A DNA stretch of 64,000 bases, taken from contig DKVF01000031.1 of the NCBI GenBank assembly GCA_002491065.1, positions 19,946-83,945 on the forward strand, written 5' to 3'. A program made the translations under genes and the position numbers. Position 1 is the stretch's first letter. Every line of letters begins with the position of its first letter. Origin of the DNA: Peptococcaceae bacterium UBA7185. GTDB lineage: Bacteria; Bacillota; Peptococcia; Peptococcales; Peptococcaceae. Below are positions 1-64,000 of this stretch, piece by piece. A model generated the notes under the pieces. It saw nothing but the letters and a program-made list of their open reading frames with translations, made no database searches and was not told the DNA's origin.

Positions 1-114
1 ATTCCAGTAACGAAAGTGGAGATTGGATTGGCAGTGGGGCAGTCCCCACGGGGAATCATTGGGATGATGGATTCGAAAATGGCGGAGGCTGTGATGAAGA
101 AACTAGAGGATTAA
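1..114 (+). CDS. C-terminal fragment of an L7Ae/YlxQ-family RNA-binding protein (5' end outside window)
   Basis: Frame 1 is open from nt 1 to TAA 112-114 and reads [37 protein letters not shown]. This resembles the C-terminal pattern of Bacillus YlxQ. Its position directly upstream of infB fits the nusA-ylxR-ylxQ-infB operon. Confidence 0.5.
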
Positions 115-137
115 AAAAATTTTTTGGGGGTGGCTTG

Positions 138-2783
138 ATGAGTAAATCTCGTATTTATGAAATTGCCAAAGAATTGAATGTAGATAGCAAATTGATTGTT
201 GAGAAATTAAAAGAAATGAATGTGGAAGTAAAAAATCATATGAGTTCCATTACGGAAGAAGATGCGGCTAAGGTAAGACGGACCTTTCAAAAACAGGAAT
301 CATCAAAGTTGCAGGAACACAAAGCCGAGTCAGGAAATATTGCTGCCAGTGTAAAAAATGAACAATCACAAGTTAAAGAAGAACGGAGCAGAAACGTGCA
401 AAACAAAAGTAACGGAAAAGATTATGGCAGCAGAGATAAAGGAAAAAGAGATAATTCGCAGAAAAACGGTCAAAGATCGCAGAACGGACAGAATAAAAAT
501 GCAGGCAACGAAAATAGAGATGGCCGTTCTAATCGCGACAACAGAGATAATAATCGTTCCTACAAAGAAAACAGAAATGACTTCAAAGGACAAAACAAAA
601 AACAAGGACAGGATAACAGATACAGTGCCAATGACGGGCATAAAAACAATCGGGATAATCGCGGAAACAGAGAAAATCGCGACGAAGATTTCCGCAAAAA
701 CAACCAGGATTCTGTCAGCAACCGCAGAGTAGGCGTAAATGCCAATCGTGCCACTCCTTCTGCGCCAGTGCGTCCTCAACAGCCTTCAAAGGCAAGACAG
801 GCGGCAAAAAGCAATAATGAGCACTTTTCTAAAGATGCGGTAGAAGAACGTTATCAAGATTGGAACAATCAAAACGATAATGAAAAAACCCGCTTAGAGC
901 AGGTAGCCCGTTCCAAGCGCAATGAAAATGGAAATTTCCAAAACAGAGCGGGAAAAAATAACAAGAATAACAAAGCAAAAGGCAAGAACAATAAAAATGT
1001 GCGGAAAGAGCCGCCGAGAGAATTTGCCGAAGTGAAGCATCATGTAGTGTTAGAGGATAGCATCACTGTACAGGATTTGGCCGGTCAACTGGGTAAAAAA
1101 GCGACAGATGTGATTATGAAGTTGATGACCATGGGTGTAATGGCAACCATCAATCAGGAATTGGATGTAGATACAGCGACGATTATCGCGGAAGAATTTG
1201 GCGCTACAGTGGAGGTCAAGGTATCCAAGGAAGAAGAATTATTTACAGATATCGAAGATGCTCCAGAAGATTTACAACACCGTCCACCAGTGGTAACAAT
1301 CATGGGGCATGTAGACCATGGGAAGACATCTTTATTGGATATGATTCGTTCTACCCATGTAACCTCCACGGAAGCTGGTGGGATTACACAGCATATTGGC
1401 GCATATCAGGTAGAAACCCACGGGCAGAAGATTACATTCCTGGATACACCAGGTCATGAGGCATTTACGGCGATGCGCGCTCGCGGTGCGCAGATTACTG
1501 ATATTGCCATTTTGGTAGTGGCTGCAGATGATGGTGTGATGCCGCAGACTATTGAGGCTATTGACCATGCAAAGGCAGCAAAGGTGCCTATTATTGTGGC
1601 GGTAAATAAAATTGATAAGCCGGAAGCAGATCCAGAACGAATCAAACAGGAATTGACCAACTATGGTTTGGTACCGGAAGAATGGGGCGGCGACACCATT
1701 ATGGTACCGGTGTCGGCTAAAAAAGGCGTTGGCATCGACGACCTGTTGGATATGATTTTGCTGGTAGCGGAAATGGCGGAATTAAAAGCAAATCCAAACC
1801 GCAACGCCAAAGGAAAGGTAATCGAATCCAAGCTGGATAAAGGCAGAGGTCCGGTAGCTACTTTGCTAGTGCAGGCAGGTACTTTGCATGTAGGCGATTT
1901 CCTCATTGTAGGGACCACACAGGGCCGTATTCGTGCAATGTTCGACTATAAAGGCCGTTCGCTGAAAACGGCAGGCCCTTCTATGCCAGTGGAGATTCTG
2001 GGTTTGAATGAAGTGCCGGAAGCGGGCGATGATTACATTGCAGTAGATAATGAAAAACTAGCAAAACAGGTAGCTGATAAACGGCAGAAAGAAAAACATC
2101 AACAGGAAATTGCCCGGAACACGAAGGTAAGTTTGGAAGATTTGTTTGCACAGATTAAAGAAGGCGAAATCAAAGAACTGAACATTGTTTTAAAAGCCGA
2201 TGTCCAGGGCTCTATTGAGGCGATTCGTCAATCTTTAGAAAAACTGGGCAACGATGAAGTACGGGTCAATATTATCCGCACTGCAGTTGGGGGTATTCGT
2301 GAAGCTGATGTTATGCTGGCTGCAGCTTCCAATGCTTTGATTATCGGCTTTAATGTCCGTCCCGATGCCAATGCACGCAAATTGGCAGAAAAAGAAGAAA
2401 TTCAGATTAATACCTATCGCGTAATTTATGAAGCTATTGAGGATGTAAAAGCAGCTCTTTCCGGTATGTTAGATCCAGATATCAAAGAAGTGGAACTGGG
2501 TCAGGCAGAAATTCGTAGTATCTTCAAAGTTCCCAAGGTAGGTGCTGTAGCCGGATGCTATATTACTGAAGGTAAATTTACCAGATCAGCTCGCGTACGT
2601 GTGGTGCGGGACGGTGTGGTCATCCATGAAGGAAATTTGGCTTCTCTGAAACGTTTTAAAGATGATGTGAAGGAAGTAGCCAGTGGTTTTGAGTGCGGTC
2701 TAAGTATCGAACGCTTCAATGATATCAAAGAAGGAGATATTTTAGAAGCTTATACATTTGAAGAAGTAAAACGGGCATTATAA
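138..2783 (+). CDS. infB: Translation initiation factor IF-2
   Basis: 882-aa ORF with G-domain motifs [13 protein letters not shown] and NKID, plus an Asn/Arg/Asp/Lys-rich low-complexity N-terminus. ATG 138 follows GGGGGTGG (126-133). The ORF-track TTG at 135 is too close to the SD. Confidence 0.97.
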
Positions 2784-2801
2784 GCCTGAGAGGTGAAAAT
2801 T

Positions 2802-3155
2802 ATGAAAGTACGTCCAAACCGGATTGGGGAGGAAATCAAAAAAGAACTGGTTTTATTGATTCGCAATGGGATAAAGGATCCCCGTGTGGATAGTCTGATT
2901 AGTATTACGGATGTGGAAGTGACCAGAGATTTGAGCTATGCCACAGTGTATATCAGTCGGTATGGCTCTGAGACAGAGCGCAATGACGCGCTGGAAGGCA
3001 TGAAGGCCGCAGCCGGTTTTATGCGCAGTGAACTGAGCAAGCGATTAAAGTTGCGGACTGTGCCTGAATTGATTTTTAAACTGGATGATTCTCTACAGTA
3101 TGGCGCAAAAATTGAAACGATTTTGCAGCAGATTCACAGAGAACAAAACGACTAA
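2802..3155 (+). CDS. rbfA: Ribosome-binding factor A
   Basis: MKVRPNRIGEEIKKEL... is a typical RbfA N-terminus, and the gene lies directly after infB. ATG 2802 is 6 nt after GAGAGGTG. The ORF-track GTG at 2793 lies inside that SD. Confidence 0.9.
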   Translation: MKVRPNRIGEEIKKELVLLIRNGIKDPRVDSLISITDVEVTRDLSYATVYISRYGSETERNDALEGMKAAAGFMRSELSKRLKLRTVPELIFKLDDSLQYGAKIETILQQIHREQND

Positions 3156-3183
3156 ATAGGAAAGAGTTACAGGGGGAAACACA

Positions 3184-4170
3184 ATGCAGCAGGTACTGGT
3201 GCAAATAAAAGAAATCCTGCTTAACCAGAAGTGTGTTGCTATCATTTCACACAACAATCCTGATGGCGACACACTGGGTTCCCAGCTGGCATTAGCCGGT
3301 GCATTGGGAGAAGCGGGGATTGCTTCCATTCTCATCAATAATGATAAGATTTCTGAAAAGTACCATTTTGTTGCTGGTTCTACTAACATTCGGCCCTACA
3401 ATGGGGATATGGAAATTCCGCAGGTTGTCGTCTTTGTGGATTGCGCCGATTTGGAGCTGGCAGGCTGCAATGGGCACACAGAATTTCTAAAAGGGCGCAC
3501 TATCATTAATATTGATCATCATACCAGCAACAAACAATATGGGCATGTAAACTATGTAAAAGGCGAAGCCGCAGCTAATTGTCAAAATATGTATGAAGTC
3601 ATCACGGCATTAGGAGTAGATATGACAGCGGAGATAGCCACTGCACTCTATATGGGATTGAGTACAGATACAGGAAATTTCCTTTTTGATAATGTATCAT
3701 CAGACACGTTACGTATTGCCGCTGAGTTAAAGGATTGCGGAGCAGATACCAATAGTCTGCGGCAAAAGCTGTATGAAAGCAATTCACATAAACGCATTGA
3801 GCTACTCAAATATATTTTGAATGAACTGCATATTTCCCAAAATGGAAAATGTGCTTGGAGTAAAATTGATTATGGGATGATGCAGCGTTTACAGCCTGAC
3901 AGTACAGATATTGACGGACTGGTCAATACCATTAAGGATATAGAAGGGGTAGAGGTTGCCCTGTTGTTCCGCGGTGTGGAAGCACATAAGACAAAAGTAA
4001 GCCTGCGCAGTAAAGTATGGGCGGATGTGAATGCAGTTGCCGGACTATTTGGGGGCGGCGGTCACATGAGAGCGGCAGGATGTACAATCAATGGAACGGT
4101 AGAAGAGGCTGCGGAGCGCTTAGTGCCTGCAGTGGAAAAATATCTTGAAGAAATGGAACAGCAGCCATGA
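3184..4170 (+). CDS. nrnA: DHH/DHHA1 phosphoesterase (bifunctional oligoribonuclease / pAp phosphatase NrnA-like)
   Basis: Motifs HNNPDGDTLGS, NIDHHTSN and GGGGHMRAAG. SD AGGGGGA lies 6 nt upstream. Position between rbfA and truB is conserved. Confidence 0.85.
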   Translation: MQQVLVQIKEILLNQKCVAIISHNNPDGDTLGSQLALAGALGEAGIASILINNDKISEKYHFVAGSTNIRPYNGDMEIPQVVVFVDCADLELAGCNGHTEFLKGRTIINIDHHTSNKQYGHVNYVKGEAAANCQNMYEVITALGVDMTAEIATALYMGLSTDTGNFLFDNVSSDTLRIAAELKDCGADTNSLRQKLYESNSHKRIELLKYILNELHISQNGKCAWSKIDYGMMQRLQPDSTDIDGLVNTIKDIEGVEVALLFRGVEAHKTKVSLRSKVWADVNAVAGLFGGGGHMRAAGCTINGTVEEAAERLVPAVEKYLEEMEQQP

Positions 4171-5072
4171 AAGATACGACGACAAATGGAATTGTAAATA
4201 TATTGAAGCCAGCGGGCATGACTTCCCACGATGTGGTGGGCAAGCTGCGCAAAATTTATCACACCCGCAAGGTGGGCCATACCGGGACCTTGGACCCCGA
4301 TGCGGTGGGCGTTTTGCCGGTGTGTGTTGGTCAGGCTACCCGTCTGGCAGAATATTTGACGGAAAAAGAGAAAACTTATCGGACCGTGCTGAAATTTGGC
4401 TGCGAGACAAATACGCAGGATCATTCCGGGGAAGTGACAAAGAATACGGCGCTGCCCACCTTGAGCCGAGAAGAATTTTGTGGGGTGACGGCGCAGTTTG
4501 TAGGAGACATTCAGCAGGTGCCGCCGATGTATTCGGCCATAAAAAAGGACGGACAGCCGTTATATAAACTGGCCCGTCAGGGGGTTGACATTGCGCTGGA
4601 AGCACGGCCGGTGACAATCCATGAGATAAAGGTACTGCTGTACAATCAGGAAAGCGCCATGCTGGAGGTGCGCTGCAGTAAGGGCACCTACATCCGCACA
4701 CTGTGTCAGGATATCGGGCGCGCCTGCGGCAGCAGCGCTTACATGGCTTATCTGATGCGCACTGCCAGCGGAACCTTTGGGATCGCGGACGCAGTGCCTC
4801 TGGCAAAGCTGGAGCAGACGGAACGGCCGGAGCAGTATTTGCGCTCTATGAATGACTGCCTTGCCGATATGCCGGCGCTTTACGCAGCAAATGAACTGAT
4901 GGAGCAGCGTATTTCCAATGGCTTGTCGCAGCGTGTCCCCGGTGTGGAAACTCTGGCGGGGGATACGGTATGCCGTGTTTTGGGGTTAAAGGGACAGCTT
5001 CTGGCCATTGGCTACGTAAGTAGCGGCAGCTTTCAGCCAAACAAAGTGTTTAGGAGTGGTGAAGTTGTATGA
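4167..5072 (+). CDS. truB: tRNA pseudouridine(55) synthase
   Basis: Motifs GILNILKPAGMTSHDVV and GHTGTLDPDAVGVLPV (catalytic Asp motif). The ATGA overlaps the nrnA stop. Confidence 0.95.
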   Translation: MKDTTTNGIVNILKPAGMTSHDVVGKLRKIYHTRKVGHTGTLDPDAVGVLPVCVGQATRLAEYLTEKEKTYRTVLKFGCETNTQDHSGEVTKNTALPTLSREEFCGVTAQFVGDIQQVPPMYSAIKKDGQPLYKLARQGVDIALEARPVTIHEIKVLLYNQESAMLEVRCSKGTYIRTLCQDIGRACGSSAYMAYLMRTASGTFGIADAVPLAKLEQTERPEQYLRSMNDCLADMPALYAANELMEQRISNGLSQRVPGVETLAGDTVCRVLGLKGQLLAIGYVSSGSFQPNKVFRSGEVV

Positions 5073-5974
5073 CGATTTCTAAATTTCGTACCGTTATATT
5101 GGGAAATTTCGACGGGCTACATAGAGGTCATCAGCAGTTAATCAATTTAGGACGGCAGATAGCGGATTCCCATCAGGAGGAACTGGCTGTATTCACATTT
5201 TATCCGCAGATACAGCAGTATTTTGATAAAAATTTTTGTTATCTGCTCACAGAACAGCAAAAAAACAGAGGATTTCAGAAGTTAAAGGTAGACTGGATTG
5301 AGTCCATGCCCTTTACAGAAGAAATCGCGACTCTGTCGCCGGAAGCGTTTGTGGAGAACATTCTGGTAAAAAAACTGCACGCCCGTCATGCAGTCGTGGG
5401 ATTTAATTTTTCCTTCGGCTACAAAGGCGCAGGCAACCCGCAACTTTTACGGGAACTGGGCGCGCGCTACGGGATCGAGGTAACGGTGATGGAGCCCTGC
5501 TATGCAGACGGCGAAGTGGTGAGCAGTTCGGCAATCCGCAAGTATTTGCAGGCGGGCGATATAGAAAAAGCCAATGCCCTACTGGGATATGCCTACAGTA
5601 TCGAAGGACCGGTGGTAAGAGGCAATGAAATCGGCCGCACCATAGGCTTTCCCACTGCCAATATACTGCCGGCAAAGGGAATTCTCCTGCCGGAAAAGGG
5701 CGTATATGCGGCGCGCACCTGGGTGGAGGGCCAATGTTATGACGGCATTTTGAATATTGGAATGCGGCCCACCATTGCCCACAGCATAGGATTAAACATT
5801 GAGGTCAATCTCTTTGACTTTGACAGGGATATTTATGGACAGGTTATTCGCAGTGAGGTACATTATTTTCTGCGTCCTGAGACAAAATTTGACGGCCTGG
5901 ACGGCCTGAAAGCCCAGCTGGAAAAGGATAAACAGCACACAGAAAAACTTTTTGCGGACAGGGAAAATTTCTAA
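5069..5974 (+). CDS. ribF: Bifunctional riboflavin kinase / FMN adenylyltransferase
   Basis: N-terminal GNFDGLHRGH nucleotidyltransferase motif and C-terminal riboflavin-kinase motif GRTIGFPTANI. The ATGA overlaps the truB stop. Confidence 0.93.
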   Translation: MTISKFRTVILGNFDGLHRGHQQLINLGRQIADSHQEELAVFTFYPQIQQYFDKNFCYLLTEQQKNRGFQKLKVDWIESMPFTEEIATLSPEAFVENILVKKLHARHAVVGFNFSFGYKGAGNPQLLRELGARYGIEVTVMEPCYADGEVVSSSAIRKYLQAGDIEKANALLGYAYSIEGPVVRGNEIGRTIGFPTANILPAKGILLPEKGVYAARTWVEGQCYDGILNIGMRPTIAHSIGLNIEVNLFDFDRDIYGQVIRSEVHYFLRPETKFDGLDGLKAQLEKDKQHTEKLFADRENF

Positions 5975-5983
5975 AATTAGTGC

Positions 5984-6012
5984 TTGCAAAACCGCTGGCG
6001 TTCCTGTATAAT
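5984..6012 (+). promoter_or_regulatory. Sigma-A type promoter for rpsO(-pnp)
   Basis: TTGCAA (5984-5989), 17-nt spacer, TATAAT (6007-6012). It lies about 90 nt upstream of the rpsO ATG. Confidence 0.6.
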
Positions 6013-6102
6013 TATTAGATATGAACCGTGTGCCCGGTGTGTCGTTCTCCGGCGTATACTTGGCAAGCGGCGATTAAAAAATATTTTTTGGGAGGTGCCA
6101 TC

Positions 6103-6372
6103 ATGGCATTAGATACACAGGCAAAACAGGATTTAATCAAAAAGTATCAGTTACACGAAGGAGACACTGGTTCTCCAGAAGTACAGATTGCGATTTTGAC
6201 CGCAAAAATTACCTATTTGACAGAGCATTTAAAACAACATCCAAAAGATCATCATTCCCGTCGCGGGCTGTTAAAGATGGTTGGTCAGCGTCGTTCTCTG
6301 CTGAACTATGTAAAATCTAAAGATATTGAAAGATATCGCAATATCATCGATGTGATGGGTATCCGTCGGTAG
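6103..6372 (+). CDS. rpsO: 30S ribosomal protein S15
   Basis: [33 protein letters not shown]... is canonical S15 (89 aa). SD GGGAGGTG lies just upstream. The ORF-track start at 6028 is a spurious 5' extension. Confidence 0.97.
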
Positions 6373-6380
6373 TACTGGAA

Positions 6381-6406
6381 AGAGCAGCCCTGGGCTGCTC
6401 TTTTTG
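6381..6406 (+). terminator. Rho-independent terminator/attenuator after rpsO
   Basis: AGAGCAGC-cctgg-GCTGCTCT followed by TTTTT, 9 nt after the rpsO stop. Confidence 0.75.
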
Positions 6407-6459
6407 TGGTTTATTGTTTGTGCAGGTTTTTATCACACAGATGCTTGCTTCGGGGGTGT

Positions 6460-6515
6460 AATTAATAAACAAGAGAAAACTGGCGCGCCAGATAGTTTTT
6501 TCTTGTTTGTTAATT
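6460..6515 (+). promoter_or_regulatory. Long imperfect hairpin in the pnp 5' leader
   Basis: The 5' arm AATTAATAAACAAGAGAAAA pairs with the 3' arm TTTTTTCTTGTTTGTTAATT (two mismatches). The apex is itself palindromic (CTGGCGCGCCAG). No U-tract follows, so it looks like a processing or regulatory hairpin rather than a terminator. Confidence 0.5.
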
Positions 6516-6556
6516 GCTCCGCCGAGTGGCAGTATTTTATTTTTAGGAGGAGCAAC

Positions 6557-8668
6557 ATGGGAAACGTTTTGAAAAAATCCATCCAGGTGGGTGGGCGCGC
6601 TTTGACACTGGAAACAGGGCGTATGGCAAAACAGGCCAGCGGCGCAGTATTCTGTACTTATGGTGACACCGCTGTACTGGTAACGGCAGTGGGCGCCAAA
6701 GAACCGAAGGAAGGCGTGGACTTTTTTCCGCTGACCGTAGATTATGAAGAAAAATTGTATGCAGCAGGAAAAATTCCCGGCGGCTTTTTGAAACGGGAAG
6801 GCAAAGCCAGCGAAAAAGCCATTTTGTGTAGCAGACTGATTGACCGTCCCATTCGTCCGTTATTTCCAAAAGGCTATCGGAATGATGTGCAGGTAGTGGC
6901 CACAGTTCTATCCGTGGACATGGACAATACACCGGACGTGCTGGCCATGGTGGGCGCATCAGCAGCACTGCACTTATCACAGATTCCTTTCATGGGACCT
7001 ATTGCTGGCGTGGTAGTAGGACTGGTGGATGGTGAATTTATCATCAACCCCAATCAGGAGCAGGAAGCTAAAAGCTTAATGCACCTGACCGTAGCGGGAA
7101 CTGCCGATGCCGTGATGATGGTGGAAGCAGGTGCAAAAGAAGTGCCGGAAATGACCATTCTGGACGCCATCATGTTTGGCCATGAGGAAATCAAGAAGAT
7201 TGTCGCTGCCATTGAAGAATTCCGGGCAGAAGCGCTGGCTTTGGAATTGGCAAAAGAAAAAGAAATGCCTGAACTGAAAGTGATTCCGGAAGAAATCGAA
7301 GCAGCAGTCAAAGAATATGCCTATGACAACCTGCTGGAAGCCATTCGCATCAAAGAGAAACATGCCCGCGATGCAGCAGCAGAGGCTGTCAAAGAAGAGG
7401 CTATACAGCATTTACTGGAACAATTCCCTGAGCAGGAAGAAGATTTGCGGGCAGCTCTGGATAGTCTGATGAAATATATCGTGCGCCGTTTGATTACAGT
7501 CGACAAGATTCGTCCTGATGGCAGAGAGATGACAGAAGTTCGGCCTATCACCTGCGAAGTAGACATTTTGCCTCGCCCTCACGGCAGCGCACTGTTTACC
7601 CGTGGGCAGACACAGATTCTTTCCAGCGTTACCTTGGGTGCTGCCAGAGAAGAACAGATTTTAGATGGTTTGGACAATGAAAGCAGCAAACGCTATATTC
7701 ATCACTACAATTTCCCGCCCTACAGCGTAGGAGAAGCCCGTCCCATGCGCGGTCCGGGCCGTCGTGAAATCGGGCACGGCGCTTTGGCAGAACGGGCCTT
7801 GGAGCCTGTCATCCCCAGCGAAGAGGAATTCCCATACACCATTCGTGTGGTATCCGAAGCGTTGGAATCCAACGGCTCCACTTCCATGGGCAGTGTGTGC
7901 GGCAGTACTATGTCTCTGATGGCTGCTGGTGTTCCCATCAAACGGCCGGTGTCTGGCGTGGCTATGGGCTTGATTCGGGAAGAAAACGAATTCAGCGTAT
8001 TGACAGACCTACAGGGATTGGAGGATGCGCTGGGCGATATGGACTTTAAAGTGGCTGGTACCACCGAAGGGGTTACCGCCATTCAGATGGATATCAAAAT
8101 TGCCGGTATCAACCGGGCCATTCTGGAGCAGGCGCTGAAACAGGCCCATGACGGCCGTATGTTCATTTTGGGCAAGATGCTGGAAGCAATTCCTGCTGTA
8201 CGTCCGGAGCTGTCCAAATACGCACCGCGTATCATCACCATGATGATCAACCCGGATAAGATTCGCGACGTCATTGGCGCCGGCGGAAAGGTTATCAAGA
8301 AGATTGTAGAAGATACCGGCGTGAAGATTGACATTGAGGATGACGGACGGGTTATGATTATGTCCAATGACGCGGAAGCCTCTGCAAAAGCTGTGAAAAT
8401 TATCGAAGATCTGGTGCGCGAGGTGGAAGTAGGTCAGGTATATCTGGGCAAAGTCGTACGCATCACCGACTTTGGCGCTTTCGTAGAAGTATTGCCGGGC
8501 AAAGACGGTCTGGTACACATTTCTCAACTGGCCCTGGAACGGGTGAACAAGGTAGAAGATGTGGTAAAAGTAGGTGACGAAATTCTGGTAAAATGTACAG
8601 AAATCGATAAACAGGGACGGGTAAATCTCTCCCGCAAGGTATTGCTGAAAGAACAGCAAGGTAAATAA
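6557..8668 (+). CDS. pnp: Polyribonucleotide nucleotidyltransferase (PNPase)
   Basis: Starts [27 protein letters not shown]. Two RNase PH-like halves plus KH and S1 ([28 protein letters not shown]). SD AGGAGG is at 6545-6550. The ORF-track start at 6404 is a 5' extension. Confidence 0.97.
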
Positions 8669-8681
8669 TGATAACAGTGAG

Positions 8682-8716
8682 AAACGGGCACAGTATAAGA
8701 GCTATGCCCGTTTTTT
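8682..8716 (+). terminator. Rho-independent terminator after pnp
   Basis: AAACGGGCA (8682-8690), 14-nt loop, TGCCCGTTT, followed by a T-run (TTTTTT). Confidence 0.75.
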
Positions 8717-8869
8717 GGTTTGTGCAAAGAGGCATTATTTTTGTCAGGTTATCTTGTATTCTTTTCCAAAACTTCAGTAGAATAGCGTTCTTTTTGCGAT
8801 TTTCTGTTGTAATTTTCTTTATAATTTTGCATAATAGAAAGAAGAAAAACAGAAAAAGAGGGTGGCAGG

Positions 8870-11800
8870 ATGGGCAATATTGTCAATGCGTTACAGGGAA
8901 TTTTTGAGCAAAATGTAATCAGCGAGTTTTTTTTGCAGCAGCCAGATTTGCTGCTGCGGCAGGCCCAGGAGCAGCAGGAAAAGCTGAAATCGGGCCTGGC
9001 ACTGTTGTTAGCGCAGCAGCAATGGACTTGCGATGATATATTGGAGTTGTGTCGGGACATTTGTCCCCAGTGGTATGAGGAGACGCCGGAAAAAGGCTGG
9101 TTGGAATTTACCTATTGGTATATTATCAGCTGGTCCTATCCCGAGAGTGTGTTTCTTGAATTTCCCGAGCGGTTTCAGCCGGGGATGCATTTTTTCATGC
9201 GGGTGCTGCGCTGTGCGTTGGATTATGGAGCGATGCACAAGACATTTGACCCGTTTACGGATTTTTCGTTTTTACCGCTGGACACGCTGCCGGATCATGT
9301 GATTAAAGAGGAATATGAACGGTTTTTGTACTATTTTCGCAAATATTATATCTATGAGCTGATGTACATCGGCAAGGAAATCTTTTTCTTCAACACGTTG
9401 AGCCATATTGCCGGTGTGCATTATGTGGCCATGCATGTGGCCCGTCAGCTGAAGGAAGCCGGCGTGCCTATCAATCTGGCTCTGGTCAGCGGTGCGGCAG
9501 TGGGGCATGATATCGGCAAGTTTGGCTGCAAGCCCAGCGAAATGAAGCGGATGGCCCATTTGCATTATTATTATACCGGGCAGTGGTTTGAGGAAAAAAA
9601 TATGCCTACTATCGCCCATATTGCGGTGAACCATTCTACATGGGATTTGGAGCTGGAAAATTTGCCGCTGGAATCTCTGGTGCTGATTTATGCGGATTTC
9701 CGTGTGCGGCGGGATGATGCTGCCGATGCGCCCAAGGAAAAAATGGGCATCTTTACGCTGAAGGATTCTTTTCATATCATTCTCAGCAAATTGGAGAATG
9801 TAGATGTGGCCAAGGAGCGGCGTTATCGCTATGTCTATGCCAAGCTGAAGGATTTTGAGGATTATATGGAGAGTCTGGGGGTGAATACCGATTTCACCCG
9901 CAGCACGCTGACGCCCACTGTGCCCAAGCATATCGCTCTGGTGGATGCCCAGGAGGCCATCACCAATTTTAAATTTTTAGCTATTCGCCATAATATCTGG
10001 ATGATGGAGTTCCTCAATACAGAAACTTCTTTCGGGACGCTGCTGGAAGCGGCGCGCAGTGAAAAGGACTGGAAAAACACCCGCGCCTATATTCATATTT
10101 TTGAGGAATATTATACGTATATGACGCAGCGGCAAAAAATCATGACGCTGAACTTCCTGTATGAGCTCCTGATGCACCGGGAGGGCGATATTCGCCGCCA
10201 GGCAGCTACGCTGATGGGCCATATTATTCTGCGCTACGATGAGATTTACCGCAAGGAGCTGCCGGAGGATATCACGCTGCCGGTAGGACAGACTACTTCG
10301 CTGTCCCTTTGGCACAAATATTTGAGTATGATTGTCATTCCTGACCATAAGATTACGGAGCGCCACAAGCGGTGGCTGGGCTACACGCTGAAAAATATGG
10401 TGACCACGGTGCTGGAGAACTGCCCTGAGCAGGAACGCTATGATTATCTGGATGTGCTGCTGTATTATTATCATGAAGCCCATTGGGATGATGAGGTAGG
10501 ATTTGTTCTCATGGATACGCTGATTGCTGTGCCGCTGGAGCTTTGCGAGCCTTTTCAGATACAGGAGCTGCTGGATTTCACCGCAAATATTCTGAAGCGC
10601 GGGAATATCGAGCTGCAGGCTGCGGCGCTGCGCTTTCTGGAATATGGGGCTTCCTTTAAGGGGATGCTGGATGGCTTCCACAGACAGATTCTCGCCATGC
10701 TGGAATCGTTGGAAATCGGGAAGGTTCCGCTGGGCTTTCACTATAATCTCCGCAATATTTATCAGGCTTTGGGCGCTGACAGCTTGTCTGCTGCGTTCCA
10801 TATGTCGGAGGAGGAAGAGCAAAAGGCGGTGTCGGAGCTGTTTTTGGAAAATCTCAAGGTCGCTACGCCGTGGATGCTGAAGCTGACCAATATTGACTTC
10901 CTCTTGAAGGTTGCCAAGCACCGCGCCATTTCTCTTTTGCAGGTGGCGACCCATCTTTCCAATATTTTGAAGGTGGGAGAGCGCATCAGCGTGCGGCACA
11001 GAGCAGGGCAGGGGCTGGTGGATATTGCGCCGCTACTCACCTTGGAGGAGCGCAACGAACTGGTCATCGAGCTGACCAAAGGGCTGGAAATCGGAGAATA
11101 TGAATTCTCCAAGTATATTCCTGAATATCTGGGACAGATTGCGTTGTATCTCCATCCGAAGGAGCTGGATGAGATTGTGCAGGATTTGCAGAAGCTGCTG
11201 CGCAATGCCAATAATCGGGTGGTATCGGTGGCTTTGAATACATTGGGTGTGATTTTGGAATATTATCCGGCCTATCAGCAGCGCTTCGGCGAGACGGACG
11301 AACTGATAGAGACGCGCCGAAGCACGATTTTGGGGATGCTGTTGAGCGGGTTGTCCAGCTATGATGAAGAGGTGAGCTCGGAAGCCTTTATTGTGCTGGG
11401 GCATCAGCTCTTCGGCTCAAAGCTGTTGTCTTTGGAGGAAAAAAATAAAATCTTTTTCCTGATTTATAAGCGGATGCTCATTCTCATTCATGACAAGGAG
11501 ATGAGCGGCCTGGCCTTTTTCAATCGGGCTGGGTCGCTGAATCATATTTATCGGTTTATTTCTGATTATCTGATGGAGTATGAGAAATTTGACGTGCCGG
11601 AGCTGGAGCGGGTGGCCTTCTTCCCGGGCACCTTTGACCCCTTTTCCTCCAGCCACAAGGGGATTGTGCAGGAGATTCGCAATTTGGGATTTCAGGTTTA
11701 TCTGGCGCTGGATGAGTTTTCCTGGAGCAAGAAAACCCAGCCGCGGATGACTCGCCGACAGATTATCACCATGTCGGTGGCCGATGAGGAAAATGTCTAT

Positions 11801-13741
11801 CTGTTTCCCGACGAGATTCCCATCAATCTGGCCAATGACAGCGATATGGCACGGCTCAAGGGATTGTTCCCCGACAAGGAGGTTTACATTGTGGTGGGCA
11901 GCGACGTCATTTTAAATGCGTCCTCCTATCGCAAGCCGGCTAAGCCCGGCTCTATCCATCATTTCAACCATATTGTGTTCCGGCGGGTGCAGGGCAAGGA
12001 GGAAGAGGAAGCCATCGCGGCGGAAGTGGAAAAGCAGATGGAGGAAACGGTGCGCAATACGATCAAGGGAGAGCTTATTTATCTGACACTGCCTACCTAT
12101 CTGGAGGATATCAGCTCCACGCGGATTCGGGAAAATATTGACTGCAACCGGGATATTTCCAATCTCATCAGTCCTCTGGCGCAAAACTATATCTATCATT
12201 ATGGGCTCTATCTGCGGGAACCGCAGTATAAACCTATTTTGCAGGCTAAGAATATCAAGTTTGATTTTGTGACCGAGGAGAGCTCTTCTGAGGTGTATCA
12301 GCTCCTGGTCAGCTTTGCGCAGATGGATGAGCTGATGGATATGCTCAGTGAGCACTGGCAAAAGCCCGGTGCTACACTGGCTGTGCTGCGGGATGGCAGC
12401 CAGAATGATGGCATCGTGGCCTTTGCCCTTACCTACACCATGGAAACGACGGATATGTACGGGATGTTCCATGACGCGGAGCTGGTGGAATGGCTGCGCA
12501 GCCGTATTTTTGGCAAGACCATGGTTTTGAGCGGTTTGTATGAGCTGCACGGTCATGCTGTAAAAAATGCCTCACAGCTGCTTCTGACGGAAGTGTTGGC
12601 CTATTATCTGGAGCAGGATTATGGCTATGCGCTCTATTGGGGCGAGAAGGCTGAGGGGCTGGAAGAATTGCTGCAGCGTCAGGGCTTCTTACCGGTGCCG
12701 CTGAACCAACAGGAGCAGGGACTTTATCTGGTAGATATGCGTCGGCCGCTGACGTTGATGAAAAATATCGAAACCACCATCAAGGAGCCCTTCAATCGCA
12801 ATGCGCGTTTGCTGGCTGTGGTGGAGCAAAGTCATCGCCGTTTGCAGGAGGCTATGACGGAGCTTTACCCGGGCAGTCTGGTGTTATCTATAGACGCGGG
12901 GATTATGCATCACAAAATGCTGCAGAAGATCACGCGGGCCAACCATGTGCCCAATGAACCTTTGCCGGTGCGCAAACTGGGCAAAAATATGTGTGTGCCC
13001 TTTGGCAAAATCTTGCGCGGTATGGTGGTGCCCAACACAGTGACCAAAACGCTGCACAGTGAGAAGGTGTATGACGGAGATATCAAAAAGTTCACCATTC
13101 AGAACTTCCCTTTTTATTCTACCTTGGAAAATCAGGTGCGCACCATCAAATCCTTTGACCGTCCTGTCATTTTGGTAGACGATTTGCTGCATAAGGGACA
13201 CCGCATTCGCGGTCTGGAGCCCATTCTGCGGCAGGAACAGGTGCAGATTGACCGGATGGTGGTGGGAATTTTGTCGGCTCGGGGCAAGGATTTGATGGCA
13301 GAGCGGGCGTGCCCTGTGGAGAGCGCGTATTTTCTGCCGCGGCTCAAGGGCTGGTATGTGGAATCCACGCTGTATCCTTTTATCGGCGGCGACATGGTAG
13401 CGCGCAATGAGGAGAGCGACGCCAATCTGATTTCCTCGATCAACTTTATCCTGCCCTATGTGATGCCCAGCTATATGAAGGATGTGCCCCGGGAAGCGCT
13501 GTATTATTTTTCTTTAACTTGTCTGGAAAATGTGCATGAAATTTTGCAGGTGCTGGAGGAGGAATACCAGCAGCATTTCGGCCGCCGCCTGACGTTGGGC
13601 CGGTTAGGGGAGGCCATTATCTCCCCGCGCTGTCCTGACAGGGGGAATTGCGGCAGCTACGACAAAAATATTGCTGCTTCTGTGTATGTGCAGGATGATA
13701 TTCAGCGGTTGGTGCGTCTGGAAAGTATTATGGCACGCTAG
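8870..13741 (+). CDS. Very large multidomain protein: HD phosphohydrolase + helical repeats + NadD-like nucleotidyltransferase + GNAT-like segment + PRTase-like domain
   Basis: Uninterrupted 1,623-aa ORF with SD GAGGGTGG before ATG 8870. HD signature: HIAGVHYVAMH...GHDIGKFG...HSTWD...YADF. Nucleotidyltransferase: FFPGTFDPFSSSHKG...ISSTRIRE. PRPP-loop-like: RPVILVDDLLHKGHRI. Confidence 0.85.
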   Translation: MGNIVNALQGIFEQNVISEFFLQQPDLLLRQAQEQQEKLKSGLALLLAQQQWTCDDILELCRDICPQWYEETPEKGWLEFTYWYIISWSYPESVFLEFPERFQPGMHFFMRVLRCALDYGAMHKTFDPFTDFSFLPLDTLPDHVIKEEYERFLYYFRKYYIYELMYIGKEIFFFNTLSHIAGVHYVAMHVARQLKEAGVPINLALVSGAAVGHDIGKFGCKPSEMKRMAHLHYYYTGQWFEEKNMPTIAHIAVNHSTWDLELENLPLESLVLIYADFRVRRDDAADAPKEKMGIFTLKDSFHIILSKLENVDVAKERRYRYVYAKLKDFEDYMESLGVNTDFTRSTLTPTVPKHIALVDAQEAITNFKFLAIRHNIWMMEFLNTETSFGTLLEAARSEKDWKNTRAYIHIFEEYYTYMTQRQKIMTLNFLYELLMHREGDIRRQAATLMGHIILRYDEIYRKELPEDITLPVGQTTSLSLWHKYLSMIVIPDHKITERHKRWLGYTLKNMVTTVLENCPEQERYDYLDVLLYYYHEAHWDDEVGFVLMDTLIAVPLELCEPFQIQELLDFTANILKRGNIELQAAALRFLEYGASFKGMLDGFHRQILAMLESLEIGKVPLGFHYNLRNIYQALGADSLSAAFHMSEEEEQKAVSELFLENLKVATPWMLKLTNIDFLLKVAKHRAISLLQVATHLSNILKVGERISVRHRAGQGLVDIAPLLTLEERNELVIELTKGLEIGEYEFSKYIPEYLGQIALYLHPKELDEIVQDLQKLLRNANNRVVSVALNTLGVILEYYPAYQQRFGETDELIETRRSTILGMLLSGLSSYDEEVSSEAFIVLGHQLFGSKLLSLEEKNKIFFLIYKRMLILIHDKEMSGLAFFNRAGSLNHIYRFISDYLMEYEKFDVPELERVAFFPGTFDPFSSSHKGIVQEIRNLGFQVYLALDEFSWSKKTQPRMTRRQIITMSVADEENVYLFPDEIPINLANDSDMARLKGLFPDKEVYIVVGSDVILNASSYRKPAKPGSIHHFNHIVFRRVQGKEEEEAIAAEVEKQMEETVRNTIKGELIYLTLPTYLEDISSTRIRENIDCNRDISNLISPLAQNYIYHYGLYLREPQYKPILQAKNIKFDFVTEESSSEVYQLLVSFAQMDELMDMLSEHWQKPGATLAVLRDGSQNDGIVAFALTYTMETTDMYGMFHDAELVEWLRSRIFGKTMVLSGLYELHGHAVKNASQLLLTEVLAYYLEQDYGYALYWGEKAEGLEELLQRQGFLPVPLNQQEQGLYLVDMRRPLTLMKNIETTIKEPFNRNARLLAVVEQSHRRLQEAMTELYPGSLVLSIDAGIMHHKMLQKITRANHVPNEPLPVRKLGKNMCVPFGKILRGMVVPNTVTKTLHSEKVYDGDIKKFTIQNFPFYSTLENQVRTIKSFDRPVILVDDLLHKGHRIRGLEPILRQEQVQIDRMVVGILSARGKDLMAERACPVESAYFLPRLKGWYVESTLYPFIGGDMVARNEESDANLISSINFILPYVMPSYMKDVPREALYYFSLTCLENVHEILQVLEEEYQQHFGRRLTLGRLGEAIISPRCPDRGNCGSYDKNIAASVYVQDDIQRLVRLESIMAR

Positions 13742-13793
13742 GGGACAGGGCGCAGTTTCGGCGGCGAATCAGAAAAAGGGGAAATTGCGCCGT

Positions 13794-13821
13794 ACAGCGC
13801 CGGGGATGCACTCGGCGCTGT
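13794..13821 (+). terminator. GC-rich hairpin downstream of the megaprotein gene (weak terminator candidate)
   Basis: ACAGCGCCG-gggatgcact-CGGCGCTGT forms a 9-bp stem. The trailing sequence CACTTTATG is U-poor. Confidence 0.35.
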
Positions 13822-13841
13822 CACTTTATGAGGAAAAAGCA

Positions 13842-13870
13842 CTGCTGTGTTTACCAGTTTGTGGTATAAT
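13842..13870 (+). promoter_or_regulatory. Candidate extended -10 promoter for the LDH-like/flavoprotein/folA operon
   Basis: TGgTATAAT (13862-13870) with a poor -35 (CTGCTG), about 75 nt upstream of ATG 13944. Confidence 0.35.
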
Positions 13871-13943
13871 AGAGAGTATGAAATGAACGTGCGTATATCG
13901 CAATGAATGGAAAGGCGAACGGAATGGGAGAAAGGGAGGCGGA

Positions 13944-15200
13944 ATGATGTTTTACTATCAGGTGCAGGATGAGGTTTTAGTTTCCCGCGAAGCGTTGGCG
14001 GGTATCAGGGAAATCACAGAGGAGGAGGCCAGCAAGGCGCAGCGGTTGATTTTTCTCAGCAGGCGGGCAGGCGCAGGCAAGGCGGCCTGGCTGGTGAGCC
14101 ACAAAGCCTATTTGGCTGAGGCGGAAGAAGGGCTGTGGTGTCTGGATGGTAATCAGCAGGATGTGTTGGCGCAAAAGGTCCAGGATGTGCCTCAGTGGTT
14201 GGAAGAAAAAATTGCCGCTGGTGGTGTGATGGGCGTCTGCGCTGATTTGGCCCAGGCACAGGAGCTGCTGGCGCGAAAGGAGAATGCAGACAAAAAGGTT
14301 GTACATATTTTGGCTATGGGCGATGTGGGCAGCACGGTACTGATGGCACTGGCTCTTTTGGGCGGGGATTGTGTGCGAGAATTGGGCATCTATGATTTCA
14401 ACGAAAGACTATGTCAGCGCTGGGAGCATGAAATCAATCAGATTGCCTATCCGTGGGCCTATGACTGCTTGCCTGCGGTGCGGGTGCTGACAGAGGACGA
14501 ATTGTTTCAGTGTGATGTCTTTGTCTTTTGCGCCTCCAAATCCATTCCGGCGATTGGGGCCGATGTGCAGGATGTGCGCATGGCTCAATATGAGGCCAAC
14601 AGTGCCATCATCAGCCGTTACGGCGTGCTGGCCAGAGAAGCGGGATTTCAGGGCCTGTTCGCGGTAGTGTCCGATCCGGTGGACCAGCTGTGCTGCAGCG
14701 TGTGGCGCGCCAGCAATCGGGATGCACTGGGAAATTGGGATGGCAAGGGACTGAGGCCGGAGCAAGTCCAGGGCTATGGGCTGGGTGTGATGAACAGCAG
14801 GGCCGCCTATTACGCCAAGCAGGATGCACGGTTTCAGTCATTTCTCACTGAGGGCAGAGCATACGGTCCCCACGGGCAGCAGCTGGTCATTGCCAACAGT
14901 GTAACCCACTATGACCACGCATTGTCCATGGAATTGACCAGGCTGACGGTAGAGGCCAATTTGGAGATACGGGCGCTGGGCTACAAGCCCTATATTGCGC
15001 CAGCGGTGTCCTCGGCGGCCATTTCCCTTTTGTTGACTTTGCGGGGAGAATGGCATTACAGCTCAAACTTTTTGCACGGAATCTATATGGGTGCCAAGAA
15101 TCGCAGTACCAGAAACGGTTTGGAGCTGGAGGCGCTGCCTTTGCCGCCGCAGCTTTTAGCCCGCCTGGAGGCAGTGGCAGCGGAGCTGGAAAAATACTAA
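13944..15200 (+). CDS. LDH/MDH-superfamily 2-hydroxyacid dehydrogenase-like protein with ~115-aa N-terminal extension
   Basis: KVVHILAMGDVGSTVLMALALLG...ELGIYDF (Rossmann), VVSDPVDQL (LDH NPVD-like) and YGPHGQQ (catalytic His position). SD AGGGAGG precedes ATG 13944. Confidence 0.7.
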   Translation: MMFYYQVQDEVLVSREALAGIREITEEEASKAQRLIFLSRRAGAGKAAWLVSHKAYLAEAEEGLWCLDGNQQDVLAQKVQDVPQWLEEKIAAGGVMGVCADLAQAQELLARKENADKKVVHILAMGDVGSTVLMALALLGGDCVRELGIYDFNERLCQRWEHEINQIAYPWAYDCLPAVRVLTEDELFQCDVFVFCASKSIPAIGADVQDVRMAQYEANSAIISRYGVLAREAGFQGLFAVVSDPVDQLCCSVWRASNRDALGNWDGKGLRPEQVQGYGLGVMNSRAAYYAKQDARFQSFLTEGRAYGPHGQQLVIANSVTHYDHALSMELTRLTVEANLEIRALGYKPYIAPAVSSAAISLLLTLRGEWHYSSNFLHGIYMGAKNRSTRNGLELEALPLPPQLLARLEAVAAELEKY

Positions 15201-15238
15201 AGCAGCAGGCATAAAAAGGAACGGGAGATGAGTGACCA

Positions 15239-16321
15239 ATGGACGGAGCGGAAAAGGAATTATTGGTGATCATGCCGAAGGATGCACAGCAGACAGAAAA
15301 TGCAAGGCTGGATGCCGTGCTGGCCCAGGCCATTGCCGGATATGATACGGAATTTTGGTACGAGGAACGAGAGTTTGTACCCTTAAAAAATCGACGAATC
15401 CTTTTTGTACTCAATCTAGGCGCCGACGGTGTCAATCTGGAATATCAGCGATTACTGCGCTGGTTGCGGCGTAGCCCCGGGTGCCTGGAGGGTTGTGTGG
15501 GCTCCGTCTTACTTGACGCAGACAGCGAGCTCTACACCAAAGCAGAGGGGCGGGAGCTTGTGTTTGCTGCCAACGGGCAGGGTTGCATATTTCCCGGGAA
15601 ACCGCTGGTGGAGGGTACTGCTTCTCTGGACAATTTTCTGGTGCAGTCCCGCAATCTGGGGGTAGATTGCATGGGCGCATACCGGCAGGCTGCCCGCATG
15701 CTAGTGGAGCAGCTGCTGGCCTTCCAGTTGCCGCTGCGGCGAAAACCGCAGATTTTGGCTGTGCATGCCAGCAATCGGGCCACCTCCAACACGTTGACTT
15801 TGTGGCGGAAGGTGCGGCAGCATTTGGAGGATAGCTGTACCATTCAGGAGATTCCTCTGCAAAATGGAACGGTAGTGGATTGCAATGGCTGTCCTTATCA
15901 GACCTGTCGGCACTTTGGCGAAACCTGTAGCTGTTTCTATGGCGGTGTGATCGTGGAGGAAGTGTATCCTGCTATTTTGGATTGTGATGCGCTGATTATG
16001 CTGTGCCCCAATTATAATGATGCGGTGAGCGCCAATCTTTCCGCCTTTATCAATCGGCTGACAGCGCTGTTCAGTCAGGTGCGCTTTTATGACAAGGCGG
16101 TGTTTTGTCTGGTGGTATCGGGCTACAGCGGAGGCGATATCGTGGCCAAGCAGGTGCTGGGCGCTCTGAATATGAACAAGACCTTTTACTTGCCGGCCAA
16201 TTTCGCCTTTTTGGCCACGGCCAACGATCCCTTCAGCATCAATAAAATTGACAGGATTGATGAGCAGGCGGCAGACTTTGCGGAAACTATCCGCAAGCAT
16301 TTACAGGAAAGGCGGGTATAG
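15239..16321 (+). CDS. Flavodoxin-fold NAD(P)H-dependent FMN reductase / iron-sulfur flavoprotein-like protein
   Basis: C-terminal half: ILAVHASNRATSNT...DALIMLCPNYNDAVSANLSAFINRL (FMN-reductase-like), plus Cys cluster CNGCPYQTCRHFGETCSC. The N-terminal ~170 aa looks like a second degenerate flavodoxin-like half. The start is uncertain (weak SD; alternative ATG at 15272). Confidence 0.6.
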   Translation: MDGAEKELLVIMPKDAQQTENARLDAVLAQAIAGYDTEFWYEEREFVPLKNRRILFVLNLGADGVNLEYQRLLRWLRRSPGCLEGCVGSVLLDADSELYTKAEGRELVFAANGQGCIFPGKPLVEGTASLDNFLVQSRNLGVDCMGAYRQAARMLVEQLLAFQLPLRRKPQILAVHASNRATSNTLTLWRKVRQHLEDSCTIQEIPLQNGTVVDCNGCPYQTCRHFGETCSCFYGGVIVEEVYPAILDCDALIMLCPNYNDAVSANLSAFINRLTALFSQVRFYDKAVFCLVVSGYSGGDIVAKQVLGALNMNKTFYLPANFAFLATANDPFSINKIDRIDEQAADFAETIRKHLQERRV

Positions 16322-16323
16322 AC

Positions 16324-16803
16324 ATGATGCATCTCATCGCAGCAGTAGCGGAAAACGGGATCATCGGCAAAGACGGCGGGATTCCCTGGCATATTCCTGC
16401 CGATTTGGCCCATTTTAAGGCGCTTACATGGGGACAGACTGTGATTATGGGGCGGCGCACCTATGAGAGCATTGGCCGCCCGTTGCCTGGACGGCGGAAT
16501 ATCGTGGTGTCCACCACATTGCAATCTTTAGAGGGATGCAGCGTAGCGGGCTCCTTGCAGGAGGCGCTGCATCTGGCCAGCGAAACAGGCGGGGAGATTT
16601 TTATCATCGGCGGCGCACGCCTTTATGAAGAAGCGCTGCCCTTGGCACAGCAGCTGGATTTGACCCTGGTGGCAGGCAGACCGGAAGGAGATACCCGCTT
16701 TCCCGCCGTGGACTGGGCCAACTTTCGGGAAGTGGCGCGCGTCGCCTGCGACAGCGTGCCAGGCTGCCAGTTCGTCACCTATGTGAGAGGGGAAGCTCTT
16801 TGA
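16324..16803 (+). CDS. folA: Dihydrofolate reductase
   Basis: MMHLIAAVAENGIIGKDGGIPWHIPADLAHFKALTWGQTVIMGRRTYESIGRPLPGRRNIVVS is canonical DHFR. It begins 2 nt after the upstream stop. Confidence 0.93.
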   Translation: MMHLIAAVAENGIIGKDGGIPWHIPADLAHFKALTWGQTVIMGRRTYESIGRPLPGRRNIVVSTTLQSLEGCSVAGSLQEALHLASETGGEIFIIGGARLYEEALPLAQQLDLTLVAGRPEGDTRFPAVDWANFREVARVACDSVPGCQFVTYVRGEAL

Positions 16804-16931
16804 GTATGTTTTTAGTTGATTATGGAGGAAGCCTTTCCCAATTTGGAGGTATCGTTTATAGAAGTGGTTTATCAAGCCCCTATTGTTTGTTGCCGTATTT
16901 CATAATTTTATGAAAACGATGTGTCTTTTCT

Positions 16932-18008
16932 TTATGCGCCATAGGTGCTGTACAGAGCTACATGGTCATAAATGCAGCGCCAGCTGCTGAAGGCATTTAC
17001 AGTGACAGCGATATAGGGCGCGCCGCTGGCAGACAAAAAGTAACTGACGGCACAGTTGCCCGACTGATTGACGAAGCCTGTTTTGGCGGCAATGACGCTT
17101 CCGTTGGTTTCTTTGTCTTCAATGCGGCGCAAGAACCAGTTGGAGATGTTTAAGCCATCTGGATGCTGTGAGGTGCGCGCAGTAGTGTAGTTTTTTGTGG
17201 ATAACACCTCGCGGCATAAATCATTCTCCAAAGCAGCTTTCATAATGACGGCCATGTCAGCGGCGGTACAGTAGTGCAACTCGTCGTAGAGGCCAACGCA
17301 GTTGGTGAAATGGGCGGTTTGAGAGAGACCCAGCTCGTCCAGTTTTTCGTTCATCAAGTCGATAAATGCTTCGTGAGAGCCTGCTGTGTAGGTGGCTAAG
17401 GCTACGGCGGCATCTGCGCCTGAGGGCAAAATGGTGCCGTAAAATAAGTCCTTAACGGGAACTGTTTCCCCGTCTGAGAAGCCTACAGCGCTGCATTTGT
17501 GCTGATAGCAATAATCGGTAATCTCGCGGGAGATGGTAAAGGTATCATTGAGATCCTGGAGATGTTCGGCAGCCACCAGGATAGTCAGCACTTTGGTCAT
17601 GGAAGCGGGAGAAATGATGGTTTGTGCGTCTTTTTGCGCCACAATGGAATTGTCTTTTAGGTTGATTAAAAGGATTTGGGCGCTGGCAATGGACTCGTCA
17701 TTTAGGGTGACAGTTTGCTCTGTGGCGGAAAACTCATAGCCGCGCTGCACTTCTGTGGCGCCAATATAGGCTGGTCCATTCTCTGCGGGAAGCGGCTGGG
17801 CAGCTTCTATTGGATTGGCTGTGAGAAAATGGGCAGTGCCTATTTTGGCACTGATAATGAGTACCAGGCAGAGGAGGAGGACGCTGCCCAATAGTATACG
17901 TCGCTTGATGATGGTGCGCTGTCGTTGCCGCAAGCGGTTTTCCCGCTGTTCTTTATAATACTGAAGGGATTGCCTTTGTGTAGTTTTGTGAGGGTCTATT
18001 GAATTCAT
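16932..18008 (-). CDS. Serine-type D-Ala-D-Ala carboxypeptidase (S11/PBP5-like), N-terminally membrane anchored
   Basis: SxxK motif SPASMTKVLT, an N-terminal TM (ILLGSVLLLCLVLIISA) and SD AGGAG before ATG 18008. Confidence 0.8.
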   Translation of the reverse strand: MNSIDPHKTTQRQSLQYYKEQRENRLRQRQRTIIKRRILLGSVLLLCLVLIISAKIGTAHFLTANPIEAAQPLPAENGPAYIGATEVQRGYEFSATEQTVTLNDESIASAQILLINLKDNSIVAQKDAQTIISPASMTKVLTILVAAEHLQDLNDTFTISREITDYCYQHKCSAVGFSDGETVPVKDLFYGTILPSGADAAVALATYTAGSHEAFIDLMNEKLDELGLSQTAHFTNCVGLYDELHYCTAADMAVIMKAALENDLCREVLSTKNYTTARTSQHPDGLNISNWFLRRIEDKETNGSVIAAKTGFVNQSGNCAVSYFLSASGAPYIAVTVNAFSSWRCIYDHVALYSTYGA

Positions 18009-18143
18009 GTTTCTATTCTCCTACATGTTTATAGTTTCTGTTTGTAAAATATCTTATCTAACATTTTATAACAGAATGAGAAAAAAGAAAAGAGGATATT
18101 TTTTACAAGGCTGTGAAGGAATGAAGCTATAGGTTTTATGTAT

Positions 18144-18183
18144 TTAAAAAACACCATTCCCTCAAAAAGAGAGAATGGTGTTT
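18144..18183 (-). terminator. Rho-independent terminator of the DsrMK-like operon
   Basis: On the minus strand: AACACCATTC, 13-nt loop, GAATGGTGTT followed by TTTTTT. It lies about 50 nt after the stop at 18234. Confidence 0.7.
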
Positions 18184-18233
18184 TGGCTGCCTTTCCTTCC
18201 TATATGAGATTAGAATATGGAAGATAGACTGTT

Positions 18234-19916
18234 TTATTCATCACGCAGGAATTCCATATATGGTGAGCTGTATTTAGTCATGGCATTGACAATCAGTTCC
18301 ACCAATCCGCCGTAATGAACGTTGTAGCGGTGTAGACCATAATGCTCAATGATATCACGCATAGCGCCTTTGCAGTTGGAGCATGGTGCACAGATATATT
18401 TTGGAATATCGGTGTTTTCCATAACTTCAGGACCGAATGCTTCCAGGATCTGTTCTAATTTTTTACGATGGGCAATATTATTGCGCCATTGTGGGAAGCT
18501 CATGGACTGCATAATTGCGAAACCGGAACCGCCGCCGCAGCAGTAGTTGTTCACACCGTGGTCCTTCATTTCGTAGTAAGGCAGGCCCATGTTGCCATAG
18601 TGCCCTGGCTTCATGATTGCTTTCAGGATATCACGCTGTGGTTTTACAATACCCATCTGACGAACATAGTTACATGGGTCATGCAATACAACAGGGAAGT
18701 CGTTGCGGTTCGGGTCAATCTGGAAGGTGCCGCTCAATACCAAATCACGCATCAAAGGCAGGAAGCTCTGTACTGGTACACGGTCGCTGCCTGGATAGTA
18801 GCGGTCTGCCATGATGGCAGCTGCTTTGTGGGCATGGCCGCATTCTGCGATTACGATACGTTTTACGCCTAATTTTTTAGCAACTTCGTTCTGTTTTACA
18901 GCGACTTTTTTGCACTGTGCGTCATCATACCACAAGCCGTAGTTTACGTTGTCATAGCCGCAGATATCGCTGGATAAGGTCCAGGACAGACCAGCTTCCT
19001 GGAACAGCATGGTAAATGCCATAGGGTTTTCAGGCCATGCGTTAAATTCACCGGCATTGTGGATGAGCAGAATGTCAGCACCTTCTACGTCCATTGGTGT
19101 TTTGTATTCGGTTACGCCTTCGCCGAACAAATCGGTAGCGTCTTCATCCAAAAATTCTACAGTGTCCAGGAAAGGAACCTTGGACATACCGGTGGAAGAA
19201 CCGGTTTTTAACTGCAGCTGTGTTCCTTTTTCATGTAATGGTTTTGGAGCGTAGCCCATTTCCTGGCTGAAAATTTTACGAATTTCACGGGCAATCAGAC
19301 CATTGTCCAAAGCCAACGGACAGGTTTGCGCGCAGCGACGGCACAGGTTGCAGCGGTAGGACAGTTCGCCCAGACGTGCTACAGTTTCCCAGTTTAAGTC
19401 GATATCGCCGCCTACGAATTTTACCATAACGCCTTTTTTGCCGCCAGGAATTAATTTGCCGTTTTTGTCGAAATATTTTTTCACAATCATACGCAATACT
19501 TCAGCGCGGTAGGTAGGACGATATAGTTCATTGCCGTTGGAGGCTTCAAAGATGTGGCAAGCGCCGGAACAAGTGTTGCATTTAGCGCAATATTCCATGG
19601 TCAGGTTTAATACCTGCATGATACCGCCGTTGGTATCCAGCGACAGCATTTTTTCTACGCCGCGCAGAAATTTCTGTACCAGTTCGTCTTCTTCTTCTTT
19701 GGTTTTTGGTCTTTCAAAGGTATCAATGGCGATAAAACCATCTAGTTCACTGTTATATTTTTCATTCCACTCGGCTTTTGGTGCTTTAAAACCTGGTTCC
19801 ATCTCCGGTTTGTCAAAAGGAGCCGGCAACGGTTTTAAGTCAGCGACGGTCAGTTCAATTAACTGCTCAGACATGTCGCCCATATCGCGCGGTCTTAACT
19901 CTTTACCGTTTTTCAC
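18234..19916 (-). CDS. DsrK/HdrD-like Fe-S oxidoreductase (2x[4Fe-4S] ferredoxin motifs + CCG cysteine-rich domains)
   Basis: CAKCNTCSGACH and CNLCRRCAQTCP, followed by the CCG-type motifs HDPCNY and NNYCCGGGSG. GTG 19916 is 7 nt after GGAGGA. Confidence 0.8.
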   Translation of the reverse strand: MKNGKELRPRDMGDMSEQLIELTVADLKPLPAPFDKPEMEPGFKAPKAEWNEKYNSELDGFIAIDTFERPKTKEEEDELVQKFLRGVEKMLSLDTNGGIMQVLNLTMEYCAKCNTCSGACHIFEASNGNELYRPTYRAEVLRMIVKKYFDKNGKLIPGGKKGVMVKFVGGDIDLNWETVARLGELSYRCNLCRRCAQTCPLALDNGLIAREIRKIFSQEMGYAPKPLHEKGTQLQLKTGSSTGMSKVPFLDTVEFLDEDATDLFGEGVTEYKTPMDVEGADILLIHNAGEFNAWPENPMAFTMLFQEAGLSWTLSSDICGYDNVNYGLWYDDAQCKKVAVKQNEVAKKLGVKRIVIAECGHAHKAAAIMADRYYPGSDRVPVQSFLPLMRDLVLSGTFQIDPNRNDFPVVLHDPCNYVRQMGIVKPQRDILKAIMKPGHYGNMGLPYYEMKDHGVNNYCCGGGSGFAIMQSMSFPQWRNNIAHRKKLEQILEAFGPEVMENTDIPKYICAPCSNCKGAMRDIIEHYGLHRYNVHYGGLVELIVNAMTKYSSPYMEFLRDE

Positions 19917-19940
19917 AATACATTCCTCCGTTTCAATTGA

Positions 19941-20849
19941 TTATTTCTGTACAGGCATTTCGGCTTCTACAGGACCGTTTTCGTGTGGAGCGGACCATTT
20001 CAAAGCGTTTGGATCTTTTGGTTTCTGAGATGCAGCGATGATATTTGCTTCAATTTTGCTGCCAGGCATATTTGGTGCGTTATCCCAGATTACTTTGTGG
20101 AAGGTATAATATTTTCCCACATAATGGCTCAGCTTGGTCAGCGGAATGTAAACGCTGATGAAAGCCAGACAGAGGATAAACAGAACCAAAACGGCAGGAA
20201 CGCCTTCTGGATAGAATACTTCCAAAGACTGGAATGTAAACATAGCGTGAGCAATGTTGCGACCGAAGCCAAAGGTCATGTCGCCCAGCCAGTTGAGCAG
20301 ACCAAAAGCAGAGGTTGCCAACAGAATCACCAGGTTGAAATATTCCTGCGGTGTGGTATAGCTCTTAAACTCTCTGACAAAGAGACGTTTGCACAATAGA
20401 CCGATGGCTCCGACGGTCATCAGCACGCCGGCAACGATCCCTGCCAATGTGGTCAGGACAATAATGATAGTGGAAAATACACCGGCTGGCACAAAAGCGC
20501 CGATCAGGCACAATACGCTCCAGGCGATTGCGGCGTACATACCTAAATGTAAAGAGTAGGACAGCCACCAGAATTTGTTCTGATGGATAAACAGTTTTTT
20601 GATGAACAGCATTTCTTCAAACATATCGATCAGTTCGCGTTTCAGATTGTGCTGCCGTTCCTTTTCGTACCATTTGTCTTCTTCCATGTAAGAACCGCCA
20701 TAGCGGAATTTTTCATCTGATTCCAGCGGAATCGGATACAGGTCTTGTCTGCCATGCTGAGGTAATTTTCCGTAATCCATGAATTTCTTTACAGACAATC
20801 CGATGAATGCAATCAGAGCAACCCAGCAAAGGATAGTTAAAATAATCAT
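19941..20849 (-). CDS. DsrM/NarI-like polytopic membrane protein (putative di-heme b quinol-interacting subunit)
   Basis: About 5-6 TM helices with paired His in TM segments (FIHQNKFWWLSYSLHLGMY; LSHYVGKYYTFHKV). It lies immediately upstream of the DsrK-like gene. The start at MIILTILCW (ATG 20849) follows AAGGAGG. The ORF-track start at 20951 is a 5' extension. Confidence 0.65.
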   Translation of the reverse strand: MIILTILCWVALIAFIGLSVKKFMDYGKLPQHGRQDLYPIPLESDEKFRYGGSYMEEDKWYEKERQHNLKRELIDMFEEMLFIKKLFIHQNKFWWLSYSLHLGMYAAIAWSVLCLIGAFVPAGVFSTIIIVLTTLAGIVAGVLMTVGAIGLLCKRLFVREFKSYTTPQEYFNLVILLATSAFGLLNWLGDMTFGFGRNIAHAMFTFQSLEVFYPEGVPAVLVLFILCLAFISVYIPLTKLSHYVGKYYTFHKVIWDNAPNMPGSKIEANIIAASQKPKDPNALKWSAPHENGPVEAEMPVQK

Positions 20850-20971
20850 TCTAGTACCTCCTTGGTTTTTTGTAATTGTTTTGTGCGTCCTGCCATTTGC
20901 CGCCCACTGCACCGCCTGATGTACAGCTGTATGAAACAAAAGGTCATTCACGCAAAATCCTACTAACTATC

Positions 20972-20999
20972 ATTATACCGAATTGCAAGGCAATTTCAA
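20972..20999 (-). promoter_or_regulatory. Sigma-A type promoter for the DsrMK-like operon
   Basis: Minus strand: TTGAAA (20999-20994), 16-nt spacer, TATAAT (20977-20972). Confidence 0.55.
20981..20995. promoter_or_regulatory. Perfect 6-3-6 palindrome (candidate operator) inside that promoter
   Basis: AATTGC-AAG-GCAATT occupies the spacer and the edge of the -35. Confidence 0.4.
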
Positions 21000-21282
21000 A
21001 TCTTTTTTGCAATCCGACGAACTTTGACAATAAACATCTATTTCCTAAGGTATCAAGAAATATTATAAGCTTTGTCAGAGAAGGAAGAGAGAAACCTTTT
21101 TGTTCTGATTTCATTATACATGATTTGCGCAGCAGAAAAAGGAGAAATTGTTGGAAAACTTACGGGGATTCCCCCTTTGAAATATGACAGATGGGTGTTA
21201 TCATGCTATGATGTATTTGCATTGGTACAATTTTAAAGAGCTCAGTGGGACGATGATGTATTTTTATTTATTCTTCATTAAG

Positions 21283-21316
21283 AAAGAAAAAATGCCAACA
21301 GAAAAAACTGTTGGCA
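21283..21316 (-). terminator. Rho-independent terminator of the 43-aa ORF
   Basis: Minus strand: TGCCAACAG-tttttt-CTGTTGGCA followed by TTTTTTCTTTCT. Confidence 0.7.
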
Positions 21317-21375
21317 GCAAACATAGTTCCTGTTTTGGGGATACGCAAGACAGGTATCCCAGGCAAGGCTTAGAA

Positions 21376-21507
21376 TTAATAATTACCGGCCATCCACATG
21401 CCCAGCCAAAAAATTAAAGCGATGGCGGCGATATGCCAAATCCACCAGCCGGGACGCAAAAATGCCCAGGTGCCCAGATTGCGGTCAATTTTTTTGATTT
21501 GATCCAT
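21376..21507 (-). CDS. Small (43 aa) Trp-rich single-pass membrane peptide, below the ORF-track cutoff
   Basis: MDQIKKIDRNLGTWAFLRPGWWIWHIAAIALIFWLGMWMAGNY*. GGAG lies about 9 nt upstream of the ATG. It has its own terminator (21283-21316) and a possible TATAAT at 21557-21552. Confidence 0.5.
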   Translation of the reverse strand: MDQIKKIDRNLGTWAFLRPGWWIWHIAAIALIFWLGMWMAGNY

Positions 21508-21659
21508 GGTATTCACGCTCCTTTTCTCTTAGTATGGAGAATGGCAGGGAGATTATACTGGAAGTATTTTGTGTTTCTTAAGAATAAAAGAAGTCAAGTT
21601 AGAAGAATACAAAAATAGGATTTGGCGCACAGAGATCACATCACCTGTGCAAGTCTTAA

Positions 21660-21688
21660 TTGAGAACTGTGCGAAAAAGTAGTATAAT
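21660..21688 (+). promoter_or_regulatory. Sigma-A type promoter of the LytTR two-component operon
   Basis: TTGAGA (21660-21665), 17-nt spacer, TATAAT (21683-21688), 25 nt upstream of ATG 21713. Confidence 0.65.
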
Positions 21689-21712
21689 GGCACTTGCGAG
21701 AGAGGTGAGAGC

Positions 21713-22432
21713 ATGTTACGTATCGCAATTTGTGATGATGAGGACAGCGCAGTTGCAGAACATAAAAAAATTACAGAAGCCTGTTTGCAGCAATGCGGCA
21801 GTGCAGGTGAAATTGTGACCTATACTGCTGGGGACAATCTGCTTTATGACATCACCGAAGATGATTTTTTCTTTGATTTGATTTTGTTGGACATAGAGAT
21901 GCCAGGAAATACCGGCATGGAGATTGCTGCGAGTATAAAGCCTTGTTTGCCCAATGTGAAAATAATTTTTATAACCTCGCACATTGAATACGCAATCGAC
22001 GCCTTTGAGCTGTCTATTTTTCGCTATGTGCCCAAGGATGAAATTGATAAACGGCTGTTTTCTGCCATTCAGGACGCCATTAAGCTTATCACCTTGGAGG
22101 ACGGTAAGGTTTATACCATTCAGACGAACAGTCGTCTGGAAAAGATTCCCTATCGGGAGATTTATTATATTGAGCGGGAAGGGAAAAACGCGAAAATTTC
22201 CGCAGCCGGCGGTGTGTCCAAGGTGCGGAAGAGTTTGCAGCAGGTTTATGAAGAATTAAACGCGGAAGAATTTATCTATATTGACCGGGGCTGTATCGTG
22301 AATCTCATCCACATTATGCAGATAAGAGATGGGATGGCTGTTCTGAAGAATGGCATGTCACTGCCCATAAGCCGTACCCATCTGCAGGGCGTGAAGGCGC
22401 AGCTCAACAACTACTGGGGGATGCATATATGA
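21713..22432 (+). CDS. LytTR-family response regulator
   Basis: Receiver domain (MLRIAICDDED...LLDIEMPGNTGMEIA) plus a C-terminal LytTR DNA-binding pattern (IYYIEREGKNAKI...YIDRGCIVNL). Confidence 0.9.
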   Translation: MLRIAICDDEDSAVAEHKKITEACLQQCGSAGEIVTYTAGDNLLYDITEDDFFFDLILLDIEMPGNTGMEIAASIKPCLPNVKIIFITSHIEYAIDAFELSIFRYVPKDEIDKRLFSAIQDAIKLITLEDGKVYTIQTNSRLEKIPYREIYYIEREGKNAKISAAGGVSKVRKSLQQVYEELNAEEFIYIDRGCIVNLIHIMQIRDGMAVLKNGMSLPISRTHLQGVKAQLNNYWGMHI

Positions 22433-23727
22433 TGACTTGGCTGATAGCATTTTCAGGCTTTGTAGCAGGCAGTGTGCGGATGATGGGCTGTCTGCTCTTG
22501 TTGTCCCGGCTGCTTTTTGTCAAAGAACCGGCAAAGCAAAGTATCACGACGGTTGCTGTCGGTGCGGCTGTGATTTCTGTCCTTCTGTCTGTGACAGGCT
22601 TGTCAGATTTTTATCGCATGACGCTGGAAATACTTTTAATCGTGTGCTGTGCCAGTTATTTTCAGAAAGCGGATAGGCGCATGAGTCTGTTTGTGGGAAT
22701 CTTTTATGAGATTGCTGTTTTCTTTTGGCAGTTTCTTTTTGCGGCGTGGCTGGGCGTGGGATTTCGGTCTGCCGCTTTTCTTGATTATGGAACGGGAGCG
22801 GGGCAAGTCGCAGTTTGGTGTCTCCATTTGTCGTTGTTTGTTTTGCTCCTGTATCTTTTGAAACGTCCGAATCTGGGTGCAAAAGAAGGGTTCCGTTTTG
22901 CATCTGCAATTGTCATTGCAGGATTTCTGGCAGTGGTTTCCTTGTCCCAGCAGACTGTTCTGGTGATTGCCGATGATACCTTGGAGATGTGGACCATCTT
23001 GGCAGTCGTTCTGCTGATGGCCGTTTTGGTGTTCAATATGAATCGGCAGTATGAGGTTGAAAAGGAACTGGCAGCGCTAAAATCTCAACAGGCGGAGCTG
23101 TTGGAGCGTGATTATGCAGCCTTGCACAACGCTTATGCAATCAATGCAAAATTGTTCCATGATTTTCACAATCATATCGGTGTGCTGCGTCAGCTGCTTG
23201 TCCATGATAAGACGGAGGAAGCCGTGCAGTATTTGGATGCGCTGCAGGCGCCTGTGAGAGAATTGACCGACACGGTGTGGACAGGAGAGGAAACGGTAGA
23301 CTATCTCATCAACAGCAAAGCCATAGCTGCAGAAGCACAGGGCATCACGTATCAGGTACAGGCGGAATTTCCCCGCCATACAAATCTCAGAAGTGCCGAC
23401 TTGTGCGCGATATTGGGTAATCTTTTGGACAATGCACTGGAAGCCGCAGGGCAGATCCCCGATTCAGAGCAGAGATTCATCAGGCTTACCATCCGCCGCA
23501 TCCATCAAATGCTCATCATAAAGGTGGAGAACACTTTCTTCACGCCGCCTGAACAACAGGAAGGCGAGCTGAAAACGTCAAAAGCTGAAGCGGGCTTGCA
23601 TGGATGGGGACTAAAAAGCGCCCAGACTGCTGCTGAAAAATATGATGGCATGGTACAGATATCTTATACCGGAAATATTTTCCGGGCAATTGTCACCTTA
23701 TCCTATCAGGGCGTATCTGTTGAATGA
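22429..23727 (+). CDS. AgrC/NatK-type (HPK10, GHKL) membrane sensor histidine kinase
   Basis: About 6 N-terminal TM helices, H-box FHDFHNHIGVL, N-box ILGNLLDNALEA and G-box GWGLKS. The ATGA overlaps the RR stop. Confidence 0.85.
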   Translation: MMTWLIAFSGFVAGSVRMMGCLLLLSRLLFVKEPAKQSITTVAVGAAVISVLLSVTGLSDFYRMTLEILLIVCCASYFQKADRRMSLFVGIFYEIAVFFWQFLFAAWLGVGFRSAAFLDYGTGAGQVAVWCLHLSLFVLLLYLLKRPNLGAKEGFRFASAIVIAGFLAVVSLSQQTVLVIADDTLEMWTILAVVLLMAVLVFNMNRQYEVEKELAALKSQQAELLERDYAALHNAYAINAKLFHDFHNHIGVLRQLLVHDKTEEAVQYLDALQAPVRELTDTVWTGEETVDYLINSKAIAAEAQGITYQVQAEFPRHTNLRSADLCAILGNLLDNALEAAGQIPDSEQRFIRLTIRRIHQMLIIKVENTFFTPPEQQEGELKTSKAEAGLHGWGLKSAQTAAEKYDGMVQISYTGNIFRAIVTLSYQGVSVE

Positions 23728-23737
23728 GTATGCATTA

Positions 23738-23775
23738 GAAGCTGCAAGGCATGTGGAATGCTTTGCAGCTTTTTC
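23738..23775 (+). terminator. Rho-independent terminator after the kinase gene
   Basis: GAAGCTGCAAGG, 11-nt loop, CTTTGCAGCTT followed by TTTT. Confidence 0.7.
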
Positions 23776-23878
23776 GCGGTCAAAAACCTGCCGTTTACGG
23801 ACATTCGGGCACAGTGGCAGTTTTTGCGCTATGCTAAAGACATGATAAATCAAAGAAAAATTTGAGGAGGAAAAAGCT

Positions 23879-24055
23879 ATGCGTCATGTTGTGATTCGTG
23901 GATTGTTAGGTTTGCTGTGGTTGGTGGCTGCTTTGGTAAGCGGCCAATCGGAAAATTTTGAAATGGCTGCCTTTTATGTTCTGCTGGGCGGAGTATTCCT
24001 GTATTCAGCTTTTACCACGTGGAAAAAGGAAAGGGACAAGAATGGGGGACGATAA
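23879..24055 (+). CDS. Small (58 aa) two-TM membrane protein, below the ORF-track cutoff
   Basis: MRHVVIRGLLGLLWLVAALVSGQSENFEMAAFYVLLGGVFLYSAFTTWKKERDKNGGR*. SD GAGGAGG is 7 nt upstream. The 3' end overlaps the ABC ATPase start. Confidence 0.55.
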   Translation: MRHVVIRGLLGLLWLVAALVSGQSENFEMAAFYVLLGGVFLYSAFTTWKKERDKNGGR

Positions 24056-24764
24056 AATGTGTGTACCGCTGTTGTCCATAAAAAATTTGAGCGCATGGTA
24101 TGATAGCGAAAAAATGGCGCTCAAAGGGCTTACCTTGGAATTGGCTGAACATGAGGTTGTGGGCTTAATCGGGCTGAATGGCGCGGGAAAAACGACATTT
24201 TTGCAGGTCTTGTCCGGTCTCTTGCCCACGTTTCGCTCCGATGGCGTCTGGTTTTGCGGGCGCTCTGTGACATTCAGGGAGCGGAATTTTAAGCTTTGCC
24301 GCTATAGTGTGTTTGCCGAGGACAATTCCTTTCAGTATTTTACTTTTCGTGAATATCTCTCCTATGTATTTTCAGCATATGGGAACGCGCTGCCCGATGT
24401 TTCAGAGCTGGTGCAGGGCTTTCACTTTGAAGATTATACAGACGTTTTATTGAAGGAGCTTTCAACGGGCAACCGCAAAAAGGTTTTTCTGATCACGGCA
24501 TTTGCGCTGAAACCCAAATTGCTTTTGCTTGATGAGCCGGTGAACGGGCTGGATTTTGAAAGTACAGAATATCTGTATAAGCAAATTGCTGGTTATAAAG
24601 AGTATGGTACGGTTTTGTTTTCCTCGCATATTTTGGAAAGCATCGCGCTGACCGCTGATCGGGTAGTGGTTTTGAAGGATGGAAAAATCCGGCGGAATTT
24701 AAAAAAGGGACAGATTGATGCGGTTGGTATTCGGGAGGCTTTGCGCTATGAACAGGATGTGTAA
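24042..24764 (+). CDS. ABC transporter ATP-binding protein
   Basis: Walker A GLNGAGKTT, signature LSTGNRKK and Walker B LLLLDEP. The start is ATG 24042 (alternative 24057). The ORF-track start at 23958 is a 5' extension. Confidence 0.85.
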   Translation: MGDDKMCVPLLSIKNLSAWYDSEKMALKGLTLELAEHEVVGLIGLNGAGKTTFLQVLSGLLPTFRSDGVWFCGRSVTFRERNFKLCRYSVFAEDNSFQYFTFREYLSYVFSAYGNALPDVSELVQGFHFEDYTDVLLKELSTGNRKKVFLITAFALKPKLLLLDEPVNGLDFESTEYLYKQIAGYKEYGTVLFSSHILESIALTADRVVVLKDGKIRRNLKKGQIDAVGIREALRYEQDV

Positions 24765-25956
24765 AGTTTTTTTCCAAAATTTATTTGGCACTAAGCAGAA
24801 TCCGTTCATACGGACAGGCATTATCTGTCTGATTCTCCTTGGGAGTCTCTCGATAGCCGATTATCAGGTCCCAATGAAGCCGTCCATTTTATATCTGATG
24901 GTAAGTACCTTCACCGCAGGCGTGATGTGGCAGGGGCTTTCTTCGGAGACGTGTGCCGCGCACATGCAGCATATGCTCATGCTTCCCTTTGCAGGGCGGG
25001 AATTTGTGTTTTCCTATATAGCTGCAGTGGGACTGTATACTTTTTTGACGAAAACAGCGGTTTTGCTGGCACTTGTGCTGGCGGTGTCGGTGTGGAGCTG
25101 GGCAGAACTGTTGGGCAGTGTTCTTTGTGCGGTGAATGCCATCCTCATGACTGCTGCTATCTTTTCCTGGAAACAAAAATGGCCTGGGGGAGTTTTTTGG
25201 AGTGCTGCGGTACTTGCCGTCCTCTTTTCTTGCTGGGAGAAGCCGTGGTTTCTGCCGCTGCTGTTGTGCAACAGCATTCTGGCAGTTTTATCCTTGCGCA
25301 GCGCCGACGGTTATGCCTTCTATTTGCAGGGCAGGAAAAGCAAGATGGCGAGGGGGCGCAAACGTTATTGGCTATGGATGTATTTCCTACGCTATTTGGG
25401 AAGTCATAAAAACTATCTCGCCAACACTGTGATTCTGTGGTGTATGGCCTGTGTCTTTCCCTTCTTTATCAGGCAGACGGCAAGTTGGTCTATGATTCCC
25501 CTTGGCTTTGCCATCCTTTCCCTGAACACGCCTATTTGTATTTTGCTGTCCTGCGACCGCGCTTTAGAGCGTGCCGTGCGGTTTCTGCCCAATCAGGAGA
25601 AAGGTTTCTGCGTGCCCTATTGTGCATTCATTTTCTTGTGCAATCTGAGCGCAGATGGAATCTTTCTCTGCAGCCTGCAAATCCAGCTGGGCGGCGTTAC
25701 CGCGCAAATGATTGCCGTTGCCATTTTCTTTGCTCTGCAAAGCGCAATTTTTTCTGTTCTCTTGGAATGGTTTTGCCCCATTCGTGATTGGAAGCTGGAG
25801 AGTGATTTATGGCATCATCCCAGAAAATATCTCGTACCGGCAACGATGCTTTTGCTGGCATTTGCCGTGGGAACGATGCCAATGCTCCAATTCCTATTGC
25901 TTTGTTTGCTGGCTGCTGAACTTGCAGGGTTGTTTATTTACTGTGGGAGGTGCTAA
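24748..25956 (+). CDS. Polytopic membrane protein, presumed permease partner of the ABC ATPase
   Basis: About 10 hydrophobic helices and no recognisable catalytic motif. The start overlaps the ATPase stop (ATG 24748, or ATG 24757 in an ATGTGTAA overlap). Confidence 0.6.
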   Translation: MNRMCKVFFQNLFGTKQNPFIRTGIICLILLGSLSIADYQVPMKPSILYLMVSTFTAGVMWQGLSSETCAAHMQHMLMLPFAGREFVFSYIAAVGLYTFLTKTAVLLALVLAVSVWSWAELLGSVLCAVNAILMTAAIFSWKQKWPGGVFWSAAVLAVLFSCWEKPWFLPLLLCNSILAVLSLRSADGYAFYLQGRKSKMARGRKRYWLWMYFLRYLGSHKNYLANTVILWCMACVFPFFIRQTASWSMIPLGFAILSLNTPICILLSCDRALERAVRFLPNQEKGFCVPYCAFIFLCNLSADGIFLCSLQIQLGGVTAQMIAVAIFFALQSAIFSVLLEWFCPIRDWKLESDLWHHPRKYLVPATMLLLAFAVGTMPMLQFLLLCLLAAELAGLFIYCGRC

Positions 25957-25960
25957 TTTG

Positions 25961-26182
25961 ATGAGATGTTCAGGAAAATGCCCAAAATGCGGCGGAGCCA
26001 ATCTCATTCGGATTTCGGATAACCCAAGCCGCTATGCCAGTGGAAATAATATTTACACCTCTACCATAACGCTGGTGGGAAAAATTCCTGTTATTCGTTA
26101 TGTCTGCTGCGACTGCGGGTATGTGGAAAACTGGGTGGAACAGAAAAAAGGACTGGCAAAGATTCAGCATACTTTTGGGTAA
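25961..26182 (+). CDS. Small (73 aa) four-Cys zinc-ribbon protein
   Basis: MRCSGKCPKCGG...RYVCCDCGYVENW. GGGAGG lies upstream. It begins 4 nt after the permease stop. The ORF-track start at 25712 overlaps the permease gene. Confidence 0.55.
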   Translation: MRCSGKCPKCGGANLIRISDNPSRYASGNNIYTSTITLVGKIPVIRYVCCDCGYVENWVEQKKGLAKIQHTFG

Positions 26183-26425
26183 GATTTTTGCCGATGGGGG
26201 ACGATTTATTTGACTTCTCTATAGACTTTTTGTATGCTAGAAAAAAGCCTATGGAGGAGTTTTTTTGTGAGGTGGTGCAGCAGTTTGTTTGTTCAAAAAT
26301 TTATGGGTACATAGTTCATTTTTTATTGACGCGCACAATTTATTATAAAGATACATTCTGTTTGTAACGAAGCAATTTGCATAAGTGCTTCAAAGCAGGT
26401 TTCCATGGCTTTTGCGTGAAAAATG

Positions 26426-26454
26426 TTTTCTTCACTCCTATCTTATGGTATAAT
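26426..26454 (+). promoter_or_regulatory. Candidate extended -10 promoter for the glc-like operon
   Basis: TGgTATAAT (26446-26454) with a weak -35. Confidence 0.35.
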
Positions 26455-26509
26455 AAACAGTCATAGTAAATTTTGATGCAAAGAGAATTTTTATACAGGG
26501 GATGGTATC

Positions 26510-27643
26510 ATGACGACCTATAAACCTTATGGCATTAAGGAAGTGCAGGAGCTTTTACGGCAGGCGAAAGGACAAGGGCTGCCGGTGTGGACTCGACATC
26601 AAAGACAAGAGGGTATGGGCCTGGATTTTCAGAATTGGAATAAAATTCGTGAAATAGATGAGAATAATCTCACGGTGACAGCAGAGCGAGGTGTGACCTT
26701 GGGAGAACTGGAGGATGCGGTGAACCGCTGCGGTCTGCATGTGGCTGCGATGACGGAGGATTTGCGCACGGTTACGCTGGGAGATTTTTTTGCAGAGCAA
26801 ATGCCCTGTCTCACTGCGGGATATTACAATCATCCCCGTTTTCAGGTGTTGGGTCTGGAGGTGCTCTTGCCCGACGGCGTGGTGCTGCATGTGGCGGGAA
26901 AAACAGTGAAAAATGTAACGGGCTACGATATGTGCCGCTTTTACATCAGCAATCGGGAGACCTTGGCCTTACCCATGGCATTTACCTTAAAATTGGTGTC
27001 CAAGGAGCCGGTGCAGGTGATGCTGGAGGCGGTGCTGGAACAGGAAGATTTGCTCATGCCGCTGGTTGTGCAAATGCGGAAACGGCGGATCACACCGCAG
27101 GTCTTTGTTTATTGGAATGCCGTCGCTGCGGAAATAGTGAAGCAGGAAGGGACTGCGGGGCATTTGATGATGTCTTTTTGCGGTAGCGAGGCAAAGGTAA
27201 AGCGGGAGCTAGAAGCAATCAGCGATTTGGCCGAAGAAATGCAGATAGGTCTGCAGCTTTGCACAGAGCCGGAACAGTTGTGGTGGAGTCTGAAAACTCT
27301 GCGCAGTCATACTGTCTGGGCAGATGGATTAAAGGTTCCATCGTTGTATTGCGGTGTGTTGATGGAGGAGCTAACGACGCAGAAAATAGGCTGCTGGTAT
27401 AGCCCATTGGAGGGCAGCCTGCATCTTCTACCGGAAGATGCAGATGGTGTGCAGTATCAGGCCTTGTGCAATCGCGCAGTAGAATTGGGTGGCTGCGGAA
27501 ACTGGTACTACCAATATCAATACCACTTTGCGCCTGCGGGGGAAACGGCCATTTGGCAAAAGCTGAAGGAGAAATTTGACAGTGAGAATCGATTGAATCC
27601 AATGGAGATAGGCGGTGCGATAGAACATGACGACAAAAATTGA
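26510..27643 (+). CDS. GlcE-like FAD-binding subunit of a glycolate/D-2-hydroxyacid oxidase complex
   Basis: Its size, its position upstream of overlapping GlcF- and GlcD-like genes, and a degenerate PCMH-type FAD-binding N-terminus support the call. SD AGGGGA precedes the start. Confidence 0.55.
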   Translation: MTTYKPYGIKEVQELLRQAKGQGLPVWTRHQRQEGMGLDFQNWNKIREIDENNLTVTAERGVTLGELEDAVNRCGLHVAAMTEDLRTVTLGDFFAEQMPCLTAGYYNHPRFQVLGLEVLLPDGVVLHVAGKTVKNVTGYDMCRFYISNRETLALPMAFTLKLVSKEPVQVMLEAVLEQEDLLMPLVVQMRKRRITPQVFVYWNAVAAEIVKQEGTAGHLMMSFCGSEAKVKRELEAISDLAEEMQIGLQLCTEPEQLWWSLKTLRSHTVWADGLKVPSLYCGVLMEELTTQKIGCWYSPLEGSLHLLPEDADGVQYQALCNRAVELGGCGNWYYQYQYHFAPAGETAIWQKLKEKFDSENRLNPMEIGGAIEHDDKN

Positions 27644-28943
27644 TGCCAATAAACGGAAACACTGGGAACGGGAATTATCAAAATGTATCCGCTGCGGTAC
27701 CTGCCGCCAGTTTTGTCCCATTCATCAGGTGTTGGATGATGAGTCTTATACGGCGCGGGGAAAATTATATTTGGTAGATCAGTTGCTGCACAGCGATTTT
27801 TTATTAAGCGATGGATTTGTAGAGATGATCAGTAAATGTGTTATGTGCAAGGCATGTGCGGCCAATTGTCCTTCTGGGGTCAACACATACCAGATTTTTA
27901 TGGAGATGCGGCAGGAGATTGTCAAGGAGAGAGGATTGTCCTTTACCAAACAGTCCATTTTCAGGGCGCTGCATTGGCGGAAATTTTTTGACTTTGGACT
28001 TTCCTGTGGGGCTTGGTTTCAGCGTTTGATTTTTAAACCGGCGCCGGATGGTCCCGGGCAGGTGGCACGGGTGCCCCTGCCTATGGCCGGGTTTAATCAG
28101 AGAAGAATTATCCCCAATCTGCCTAAACGGCATTTGAAGCAACTGGTGCCGCTGGAAAGCAAGGCCCAGGGAAAAGAACTGTATCGTGTGGGTTTTTTTA
28201 CCGGATGTATGCTGAATTATGTGTATCCGCAGATTGGGCAGGATTTGATTAGGGTGCTGAATCTCCATGGCGTGACGGTCATTACGCCCAGAGAGCAGCA
28301 TTGCTGCGGAACACCGCTGTTTACCTCAGGCGAGGTGGAAATTGCCCGTGATTTGATTCACAACAATTTGACAGCCTTTGGCGGTTTGGATATTGATTAT
28401 GTGATTACTGCCTGCGGTTCTGGCGGCCTGGCCTGGAAAGAGGAGTTTGCCAAAGTATTGGGCGAGAGCCATCCTGATTATGGTCTGGCGTTGGAATTGG
28501 GGCGCAAGACAAAGGATATCAGTGAATTTTTAATCATGATTGGCTTAAATCTGGAAGAACTGAAACCGCTGCAGCAAAAGGTCACATATCATGATTCCTG
28601 TCACTTGAACAGAGGGCAGAAAATCCATGAAGAGCCCCGTCAGATTTTGCGGGCGTTGGCCGGGGAGAATTATGTAGAGATGAAAAAGGCCGATGCGTGC
28701 TGCGGCTCCGGCGGCTCTTTTAATCTGAAATATTATGAGTTGTCCCGTCAGATTAACCAAAAGAAAACTGGCTATATTGCCGAAAGCGGCGCCGATGTGG
28801 TGGCAGTGGGCTGTCCTGCTTGCCTGATGCACATTCAGGACGGCTTGGAGCAGGACGGGATACAAGTGGAAGTAAAACATATTGTGGAGTTGCTGGCAGA
28901 AAGCTATGGACTTCATGAGCAGCAGAAGGAGGAACGGTCATGA
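27627..28943 (+). CDS. glcF: GlcF-like Fe-S subunit (2x[4Fe-4S] + two CCG domains)
   Basis: CIRCGTCRQFCP and CVMCKACAANCP, plus CCGTPLF and ACCGSGGSF. It overlaps the upstream gene by 17 nt. Confidence 0.75.
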   Translation: MTTKIDANKRKHWERELSKCIRCGTCRQFCPIHQVLDDESYTARGKLYLVDQLLHSDFLLSDGFVEMISKCVMCKACAANCPSGVNTYQIFMEMRQEIVKERGLSFTKQSIFRALHWRKFFDFGLSCGAWFQRLIFKPAPDGPGQVARVPLPMAGFNQRRIIPNLPKRHLKQLVPLESKAQGKELYRVGFFTGCMLNYVYPQIGQDLIRVLNLHGVTVITPREQHCCGTPLFTSGEVEIARDLIHNNLTAFGGLDIDYVITACGSGGLAWKEEFAKVLGESHPDYGLALELGRKTKDISEFLIMIGLNLEELKPLQQKVTYHDSCHLNRGQKIHEEPRQILRALAGENYVEMKKADACCGSGGSFNLKYYELSRQINQKKTGYIAESGADVVAVGCPACLMHIQDGLEQDGIQVEVKHIVELLAESYGLHEQQKEERS

Positions 28944-30358
28944 GAGTAGGAGCAACGGTGACAGAGGCTGTGCTGGATGAGCTGCGGCGCATTGTGGGCA
29001 AGGAGCATGTACACACGGAAATAGAAAAACTGATGGTCTATTCCTTTGACAGTACCTTTCAAAATCATCTGCCGGAGGTTTTGGTAAAGCCGCACACGGT
29101 GGAGGAAACAGCTGCTGTGGTGAAGGCGGCGGCCCAATATGGGATTCCCCTCACAGTGCGCGGTGCCGGAACCTGTCTTTCCGGCGGGCCGGTGGCTTTA
29201 GAGGGTGGAATTTTGATGGAGATGACAGCCTTTAAACGCATTATAGAGATCAATGCAGCGGAAGGCTATGCGGTGGTCGAACCCGGTGTAGTGACCAACG
29301 AGCTCATTGCTGCCGCGGAGGAAAAGGGATTGTTTTATCCGCCGGACCCTTCTAGCAGTGGAATGTCCACGGTGGGCGGCAATGTAGCCGAATGTGCTGG
29401 CGGCGGTCGAGGTGTGAAGTACGGGGTGACCAGAGATTATGTGTTGGAGTTGCAGTTGATTTTGCCCGATGGACAGTGTATTACAGTGGGCAATAAGGTA
29501 GACGGTTTGACGGGTTGGCTGGACTTGCCCATGCTGTTCACAGGCTCAGAGGGAACGCTGGCGATTATTACACAGATTACGGTGCGCCTTCTGCCCAAAC
29601 CACAGGCAATTCGCACTGCTTTGGTGCAATATGCTCAGCTTGATGCGGCAGCTCACACAGTGAGCGCCATTATTGGGGCAGGGGTTGTACCTACTACCAT
29701 TGAGATTATGGACCAGATGACGCTGCGCGCTGTGGAAAACTTTTTGCAGATTGGCTTGGACACCAGCAAGGCGGCCTTTGTGCTGCTGGAGGTGGACGGT
29801 GAGCCTCAGGAAGTGGAGCTGCAGCTGGAGCAGGTAATCCAAATCTGCAAGGAAAACGGCGCGGTGGAGATACAGGTAGCCCATGACGAAAGGGAACGGG
29901 CGGCCTTGTGGAAGGCACGGAAATCGACCTCCGGTGCCTGCGGCAAAATCAATCCGACGAAAATCGGAGAAGATATTGCGGTGCCGCCGGCCAATATTCC
30001 CAAGATGATTCAGGCGGTGAAGGAAATTGCGGAAAAATATCGGCTGAATATGGTCGTATTCGGGCACGCCGGCGACGGCAATTTGCATCCCAATATCATG
30101 ACAGATAAACGGAACACAGAGGAAATGGAGCGGGTGAATCAGGCCATCGACGAGCTGTTTGCGCGGGCGTTGGCTTTGGGCGGTACCCTGTCGGGAGAGC
30201 ATGGTATCGGATTTATGAAGGCGGCGTATGTATTGCAGGAGCTGGGGCGAGATGGGTATCTGGCGCAAAAGTCTGTGAAGGACGCCTTAGACCCCCAAGG
30301 TTTTCTCAACCCTGGGAAAATTTTTATAGAAAAAGAATTGGAGTTGCAGCATGAGTGA
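28940..30358 (+). CDS. glcD: GlcD-like FAD-linked oxidase
   Basis: FAD-binding PCMH domain (VRGAGTCLSGG) and C-terminal motif GEHGIG. ATGA start overlap. Confidence 0.8.
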   Translation: MRVGATVTEAVLDELRRIVGKEHVHTEIEKLMVYSFDSTFQNHLPEVLVKPHTVEETAAVVKAAAQYGIPLTVRGAGTCLSGGPVALEGGILMEMTAFKRIIEINAAEGYAVVEPGVVTNELIAAAEEKGLFYPPDPSSSGMSTVGGNVAECAGGGRGVKYGVTRDYVLELQLILPDGQCITVGNKVDGLTGWLDLPMLFTGSEGTLAIITQITVRLLPKPQAIRTALVQYAQLDAAAHTVSAIIGAGVVPTTIEIMDQMTLRAVENFLQIGLDTSKAAFVLLEVDGEPQEVELQLEQVIQICKENGAVEIQVAHDERERAALWKARKSTSGACGKINPTKIGEDIAVPPANIPKMIQAVKEIAEKYRLNMVVFGHAGDGNLHPNIMTDKRNTEEMERVNQAIDELFARALALGGTLSGEHGIGFMKAAYVLQELGRDGYLAQKSVKDALDPQGFLNPGKIFIEKELELQHE

Positions 30359-32294
30359 GCAGCTGTTTTTACCGGTAAATAAGAAGGAGGCACACAACAG
30401 AGGCTGGGATGAGCTGGACTTTATTGTAGTGTCTGGAGATGCTTATGTGGACCATCCTAGTTTTGGCACGGCTCTGGTGGCGAGGCTTCTGGAGCATGAG
30501 GGCTTTCGTGTAGGGATTATTGCTCAGCCTGATGTGACGCGCTGCCAGAGTATGATGGCTTTTGGCCGGCCCCGTTATGCTTTTTTGGTGGGCAGCGGCA
30601 ATATTGATTCTATGGTGAATCATTACACAGCGGCCAAAAAGCCTCGCAGCAATGATGTCTATTCGCCAGGCGGGCAAAAGGGCCTGCGGCCGGACCGTGC
30701 GGTGGATGTGTATTGCCAGCTGGTGCGGGAGGCGTATCCCGATGTCCCGCTAATGATTGGCGGTGTGGAGGCCAGTCTGCGTCGGTTTGCCCATTATGAT
30801 TATTGGGAGGATAGTGTGCGCCCTTCTATTTTGCAGACTTCTGGAGCAGACCTTTTGATGTACGGGATGAGTGAGCATCAGCTCAAAGAATTGGCCCAGG
30901 GCTTTGAACGGGGCTGGCCGCTGCACAAGATGCGCAATGTGCAGGGCACCTGTTATTGGAGCGATACGCTGCCCAAAAAGGGTGAATATATGGTTTTGCC
31001 CAGCTATGAAGAGGTGCAGCGGGATAAAAAGAAATTTGCCGAGGCCTTTGCCATCCAAAACAGGGAGCAGAATCCTTTCCTGGGGAGGATCTTGGTACAG
31101 CCCCACGGGGAGCGGTATCTCATTCAATTGCCTCCGGCGAAGCCGCTGAGTCAGCAGGAAATGGACGAAATTTACCGTCTGCCTTTTCAGCGCACCTACC
31201 ATCCCCGCTATGAAAAGGCCGGAGGAATTCCGGCGCTCAAGGAAGTGGAATTTAGTATTACTGACCATCGGGGCTGTTTTGGCGGATGTACCTTCTGTGC
31301 AATCAATTTCCATCAGGGACGGATTATCCAAAACCGTAGCAAGGAGTCTATCGTGGAGGAAGCAAAGTTGATGACTCGCTTGCCGAGCTTTAAGGGATAT
31401 ATTCACGATGTGGGAGGCCCTACAGGGAATTTTCGCAATATGTCCTGTAAAAAGCAGTTAAAAGTAGGAACCTGCAAGGATCGTCAATGCTTATTCCCCG
31501 ATTTGTGTCCCAATCTGGAAGTGGACCATAAGGAATATTTGGATATTTTGCGCACAGTGCGCAATCTGGACAAGGTAAAAAAGGTATTCATTCGTTCTGG
31601 AGTGCGCTTTGATTATATTTTAGCAGATCCCGATCCCACTTTTTTTGATGAAATGTGTGAATTCCATATTAGCGGCTTGCTGAAGGTGGCACCGGAGCAT
31701 GTGGCGCCTAATGCGCTGCACTATATGGGAAAACCAAAACGGGAAGTGTTTGACCGCTTTGTAAAGCGGTATTTTGACTATAATCGCCGTGTGGGCAAGG
31801 AACAGTATCTGGTGCCTTATTTTATGTCCAGCCATCCTGGCTGTACGCTGCAGGACGCTGTGATTTTGGCAGAGTATATTCGTGACATTGGCTATAATCC
31901 TGAGCAGGTGCAGGATTTTATTCCCACACCGGGCAGTATGGCGACGGCGATGTATTACAGCGGATATGATCCCCGCACCATGAAGCCGGTGTATGTGCCC
32001 AGAGATCCCCATGAGAAGGCGATGCAGCGGGCCTTGATGCAATATCGCAATCCCAAGAATTATGATTTGGTGCATGAAGCATTGGTGAAGGCGGGGAGAG
32101 AGGATTTGATTGGCTTTGGCGAAAAATGTCTGATTCGTCCTGTTAAGCTCAAACTGAAACCAAAGGTAAATGGTGAAGGGAAAAAGGGGAAAGCGGTAGA
32201 AAAGCAGAATACTAAAAAGCAGAGACCTGAGGCAGAGAAAGGGAAACATTCTCAGAAAACGGAGAAAAAAGTTCAGGGCAAGAAAAAACGGTAA
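30351..32294 (+). CDS. ygiQ: YgiQ-family radical SAM protein
   Basis: N-terminal LPVNKKEAHNRGWDELDFIVVSGDAYVDHPSFG (YgiQ N-domain), radical SAM cluster CFGGCTFCAI and a Lys-rich tail. It overlaps glcD by 8 nt. Confidence 0.85.
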   Translation: MSEQLFLPVNKKEAHNRGWDELDFIVVSGDAYVDHPSFGTALVARLLEHEGFRVGIIAQPDVTRCQSMMAFGRPRYAFLVGSGNIDSMVNHYTAAKKPRSNDVYSPGGQKGLRPDRAVDVYCQLVREAYPDVPLMIGGVEASLRRFAHYDYWEDSVRPSILQTSGADLLMYGMSEHQLKELAQGFERGWPLHKMRNVQGTCYWSDTLPKKGEYMVLPSYEEVQRDKKKFAEAFAIQNREQNPFLGRILVQPHGERYLIQLPPAKPLSQQEMDEIYRLPFQRTYHPRYEKAGGIPALKEVEFSITDHRGCFGGCTFCAINFHQGRIIQNRSKESIVEEAKLMTRLPSFKGYIHDVGGPTGNFRNMSCKKQLKVGTCKDRQCLFPDLCPNLEVDHKEYLDILRTVRNLDKVKKVFIRSGVRFDYILADPDPTFFDEMCEFHISGLLKVAPEHVAPNALHYMGKPKREVFDRFVKRYFDYNRRVGKEQYLVPYFMSSHPGCTLQDAVILAEYIRDIGYNPEQVQDFIPTPGSMATAMYYSGYDPRTMKPVYVPRDPHEKAMQRALMQYRNPKNYDLVHEALVKAGREDLIGFGEKCLIRPVKLKLKPKVNGEGKKGKAVEKQNTKKQRPEAEKGKHSQKTEKKVQGKKKR

Positions 32295-32418
32295 TGATTT
32301 CAGTATCAAAATTTATGGTATGAGAGAAAAGAAGTAGAAAAATAAAAGAGCCTCTTCCTTTTTAGATGGGAATGGGTTACAATGAAAGATAGAATTTTTT
32401 CTGGAGGCCAGATACAGG

Positions 32419-33294
32419 ATGAGAAGTATGACAGGCTATGGTCGGGGCGAGGGTGACAATGGCGCGCTGAAAGTAATTGTGGAGGTAAAAGCGGTGAATC
32501 ACCGCTATGGTGAGATTACCATCAAGCAGCCCAGACAGTTTATGGCATTGGAAGATAAAATGAAGAAAGTTGTCGGCGAATATATTGAGCGGGGCAAGGT
32601 AGATATTTTTGTGCGCGCGCAGGAATTGACCGATGCTGAAAAGCCGGTGCAGATTGATGAGCAGCGGGTGTTGGCTTATCATAAGGCGCTGCAGAAGATA
32701 TCGGGGATTGTGGGCGGCAGATATATTGCCGACCCTTACCAGCTAATTGTTCTGCCGGATGTGATTTTGAAGGAAGAACCGGAAACTGATGTGCAGGTGC
32801 TTTGGCCCTTGGTGGAGCAGGTGCTGCGGCAGGCAATGGAGCAGCATGTCGCCATGCGGGAGCAGGAAGGTACGCACATCGGTGAAAATTTATCGGAAAA
32901 AATAGCGGGCTTACAGCGGTTGACTGCACAGGTGGCGCAGCGCAGCCCTCTGGTGCTGGTCGAGTATCAGGAAAAGCTGGCGGCGCGAATCAAGGAGTTG
33001 TTGGACAGCACGGCTGTTGATGAGGAGCGTTTGGCCCAGGAGGTTGCTTATTTTGCGGAGAAAAGCTGCATTGATGAGGAACTGGTACGGCTGCAGAGTC
33101 ATTTTGAGCAGTTTTATGCCATTGCTGCCCAGAACGGAAGCATCGGCCGTAAGCTGGATTTTTTAATTCAGGAAATGAACAGAGAGACCAATACCATTGG
33201 CTCTAAGGCCAATGATTTGGAAATTGGTCGATTGATTGTGGAAATGAAAAGCGAACTGGAAAAAGTGCGGGAACAAATACAAAATATTGAATAG
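32419..33294 (+). CDS. yicC: YicC/YloC-family protein (endoribonuclease)
   Basis: MRSMTGYGRGE N-terminus and C-terminal motifs GRKLDFLIQEMNRETNTIGSK. Confidence 0.9.
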   Translation: MRSMTGYGRGEGDNGALKVIVEVKAVNHRYGEITIKQPRQFMALEDKMKKVVGEYIERGKVDIFVRAQELTDAEKPVQIDEQRVLAYHKALQKISGIVGGRYIADPYQLIVLPDVILKEEPETDVQVLWPLVEQVLRQAMEQHVAMREQEGTHIGENLSEKIAGLQRLTAQVAQRSPLVLVEYQEKLAARIKELLDSTAVDEERLAQEVAYFAEKSCIDEELVRLQSHFEQFYAIAAQNGSIGRKLDFLIQEMNRETNTIGSKANDLEIGRLIVEMKSELEKVREQIQNIE

Positions 33295-33314
33295 AATTGC
33301 AAAGGGGACGAATC

Positions 33315-33554
33315 ATGCATCAGTTTATGAATATTGGCTTTGACAATATGGTGGCGGTTGAACGGATTGTGGCTATTGTTTCGCCGGAAAGTGCGCCTGT
33401 TAAACGACTGGTGCAGGCGGCAAAAGAGGACGGAAATGTCATTGATGTGACCCATGGCCGGAAAACGCGGGCGGTGGTGTTTACAGACAGCAAATATATC
33501 ATTCTGTCTGCGATTCAGTCGGATACTTTGACTGGAAGACTGGACACAGACTAG
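33315..33554 (+). CDS. remA: RemA/YlzA (DUF370) family regulator
   Basis: MNIGFDNMVAVERIVAIVSPESAPVKRL...VIDVTHGRKTRAVV. ATG 33315 follows AAGGGGA. Confidence 0.88.
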   Translation: MHQFMNIGFDNMVAVERIVAIVSPESAPVKRLVQAAKEDGNVIDVTHGRKTRAVVFTDSKYIILSAIQSDTLTGRLDTD

Positions 33555-33576
33555 GTTGGCAATACAGGAGGGAAAG

Positions 33577-34179
33577 ATGGAAGAACAGAAAAAACGGGGA
33601 ATCCTCTTGGTATTATCCGGGCCTTCCGGTACAGGAAAAGGGACAGTATGCGCTATGGTGCGCGACCATTTAGGGGACAGTGTATGTTATTCTATTTCGG
33701 CTACTACGCGGCAGCCCCGTCCCGGTGAAGTGCACGGCAGGGAGTATTTTTTCTTCAGCAAAGAGGAATTTGCGGCATTGAGGGAGCAAGATGGATTTTT
33801 AGAATGGGCGCAGGTCTATGATAATTTTTATGGCACACCGCGCAAGTTTGTGGAGGATGTCTTGGCTTCCGGCAAGGACTGTATTCTGGAAATTGACCCC
33901 CAGGGCGCGATGCAGGTGCGCAGCGCCACAGATGAAGCGGTCTTGGTATTTATAGCGCCGCCGTCGTTGGAAGAGCTGCGCAGTCGCTTGACGGGGCGGG
34001 GTACTGAATCCGAGGAAGAAGTGGAAAAACGGCTGGGCTGTGCCGCAGCTGAGCTGGCTTATCAGGATAAATATGATTACATCATCGTGAATGACGATGT
34101 GGAGAAGGCCGCTATGAAAATGGAAGCGATTTTGTTGGCTGAAAAGTGCCGCAGTGCGCGCAGTTTATCAGACAAATAA
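33577..34179 (+). CDS. gmk: Guanylate kinase
   Basis: P-loop LSGPSGTGKGT and ATTRQPRPGEVHGREYFF. ATG 33577 follows AGGAGGG. Confidence 0.95.
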   Translation: MEEQKKRGILLVLSGPSGTGKGTVCAMVRDHLGDSVCYSISATTRQPRPGEVHGREYFFFSKEEFAALREQDGFLEWAQVYDNFYGTPRKFVEDVLASGKDCILEIDPQGAMQVRSATDEAVLVFIAPPSLEELRSRLTGRGTESEEEVEKRLGCAAAELAYQDKYDYIIVNDDVEKAAMKMEAILLAEKCRSARSLSDK

Positions 34180-34259
34180 ATCGTATGAGACTGTTTGATG
34201 CGGCATAAAATAAGGTAACACTGTAAATTAGGTATCTAAATAAAAATGGAGGGTTTTTC

Positions 34260-34466
34260 ATGGTAGAACCGACGATTGATGAATTATTGACAAAGGCTGA
34301 CAGTAAGTACTCTTTGGTGTGTGCGGCTGCCAAGCGAGCGCGGGAGATTGTGGACGGCGCAGAGCCGCTGAACAGCGGCGACGCCAAAAAACCTGTGACC
34401 ATTGCGCTGCAGGAAATTGGGGAAGATAAAATTAAATATGAACAGACCACGGAAGGCATCAAATAA
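34260..34466 (+). CDS. rpoZ: DNA-directed RNA polymerase subunit omega
   Basis: MVEPTIDELLTKADSKYSLVCAAAKRAREI, 68 aa. Confidence 0.93.
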   Translation: MVEPTIDELLTKADSKYSLVCAAAKRAREIVDGAEPLNSGDAKKPVTIALQEIGEDKIKYEQTTEGIK

Positions 34467-35674
34467 TGGCAAATATCATTGTGGGTGTGACCGGCGGCAT
34501 TGCTGCGTATAAAGCTGCAGAACTGGTGAGCCTGCTGACCAAACAGGGACATGCGGTGCGCTGCATTATGACGCGGGCAGCTGGGCAGTTTATCACGCCG
34601 CTGACCTTGCAGACGCTGTCTGGCAATAAGGTTTACACAGATATGTTTACCTTGCAGGAGGAGCCTGAATGGCAGGTGGAGCATGTTGGCTTGGCCCGTT
34701 GGGCAGACTGCATCCTCATCGTTCCGGCCAGCGCTGATTTTTTGGGAAAGGTGGCCCATGGTCTGGCCGATGATTTGCTGAGTACTTGCGTGATGGCCAC
34801 GAAGGCGTCGGTGTATTTTGCGCTGGCGATGAATGATCAAATGTATGCCAATCCTTTGGTGCAGCGTAATATTCAGCTGCTGAGGGAAGTAGGATATCAT
34901 TTTATTGAGCCAGAGGAGGGAGCCTTGGCCTGTGGCACATCGGGCAAGGGTCGTATGGCTGCGCCGCAGAAAATTGCCTCTGTGTTGGAACGGCTCAGAA
35001 CGCAGGATTTGGAGCATTTGCGCATCGTGGTGACTGCCGGTCCCACGAGAGAGGCCATTGACCCGGTGCGTTATCTGACCAACCACAGCAGCGGAAAAAT
35101 GGGTTATGCCATTGCCAGGCAGGCAGTCAACCGCGGCGCAGAGGTGATATTGATCAGCGGGCCGTCACAGGAGCAGGTTCCGCCGGGGGTTACCTATGTG
35201 CCGGTGCAGTCTGCACAGGAGATGTTTTTGGCTGTACAGCAATATTATGGACAGGCCGATGCGGTGATTAAGGCGGCGGCAGTTGCAGATTACCGGCCAA
35301 AGCAGGTGCTTGACAAAAAAATGAAAAAGACAGAGGGCAACCTGACGCTGGAATTGGAGCGCAATGTGGATATTCTGGCTTGGCTGGGTGCGCATAAAAC
35401 GGAGCAAATCTTGGTAGGTTTTGCTGCGGAAACCGACCATGTAGAGCAGAATGCATTGGGAAAACTGCAGCGCAAGCATTTGGATTTTATTGCCGCGAAT
35501 GACGTGACAGAAGCAAATAGCGGCTTTGGGAAGGATACAAACAAGATTGCGCTTTACGGCGCAGATCACAGTGTGACAAATTTTCCAGTGCTGCGTAAGG
35601 AGGATGCTGCGGATTGTATTTTGGATGCAGTATTGCAGCTTTATCAGGCGAAACATACAAATAGAAAAAATTAA
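34466..35674 (+). CDS. coaBC: Bifunctional phosphopantothenoylcysteine decarboxylase / phosphopantothenate-cysteine ligase
   Basis: MANIIVGVTGGIAAYKA flavoprotein N-domain and C-terminal CoaB (TAGPTREAIDPVRYLTNHSSGKMG). TAATG overlap with rpoZ. Confidence 0.95.
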   Translation: MANIIVGVTGGIAAYKAAELVSLLTKQGHAVRCIMTRAAGQFITPLTLQTLSGNKVYTDMFTLQEEPEWQVEHVGLARWADCILIVPASADFLGKVAHGLADDLLSTCVMATKASVYFALAMNDQMYANPLVQRNIQLLREVGYHFIEPEEGALACGTSGKGRMAAPQKIASVLERLRTQDLEHLRIVVTAGPTREAIDPVRYLTNHSSGKMGYAIARQAVNRGAEVILISGPSQEQVPPGVTYVPVQSAQEMFLAVQQYYGQADAVIKAAAVADYRPKQVLDKKMKKTEGNLTLELERNVDILAWLGAHKTEQILVGFAAETDHVEQNALGKLQRKHLDFIAANDVTEANSGFGKDTNKIALYGADHSVTNFPVLRKEDAADCILDAVLQLYQAKHTNRKN

Positions 35675-35716
35675 ATGGAAACAGAGAAGAGATTTTACTC
35701 AAGGAGTTGTAGGAAC

Positions 35717-36901
35717 ATGCGAAAATTATTCACTTCTGAATCTGTAACAGAAGGACATCCAGATAAGATGGCAGATCAGATTTCTGACGGAATTTTAGAT
35801 GCCATTCTGGAAAAAGACCCCATGGCCCGTGTGGCCTGTGAAACATTTCTGACCACAGGAATGGCATTGATTGCTGGTGAAATCAGCACCAACTGTTATG
35901 TGGACATGCCTAAAATTGTGCGGGAAACCATTCGTGAAATCGGTTATACCAATGCGACATACGGTTTCGACTGCAATACCAGCGCAGTATTGACCTCCAT
36001 TGACGAGCAGTCCCCGGATATTGCCATGGGCGTGGACAAGGCGTTGGAAGCCAGAGAAGGCGAATTTGATGAGATTGACGCCATTGGCGCTGGGGATCAG
36101 GGTATGATGTTTGGGTATGCCACCAATGAAACGGAATGCTATATGCCTATGCCTATTTATCTAGCCCATGGCTTGACAAAGCGTTTAACAGAGTTGCGCA
36201 AATCCGGTGAGATTCCTTATTTGCTGCCCGATGGAAAATCCCAGGTGACTGTGGAATATGAGGATGATAAACCAGTTCGTGTGGATGCGGTGGTTGTTTC
36301 TACACAGCACAAAGGGGAAGCGACCTTGGAGCAGATTCGCCAGGAGGTGATTGAAAAGGTGATTAAACCGGTGATTCCTGCGAAATTCCTTGATGAAAAT
36401 ACAAAATATTTTGTGAATCCCACAGGGCGTTTTGTGATTGGCGGCCCTCAGGGGGACACTGGTTTGACCGGCCGCAAGATTATCGTGGACACTTATGGCG
36501 GTATGGCACGGCATGGCGGCGGCGCTTTCTCCGGCAAGGACTGCACAAAGGTGGATCGCTCTGGAGCTTATGCGGCGCGGTATGTAGCGAAAAATGTGGT
36601 GGCTGCAGGTTTGGCAGACCGCTGTGAGGTGCAGTTGGCTTATGCTATTGGCGTAGCCCGTCCGATGTCGGTGCTGGTGGATACCTTTGGCACCAATAAA
36701 GTGGATGAAGAGAAAATTGCCAAGGCTGTGTTGGAGATCTTTGATTTGCGCCCGGCAGGAATCATCCGCGATTTGGATTTACGCCGTCCAATCTATAAAC
36801 AAACCGCTGCTTACGGTCATTTTGGCCGTACTGATTTGGATTTGCCGTGGGAACGAACCGATCGTGTGGAGGCATTAAAGAAAGCAGTTGCCGCTCAGTA
36901 A
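35717..36901 (+). CDS. metK: S-adenosylmethionine synthetase
   Basis: [33 protein letters not shown] and [12 protein letters not shown] 35717 follows AAGGAG. The ORF-track start at 35675 is an extension. Confidence 0.97.
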
Positions 36902-37098
36902 GCGTAGAAGAAAGACAACGGACCAAGTGGAAATGGGGATATTGTAAAGCTGAAATATACAGAGAAACTATCAATCTCAAAGGATGAGGCAGGAGAATAT
37001 TTGTAATTTGGTTTACAATTTGCTACGTTTTCTCTTGTATAATCATAAAATAGTGATATGATAACAGTAGAACTTGATCTTGTGAAGGAGAGATTGCG

Positions 37099-37548
37099 AT
37101 GTCAGTAAAACAAATTTCCGTATTCTTGGAGACGACAACGGATGGATTGATGGAATTTACCAAGGTTTTGCAGGAAAGTGATATTGATATTCGTGCCTTT
37201 TCTATAGCAGAGGCACCGGATTTCAGTATTGCACGGGTAATTGTGGATGATTTTGAACGCACACAGGCTGCTTTAAAAATGGCGGGCTATGTGACATCGG
37301 TGACATCGGTGATGGCCGTTGCCATTCCTGACCGCGCAGGCGGTTTATATGAGGTGTTAAACAGCTTTACTGAGGCAGATATTAATGTGAAATATACTTA
37401 TGCTTTTACCGGACGGCAGAAGGGTTTGGCGTACAGAGTGTTCCGTGTAGATGATGAGGAAAAAGCCATTGCGGCTTTGCAGAAAAACCAGATACAGATT
37501 ATTGATCAGGAGGATTTGCATTGTTCCACAGAAGGCGGATGTCTGTAA
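37099..37548 (+). CDS. ACT-domain protein (small-molecule-binding regulatory fold)
   Basis: Two beta-alpha-beta-beta-alpha-beta-like halves (ISVFLETTTDGLMEFTKVL...; MAVAIPDRAGGLYEVLNSF). SD GAAGGAG precedes the start. Confidence 0.65.
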   Translation: MSVKQISVFLETTTDGLMEFTKVLQESDIDIRAFSIAEAPDFSIARVIVDDFERTQAALKMAGYVTSVTSVMAVAIPDRAGGLYEVLNSFTEADINVKYTYAFTGRQKGLAYRVFRVDDEEKAIAALQKNQIQIIDQEDLHCSTEGGCL

Positions 37549-37621
37549 GGTCTTGGGGAAAACGTAATATGGTAAATAAAACCGTTGTACGAGTAATCTG
37601 ATATATTCACTGTTATAAGTC

Positions 37622-37667
37622 AAACAGAGAAACAAATGATAAATCTTTTGTTTCTCTGTTTTTTTGT
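37622..37667 (+). terminator. Rho-independent terminator after the ACT-domain gene
   Basis: AAACAGAGAAACAAA, 10-nt loop, TTTGTTTCTCTGTTT followed by TTTTTT. Confidence 0.8.
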
Positions 37668-37820
37668 GAAGAAGTGAGCAAGCGGACATAGAAAAAATAT
37701 AAAAGGTTCGGCAAACCAAACAACCGGGGAGGTTTACATGCAAAGCATGGTAGTTTTAATGCTGAAAAAGAGACTGAATGGTTCGCTTTATGTGCGAGGC
37801 GCTTTTTATTTTTTTGACGC

Positions 37821-38987
37821 TCAATATGCTAATTTGTAAATGTTTAAGACATCTTTCCAGTGCAAAGGTTTTACGCCATGAATGGTATCTCCGTTTTTGG
37901 GGGCGCTTTTGGCCATGGTTTCCAGCATGGATTCAGGAATATTCAGTTCCCGCAATGTGGCAGGGATGCCTAAGGAAATGAAAAATTCTCTGGTTTTTTC
38001 AATGGCGGCGTTGGCAGTTCTCATAGCATCCCAGCTGCGCTCCAAATGCCAGACATTCCAGCCGTATTCGGCGAACATCTGTGCAGTGGAGTCGTCCAGA
38101 ATGTATTTCATCCAGGCCGGAGTGAGAATAGCCAGACCGGTGCCATGGGTGACATCGAAATAGGCGCTGAGAGCATGCTCCATTGCATGAACGCTCCAGG
38201 GACAATCTTTTCCGTTCTTCAACAAACCGTTGATTGCCAGGCTGGAGGCCCACATGAGATTGGCCCGCGCTTCATAATTTTCCGGTTCTTTTACAGCGAT
38301 AGGGCCATAGTGAATACAAGTCTGCAAAATGCCTTCCGCCAAACGATTGATAAGGAAGGCACCGTCATGCAGGGTAAAATAGCTCTCAAATACGTGACTC
38401 ATCATATCGGCAGTGCCTGCAGCTGTCTGCGCAGCGGGTACTGAGTAGGTATAAGTTGGGTCCAAAATGGAGAAACGGGGAATGAAATCAGGATGTCCCA
38501 CGCCGTATTTTAAGTTTTGCTCAGTGTTGGTGATGACAGCCATGGGGTCCATCTCTGAACCGGTGGCGGCTATGGTTAAAATCACGCCGATGGGCAATAC
38601 ATTTTGGCAGCGGGTGCTGTCTAAGACGATATCCCAGGGGTTTCCGTCATAATGGACGCTGCCAGCTACAACCTTAGCGCAGTCAATACTGCTGCCGCCG
38701 CCGACTGCCAGGATCAAATCAATATGATGGGCACGGCACAGCTCTACGCCGCGTATCACAGTTTCCAGACGCGGATTGGGCTCTACTCCCGATAATTCCC
38801 AAAAGGAAATATGTTCGGCGGCAAAGATGTCCATAATTTTTTGATATATGCCATTGCGTTTGATGCTACCGCCGCCGTAAACCAAGAGTACGCGGTTGCC
38901 GAAACGCTGTAGTTGATTTGCCAGCTGGGAGATTTGTCCTTCTCCAAAGAATAAATCTACAGGCATGTGATAGTGAAAATTTTTCAT
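37821..38987 (-). CDS. Iron-containing (group III) alcohol dehydrogenase, butanol dehydrogenase/YqhD-like
   Basis: LLVYGGGSIKRNG, AVGGGSSIDCAK and the metal-binding His pattern HAMEH...H. ATG 38987 is 6 nt after AGAGGTG. Confidence 0.88.
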   Translation of the reverse strand: MKNFHYHMPVDLFFGEGQISQLANQLQRFGNRVLLVYGGGSIKRNGIYQKIMDIFAAEHISFWELSGVEPNPRLETVIRGVELCRAHHIDLILAVGGGSSIDCAKVVAGSVHYDGNPWDIVLDSTRCQNVLPIGVILTIAATGSEMDPMAVITNTEQNLKYGVGHPDFIPRFSILDPTYTYSVPAAQTAAGTADMMSHVFESYFTLHDGAFLINRLAEGILQTCIHYGPIAVKEPENYEARANLMWASSLAINGLLKNGKDCPWSVHAMEHALSAYFDVTHGTGLAILTPAWMKYILDDSTAQMFAEYGWNVWHLERSWDAMRTANAAIEKTREFFISLGIPATLRELNIPESMLETMAKSAPKNGDTIHGVKPLHWKDVLNIYKLAY

Positions 38988-39105
38988 AGGAAGCACCTCT
39001 TCGTGAAATTCTAAAACAGTATAAATCTAGTATAGCAAAAAATCCTTGTCACTGCCAGTTCCTTGGAGTAAAATATACACAAATCATATTTTTCAGGAGG
39101 CGTTT

Positions 39106-39921
39106 ATGAGTTTTACAGATATTATAAAAGTGATTGTGCTGGGCTTTGTGCAGGGGATTACTGAGTGGCTGCCGGTAAGCAGCACAGGGCATTTGATTTT
39201 GTTTGATGCGTTTTTGCAGCTGCAGCAGTCGGAGGTGTTTGTGAATACCTTCTTTGTGGTTATTCAGCTGGGTTCTATTCTGGCGGTCATTGTGCTCTAT
39301 TTTGAAAAATTAAATCCCTTTTCCCGACACAAAAATTTTTTTGCCCGTCTGGAAACCATTGACTTATGGAAAAAAGTCATCGTGGCCGTCATCCCTGCGG
39401 CGGTGTTAGGGTTATTATTTGATGATATCATCAACGAGATGTTTTATAATCCTGTCACTGTAGCGGTGATGCTGATTGCCTACGGGATTTTATTTATTGT
39501 AATTGAAAACAGACGGCGTTATCCGACCTATCGGAGTTTGGAACAGCTGGATTACAGGACGGCAATTTTGATTGGCTGCTTTCAATCTCTGGCCTTAATT
39601 CCGGGGACATCCCGTTCAGGTGCCACGATTGTGGGCGCGTTGCTTTTGGGAACAGCTCGTCCGGTGGCTGCTGAGTTTTCTTTTTTCATGGCCATTCCTA
39701 CCATGCTGGGGGCCAGTGCGCTGAAGCTTTTGAAAGCTGGGCTGTCCTTTACCCTAGCAGAATGGGTCTTGCTTTTGCTGGGTTCAGTTGTGGCGTTTAT
39801 CGTTTCTGTGTTTGCCATCAGGTTTTTAATGAACTACATTCAGCGCCATGATTTCAAGGTGTTCGGCTATTATCGTATCATTTTAGGGTTGCTGTTGATT
39901 CTTTATTTTGTTATATTGTAG
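39106..39921 (+). CDS. uppP: Undecaprenyl-diphosphate phosphatase
   Basis: [20 protein letters not shown] and [14 protein letters not shown] 39106 follows CAGGAGG. Confidence 0.95.
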
Positions 39922-39958
39922 AATAAGATAAATAAACTTGGGAAAGAGGATGGATTTT

Positions 39959-40987
39959 ATGGTAAAAGTAGATATTATTTCAGGGTTTCTGGGTGCAGGG
40001 AAAACGACGCTGATTCAGAAGCTACTAAAGGAAGCTTTGGCTGGTAAAAAGGTTGTACTCATTGAAAATGAGTTTGGTGAGATTGGCATTGACGGCGGAT
40101 TTTTACAGGAAAGCGGTGTGGAAATTCGTGAGATGAATTCGGGTTGTATTTGCTGCTCGCTGGTAGGTGATTTTAAGACTTCGCTGCAGGAAGTGCTGCA
40201 TACTTATACGCCGGAGAGGATTCTTATTGAGCCGTCAGGAGTGGGGAAGCTTTCAGAGGTGGTACAGGCTGTCTCCGGCGTAGACGCTGAAATCGCTATT
40301 TCTGGAAAAGTAACCGTAGTGGATGTCAACAAGTGTAAATTATATCTGAAAAATTTCGGCGAATTTTTCCTGGATCAGGTGAAGGAAGCAGATACCATTT
40401 TGCTGAGCCGTACCGGTTCTGCCAGTGCAGAGAAAATACAGCAGGCTGTGGATTTACTGCGTAGTCACAATGACCGTGCGTTGATTGTGACCACGCAGTG
40501 GGAACAGTTGGATGGGGAAGCGTTGCTGCAGGAAATGGAGCGGACAGTGGATTTGGCGGATACATTGCTGGCAGAAGTAAAAGAACATCATGACCATGTA
40601 CACCATCACGGTCATGAACATCATCACGATCATGGGGAACATTGCGATTGCGGTCATGAACACCATCACGATCATGGAGAACACTGCAGCTGCGGCCATG
40701 ATCATCACGCCGATGAAGTGTTTATGAGTTGGGGCATGGAAACGCCGGCAGTTTATGCGGAAGAGCAGGTAAAAGAAATGCTGCAGGCACTGGCGCAGGA
40801 AGAAACCTATGGGATTGTATTGCGCGCCAAGGGGATGCTGCCTGCCGCCGATAGCAGCTGGATTTATTTTGACTATGTGCCAGGCGAATGGGAACTTCGT
40901 CAGGGAAGTCCTGTTGTGACCGGAAAAATTTGTGTCATTGGTTCTGCTTTAAAACAGGATGCGCTGCAAAAATTATTCCGGGCATGA
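39959..40987 (+). CDS. COG0523 (CobW/ZigA/YciC-type) G3E GTPase metallochaperone with His/Cys-rich insert
   Basis: GFLGAGKTTLI (Walker A), ENEFGEIGID, the CxCC metal motif GCICCS, IEPSGV and a CobW_C-like C-terminus. The start is ATG 39959 (alternative ATG 39950). Confidence 0.88.
   Translation: MVKVDIISGFLGAGKTTLIQKLLKEALAGKKVVLIENEFGEIGIDGGFLQESGVEIREMNSGCICCSLVGDFKTSLQEVLHTYTPERILIEPSGVGKLSEVVQAVSGVDAEIAISGKVTVVDVNKCKLYLKNFGEFFLDQVKEADTILLSRTGSASAEKIQQAVDLLRSHNDRALIVTTQWEQLDGEALLQEMERTVDLADTLLAEVKEHHDHVHHHGHEHHHDHGEHCDCGHEHHHDHGEHCSCGHDHHADEVFMSWGMETPAVYAEEQVKEMLQALAQEETYGIVLRAKGMLPAADSSWIYFDYVPGEWELRQGSPVVTGKICVIGSALKQDALQKLFRA
40610..40708 (+). repeat. 2.3 tandem copies of a 42-nt unit encoding GHEHHHDHGEHC(D/S)C
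   Basis: Unit 1 is 40610-40651 and unit 2 is 40652-40693, differing at a few positions. A partial third copy spans 40694-40708. The repeat lies inside the COG0523 gene. Confidence 0.9.
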
Positions 40988-40998
40988 GGAAGGTGGAC

Positions 40999-41934
40999 AT
41001 GATGACGATTCCCGTATATTTTATCAATGGTTTTTTGGAAAGCGGCAAGACTGAGTTTATCAACTATACCATTGAGGAAGATTATTTCAAGATTGATGAG
41101 CTGACCTTGATTATTGCCTGCGAGGATGGGGAAGTGGAGTATGATCCGGAGGCACTGTACAATGGAAATGCGGTATTGGAGCGATTAGAGGCGGAGACAG
41201 ACTTTACGATAAAAAATTTGACTGCACTGGCCAAAAAACATGATCCCGAGCGGATTATTATCGAATATAACGGTATGTGGAATCCAAAAGATATTTTGTT
41301 GCCCCGCGATTGGCATATGGAGGAGCAGATTACCTTGATTGACGCCACAACCTTTCCAGTATATTATGCCAATATGAAATCCCGCATTGGGGAGATGGTG
41401 CGCAATGCCGATGTGGTTGTGTTCAACCGTTGTGACGGTGTAGAAGATTTACCTAGTTTTCGCCGCAGTATTCGGGCAGTGAATCAGTTTGGGGATATTA
41501 TCTTTGAGGATTCTTACGGGGAAATTGACGATTTAGGGGAAGAGGATTTACCCTATGACTTAGAAGAGCCCCATTTGACTTTGGAGGATCATACCTATGC
41601 TATCTGGTATCTGGATGCCATGGAACGGGCAGAACGTTATGTGGGAAAGACTGTGGAATTTGACGGTATGGTGATGCATGGCGAGGAATATCCAGAGGGC
41701 TGGTTCATTCCTGGACGCATTGCCATGGTTTGCTGCGAAGAGGATGTAGCCTTTCTGGGGTATCCCTGCTATTGGGAGAAGGAGAGTCAGTTGCGGGATC
41801 AGCAGTGGGTACATGTGAAGGCGCGTGTTGCAGTGGAGGAATGGTTTGAGTATGAAGGAGAAGGTCCAGTGCTGTATGTAGAATCACTGGAACGCTGTGA
41901 GCCGCCAGAACAATTGGTGATCAACATCAGCTAG
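40999..41934 (+). CDS. Divergent COG0523-like P-loop protein lacking CxCC, with a distinct Cys-Cys-containing C-terminal domain
   Basis: FINGFLESGKTEFI (Walker A-like) but no GCxCC. The C-terminus reads WFIPGRIAMVCCEEDVAFLGYPC. The start at ATG 40999 follows GAGGAAGGTGG. Confidence 0.65.
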   Translation: MMTIPVYFINGFLESGKTEFINYTIEEDYFKIDELTLIIACEDGEVEYDPEALYNGNAVLERLEAETDFTIKNLTALAKKHDPERIIIEYNGMWNPKDILLPRDWHMEEQITLIDATTFPVYYANMKSRIGEMVRNADVVVFNRCDGVEDLPSFRRSIRAVNQFGDIIFEDSYGEIDDLGEEDLPYDLEEPHLTLEDHTYAIWYLDAMERAERYVGKTVEFDGMVMHGEEYPEGWFIPGRIAMVCCEEDVAFLGYPCYWEKESQLRDQQWVHVKARVAVEEWFEYEGEGPVLYVESLERCEPPEQLVINIS

Positions 41935-41957
41935 AAAATAGAAAGGGGTTATGACCT

Positions 41958-42530
41958 GTGAGTAATACCATGGAATCTTTTTTGGAATACAATAGAAATT
42001 TTGTGGCGGATAAACAGTACGAGCACTATACAACCAGTAAGTATCCCGACCGCAATGTGGCCATTGTGGCTTGTATGGATACCAGGCTGACAGAATTATT
42101 GCCAGTGGCATTGGGGATTAAAAACGGCGATGTAAAACTGATTAAAAATGCTGGCGGTGTGGTGATGGCACCTTTCGGCAGTGTGATGCGCAGTCTCTTG
42201 GTAGCTGTATATGAGTTGGGCGTCACCGAGATTATGATTATCGGGCATTATGATTGCGGTGTGCAGCATATGGATGGTGATTTGATGCTGGAGCATATGC
42301 GCCAGCGGGGCATCAGCCAAAAGAGCATTGATTTCCTGGATTACTGTGGCTTTAGTGTGAAGAAATGGCTGACTGGTTTTTCCTGTGTGCAGGAGGCGGT
42401 ACAGCAAAGCGTGGAGTTGGTAAAGGATCATCCGTTATTGCCCAAGGATGTCGTGGTGGCCGGTTTTATTATGGACCCGGTTACCGGAAAACTGGATCGA
42501 GTAGAGGATGCACAGAAGGAAAAATTGTAA
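41958..42530 (+). CDS. Beta-class carbonic anhydrase
   Basis: The Zn-ligand and dyad motifs are VACMDTRL (C-x-D-x-R) and IGHYDCGV (H-x-x-C). The start is GTG 41958, 9 nt after GAAAGGGG. Confidence 0.85.
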   Translation: MSNTMESFLEYNRNFVADKQYEHYTTSKYPDRNVAIVACMDTRLTELLPVALGIKNGDVKLIKNAGGVVMAPFGSVMRSLLVAVYELGVTEIMIIGHYDCGVQHMDGDLMLEHMRQRGISQKSIDFLDYCGFSVKKWLTGFSCVQEAVQQSVELVKDHPLLPKDVVVAGFIMDPVTGKLDRVEDAQKEKL

Positions 42531-42552
42531 TTTATTTAAAAGAGCAAAACAA

Positions 42553-42577
42553 AGGGAGTGCAATCAATGCACTCCCT
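42553..42577. terminator. Bidirectional terminator between the carbonic anhydrase (+) and csp (-) genes
   Basis: AGGGAGTGCA-atcaa-TGCACTCCCT. It is followed by GTTTGTGTT on + and by TTGTTTTGCTCTTTT on -. Confidence 0.7.
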
Positions 42578-42629
42578 GTTTGTGTTCAAATCTTTAATAT
42601 ATATTAAAATCTAAGATATTAATTTACAA

Positions 42630-42827
42630 TTAAAGTTTAACAACATTAGCAGCCTGAGGACCTCTTGCGCCTTCAACTACTTCGAATTCAACTTCCTGGC
42701 CTTCGTCCAGGGTTTTGAAACCGTCTTGTTCAATAGCAGAAAAATGTACGAATACATCTTTACCGTCTTGACCTTCGATAAAACCATAACCTTTTTCTGC
42801 ATTAAACCATTTTACTTTACCCTGCAT
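42630..42827 (-). CDS. Cold-shock protein (CspA family)
   Basis: [32 protein letters not shown] contains the RNP1/RNP2 motifs (65 aa). The ORF-track start at 42866 is an extension. Confidence 0.95.
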
Positions 42828-42881
42828 GTGAATCATCCTTTCAAGATAGATAGCATAGTTACACATCGTAACTACTTATCT

Positions 42882-42910
42882 ATTATAACGGTATCACAAA
42901 TAAATGGCAA
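42882..42910 (-). promoter_or_regulatory. Sigma-A type promoter of the csp gene
   Basis: Minus strand: TTGCCA (42910-42905), 17-nt spacer, TATAAT (42887-42882). Confidence 0.6.
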
Positions 42911-42960
42911 GGGCTTTTCAGTAATTTGTTAGAAAAATATTCAAAACCTCTGAAAAAACC

Positions 42961-43491
42961 TTAATCAAGGGTAGGCTGAATCAGACCATACTGGTTATCT
43001 TTCCGTTTGTATACTACATTGATGCTGTTAGTGGCTGCGTTCAGGAACACAAAGAAGTCATGCTCCAATAGCTCCATCTGCATAATAGCTTCTTCTTCAT
43101 CCATAGGTTTTACGACGAAGGTTTTGGTTTTAATTACTTTGCCATCTTCTTCTGCGGCAGCAGGAGCATCAGAAGGAACTTCATTGATGGTCTGTACTTT
43201 GCTCTTGCGGTTGATTTTAGTCTTATATTTGCGAATCTGCCGTTCCAGTTTGTCCACAACGCCATCAATGGATGCATACATATCATTGGTTTCATCTTCT
43301 GCCCGAAGAATGTAGCGGTTCAGAGGAATCATAGCTTCTGTGCGATGTAATCCTTTTTCAACGACTAATGTAACAGTGACATTCAAGTTAGCGTCCACAA
43401 AATATTTTTCAAGTTTAGCAAATCTTTTGTTGATATAGTCGGTTAATGGTTCTGTTACCTGAGTGTTTTTGGCTTTTATTGTGATTTTCAT
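42961..43491 (-). CDS. hpf: Ribosome hibernation-promoting factor (long form)
   Basis: MKITIKAKNTQVTEPLTDYINKRFAKLEKYF..., 176 aa, with a C-terminal dimerisation domain (FVVKPMDEEEAIMQMELLEHDFFVF). Confidence 0.92.
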   Translation of the reverse strand: MKITIKAKNTQVTEPLTDYINKRFAKLEKYFVDANLNVTVTLVVEKGLHRTEAMIPLNRYILRAEDETNDMYASIDGVVDKLERQIRKYKTKINRKSKVQTINEVPSDAPAAAEEDGKVIKTKTFVVKPMDEEEAIMQMELLEHDFFVFLNAATNSINVVYKRKDNQYGLIQPTLD

Positions 43492-43660
43492 AAATGCCAG
43501 CTCCTTTCGAGTTAAAAAATTGTGTCACAGACGGATAAAAAATATTTATCTGTTATTCATATTATGAACCATAAAGACGATTTTGTAAATGCTTTTTTTA
43601 AAAAAATATAAAAAAAGAAGGGCTACTTCTGTTGAAAAGGGAATTTATGTCTGAAAGATT

Positions 43661-43689
43661 GTTTCAAGATTAGATTGATTGTGATATAA
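43661..43689 (+). promoter_or_regulatory. Candidate extended -10 promoter for secA
   Basis: TGaTATAAT (43681-43689) with a weak -35 TTTCAA (43661-43666). Confidence 0.4.
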
Positions 43690-43758
43690 TATAAACTGCG
43701 AATAGTATGAAAAGCTCTGCCTGAACGCAGATGCAAATATATTGAGGAGGGCAATTAC

Positions 43759-46263
43759 GTGGCTTTTGAATTTTTGAGAGGGTATATTGAAAACAGTGAT
43801 ACGAAAAAAGATATAAAGAAGCTGCAGAAAGTTGTGGCGAAAATTAATGGCTTCACCGATGCGATTGCGCAGCTTTCCGATGAGCAGTTGCAGAGAAAGA
43901 CAACTGAATTTAAGGAACGTCTGGCAAAAGGGGAAACTTTGGATGATTTGCTGCCGGAGGCCTATGCTGTTGTGCGAGAGGCTTCGGATCGTGTGCTGGG
44001 GATGCGCCATTTTGATGTGCAGCTTATGGGCGGTGTCATTCTGCATCAAGGGCGTATTGCAGAGATGAAGACAGGGGAAGGGAAAACGCTGGTGGCTACG
44101 TTGCCGGTATATCTAAATGCCCTCACTGGGAAAGGAGTTCACGTGATTACCGTGAACGACTATCTGGCGACCCGCGACAGCGAACAGATGGGAAAACTCT
44201 ATAATTTTTTGGGTTTGAGCGTTGGCTTGATTGTACATGGTCTGGATTTTAACCAGAGAAAAGAAGCCTATAATGCCGATATTACCTATGGCACTAATAA
44301 TGAATACGGCTTTGACTATCTGCGGGATAATATGGTAATGCGTCCTGAAAACATGGTGCAGCGAGAACTGAACTTTGCCTTGGTGGATGAGGTGGATAGC
44401 ATCCTCATCGATGAAGCGAGAACACCGTTGATTATTTCCGGCGTAGCGGAGAAGCCGAAAGATTATTATACAATGGTTTCAAAGATTATTCCTCGTCTGC
44501 GGGCTGAGGTAGATTATACGGTGGACGAAAAAGCCAAAAACGTAACACTGACCGAAGAAGGAGTCAGTCATGTGGAACAACTGCTGGGAATCAATAATCT
44601 GGCTGATGAAACCAATATGGAATTGGCCCATCATGTAAATCAGGGATTGCGTGCCCATGTAATCATGAAGCGGGATCGGGATTATGTGGTAAAAGATGGA
44701 CAGGTCATCATAGTAGATGAATTTACCGGCCGTCTGATGTTTGGACGCCGTTACAGCGAAGGATTGCATCAAGCCATTGAGGCCAAGGAAGGCGTAAAAA
44801 TAGAAAAGGAATCACAGACTTTGGCTACTATTACCTTCCAGAATTATTTCCGCATGTATCACAAATTGGCGGGTATGACTGGTACAGCCAAGACAGAGGA
44901 AGATGAGTTTCGCAGCATCTACGGTATGGATGTGGTAATCATTCCAACCAACAAACCAGTGATTCGTGAGGACCGTCCCGATGTAGTGTACCGTACGCAA
45001 ATGGGAAAATATAATGCAATCGTAGAAAAAGTAGTGGAACGCTATGAAGCAGGGCAGCCTGTGTTGGTAGGTACCGTGTCCATTCAGATTTCCGAATTGA
45101 TCAGCGAGATGCTGAAGCGGCGGGGCATTCCCCATCAGGTGTTAAATGCCAAGTATCATGAAAAAGAAGCCGAGATTGTAGCACAGGCAGGGCAGAGGCA
45201 GACAGTAACCATCGCTACCAACATGGCAGGCCGTGGGACAGATATTGTGTTGGGCGAAGGCGTGAAGGACTTAGGCGGATTGTATATCATTGGCACAGAG
45301 CGGCATGAAGCCAGACGTATTGACAACCAGCTCCGTGGCCGTAGCGGACGTCAGGGTGATCCGGGCTTTACGCAGTTTTATATTTCGCTGGAAGACGATT
45401 TGATGCGTCGTTTTGGCTCGGATAATATTGCCGGTTTGATGGATAAAATCGGCATGGATGACGATATGCCCATTGAAAATAAGATGATTTCCAAGAGTAT
45501 TGAAACAGCACAGAAACGGGTAGAATCACGGAACTTTGAAATTCGTAAAAATGTGCTGGAATACGACAACGTCATGAACCAGCAGAGAGAAGTCATTTAT
45601 GCCCAGCGTCGTCAGGTGTTGATGGGCGAAAACATGAGCGCCAGCATCCAGGGAATGATTGAGTCTATTGCTACGGGAATTTTGGAGGAAATTTCAGCGG
45701 CAGGAAAATATCCTGAGGAATGGGACTTGGATTTGCTACAGCAACGTATGAATGAAGCATTTTTCTTACAGGCGCCATTGGATAAAGAAAAGATTTTGAA
45801 AATGGAAAAACAGGAAGTGGAAGCCTATTTGCATGAAATCGCTTTAAACCGCTATCATCAGCGGGAAGCCGAATTGGGTGCGGAACAGTTCCATGAAATA
45901 GAACGGCTCATCCTGTTGAAAAATGTAGATATCAAGTGGATGGAACATTTGGATGCGATGGATCAGCTGCGGCAAGGGATTAATCTGCGTGCTTATGCGC
46001 AGCGCAATCCTGTGGATGAGTACAAAAATGAAGCCTTCGACATGTTCCAGCAAATGATAGCGGAAATCCAGTATGAAACCATTCGGTTAATTTTCCGTGT
46101 GACCATTGTAGAAAAACCGCAAGAACGGACGGACATCTTGAACGCTTCCCACGGCGATGAGGAAGCAGTGAAGAAACCCAAGGTCAACAAAGAAAAAATA
46201 GGTCGCAATGACTTGTGCCCATGTGGGTCAGGGAAAAAGTACAAACATTGCTGTGGCAGATAA
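43759..46263 (+). CDS. secA: Preprotein translocase ATPase SecA
   Basis: [42 protein letters not shown] and a C-terminal zinc motif [17 protein letters not shown] 43759 is 8 nt after GAGGAGG. Confidence 0.97.
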
Positions 46264-46316
46264 GTGCTAACGATTATAAACTTGAAATAAGATTCATACA
46301 TGAGGAAGTGATTTTT

Positions 46317-47439
46317 GTGGATTTTGAAGTAAAAAAACAGTTAGAGGCAGCTCGCAAAATTCTCGAAGATTTGAGGGAGTCTCTTTGACTTTGCCGATAG
46401 AGAACGTCAGATTGCAGAATTAGAGAAAAAAATGGCAGAGCCGGATTTTTGGGATACGCCCGATGAAGCACAGCAGGTGATGCAGAAAATTACAGGTTTG
46501 CGCAGCAAAATTGAGCAGTTTAACGGTGTGAAAACCTTGGTAGAGGATGCCGAAACGTTATATGAGATGTGTAAGGAAATGGGTGAAGATGAGGAACTGC
46601 TGCAGGAAGCAGCCGATGCGACAGAAAAAGCCATGCAGGCTTTGGAGCAGATGGAGCTGGAAACCTTGCTCAACGGCAAATATGACCGCAACAATGCCAT
46701 TATTTCTATTCATCCTGGCGCTGGCGGTACCGAATCTCAGGATTGGGCCGATATGCTTTATCGGATGTATGTGCGCTGGGCAGAGCGGCATGGCTTTGGA
46801 GTAAATCTTTTAGATTATTTAGCTGGTGAAGAAGCAGGGATTAAGAGCGTGACGTTGCTGATCAAAGGGGAAAATGCCTTCGGCTATTTGAAAGCAGAAA
46901 AGGGCGTACATCGCTTGGTGCGGATTTCACCTTTTGATTCGGCAGGACGACGGCATACCTCCTTTACTGCGGTAGAAGTGATGCCAGAGGTAGAGCATGA
47001 CAATGACATTCAGATTGATGAAAAAGATTTGAAGGTGGATACGTATCGCTCTACAGGCGCAGGGGGACAGCACATCAACACCACAGATTCGGCGGTGCGC
47101 ATTACCCATATGCCCACCGGCATCGTCGTACAGTGTCAGAGCGAGCGGTCCCAGATTCAGAACAGAGCTACCTGCATGAAGATGTTGACTAGCCGTTTGG
47201 TAGAATTGAAAATCAAAGAACATGAACAGGAAATGGCTGCGCTGCAAGGAGAACAGCAAGATATCGGCTGGGGCAGTCAGATTCGTTCGTATGTATTTCA
47301 TCCCTACAGCATGGCGAAAGATCATCGCACCAACATTGAAAAAGGCAACATTCAGGCAGTGATGGATGGGGATATTGATGATTTCATTCAAGGCTATCTC
47401 AAGCAGCAGGCAGCAAGAGCCGTGCGCAAGGCGGAATGA
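46317..47439 (+). CDS. prfB: Peptide chain release factor 2 (two frames joined by programmed +1 frameshift at 46383-46389)
   Basis: Frame 0 runs GTG 46317..CTT 46385 (MDFEVKKQLEAARKILEDLRESL) and then meets TGA. The +1 frame from 46387 continues DFADRERQIAELEKKMAEPDFWD... It contains the SPF tripeptide motif (SPFDS) and GGQHINTT (GGQ). Confidence 0.93.
46374..46389 (+). other. RF2 autoregulatory +1 frameshift site
   Basis: AGGGAG (internal SD-like) TCT CTT TGA C. This is the canonical CUU-UGA-C slippery/stop context with correct spacing. Confidence 0.9.
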
Positions 47440-47473
47440 GCAGGAAAGATAGCTTGCAAGAGATAATTTTTGC

Positions 47474-47503
47474 TTGACTTTTCAAAAATAATTATGCTAA
47501 AAT
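47474..47503 (+). promoter_or_regulatory. Strong sigma-A type promoter with extended -10
   Basis: TTGACT (47474-47479), 18-nt spacer containing TGc, TAAAAT (47498-47503). Confidence 0.6.
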
Positions 47504-47535
47504 ATAACCCATCTTAAATAGGAAAACGGTTAACG

Positions 47536-47616
47536 ACACACGTAAAGCTTGGCTTGTAAATCTGATTACGGAACCGTAATACAGATCAAAGGCCGGGATG
47601 CGTGTGTTTTTGTTTG
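47536..47616 (+). promoter_or_regulatory. Long rod-like hairpin plus U-tract (leader attenuator, sRNA 3' end or prfB terminator)
   Basis: The outer stem is ACACACG (47536-42) with CGTGTGT (47601-07). The inner stem is GGC..ATCTGATTACGG-aa-CCGTAATaCAGAT..GCC. It is followed by TTTTTGTTTG. Confidence 0.5.
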
Positions 47617-47707
47617 TCTGAAAAAACATAGGCGGCATCCGTTGGTCTTTCTTTGCTGAGCCAATGGGTGTCATTTTCCTTTTTGAATCAAGAAGGAGGA
47701 GTTTCTT

Positions 47708-49597
47708 TTGGAACAGAGCAATGTGATGAAGCATCAAGTAGAGCCGGAGGTGAAAGGCAGAGGTAGTCACAGGCCTGAGCTGATGATTTTTGTGGCAGCC
47801 TTTTCCGCATTTTTGGCTACATTTAACGAAACATTTTTGAATGTAGCGTTCACATCAATTATGGCTGATTTGGGAGTCGGCGTTGCCACGGTGCAGTGGC
47901 TTTCCACTGCTTATATGTTGGGTGCGGCGGTGATGGTGCCGATTTCAGCATTTTTGTATCGCAGTATTCCTACCAAACGGTTATACTTGTTTACGGTAGG
48001 ATTTTTAGTTGTCGGCAGTGTAGTTTGCGGTTTGGCGCCGAATTTCACGATTTTATTGTTGGGCCGTATTATTCAGGCTTTGGGCACTGGGATGTTGATT
48101 CCCATTGGGATGAATATTACATTGGAAGTGGCACCAAAACGAAAATTGGGCACATATATGGGGATTATGGGTGCGATGACAACTTTGGGTCCGTCTTCCA
48201 GTGTCATTCTGGCAGGATTGATTTTAGCGGTGGCCAGTTGGCATGCCATGCTTTGGTTTTTCTGTGCGCTGACAGTGCTTTGTATGATCTGTGGCGCATG
48301 CCTTTTGGATGATATAGCCTATTTAACTCATCCCAAACTGGATTTTTTGTCTGTTGTGGAAATCAGTTTAGCCTTAATCGGGATTTTATATGGAATTTCT
48401 ACTATATTTTCCGGGAACTATTTATTGGCTGTTGGTGTGGTAATCATCGGATTTCTTTTCTTGGCTGCCTTTGTAAGTCGGCAGAAAAAGCTGGAACAAC
48501 CATTAATTCGCCTGCAGCCACTGAGGGTGAAGCCCTTTGCTGTGGGTGTGCTCATCAATATGTTTTCACTGATTGTCATTTTTGCGATGAATATTGTAAC
48601 ACCGATGTTTTTGCAGAGCGGGTTGGGCATTTCGCCTTTTGCCGCTTCCATGACATTGTTCCCGGCTATTTTGTTGTCCTGCGTTATTTCACCGCTGGCT
48701 GGTCGGATTTACGATAAGCATGGAGCGAAAATTTTGCTGCCTTTGGGATTTTTATTGATTGGTGTGGCCAGTGTGGGGATGGCAGTGGTTCATGTAACGG
48801 GGAATATCATCTTCTTGGCTCTGCTGTATATTCCTGTAATTTGCGGCTCCGCTTTGATTATCGGACCGGTGCAGAGTCTGGCGCTTTCCTATTTGAGCTT
48901 TGAGGAGAATCCCCACGGTGTGACCGTGATGAGTACTGGTTTTCAGATTGCCGGCTGTATCGGTGCGTCATTGTTTACAGGTATTTATGCCATTTGTCAA
49001 CCGCCCAGCCATGGCTTCACGGTGGTATGTTTCTTGGCGGCGGTATTTGCCTTGGCAGGAATTGGGCTGGCGTTGTATGAAAACAGTCTCAGCAGTACTG
49101 TGACGGCAGAAAAAACCAAATTGGTCGGCATCGCTGCGATTATGAAAACGAAGCCCTATAGTATTTCAGCTGAGGCCACTGCCTTGGATGCGCTACATTG
49201 CATGGTAGAAAAGAAGACGACAGGTTTGCCTATTGTGGTGGGAGACGGCAGTGTAAAAGGATTTGTATCCGACGGCGATATTATCCGCTATATGAACGGT
49301 CCCGAAAGTGAGGCCAACGGTTTTGCGTCTATGTATCCGCTGTGGTATAATGTGGGTGCCTTGGATGACCGGTTGGTTGCCTTAGGGCAATTCCCTGTGA
49401 TGGAATTAGCCACCAAAAAAGTAATCGGGATTGATGTGGAGGATGATATGGAGAAGCTGTTTCAGATATTTTCCGACAAACGCATCAAAAAGGTGCCTGT
49501 ATTGCAGCAGGGCAAGCTGGTGGGCGTTGTGAGCCGTTCTGATTTATTGCGGCAGCTGGTAGGAAAATCACAGATAAACAGTGGAACAGAGTTTTAA
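47708..49597 (+). CDS. MFS (DHA2/EmrB-QacA-like, ~14 TM) transporter fused to a C-terminal CBS-domain pair
   Basis: N-terminal MFS pattern (FNETFLNVAFTSIMADLG...GRIIQALGTGMLIP). The C-terminal ~130 aa has two CBS-like repeats (GLPIVVGDGSVKGFVSDGDIIRY; KVPVLQQGKLVGVVSRSDLLRQL). TTG 47708 is 7-8 nt after AAGGAGGA. The alternative is ATG 47726. Confidence 0.8.
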   Translation: MEQSNVMKHQVEPEVKGRGSHRPELMIFVAAFSAFLATFNETFLNVAFTSIMADLGVGVATVQWLSTAYMLGAAVMVPISAFLYRSIPTKRLYLFTVGFLVVGSVVCGLAPNFTILLLGRIIQALGTGMLIPIGMNITLEVAPKRKLGTYMGIMGAMTTLGPSSSVILAGLILAVASWHAMLWFFCALTVLCMICGACLLDDIAYLTHPKLDFLSVVEISLALIGILYGISTIFSGNYLLAVGVVIIGFLFLAAFVSRQKKLEQPLIRLQPLRVKPFAVGVLINMFSLIVIFAMNIVTPMFLQSGLGISPFAASMTLFPAILLSCVISPLAGRIYDKHGAKILLPLGFLLIGVASVGMAVVHVTGNIIFLALLYIPVICGSALIIGPVQSLALSYLSFEENPHGVTVMSTGFQIAGCIGASLFTGIYAICQPPSHGFTVVCFLAAVFALAGIGLALYENSLSSTVTAEKTKLVGIAAIMKTKPYSISAEATALDALHCMVEKKTTGLPIVVGDGSVKGFVSDGDIIRYMNGPESEANGFASMYPLWYNVGALDDRLVALGQFPVMELATKKVIGIDVEDDMEKLFQIFSDKRIKKVPVLQQGKLVGVVSRSDLLRQLVGKSQINSGTEF

Positions 49598-49695
49598 ACA
49601 GCAGACAGATAAAAATAAATTGCCGCAAAGAGAAATATGGTGTAGCAGCGGCGGATAAAAGGCAGGATTGGAATGGCTGCTATACAGCATATAAC

Positions 49696-49736
49696 AAAGA
49701 CGGGGAAAAAGCGATTGCTTTTCCCCGTCTTTTTCT
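49696..49736. terminator. Terminator hairpin between the convergent MFS-CBS and mscL genes
   Basis: AAAGACGGGGAAAA, 9-nt loop, TTTTCCCCGTCTTT followed by TTTCT on +. It is T-rich after the stem on - as well. Confidence 0.7.
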
Positions 49737-49823
49737 ACGTTCGTCTTTATTTTGCTCAAAAGTGTGCTTTATAGACAGAGCGCATATCCAATTTGCTTTA
49801 CATTGTAGCGGTTTTCTGTAAGA

Positions 49824-50249
49824 TTATTTTGCCTGCTGCTGTTTCAGCAGATCGCGGATTTCTGTCAGTAATTCTTCTGTGCTGGGACCGGCTGGAGCAG
49901 CCGGAGCGACCTCTTCTTCTTTCTTTTTGTGCAATTTTGTGATTTGCTGCACGAAGAAAAAGATGCAGAAAGCGATGATGAAAAAGTCAAATACATTTTG
50001 AATAAAGTTTCCGTACATGATGGCGGATTCTGCCTTAATGACTTCACCGGTTGCGCTGAGTTCTGCCGGACTCAAAACCAACTTCAGTGCGGTAAAGTCC
50101 GTGCCAGCGGTAAGAAAGCCAAAGAAAGGCATGATGATGTCGCTGACTAGGGAGCTGACGATTTTTCCAAAGGCTCCTCCAATGATAACACCGATGGACA
50201 TGTCCAGTACATTTCCCTTGAAGGCAAATTCTTTAAATTCTTTCCACAT
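49824..50249 (-). CDS. mscL: Large-conductance mechanosensitive channel
   Basis: [41 protein letters not shown] is canonical MscL. SD AGGAGGA precedes the start. Confidence 0.96.
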
Positions 50250-50443
50250 AACAAATTCCTCCTGATTTTATTCTGTTGTACAGTGTACCAGAATGATTGG
50301 CAGAAAACAAGAGATAATGTAGAAAAAATGGGGAAAATGCAGGACGAAAACAAATTGGACAAGGCTGAATTTTGTTCTAATCCTTGGCTTGTCTGCATAT
50401 AGTAGCAAAAAAGGGGTGCAGGAGCCCAGAGGAGGAGACAGGG

Positions 50444-51358
50444 ATGACAGAAGAAACGGTGAAGACGCTGTCGCGACAATATTTTCCCCTTGAAATACAG
50501 CAAGCGTTGCTGCGCTGGCAAGGAGAACTGGAGCAGGTACAGGAAATTCGCTGCCGTTTGGGACGACCTTTACGCTTGCGTTTGCAGGGTGGCGGGGAAC
50601 GGACCGTGTTGGAACAGCTGTCAACAGAGCAATTGCAGTATATCGTCGGGAGAATCAGCCAGGGTTCAGTTTATGCCTGGGAAGAAGAGTTCCGTCGCGG
50701 CTATCTTACCTTGGCAGAGGGACATCGCGTAGGTCTGGTGGGAAAAGGCGTTTTGGAGCAGGGTGCGATTCGCACTTTAAAACAAATCAGCGGTTTGAAT
50801 TTTCGCATTGCCAGAGCAATGCCCGGCGCCGCCGACCAAATCTTAGAGCAGATTTTGGCTGACGGCTCTCTGCACAATGTGCTGCTTCTTTCGCCGCCTG
50901 GCTGTGGCAAAACGACCTTGCTGCGGGACCTCATCCGTCAGCTCAGTGACGGCATTCCCCGACTGGGCTTTGCCGGTGTAAACGTGGGCGTGGTGGACGA
51001 GCGTTCTGAATTAGCAGGCTGTGTGAATGGTATTCCCCAGTTGGACATCGGCAGTCGCACGGATATCTTAGATGGCTGTCCGAAAAGCGAAGGAATGCGT
51101 ATGCTGATTCGCTCTATGGCGCCGCAGGTGGTGGCAGCAGATGAATTGGGCACAGCCGCTGATGTGCTGGCATTAGAGGAGGCTCTGCAGAGTGGTGTCT
51201 ATGTACTCAGCACTGTGCATGGCCGCAATTTGGAGGAATTGCGACGCCATTCCATTTTAGGCAGATTGGTAGAGCAGGGATTTTTTACATGGATTGTCAC
51301 CTTAGCATGGAAAAATGGACAGGTAGTAACGCAGTGCCAAAGGGGAGATTGTTTATGA
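50444..51358 (+). CDS. spoIIIAA: Stage III sporulation protein AA (ATPase)
   Basis: Walker A LLLSPPGCGKTTLLRDL. It is the first gene of an eight-gene spoIIIA-ordered cluster. ATG 50444 follows GGAGGAG. Confidence 0.88.
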   Translation: MTEETVKTLSRQYFPLEIQQALLRWQGELEQVQEIRCRLGRPLRLRLQGGGERTVLEQLSTEQLQYIVGRISQGSVYAWEEEFRRGYLTLAEGHRVGLVGKGVLEQGAIRTLKQISGLNFRIARAMPGAADQILEQILADGSLHNVLLLSPPGCGKTTLLRDLIRQLSDGIPRLGFAGVNVGVVDERSELAGCVNGIPQLDIGSRTDILDGCPKSEGMRMLIRSMAPQVVAADELGTAADVLALEEALQSGVYVLSTVHGRNLEELRRHSILGRLVEQGFFTWIVTLAWKNGQVVTQCQRGDCL

Positions 51359-51867
51359 GATTGGGCGGGATGGTATTATTGATTGGAGCGGGAACGGCTT
51401 TCGGTTTTTATAAGGCCTATGGATTTCGTCGACGCGTTGCTGACATTATCATGTTGCAGAATGCCTTTCGTCTGTTGGAAACAGAAATTTTTTATACGCT
51501 TTCACCAGTACCTGCGGCTTTGGAGCAGTTAGAACCACGACTGCCGGTTATGTTGCAGCAGTTTTTCCATCGCGTTTGGGTGGCGATGGAGGAGGAACAG
51601 CTTCCGGTATTTCGCGCCTGGGAGCAAGGTTTGAAGTTTTTGGAGCAGGAGACCTTTTGCGGCGCGGAGGAATTGGGCGCTGTGCGCAGTTTCGGACTCA
51701 GCCTGGGGGAAGGAGATCTGATGGCGCAGCAGAAAAATTTTCAATTGCTGCAGCATCGTCTGCAATATGCTCTGGAGGATGCAGAACGGCAAAAAACCTT
51801 ACAGGGACGTGTTTGGCAATATATGGGTTTTTGCATCAGTATGGCGGCGGCTATTTTGTTATGCTAG
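51355..51867 (+). CDS. spoIIIAB: Stage III sporulation protein AB
   Basis: About 170 aa with an N-terminal TM. The ATGA overlaps the spoIIIAA stop. The call rests on position and size. Confidence 0.8.
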   Translation: MRLGGMVLLIGAGTAFGFYKAYGFRRRVADIIMLQNAFRLLETEIFYTLSPVPAALEQLEPRLPVMLQQFFHRVWVAMEEEQLPVFRAWEQGLKFLEQETFCGAEELGAVRSFGLSLGEGDLMAQQKNFQLLQHRLQYALEDAERQKTLQGRVWQYMGFCISMAAAILLC

Positions 51868-51878
51868 GAGGAACAAGT

Positions 51879-52076
51879 ATGCAAATTGATATTATCTTTA
51901 AAATTGCTGGTATCGGTATTTTGACGGCGGTACTTCACAGTGTTCTGAAATCCATGGGGAAGGAAGATCAAGCCAATTTGGCGGCTTTGGCTGGACTGGC
52001 CATTGTATTGTTTACAGTGATTGATTTGCTGGCAGAGTTGTTTACCCATGTAAAAACGGTATTCTTATTATATTGA
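51879..52076 (+). CDS. spoIIIAC: Stage III sporulation protein AC
   Basis: 65-aa two-TM protein MQIDIIFKIAGIGILTAVLHSVLKSMGKEDQANL..., typical of SpoIIIAC. SD AGGAGG precedes the start. Confidence 0.85.
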   Translation: MQIDIIFKIAGIGILTAVLHSVLKSMGKEDQANLAALAGLAIVLFTVIDLLAELFTHVKTVFLLY

Positions 52077-52088
52077 CGGGAGCAAATT

Positions 52089-52472
52089 ATGAGTATTCTG
52101 CAGATTTTGGGTAGCGGTTTTCTAGTGCTGGTGCTGTGGTTGGTATTGCAGCAATATAAAAGCAACCTCAGCGTTTTTGTAGTGGTTGCCTTTGGTGTAT
52201 TGATTTTTTTATCTATGGCGGGACAGTTGGAAAATATGCTGCAAACGTTACTGCGAATGAGCCAGGAGGCCGGCGTGAATGTGATTTATCTGACCACCAT
52301 TCTAAAAATGACCGGGATCGCTTGGCTCACCGAATTTCTCTGTCAGATTTGCCGCGATGCAGGCAGCGGCGCCTTGGCGGTGAAATTGGAGTTTGCCGCA
52401 AAAATTGCCATTTTGCTGCTGGCTTTTCCGGTACTGGCGGCAGTGATGGAGAGTGTTCTGGCAATTTTATAG
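52089..52472 (+). CDS. spoIIIAD: Stage III sporulation protein AD
   Basis: 127-aa polytopic membrane protein in the conserved position. SD GGGAG precedes the start. Confidence 0.85.
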   Translation: MSILQILGSGFLVLVLWLVLQQYKSNLSVFVVVAFGVLIFLSMAGQLENMLQTLLRMSQEAGVNVIYLTTILKMTGIAWLTEFLCQICRDAGSGALAVKLEFAAKIAILLLAFPVLAAVMESVLAIL

Positions 52473-52484
52473 GAGGGAGAAGCT

Positions 52485-53543
52485 ATGGAGTGGCTGGACG
52501 AGCTGGGCACAGCTGAACTGCTGCAAGCGATAGAAATGCAGATGGAGAGCATTTGGCCCTCCCTTTCTCTGCAGCAGCTCTTTCAGGATTTTTTGCAGGG
52601 CAATTTACAACTGGATTGGATGGAACTAGGAAAAGCCTTGGGTGATGCTCTGATGCAAGCGGTGACGGCTCAGTTTAGCGTGTTGGGTCAATTGATTGTG
52701 TTGGCGGTAGTGGCGGCGCTTTTACATCAATTGGAAGGGAACTTTGCGAAGAGCAATGTGCAGAAAATTTCGGCACTGACCATTCAGGCGGTAGCGGTGC
52801 TGCTGATTATACAAAGCGCCGCCAAGGTGTTGACGGAAGCTGCTGCTGCGGTGACTCGTCTTACTGATATTATGGAGCTTTTGTTGCCGGTGCAGTTTTT
52901 GTTGATGGTTGGACTGGGAAATCTGAAAAGCGCAGGATTGTTGCAGCCATCGCTGGTGATTATGGTACAGGGCGCAGCATTTTTCTTTAAAAATATAGTG
53001 GTTCCGCTAATTACGATGGAGCTGCTCTTAAAACTGGTTAATAGCTTCAGCGATACCTATAACCTCAGTGGTTTGGCAGCTTTTCTGCGAAAGGCGATTC
53101 TTACCAGTATTAGTTTTTGTGTGATGCTGTTTTTGGCCATTCTAAGCATTGAGGGCATCAGCGGACAGGCATTGGACCGTTTGTCATTGCGCGCGGTGAA
53201 GTATGTGACAGGCTCTGCTGTACCGGTAGTGGGCGGTATGCTCTCCGGACTGATGGACACGTTGCTCAGCGGTGGGTTAATGATTCGCAGTGCTTTGGGA
53301 TTGGTGGGGCTGTTGGTGATTTTAATTTTGACAGTGCTGCCTGCGTTGAAAATCCTCTTGTTATATTTCCTGTACAGCTTTACTGCAGCGGTTTTACAGC
53401 CTTTGGGCAACAGCAGGATGACTGCGCTTTTGGAGCAGACGGCGGGCAGTTTTATGCTGCTCTTTGCAGTTGTGGCGCTCACCGGCGTACTGTTTTTCTT
53501 TATGGTGCTCATTGTTTTGGCTGCCAGTGGGGCCAGTTTATGA
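52485..53543 (+). CDS. spoIIIAE: Stage III sporulation protein AE
   Basis: 352-aa polytopic membrane protein in the conserved position. SD AGGAGGGAG precedes the start. Confidence 0.85.
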   Translation: MEWLDELGTAELLQAIEMQMESIWPSLSLQQLFQDFLQGNLQLDWMELGKALGDALMQAVTAQFSVLGQLIVLAVVAALLHQLEGNFAKSNVQKISALTIQAVAVLLIIQSAAKVLTEAAAAVTRLTDIMELLLPVQFLLMVGLGNLKSAGLLQPSLVIMVQGAAFFFKNIVVPLITMELLLKLVNSFSDTYNLSGLAAFLRKAILTSISFCVMLFLAILSIEGISGQALDRLSLRAVKYVTGSAVPVVGGMLSGLMDTLLSGGLMIRSALGLVGLLVILILTVLPALKILLLYFLYSFTAAVLQPLGNSRMTALLEQTAGSFMLLFAVVALTGVLFFFMVLIVLAASGASL

Positions 53544-53608
53544 GCCAAAAAAATTTTGTGATGAAATAGGAAAATATGTGAGTACTGTGTATGGGCAGGG
53601 GGCGCAAT

Positions 53609-54136
53609 ATGGAAACAGTGCGTATGGTGATGATTAATCTTTTAGTAATGGTTTTTTTTACGACAGTTTTGGATTTGTTGCTGCCGGAAGGATCGCTGCG
53701 CGGCTATCTGAAAATGACTATGGGGTTTTTTGTGATGCTGACGTTGCTGCAGCCTGTCCTGCAGCTGGCAGATCCGGGCAATATGGCGCAGAGGTGGCAG
53801 CTATCTGTGCCGACTGTAGCGGAAACGGACAATACTGTCGTACAGGGTGAAGTCTATGAAGCAAAGGTCAGGGAGATGGAGCAGCTTTATCAACAGAAGC
53901 TGCAGGAGCAGATTTCTTCCCTGTTGTTATTGAGTACCGATTTGGAGCAATTTCAGGTGGCCTGTGCGGTGGAAGGGCAGTGCCTGAAAAAAATTACAGT
54001 GCAGATTCCCCAGGGGGAAGAGGTGGATTCCCATCGTATTGCGCAGGCATTGGGCGGATATTATGGATTGGCAGCGGAACAGATTACCGTGGAGATAAAG
54101 GAGGACGGTTGGAATGAATTGGAAGAATCTGAGTAA
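53609..54136 (+). CDS. spoIIIAF: Stage III sporulation protein AF
   Basis: Two N-terminal TMs (INLLVMVFFTTVLDLLLPEG..., a typical SpoIIIAF motif). ATG 53609 follows AGGGGG (alternative ATG 53591). Confidence 0.8.
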   Translation: METVRMVMINLLVMVFFTTVLDLLLPEGSLRGYLKMTMGFFVMLTLLQPVLQLADPGNMAQRWQLSVPTVAETDNTVVQGEVYEAKVREMEQLYQQKLQEQISSLLLLSTDLEQFQVACAVEGQCLKKITVQIPQGEEVDSHRIAQALGGYYGLAAEQITVEIKEDGWNELEESE

Positions 54137-54686
54137 GCAGCAGCAAAAAAATTTGTTGCTGCTGGGATTATTGGCTCTCTTGGGCGTTGCGTTGCTCCTG
54201 GCAGGCAGTCGGGGCGGTCAGTCAGCGGAGAAAGCGGGAAGTGGTGGGCTGCTGGGCGAAGAAAAAAACATATTGACTGAGCAAAGTGCCAATACCAGGG
54301 TGTCTGCGCTGGAGAAACAGTTAGCCTATACTTTATCGCAGGTAGAAGGAGCCGGTGAGGTAACAGTACAGATTACCGTAAATGATTTGGGTCGCAAAGA
54401 ATATGCGCGGGATGTGCAGAAGACGGAAAGAAACACCAGTCAAAACAATGGAGAAGGCAGTCAGCAAACTACCGAAGTACAGGAAAATCAAACTGTTGTA
54501 CAGCAAGGGGGCGCTTTGCTGGTGGAAGAAAGTATGCCTGATATTCGCGGTGTTTTGGTGGTGGCCTCTGGTGCAGACAGCGCAGTGATTCAGGAACGCT
54601 TGCTGCAGGCAGCGGCTACAGTGCTGCAGCTTTCCAGAGAGAAAATTATTGTGCTGCCGGGGGAAGGGGGCATGGACCATGCGTGA
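54114..54686 (+). CDS. spoIIIAG: Stage III sporulation protein AG
   Basis: N-terminal TM plus a C-terminal ring-building-like domain (GAGEVTVQITV...GVLVVASGA). SD AAGGAGG precedes the start. Confidence 0.85.
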   Translation: MNWKNLSKQQQKNLLLLGLLALLGVALLLAGSRGGQSAEKAGSGGLLGEEKNILTEQSANTRVSALEKQLAYTLSQVEGAGEVTVQITVNDLGRKEYARDVQKTERNTSQNNGEGSQQTTEVQENQTVVQQGGALLVEESMPDIRGVLVVASGADSAVIQERLLQAAATVLQLSREKIIVLPGEGGMDHA

Positions 54687-55272
54687 GTTTGGGAAAGCAG
54701 TGCGCATATTAATTCTGATGCTGTGCATTGCGCTCTTTTTCGTGGGTTTTATCTGGAATCTCTGCTATGGAACAATGCACACAGAGGAGGAGTCCGCATC
54801 GGCGATGAGCGCCGCAGAGCAATCACAGGTATGGGAAGCCCAATATGCCATGGAGCAGCAAAGTGCAGTGGAAACTACGCTGCGCAACGATGAGAATGTC
54901 CATATGCCGTCAAATACGGTGAAAGAAGTCACACCGGAAGAACAATTTGCAGCATTGCGGATGAAGCGGGATAGTGCATGGCAGGTGCTGCAGGATCAAC
55001 TTGCAGAGCTGGAGCAGGCAGAGAGAGAGGAATACCTGGCCCAATATGCCAAGCGGCGTTATAAGGAACAGCGTTTGGAGCTTTTATTGCAGGCAAAGGG
55101 GATTGCCCACTGCCTTGTGATATTGGAGGAACAGCAGGCCAATGTGATTGTAGCAGAGGCAGAGCTCCGTGAGCAATATGAAAAGATTTTTGATTTAATT
55201 TTGCGCAACACGGATTTTACGGCGCAGGAAATTGTGTTGCTCCCTTTGAACAACACAGCTGGAAATTCATAG
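54679..55272 (+). CDS. spoIIIAH: Stage III sporulation protein AH
   Basis: N-terminal TM and a C-terminal YscJ-like segment (CLVILEEQQANVIVAEAEL). The start overlaps the spoIIIAG stop. Confidence 0.8.
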   Translation: MREFGKAVRILILMLCIALFFVGFIWNLCYGTMHTEEESASAMSAAEQSQVWEAQYAMEQQSAVETTLRNDENVHMPSNTVKEVTPEEQFAALRMKRDSAWQVLQDQLAELEQAEREEYLAQYAKRRYKEQRLELLLQAKGIAHCLVILEEQQANVIVAEAELREQYEKIFDLILRNTDFTAQEIVLLPLNNTAGNS

Positions 55273-55357
55273 AGATTGCGTATAAGTATGAATAAAACGC
55301 AGGAAAAAGGAAGTATTTTCCGACAGAAAAAATAAAGCGAAAAACCTGTCAGCAAAG

Positions 55358-55413
55358 TTCAGAAAGGAAACAGTAGTGTTTTGAATGAATTGTTTCCTCT
55401 CTGAATTTTTTTT
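55358..55413 (+). terminator. Rho-independent terminator of the spoIIIA operon
   Basis: TTCAGAAAGGAAACA, 18-nt loop, TGTTTCCTCTCTGAA (one mismatch) followed by TTTTTTTT. Confidence 0.8.
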
Positions 55414-55506
55414 AGCCTTTTATGCAGAATTTATGCAAATTCAGTTTCAATTTTGGGCAAATGCTGGTATACTTAAAAGGACTCAGAGAAAAATGAGGTG
55501 AAGAAT

Positions 55507-55932
55507 ATGCCTGAAAGTAAAAATCAGGAGCATGGAGTTGGTGAGACGACCAATGCCTATGGCAGTATCAAAATTGCCGAGGATGCAGTGGCTGGTATTG
55601 TCAGTCTGGCTGCGGCACAGATTAAAGGTGTGGCAGCGATGTCGGGCAGCATGGCTTCTGGAATTACGGAAAAACTAGGCAAGAAAAACCTGGCTAAGGG
55701 AGTTAAGGTAGAAATAGAAGAACAGGACGTTAAGATTGCCCTACATATCAATGTGGAATATGGGGTGAGAATTCCTCAGCTGGCGCAGGAAATGCAGAAT
55801 AAGGTAAGAGATACAGTACAGACGATGACAGGTTTAAAAGTAAAAGAAGTAAATATTTATGTGCAGGGAATTTCCTTTGATCATCTGGAAACGGTGGAGG
55901 ACTCTGCGGAAAATAAAGAAACAGAGGTGTAG
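55507..55932 (+). CDS. Asp23/Gls24-family envelope stress protein
   Basis: YGSIKIAEDAVAGIVSLAAAQIKGVAAM... is a typical Asp23 N-domain. ATG 55507 follows GAGGTG. Confidence 0.88.
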   Translation: MPESKNQEHGVGETTNAYGSIKIAEDAVAGIVSLAAAQIKGVAAMSGSMASGITEKLGKKNLAKGVKVEIEEQDVKIALHINVEYGVRIPQLAQEMQNKVRDTVQTMTGLKVKEVNIYVQGISFDHLETVEDSAENKETEV

Positions 55933-55934
55933 TC

Positions 55935-56474
55935 ATGAGACATCAGAGCAGAGAAACAGCATTTAAAATAATCTATCAGTTGGATATAGGAAAAAATGAT
56001 TTAGAGACTGCTTTGCAGCACACCATGGAGGAAGATGGGTTAAATCAGCGGGAACGGGCATTTTGTCAGGAACTGGTGATGGCGGTGGAAGAGAAATTAC
56101 CTGAAATTGACCAGATCATTGAGCGCAATACTACTGGCTGGCATGTAGGACGTATGATGAGCGTGGACCGCAATCTGCTTCGCCTGGCGGTATATGAGAT
56201 GCTTTTCAGCGCCCATATATCCCCGAAAGGCGCCATCAATGAAGCGGTGGACATGGCTAAGGTGTATGGAAAGCAGGAGTCTGCAAGCTTTGTAAACAGT
56301 ATACTGGACAAGGTGCTGAAGCAGGAGGAACGGCGGGATGATTTGGTGACGGCGGCTGCGGCAGAGGCAGCAGAGGAACCTGCTTTGCCGCAGAAAGAAC
56401 CGGAGGTTGTGACGCGGGAGATATCCGAGGAAGAAGCGGAGCGATTATTGCCGGGCAGTACACAGACGATATAA
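55935..56474 (+). CDS. nusB: Transcription antitermination factor NusB (with ~45-aa acidic C-terminal extension)
   Basis: RHQSRETAFKIIYQLDIG... and SVDRNLLRLAVYEM...INEAVDMAKVYG. Confidence 0.92.
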   Translation: MRHQSRETAFKIIYQLDIGKNDLETALQHTMEEDGLNQRERAFCQELVMAVEEKLPEIDQIIERNTTGWHVGRMMSVDRNLLRLAVYEMLFSAHISPKGAINEAVDMAKVYGKQESASFVNSILDKVLKQEERRDDLVTAAAAEAAEEPALPQKEPEVVTREISEEEAERLLPGSTQTI

Positions 56475-56486
56475 GCAGGTGGGTAG

Positions 56487-57686
56487 ATGCAGAAAGAAAT
56501 TCTATCGGTCAGTGAGATTAATTTGTACATCAAAAAACTTTTGCAGCAGGATGGGCGAATGAGCAGCGTGTTGGTGCGGGGAGAAATTTCAAATTTTACA
56601 CGGCACAGCTCGGGACATCTATATTTTTCTTTGAAGGATAAGACAGGAGCTATCAAATGCGTGATGTTTCGCAGCAATGCCCAGCGACTGCAATTTCAGC
56701 CCGGGCATGGAATGGAAGTGCTGGTTTCCGGTTATGTTTCGGTGTATGAGCGGGATGGTGTATACCAGCTGTATGTGGAACAGATGATGGCGGCCGGTGC
56801 CGGTGCGCTGCATCTGGCTTATGAAAAACTGAAGAAAAAGCTGGAAGGGGAAGGGCTGTTTGACAAAATGAACAAGCGCCCGCTGCCTTTTTTGCCCCAG
56901 AAGGTGGGTATTGTGACTTCACCTACCGGGGCTGCCATACGGGACTTATTATCCATTATCCATCGCCGCAACGCCGGTGTATCGGTGTATGTGGTGCCAG
57001 CCATTGTGCAGGGGCAGGAGGGCATTGCCTCTATCTGCCAATCGTTGGAGATCCTCTATCAGCGTGATATGGATGTCATTATTGTAGGTCGAGGCGGCGG
57101 TTCGCTGGAAGAATTGTGGTGTTTTAATGAAGAAGCGGTAGTGCGCAAAATTGCAGCCAGCCCGGTACCGATTATCAGCGCAGTGGGGCATGAAACCGAT
57201 GTGACGCTGGCTGATTTTGCGGCGGATGTACGGGCGGCAACGCCTTCTATGGCGGCGGAATTGGCCGTGCCGGAGAAAAATCAGCTGGAAGAGGTGCTGT
57301 CTTTGCGGCAGCGCACGCTGGAGCAGCGTTTTTCCAGTCTTTTGCTTCACAAAAAACAATATTTAGCACATTTGGCCAGCCATCGTCTGCTGCAGAAGCC
57401 GGAATTATTATTACAGGACCGGCAGCAGCTGTTGGATGAAACAGCTGATAAATTGGAAAAAGCTATACAACTGAATTTAGCACAGAAAAAACAGGAGTTT
57501 GCAGTGCGTGTGGAAAAGCTCAATGCGTTGAGTCCCCTTCATGTACTGGGCCGCGGTTATGCCCTGTGCCAAAAGGAAAATGGACAGGTGATACGCAGCG
57601 CCAGCGATGCTGCAGTGGGTGAAAGGGTACAGATTGTATTGGAAAAAGGATGTTTGACAGCCAGTGTGCTAGATAGGGAGGAATGA
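56487..57686 (+). CDS. xseA: Exodeoxyribonuclease VII large subunit
   Basis: LSVSEINLYIKKLLQQD...VRGEISNF...SGHLYFSLKD (OB fold) and the IVGRGGGSLEELW motif. Confidence 0.95.
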   Translation: MQKEILSVSEINLYIKKLLQQDGRMSSVLVRGEISNFTRHSSGHLYFSLKDKTGAIKCVMFRSNAQRLQFQPGHGMEVLVSGYVSVYERDGVYQLYVEQMMAAGAGALHLAYEKLKKKLEGEGLFDKMNKRPLPFLPQKVGIVTSPTGAAIRDLLSIIHRRNAGVSVYVVPAIVQGQEGIASICQSLEILYQRDMDVIIVGRGGGSLEELWCFNEEAVVRKIAASPVPIISAVGHETDVTLADFAADVRAATPSMAAELAVPEKNQLEEVLSLRQRTLEQRFSSLLLHKKQYLAHLASHRLLQKPELLLQDRQQLLDETADKLEKAIQLNLAQKKQEFAVRVEKLNALSPLHVLGRGYALCQKENGQVIRSASDAAVGERVQIVLEKGCLTASVLDREE

Positions 57687-57687
57687 C

Positions 57688-57906
57688 ATGGAAGAAAAGG
57701 AATTGACTTATGAGCAAGCGATGGAGCGGCTGGAACAGGTGCTTCATCGCCTGGATGCTGGAGATCTGCCGCTGGAAGAGTCGCTGAACTGTTTCCAGGA
57801 AGGCTTAAATTATATTAAGATTTGTCAGGAAAAATTGAATGGGGCAGAAGGCAAGTTGAAGCTGCTTCGCGGAGAAGAATTTGTAGACTGGCAGAAGAAC
57901 GGGTGA
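57688..57906 (+). CDS. xseB: Exodeoxyribonuclease VII small subunit
   Basis: 72 aa with LTYEQAMERLEQVLHRLDAGDLPLEESL, typical of XseB. Confidence 0.93.
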   Translation: MEEKELTYEQAMERLEQVLHRLDAGDLPLEESLNCFQEGLNYIKICQEKLNGAEGKLKLLRGEEFVDWQKNG

Positions 57907-57940
57907 CAAAAAGAGACAAGCAGCGAAGGAGTTGTACGAT

Positions 57941-58825
57941 ATGGAGATAAAAGCTTATATGAAGGAAGCCAGGCAGCTTACCGATCAACGCTTGCGGGAA
58001 CTTTTGCCGACAGAGGATACCTATCCGCAAATAATTCATGAAGCCATGGCATACAGTGTATTTGCCGGTGGCAAGCGTTTTCGGCCGTTGCTGTGTCTGG
58101 CCAGCTGTCAGGCGGTATGCGGCAGTTGGGAGCCGGCATTGGACGGAGCCTGTGCGCTGGAGTGTATTCATACTTACTCCCTGATTCATGATGATTTGCC
58201 GGGGATGGATGATGACGATTATCGTCGGGGCAAGTTAACCAATCATAAAGTCTTTGGCGACGGCATTGCAATTTTGGCCGGTGATGCGCTGCTCACCTAT
58301 GCCTTTGAAATTCTGACTGGCTTGGAGCGCAGTGTGAAGCCGGAAAAACTGCTGCAGGTTATAAAAGAAATAAGTCAGGCCAGCGGCACAGCGGGTATGA
58401 TTGGCGGGCAAGTGGTAGATATTATATCTGAACAGGAGAAACCTACTGCCCAGCTGTTGCAGTATATTCACCATCATAAAACGGGTGCACTGCTCGTTGC
58501 TTCTGTGCGCACAGGTGCAATATTAGGCGGCGCGGATGAGGCCCAGCTGGAAGCATTGACTGCTTACGCCCGTCAGTTGGGTCTGGCTTTTCAGATTACC
58601 GATGATATTCTGGATGTGGTAGGCGATGAGAAGAAGCTTGGCAAGCCAGTAGGCAGTGATGAAAAAAATGAAAAAGCAACATTTCCCGCTTTATTTGGGT
58701 TGGAGCAATCCCGCAAAATGGCTCAGGATGCTGTGAAAACAGCGATTGCAGCCTTAGAGCCCCTTGGTGAAAAGGGCGATATTTTAGCAGAGCTGGCCCG
58801 ATATTTGCTGGAACGGGAAAATTAG
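57941..58825 (+). CDS. ispA: Farnesyl/geranylgeranyl diphosphate synthase (polyprenyl synthetase)
   Basis: FARM LIHDDLPGMDDDDYRRG and SARM FQITDDILD. ATG 57941 is 9 nt after GAAGGAG. Confidence 0.92.
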   Translation: MEIKAYMKEARQLTDQRLRELLPTEDTYPQIIHEAMAYSVFAGGKRFRPLLCLASCQAVCGSWEPALDGACALECIHTYSLIHDDLPGMDDDDYRRGKLTNHKVFGDGIAILAGDALLTYAFEILTGLERSVKPEKLLQVIKEISQASGTAGMIGGQVVDIISEQEKPTAQLLQYIHHHKTGALLVASVRTGAILGGADEAQLEALTAYARQLGLAFQITDDILDVVGDEKKLGKPVGSDEKNEKATFPALFGLEQSRKMAQDAVKTAIAALEPLGEKGDILAELARYLLEREN

Positions 58826-58890
58826 GGATACGATAAAATACAAAGTGATGCCGGTTTCCAAGCAGAAGATACCCGAAGGGAGTTCTGTGG

Positions 58891-59328
58891 ATGAAATGGT
58901 TTGACGTGTTGGACAATCGGGTTTTGCAGGCAGCACTGTTTGCCTGGCTGATTGCTCAGTGCTTGAAGGTGATTCTTGTATTTTGGAAGGAAAAACGGTT
59001 GGACTGGAGCAGAATGGTAGGCTCAGGAGGAATGCCCAGCTCCCATTCTGCTTTTGTTGTAGCGATGGCCTCTTCTGTAGGAAAATATACAGGTCTGTCC
59101 AGTGTTTCCTTTGCTATTGCGGCAGTGGTAGCTTGCGTGGTGATGTATGACGCGGCCAATGTGCGGTGGGAAGCGGGGAAGCAGGCAGAGCTCTTGAATC
59201 GGATTGTGATGGATATTTATCATGATAATCATTTAGATCAGGAAAAATTAAAAGAATTGTTGGGACATACGCCGGTGGAAGTGGCGGCAGGTGCTTTGCT
59301 GGGCATTGCCGTGGGCGTATATGTGTAG
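58891..59328 (+). CDS. Divergent PAP2 / DUF212 (YuiD-like) membrane protein
   Basis: GGMPSSHSAFVVAMAS...MYDAANVR...GHTPVEV motifs. SD GAAGGGAG precedes the start. Confidence 0.8.
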   Translation: MKWFDVLDNRVLQAALFAWLIAQCLKVILVFWKEKRLDWSRMVGSGGMPSSHSAFVVAMASSVGKYTGLSSVSFAIAAVVACVVMYDAANVRWEAGKQAELLNRIVMDIYHDNHLDQEKLKELLGHTPVEVAAGALLGIAVGVYV

Positions 59329-59348
59329 AAAAAAAGAAGGTGAAGCGT

Positions 59349-61232
59349 ATGCAATATTTACATCAGATAAAAACGCCAGAGGATATCAAATCCTTGAAGA
59401 TGGCAGAATTAAAGGTCTTGGCGCAGGAAATCCGCAAGGAAATTATCAGCGTTGTATCGCAAAACGGCGGCCATCTGGCTCCAAATCTAGGTGCTGTAGA
59501 ATTAACGCTGGCTCTGCACAGCGTATTTCATACGCCGGAGGATAAATTGATTTGGGATGTAGGACATCAGGCCTATGTGCACAAATTATTGACGGGGCGT
59601 TATGAGCAATTTTCTACCATTCGTACCTACGGAGGGCTGTCAGGTTTTCCGAAACGCAGTGAAAGTGTACATGACGCTTTTGGTGCAGGGCATAGCAGCA
59701 CATCCATTTCGGCAGCAGTAGGTATGGTCAAGGCCAGAGAGCTGCGAGGGGAAAAGCACAACGTCATTGCAGTCATTGGGGATGGCGCGATGACCGGCGG
59801 CATGGCTTTTGAAGCCTTAGAAAATGCGGGACACTTAAATAGCAATCTGATTGTGGTTCTCAATGACAATGAGATGTCCATAGACCCCAATGTGGGCGCT
59901 ATGGCGGAATATTTGAGCAGAGTGCGCAGCAATCCCTCTTACACAAAGAGTAAAGAGGACGTAGAGGATTTGTTGAAAAAAATCCCCGCTATTGGAGATA
60001 AAATGTTCAAGGCGGCTGACCGTCTGAAGGATTCGCTGAAATATCTGTTGGTTCCCGGCGTATTGTTTGAGGAATTTGGCTTTAAATATTACGGGCCGGT
60101 AAATGGACATGATTTATCAGCGCTTCTTACAGTATTAGACAATGTAAAGAATATGAATTGTCCGGTACTAGTGCATGTGGTGACGCAAAAAGGCAAGGGC
60201 TATGCGCCTGCGGAAAAAAATCCGGACCTGTTTCACGGTGTCGGTGCTTTTGATGTGCTGACTGGTCAGATCAAAAAGAAAACAACCCTTCCCAGCTATA
60301 CTTCTGTGTTTGGAAATACCTTGAGAGAGTTGGGCAAGGCTGATGAAGGCATAGTAGGAATTACCGCGGCTATGGGAAAGGGCACCGGTATTTGCATTTT
60401 TCAGGAGCAATTTCCGGAGCGCACCATTGATGTGGGTATTGCCGAGGAACATGCAGTGACCATGGCTGCCGCGATGGCTTTAGAGGGCTTCAAGCCGGTG
60501 GTGGCAATTTATTCTACCTTTTTACAGCGGGCTTATGATCAGATTTTGCATGATGTGGCCTTGCAGAAAGCGCCGGTAGTATTTTGTTTGGACCGCGCCG
60601 GAATTGTCGGCGATGATGGTCCTACCCATCATGGCGTATTTGACATCGCCTATTTGCGGCATATTCCCGGTATGATCTGTATGGCGCCGAAAGATGAAAA
60701 TGAATTGCGCCATATGTTGTATTCAGCTTTGCAATATCACGCGCCGGTGGCGATTCGTTATCCTCGCGGCGCCGGATTGGGTGTGGCGCAGGATGAAGTA
60801 TTGCAGGTGCTGCCTGTAGGCAAAGGGGAAGTGCTGCAGGAGGGCGAATGCGTTACGCTCTTGGCTTTGGGCAGTATGGTAGAAGTTGCGCGACAGGTAG
60901 CGCAGCGGTTGAAGGATGAAAAAAATATCACAGCTACCGTGATCAATGCCCGCTTTGTAAAGCCTTTGGATGAAGCGCTGATCCTCCAATATGGGCGGAA
61001 TAGTCAGCTTTTGGTGACTTTAGAGGAACATAGCTTGGCTGGAGGTTTTGGCTCCGCTGTGTTGGAATTGCTGAACCGAGAACAGGTGAACAGCAGCAAC
61101 GTGCTGCGCATCGGTATTGGAGATGAGTTTGTACCCCATGGCAATACGGAACTGTTAAAGCAGCTGGCGGGGCTGGACGTCCAGTCCATTACGGAAAAAA
61201 TCAGCAGCCGTCTGGAAGAATTGCAGGTGTGA
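59349..61232 (+). CDS. dxs: 1-deoxy-D-xylulose-5-phosphate synthase
   Basis: GGHLAPNLGAVELTLALH, GHSSTSISAA, VIGDGAMTGGMAFEALN and other TPP-binding motifs. Confidence 0.97.
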   Translation: MQYLHQIKTPEDIKSLKMAELKVLAQEIRKEIISVVSQNGGHLAPNLGAVELTLALHSVFHTPEDKLIWDVGHQAYVHKLLTGRYEQFSTIRTYGGLSGFPKRSESVHDAFGAGHSSTSISAAVGMVKARELRGEKHNVIAVIGDGAMTGGMAFEALENAGHLNSNLIVVLNDNEMSIDPNVGAMAEYLSRVRSNPSYTKSKEDVEDLLKKIPAIGDKMFKAADRLKDSLKYLLVPGVLFEEFGFKYYGPVNGHDLSALLTVLDNVKNMNCPVLVHVVTQKGKGYAPAEKNPDLFHGVGAFDVLTGQIKKKTTLPSYTSVFGNTLRELGKADEGIVGITAAMGKGTGICIFQEQFPERTIDVGIAEEHAVTMAAAMALEGFKPVVAIYSTFLQRAYDQILHDVALQKAPVVFCLDRAGIVGDDGPTHHGVFDIAYLRHIPGMICMAPKDENELRHMLYSALQYHAPVAIRYPRGAGLGVAQDEVLQVLPVGKGEVLQEGECVTLLALGSMVEVARQVAQRLKDEKNITATVINARFVKPLDEALILQYGRNSQLLVTLEEHSLAGGFGSAVLELLNREQVNSSNVLRIGIGDEFVPHGNTELLKQLAGLDVQSITEKISSRLEELQV

Positions 61233-61235
61233 ACG

Positions 61236-62036
61236 GTGACCAAAAAGAGATTGGATGTTGTTTTAGTAGAAAAAGGGCTGGCTGCCAGCAGAGAAAAAGC
61301 GAAAGCTTTGATTATGGCAGGTAAGGTTCTGGTGAATGAAAATAAAATTGACAAAGCGGGGACAGAGGTGGATTCGGAGCTGCCCATTCGTTTATTGGGG
61401 CAGGATATTCCCTATGTGAGCCGCGGAGGTTTAAAGCTGGAAAAAGCGCTGCAGGTTTTCCCAGTAGATTTGACGGGAATGGTTGTGGCAGATCTGGGCG
61501 CTTCCACCGGCGGCTTTGTAGACTGCGCTTTACAGAACGGCGCTGCAAAGGTGTTCGCCATTGATGTAGGTTACAACCAGTTGGATTGGAAGCTGCGCAC
61601 CGATGAACGTGTAATCAGTATGGAAAAAACCAATGCCCGCTATTTAGAAGCGGACAGTCTGGGAGAACAGGTGGACGTTGTGACCACGGACGTATCCTTT
61701 ATCTCTTTGGATAAGATTTTGCCGCCGGCTATGTCTTTCCTCAAGGATGGCGGTCATGTGCTGGCTTTGATCAAACCCCAGTTTGAAGCAGGACGGGAAA
61801 AGGTAGGTAAAAAAGGTGTGGTACGGGATGCAGCGGTGCATCAGGAAGTAATAGAGAAGATTCTGCAGCTTTGCCGGGAGATTGGCTTGACAGTGTGGGG
61901 ATTGGATTTTTCTCCGGTGAAGGGACCAGAGGGCAATATCGAATATCTTTTGTGGGGACGAAAGGATTCTCATACTGATTTTGCAGCGGATGCAGCTGCT
62001 GTGGTAGCTGTTGCCCATGCGCAGTTGGACAAATGA
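61236..62036 (+). CDS. tlyA: TlyA-family rRNA 2'-O-methyltransferase (S4 domain + FtsJ-like MTase)
   Basis: KKRLDVVLVEKGLAASREKAKALIMAGKV (S4) and DLGASTGGFVDCAL (SAM motif I). GTG start. Confidence 0.9.
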   Translation: MTKKRLDVVLVEKGLAASREKAKALIMAGKVLVNENKIDKAGTEVDSELPIRLLGQDIPYVSRGGLKLEKALQVFPVDLTGMVVADLGASTGGFVDCALQNGAAKVFAIDVGYNQLDWKLRTDERVISMEKTNARYLEADSLGEQVDVVTTDVSFISLDKILPPAMSFLKDGGHVLALIKPQFEAGREKVGKKGVVRDAAVHQEVIEKILQLCREIGLTVWGLDFSPVKGPEGNIEYLLWGRKDSHTDFAADAAAVVAVAHAQLDK

Positions 62037-62641
62037 ACGGGAGTCTACCGAATATGACAATGGGGAGCAGACAAATCCTGTTTGCAGCGCAAGAATCTAT
62101 AGAACGCTTTTTATTCCAGTATCAATCCCAATTGGCTGTATGGGTCTTAGTTTTGTTGGCCTTTTTTGCCGGCGCTTTGCTGTATCGCAGTTTGTGGCTG
62201 CTCTGGCGGAGATGGCGTACCAACCTTCGCTTTCGACGAGGAGCTCAGGCGGAAAAACAGGCCGCAAAATTTCTAAGGCGCAGGGGATATAAAATTATCG
62301 CAGCGCAGTTGTCCGAACCGATTCTTATCTATGTAGACGGTGAGCCGCAAAAAAGTGTGGTGCGCGCGGACTTTTTGGTTCGTCGCAGATGGAAAACCTA
62401 CATTGTAGAGGTAAAAAGCGGCCAGCAGGGTACAGTGCGTTTGCCCAATGTGCGGAGACAATTACTGGAATACAAGTTAGTGTATCAACCGGATGGCATT
62501 TTGCTGTTGGACATGGAGCATCATAATTTACAGGAAATTCGTTTTGCTTATGGAGCGCAGCGGCGTAAAAAATGGCTGCGCATCACTTTGCTGATTTTGG
62601 CACTGGGCAGTCTGATATGGTGCTTTTGGCAATTTTTCTAG
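62033..62641 (+). CDS. Membrane-anchored hypothetical protein with a PD-(D/E)xK nuclease-like core
   Basis: TM helices at aa ~34-55 and ~180-200. The core reads GAQAEKQAAKFLRRRGYKII...VRADFLVRRRWKTYIVEVKSGQ (D...E-x-K). The ATGA overlaps the tlyA stop. Confidence 0.55.
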   Translation: MNGSLPNMTMGSRQILFAAQESIERFLFQYQSQLAVWVLVLLAFFAGALLYRSLWLLWRRWRTNLRFRRGAQAEKQAAKFLRRRGYKIIAAQLSEPILIYVDGEPQKSVVRADFLVRRRWKTYIVEVKSGQQGTVRLPNVRRQLLEYKLVYQPDGILLLDMEHHNLQEIRFAYGAQRRKKWLRITLLILALGSLIWCFWQFF

Positions 62642-62653
62642 GAGAATAAGACG

Positions 62654-63514
62654 ATGGAAGCAATAAAAACAGTGGGATTAGTTATCAATATTTTCAAAAA
62701 ACCTATTATTGAAATTGGTCTGCAGGTGATTCAATTATTGAATGCGCGGCAGGTGCGAACTATTGCCATAGGGGAAGAGGCGGAGGCATTGGGCCTGACA
62801 CCGACGGAAAAAGACGATTTTTGCCAGATGGCACAGGTCGTGCTGGTCATCGGAGGTGACGGTACTATGCTGCGCGCTGCCCGTACTGTCTACGGCAGTG
62901 AAATTGCCATTTTGGGCATCAACCAGGGATATCTGGGTTTTCTGACAGAAATTGAAGTGGAGCAGCTGGCAGAAAGCCTAGAGCAATTACTGCAGGGCGC
63001 GTATACTGTGGAGCGGCGTATGATGCTGACCGCGCAGGTGTATCGGAATGGCGTGTGCATTGCCGATGTCAGTGCGCTGAATGATTTGGTCGTGACCAAA
63101 GGCGCGCTGTCCCGTATTATAAAGATGGAGCTCTACTTGGAGGACAATCTGGTGGAGAAGTATCACGGTGATGGCCTGATTTTTTCCACACCTACCGGTT
63201 CTACCGGTTATTCCTTATCGGCCAATGGTCCTATTGTATATCCCAATATGGATTTATGTATTGTCACGCCTATCTGTCCCCATAGCCTGATTGCACGGCC
63301 TTTGATTTTTTCTCCGGAGCATACTCTGACTTTACGGTTGGATGCCAACAATGCGCCGGCGATGCTGACTGTGGACGGACAAAACGGCGTGGAACTAAAA
63401 CAGGGAGATTGGATTCAAATCAGCAAGGCAGAGCATGATACCTATCTGCTGGTCTTGGAAAAACGTAATTTCTTTGCTGTACTGCGGGAAAAGCTAAAAG
63501 GCGTACAGGAATAA
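62654..63514 (+). CDS. nadK: NAD kinase
   Basis: VLVIGGDGTMLRAAR, NQGYLGFLTE and TPTGSTGYSLSANGPI. Confidence 0.96.
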   Translation: MEAIKTVGLVINIFKKPIIEIGLQVIQLLNARQVRTIAIGEEAEALGLTPTEKDDFCQMAQVVLVIGGDGTMLRAARTVYGSEIAILGINQGYLGFLTEIEVEQLAESLEQLLQGAYTVERRMMLTAQVYRNGVCIADVSALNDLVVTKGALSRIIKMELYLEDNLVEKYHGDGLIFSTPTGSTGYSLSANGPIVYPNMDLCIVTPICPHSLIARPLIFSPEHTLTLRLDANNAPAMLTVDGQNGVELKQGDWIQISKAEHDTYLLVLEKRNFFAVLREKLKGVQE

Positions 63515-63532
63515 ACGTGGATGGTGAGATAG

Positions 63533-63979
63533 TTGAAAACAAAACGTCATAGAAAAATTTTAGAGTTGATTAAGGAAAACGTAGTGGGCACGCAGGAAGA
63601 ATTGGCTGATCTGTTAAAGCAGGATGGCTTTGCAGTGACCCAGGCTACAGTTTCCCGCGATATTAAAGAGCTGGCTCTGATCAAAATTCCCACAAGTGAT
63701 GACCAGTATCGCTATGCACTGCCCATGGAGGTTGCAGTGTCGGAAACACGGCTGCGCTTTTTATTGAAAGAGTTTGTGCTGAATTATGCTGCCAGTGAAA
63801 ATATTTTACTGGTACGCACAGCGCCAGGCAATGCCAATGCAGTTGCCTCTGCCTTGGACAATGCGCAGTGGGGAGAAATTTTGGGCTCAGTGGCCGGCGA
63901 TGACACAATTTTGGTAGTCGCCAGAAAAAAAGAAGACATCCCGTGTATTATTGAAAAACTGGAGTCTTATCTGGATTGA
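63533..63979 (+). CDS. argR: Arginine repressor
   Basis: KRHRKILELIKENVVGTQEELADLLKQDGFAVTQATVSRDIKEL (wHTH) and a C-terminal GDDTILVV motif. TTG start. Confidence 0.93.
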   Translation: MKTKRHRKILELIKENVVGTQEELADLLKQDGFAVTQATVSRDIKELALIKIPTSDDQYRYALPMEVAVSETRLRFLLKEFVLNYAASENILLVRTAPGNANAVASALDNAQWGEILGSVAGDDTILVVARKKEDIPCIIEKLESYLD

Positions 63980-64000
63980 GAAATGGCAGGTGGAAAGTAT

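Follow-up and report, generated by a model that had tools for sequence, protein, structure and literature searches.

The window, i.e., the whole 64,000-nucleotide stretch analyzed here, contains a large multi-domain gene that heads a three-gene operon, in which it is followed by a gene for an LDH-like dehydrogenase and then one for a putative Fe-S flavoprotein (Table 1). The large gene is a single ATG-started open reading frame with zero internal stops, and a purine-rich Shine–Dalgarno sequence, GAGGGTGG, lies immediately 5′ of the ATG. An intrinsic terminator stands between the upstream pnp gene and the large gene, and a second strong hairpin, without a clear U-tract, is found 3′ of the large-gene stop. 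A first-pass annotation of the same DNA, made from the sequence alone, had described one uninterrupted reading frame with a good Shine–Dalgarno sequence and its own flanking hairpins, and all of these features were recovered. A sigma-70-like promoter match was also detected 5′ of the large gene; such sites were no more frequent there than in shuffled sequence. A riboswitch or other regulatory clue was looked for, and none was found.

Table 1 Coordinates of the large gene, its predicted domains, and its neighboring features in the window.
Feature	Position	Strand	Basis
pnp intrinsic terminator, hairpin and U-run	8679..8716	+	fold dG -21.3 kcal/mol, z -4.97
Sigma-70-like promoter match TTGTAA-17-CATAAT, 5′ of large gene	8807..8835	+	consensus match only
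Large multi-domain gene (1,623 aa plus stop)	8870..13741	+	ORF listing and translation
N-terminal helical region and HD phosphohydrolase (aa 1-345; HD core aa 177-276)	8870..9904	+	Pfam HD, NCBIfam
Predicted HEAT/ARM-type alpha-solenoid (aa ~360-905)	9947..11584	+	AlphaFold, Foldseek, weak Pfam HEAT and Adaptin_N
NadD/NMNAT-like adenylyltransferase (aa 914-1115)	11609..12214	+	Pfam, NCBIfam, Foldseek, hhalign
Putative GNAT-fold segment (aa ~1125-1295)	12242..12754	+	Foldseek; Pfam Acetyltransf_10 only E 0.12
Putative type-I PRTase-like domain (aa 1300-1623)	12767..13738	+	Pfam, PDB profile, and hhalign, sub-threshold; model topology
Strong hairpin, spacer between large gene and LDH-like gene	13794..13821	+	RNA folding
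Partner 1: divergent LDH/MDH-superfamily dehydrogenase (418 aa)	13944..15200	+	Pfam Ldh_1_N, NCBIfam L-LDH
Partner 2: two-domain flavoprotein (360 aa)	15239..16321	+	Pfam FMN_red E 4e-20; alignment
Dihydrofolate reductase gene	16324..16803	+	Pfam DHFR_1 E 2e-52

Homologues of the large protein number >7,800, mostly of ~1,600–1,650 aa, and fall into about 447 clusters at 50% identity. Relatives occur at no fewer than 519 places in species-representative genomes, chiefly of anaerobic Clostridia and including many gut isolates and metagenome-assembled genomes, with a patchy distribution within the Clostridia. The large open reading frame is real, intact, and under selection, and encodes a single polypeptide as first proposed. 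An assembly chimera, a concern raised at the outset, or several genes run together retains a negligible probability as a reading and is effectively refuted. The identical 1,623-aa protein was found on 59 independent contigs (NCBI, Logan, and ENA), the same architecture recurs across many genera, both in isolates and in complete genomes, with CP141728.1, NZ_CP133078.1, and NZ_CP097810.1 among the complete genomes that have the gene, homologues are full-length with conservation that spans the entire protein unbroken across domain junctions, and pTM was high for both AlphaFold half-models. The survey of homologues and gene neighborhoods thus carried out, which the first-pass annotation had called for, revealed a conserved family with near-constant partner genes. 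A literature search found no publication on this family and no characterized protein of this five-part architecture, in line with the initial impression, and none of the three operon proteins matched a defense-system model (PADLOC) at E ≤ 0.01.

The five segments originally read by eye were all recovered as domains, with unequal strength of support. For the HD phosphohydrolase, initially placed at aa ~175–280, this support was good: Pfam HD matched the window protein at E 0.008–0.03 and, with the full-length profile, 5/5 family members tested (one of them above the gathering score), and the residues at the positions of the metal-binding HD-superfamily motif (H179, H213, D214, H255, and D276) were invariant in a 65-sequence alignment. 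The pairing of an HD and a NadD-like domain had been taken to mirror the nadD and yqeK genes of Firmicutes. This parallel did not hold for the HD domain, which we rejected as a YqeK relative because no NCBIfam YqeK model matched the whole protein or five HD segments at E ≤ 1, and the nearest model was that of the DVU_1551 NTP-transferase family (NF045665). The nadD–yqeK argument is therefore one of analogy, not orthology. The DVU_1551 model was matched in 5/5 members tested (E 4e-8 to 3e-3) by its C-terminal part, at positions about 170–314 of 359, and HDIG was matched as well; however, the HD segment scores far below the DVU_1551 family cut-off (315 bits), and the N-terminal part of the model matches nowhere in the large protein. 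To our knowledge, the DVU_1551 family is itself uncharacterized.

The mycoplasma NadD-YqeK fusion (JCVISYN3A_0380) likewise joins an HD phosphohydrolase to a NadD-type transferase in one protein, and its HD domain hydrolyzes NaAD and wrong-nucleotide analogues as a proofreader (PMC9426524). Unlike this fusion, the large protein carries an HD domain that is not YqeK-type, has the reverse domain order, separates the two domains by a solenoid, and adds GNAT-like and PRT-like domains as well as two partner genes.

The ~550 aa between hydrolase and transferase, first described as helical repeats, are predicted to form a HEAT/ARM solenoid. Structural models support this assignment strongly: the AlphaFold model is all-helical (pLDDT 90.5), and the best listed Foldseek matches were the PP2A A subunit, importins, SF3B1, and CAND1 (E ~1e-5), along with designed ARM proteins. 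The PP2A A subunit and importin-beta are the closest fold matches, but sequence similarity to them is negligible (10–17%), and the solenoid here is bacterial with enzymes fused at both ends.

Support was also strong for the NadD-like adenylyltransferase, over the aa ~914–1115 initially assigned to it. Pfam CTP_transf_like matched above its cut-off (E 1.5e-6), NadD structures came top among the listed Foldseek matches of the AlphaFold model (E 6e-8, target TM 0.64–0.76), and hhalign indicated homology to E. coli NadD along its whole length (193 columns aligned, NadD columns 5–213 of 213, at 97.3% probability). The domain belongs to the HIGH class of nucleotidyltransferases and its catalytic motifs, FFPGTFDPF-SxS-H929-K and ISSTRIR, are intact: it retains the ISSTxxR motif and the GxFxPxH-type first motif of NadD, the latter in an (S/T)xxH form presumably shared with eukaryotic NMNAT and PPAT. 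Among 73 long representatives, H929 was kept in 66, D1012 in 69, R1087 in 72, and Y1020 in all 73. In contrast to NadD, the transferase is embedded in a 1,623-aa protein and scores far below the equivalog cut-offs. The NCBIfam NadD equivalog models (NF000840 and TIGR00482) matched at E 4e-9, with scores of 36.3 bits (cut-off 150) and 34.6 bits (cut-off 112.45). Changes were found within PPHR45-46 and W117-Y118 of E. coli NadD, which we take to be acceptor-site residues, with W117 presumably involved in ring stacking. The aligned residues are WSKK and (A/S)-Y, and the W117 position was Ala or Ser, never Trp and never aromatic, in 97 representatives. These replacements suggest that the acceptor probably differs from that of NadD.

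The segment downstream of the transferase was assigned to the GNAT fold by modeled structure only. Listed Foldseek matches were NAA60 and TmcA/NAT10 in the PDB and dozens of viral GNATs in BFVD (target TM 0.55–0.75), so that the GNAT-like pattern noted earlier stands as a predicted fold, but not as an acetyl-CoA motif: no motif A (Q/R-x-x-G-x-G/A) was recognizable in the family consensus of this segment, and the loop after its fourth strand, before the helix, is variable and without a conserved Gly. Binding of acetyl-CoA through backbone amides is conceivable. This segment is the least conserved part of the large protein, and retains a motif-B-like RQGF.

The C-terminal PRTase-like domain is the best-conserved domain of the family, in all architectural classes. 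The sequence evidence for a type-I PRTase relationship is weak but consistent: each single test was below significance, and the signal always fell at the PRPP-loop region. Pfam Pribosyltran matched 4/18 members in one sub-threshold search (best E 0.008) and 6/8 in another (best E 8e-4), all five matches of a PDB profile search were type-I PRT-fold proteins (E 0.17–1.4), and hhalign gave 38% over 66 columns against E. coli Apt and aligned the loop alone against PurF. Every weak profile match was to the superfamily of type-I PRTs (HPRT, APRT, XPRT, and PRPP synthetase), PyrR, and PurR. The AlphaFold model of aa 905–1623 was confident, with an alpha/beta topology for this part, and the 50 matches listed per Foldseek search were taken up by NadD and GNAT proteins. 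The likeness lies in the succession of hydrophobic strand, acidic pair, loop, and helix at the PRPP-loop position (VILVDDLLHKGHR). In the VILVDD stretch, which is kept, the first Asp is invariant and the second present in at least 90% of sequences, and even relatives at most 42% identical keep the pair (D1437-D1438) with few or no exceptions. However, (H/D)KG(H/Y)R stands in place of the T-G-x-T that binds phosphate in PRTases. The domain also differs from type-I PRTs in a ~90-aa helical C-terminal extension and in conserved loops of its own, with VPFGKIL..VPNTVTK, LVDDLLHKG(H/Y)R, and YPFIGGD conserved across the family and VPFG...PNTVTK and YPFIGGD forming its invariant loops.

The first-pass annotation had missed the operon with the LDH-like and flavoprotein genes, which is new here. 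Both partners followed the large gene in 62 of the 65 loci by ORF clustering (~63/65 once L012 was added by tblastn), with median gaps of 16 nt (large gene to LDH-like gene) and 2.5 nt (LDH-like gene to FMN_red gene) and frequent overlaps; the first spacer in the window, at 202 nt, is unusually long compared to that median. Partner 1 matched Pfam Ldh_1_N at E 1e-4, below the cut-off, and NCBIfam L-LDH at E 6e-6, far below the cut-off. Its family alignment shows the Rossmann motif of an NAD domain, an Asp after beta-2, and invariant R212 and H310. With respect to the LDH catalytic set of Arg109, Asp168, Arg171, and His195, mapping by eye and hhalign placed Asn at the Asp168 position and the Arg171 equivalent one residue off. 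Partner 2 matched FMN_red with 72 bits against a cut-off of 24, and its invariant C215, C218, C223, and C232 form a probable Fe-S site. Its additional N-terminal domain of ~165 aa had no Pfam match and may be flavodoxin-like, judging by a reading of the residues only.

Variation in architecture provides a natural experiment, in which HD-less forms, dead transferases, and other partners reveal what belongs to the core. Two architectural classes lack the HD domain, and HD-less relatives from other lineages still carry both partners, encoded in overlapping genes. The HD domain is thus dispensable in some operon-keeping lineages, and hydrolysis is therefore not essential to the core function. A paralogous class pairs with a PPDK_N phosphotransferase in place of the LDH-like enzyme and flavoprotein, and many of its short representatives, including one of the three examined for gene context, have lost the intact transferase motifs; intact motifs go together with the LDH-like/flavoprotein partnership. 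Despite the degenerate transferase of many members, the PRT-like domain stays conserved in this class, and the solenoid, GNAT-like, and PRT-like core persists alongside the different partner enzymes. Adenylyl transfer may therefore not be what the family does at its core. Conversely, the catalytic residues of the HD and transferase domains are almost invariant in the main class, which argues for real catalysis there.

Our tentative reading, to which we assign a probability of roughly 40%, is that of a scaffolded machine that, with its redox partners, builds and hydrolyzes an NAD-like compound of adenylylated phosphoribosyl type. The three operon proteins would act as one module with the solenoid as its scaffold; a physical complex between them is suggested by gene order only. 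The adenylyltransferase domain would transfer the AMP moiety of ATP to a small phosphorylated molecule, most likely a 5-phosphoribosyl (mononucleotide-type) compound, yielding a pyrophosphate-linked, NAD-like dinucleotide. The PRTase-like domain may make the mononucleotide from PRPP and a base, or bind PRPP or a nucleotide for enzyme control. The HD domain might hydrolyze the product or wrong products, i.e., provide turnover or proofreading as in the mycoplasma NadD-YqeK fusion, and the LDH-like enzyme and flavoprotein could have either the base or the finished compound as their substrate. The chain first proposed, from base to mononucleotide, dinucleotide, and hydrolysis on a single polypeptide, is conceivable. 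We consider rather unlikely the more specific scheme in which the three-gene module makes and recycles a novel adenylylated phosphoribosyl compound, namely a cofactor or signal in the form of a non-canonical dinucleotide of pyridine or flavin type, whose mononucleotide would be formed by the PRT-like domain, adenylylated by the NadD-like domain, tailored or used by the LDH-like enzyme and Fe-S flavoprotein, and degraded by the HD domain.

Mononucleotide formation, adenylylation, and pyrophosphate hydrolysis are combined on one protein or operon in NadR, in NadM-Nudix, and in phage NadV and NatV. The large protein would resemble these systems in bringing together several NAD-salvage-type steps, but its hydrolase is an HD domain unrelated to Nudix, its PRT domain is type I-like and not type II, it is without kinase or HTH, and it adds a solenoid, a GNAT-like domain, and redox partners.

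The large protein might instead be a regulatory scaffold or sensor, a somewhat unlikely alternative in our estimate. Its PRT-like and GNAT-like domains would then be pseudo-enzymes that sense ligands, like the PRT-fold regulators PyrR and PurR, and its HEAT solenoid would serve as a platform for the partner enzymes (LDH-like and flavoprotein, or PPDK_N in the paralogue), whose activity the protein would tune to PRPP or nucleotide levels, with a secondary role for transferase and HD. The family-leading conservation of a PRT-like domain without canonical phosphate-binding threonines, the absence of the GNAT motif A, the persistence of the core with different partners where the transferase is degenerate (part of one class) or the HD missing (two classes), and the scaffolding nature of the closest solenoid matches such as PP2A-A would all fit such a role. 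The near-invariance of the transferase and HD catalytic residues in the main class speaks against it, as do the acidic pair and loops of the PRT-like domain, which resemble an active or ligand-binding site, not a decayed one. The presence of a transferase and an HD hydrolase on one chain, with two dedicated partners from overlapping genes and a long protein-binding solenoid, would likewise suit a writer and eraser of protein nucleotidylylation (GlnD/GlnE logic), in which the transferase adenylylates an operon partner, or loads a nucleotide-derived prosthetic group, and the HD domain removes it. We regard this as quite improbable: HIGH-class (NadD/PPAT-type) transferases are known for small substrates that are phosphorylated or carboxylated and not for proteins, HD-less lineages keep both partners, and there is no modification site to point to.

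Finally, the protein might be the housekeeping NaMN adenylyltransferase, a NadD that merely acquired extra domains. Source names such as “nicotinate-nicotinamide nucleotide adenylyltransferase” suggest as much, and NadD is the closest family by profile, fold, and hhalign. Yet this is very improbable, given scores that miss the NadD equivalog cut-offs by a factor of 4 to 10, a residue aligned with E. coli W117 that is never aromatic, a transferase degenerate in many paralogues, and a patchy spread within Clostridia that would be unexpected of a sole essential NadD. Because of scores this far under the cut-offs and the replaced acceptor-site Trp, we infer that the domain is not a housekeeping NadD, contrary to database naming. 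Family members are currently labeled “hypothetical” or, misleadingly, “nicotinate-nucleotide adenylyltransferase”, and, taken at face value, the latter would lead to NAD biosynthesis being mis-assigned in metabolic models of these organisms. With five domains around a eukaryote-like HEAT scaffold, near-constant redox partners, partner swaps, and domain losses, the family has the makings of an uncharacterized nucleotide/cofactor enzyme machine, and if the rather unlikely scheme of a novel, non-canonical dinucleotide were true, undescribed nucleotide-cofactor metabolism would be present in a sizeable share of gut Clostridia.

In the window, the operon is extended by the dihydrofolate reductase gene, which starts 2 nt after partner 2. 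Only the closest, Peptococcaceae-labeled relatives (L004, L007, L008, and L012) have this gene behind the operon as well.

Several lines of evidence identify the large gene as genuine. Its 4,872-nt frame is free of internal stops, and a database search returned >7,800 homologues of its product, the best 120 of which are nearly all full-length (~1,600–1,650 aa; query coverage 96–100%), in agreement with the single intact ORF described in the first-pass annotation. Sequence conservation is unbroken across every domain junction, 59 contigs from NCBI, Logan, and ENA assemblies carry the identical 1,623-aa protein, and a mouse-gut MAG labeled “uncultured Peptococcaceae bacterium” (L004) matches the window at 100% over the compared segment. 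The ORF is thus neither a chance frame nor an assembly artefact, and the artefact explanation in particular is vanishingly improbable in view of the number of homologues and the 59 identical copies. The good SD also held up, with a purine-rich ribosome-binding site immediately 5′ of the ATG, and a promoter-like match lies further upstream. Both of the proposed flanking hairpins exist, the upstream one being the pnp terminator, but the downstream one, though strong, lacks a good U-tract.

The earlier observation was borne out as a whole, its reading of the domains was largely right, and its interpretation is supported in part. Pfam HD aligned to aa 177–276 over nearly the whole profile; the window protein fell below threshold (E 0.008–0.03), and all five family members examined gave a match, one of which passed the gathering score. 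Residues H179, H213-D214, H255, and D276, at HD-superfamily motif positions, are invariant in 65 sequences, which upholds the proposed phosphohydrolase segment. The closest curated model was consistently “DVU_1551 family NTP transferase”, through its C-terminal part only (positions ~170–314 of 359). The HD–NadD pairing had been argued from the separate, adjacent nadD and yqeK genes of most Firmicutes: this argument is an analogy only, as the HD domain matched no YqeK model in the curated-model search, and the large protein failed the YqeK membership test. AlphaFold modeled aa 1–905, which include the ~550 aa of helical repeats, as all-helical (pLDDT 90.5, pTM 0.87), and Foldseek matched this model to the PP2A A subunit, importins, SF3B1, CAND1, and designed armadillo proteins. 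The repeats are a HEAT/ARM solenoid. Conserved patches on it, candidates for contacts with the partners, include HREGDIRRQ and LEIGEYEFSKYIPEYLG.

The NadD-like module was recognized by both sequence and structure. Pfam CTP_transf_like scored above its own cut-off in this segment, the top Foldseek matches of the C-terminal model were NadD structures from bacteria (E 6e-8, target TM ~0.7), and a 98-sequence profile aligned to the entire E. coli NadD with 97.3% probability. In PDB sequence searches, the whole protein and a 65-sequence profile gave only weak NadD and PPAT matches, and the HD and PRT parts matched nothing. In a set of 73 long representatives, Y1020 is universal, R1087 (ISSTxxR motif) is present in 72, D1012 in 69, and the catalytic His, H929, in 66. 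Ala or Ser, never Trp, occupies the position of E. coli W117, and the PPHR stretch is replaced by WSKK. From these matches, retained catalytic residues, and replacements, we concluded that the domain is a NadD-type adenylyltransferase, predicted to be active, with a changed acceptor pocket.

The two remaining domains are more divergent. The GNAT-like segment, the least conserved part of the large protein, belongs to the GNAT family at the level of fold, with clear Foldseek matches to NAA60, TmcA/NAT10, and many viral GNATs (target TM 0.55–0.75). At the sequence level the earlier GNAT assignment found almost no Pfam support, and acetyl-CoA motif A was not recognizable in the segment, where a motif-B-like RQGF is invariant. 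No other domain is as well conserved over the superfamily as the PRT-like one, in which V1376, P1377, P1388, T1392, D1437, P1503, and G1507 (protein numbering) are among the invariant residues. As for the proposed PRTase, every weak signal points to a PRT at one site, the VILVDDLLHKGHR loop, but none is significant singly. Sub-significant Pribosyltran matches were obtained for 4 of 18 close and 6 of 8 distant members, and alignment to E. coli Apt (hhalign) reached 38% over 66 columns. Against the PDB, a narrow profile (A3) yielded a single irrelevant match, and PRT-fold proteins surfaced only with the more diverse A6, all five of whose weak matches have this fold (HPRT, “phosphoribosyltransferase”, PRPP synthetase, and two XPRTs). 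In the C-terminal model, the domain shows an alternating strand-helix build; among the Foldseek matches listed for this model were NadD and GNAT but no PRT, and those listed for the C-terminal half against viral structures comprised GNAT and NMNAT only. A PurF-type domain, suggested by eye, was unsupported because the hhalign alignment to E. coli PurF covered the PRPP loop alone, at 0.7–3.8% probability. An hmmsearch of every ORF in the retrieved loci with the PRT-like profile found no canonical PRTase.

The large gene heads a conserved three-gene operon with two redox genes. Among the 65 loci with enough downstream sequence, both lie directly 3′ of the large gene in 62 by ORF clustering, and tblastn added L012; the genes are separated by medians of 16 and 2.5 nt and often overlap. 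A systematic search of the loci revealed no further conserved neighbors, and the infB-to-pnp context, including pnp and ribF, is not kept beside homologues in other genera. Publicly, the partners are annotated generically as “lactate dehydrogenase” and “flavodoxin family protein”. The first (partner 1) has a Rossmann motif followed by an Asp after beta-2, the usual mark of a preference for NAD over NADP. Its Arg and His matching LDH R109 and H195 are invariant, and the D168 position is Asn; hhalign of this family against E. coli Mdh was uninformative (1.4%), with aligned residues agreeing with the by-eye mapping. In the flavoprotein (partner 2), the N-terminal extra domain had no Pfam match and reads as possibly flavodoxin-like from its sequence, and four invariant Cys in a CxxCx4Cx8C arrangement suggest a putative Fe-S or metal site. 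The riboswitch and leader search, which covered the surroundings of the gene in the window plus seven other loci, returned nothing upstream of the large gene; T-box leaders found in two Anaerotignum loci lie on the other strand, a few kb past the operon, and are unrelated to it. Defence-system models gave no matches.

Coordinates of the large gene, its surroundings in the window, and selected features of homologous loci (L numbers)
Feature	Sequence	Position	Strand	Description
infB, rbfA, DHH/DHHA1 (nrnA-like), truB, ribF, rpsO, pnp	window	135..8668	+	classical cluster directly upstream of large gene
pnp intrinsic terminator	window	8679-8716		hairpin dG -21.3 kcal/mol, z -5.0
Promoter-like match	window	8807-8835		
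Large gene	window	8870..13741	+	uninterrupted ATG-started ORF, 1,623 aa
Spacer	window	13742..13943		202 nt, two strong hairpins
Downstream hairpin	window	~13794-13821		past large-gene stop
Partner 1	window	13944..15200		divergent LDH/MDH-superfamily member
Partner 2	window	15239..16321		FMN_red domain after N-terminal extra domain of ~165 aa
Dihydrofolate reductase	window	16324..16803	+	begins 2 nt past partner 2
Redox gene pair	window	18234..20951	-	Fer4_8 + CCG-domain protein (HdrD/DsrK-like, 560 aa), NarI-like membrane protein (336 aa)
Overlapping ORFs	window	21713..23727	+	239 and 432 aa
mgtE	L003	17330-19566		region after operon, mgtE Pfam-checked
P0273	L087	8001-13855		region with HD-less protein (1,266 aa) and partner genes
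P0289	L088	8001-13124		region with HD-less protein (1,075 aa) and partner genes
P0258	L089	3415-7275		class (c)
P0297	L092	7001-10198		class (c)
P0305	L093	7001-10615		class (c)
T-box leaders	L061; L065	15262-15502; 15232-15474	-	

When all 1.84 billion representatives were scanned, the PRT-like profile identified 447 clusters at E ≤ 1e-3 (344 at E ≤ 1e-10), and four architectural classes could be told apart. Carriers of the gene include the complete genomes CP141728.1, NZ_CP133078.1, NZ_CP097810.1, and NZ_CP092441.1, as well as Anaerotignum and Clostridium sp. ASF356. The dominant class (a), of ~1,550–1,680 aa, includes the HD domain. Members of class (b) (~1,075–1,310 aa) are HD-less, start with the solenoid, and have intact transferase motifs; in P0273 and P0289, overlapping Ldh_1_N and FMN_red genes still follow. 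Around these two, BcrAD_BadFG/DUF2229 activase-like genes come after the operon in L087, and the operon of L088 comes after rsmD-coaD. Class (c) is also HD-less (~1,050–1,300 aa), and in many members the transferase has degenerated (Asp in place of His, GxD and ISST lost). Gene context was looked up for three of these (P0258, P0297, and P0305): all have an overlapping upstream ~850-aa PPDK_N gene, which is PEP-synthase/rifampicin-phosphotransferase-like, and lack both redox partners. The catalytic His is lost only in P0297; P0258 and P0305 retain it with an altered ISST motif. Class (d) is divergent, containing HD without the partners (P0308). From these classes, we concluded that a core of solenoid, transferase fold, GNAT-like domain, and PRT-like domain is the invariant unit, that HD was added later, and that an active transferase accompanies the LDH-like/flavoprotein partnership. 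Partners and architectural variants, both absent from the first-pass annotation, provide the most informative context.

Taken as a whole, the data are best explained, tentatively, by a scaffolded module for an adenylylated compound (probability ~0.4), in which the three operon proteins would act as a single functional module on the solenoid. HIGH-class transferases of the NadD-like type act on phosphorylated small molecules, and the NadD-like domain would transfer an adenylyl group to one. The PRT-like domain would provide or sense a 5-phosphoribosyl compound, and the redox partners would work on the base or product. The HD domain may cleave the pyrophosphate-linked product or mis-made analogues, as a minimal mycoplasma's NadD-YqeK fusion has been shown to do (PMC9426524). 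The large protein is closest in working to NadD and NMNAT and resembles NadD-YqeK, NadM-Nudix, and NadR in logic; the base-to-dinucleotide biosynthetic chain proposed earlier is plausible.

That the protein is mainly a regulator or scaffold, its PRT-like and GNAT-like domains serving as sensors, is rather unlikely, and a writer/eraser of protein nucleotidylylation appears quite improbable. A housekeeping NadD, as the protein is named in databases, is slightly less credible still: NCBIfam NadD models are its best matches, yet at 36 bits against an equivalog cut-off of 150, and it failed the membership test for NadD equivalogs. The idea that the family is tied to F420, methanopterin, or CoA-type cofactor pathways, considered by loose analogy alone, was dropped. 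A full-text literature search found no description of the family. Its domains are known, but its architecture and operon are uncharacterized; there is a modest chance that they hide new cofactor or signalling chemistry.

Outside the conserved core, partner 1 is separated from the large gene in the window by a long spacer (median elsewhere 16 nt), which may be a lineage-specific attenuator or processing site. Given its 2-nt gap to the flavoprotein gene, dihydrofolate reductase resembles a fourth operon member in the window; this position is restricted to the closest Peptococcaceae-labeled relatives (L004, L007, L008, and L012) and is not shared by the remaining ~60 loci. In some loci an mgtE gene follows the operon (Pfam-checked in L003 only; its family was detected by sequence clustering in 13 loci), and in 9 a Carb_kinase gene comes next, from a Pfam family containing NAD(P)HX dehydratases; this context may connect the operon weakly with NAD(P)H metabolism, in loci that are probably phylogenetically non-independent. 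Further downstream in the window, the minus-strand redox gene pair resembles a DsrMK/HmeCD-type membrane redox module, and the two overlapping ORFs, followed in the ORF list by an ABC-transporter-like ORF, resemble by eye a response regulator and a multi-pass membrane histidine kinase.
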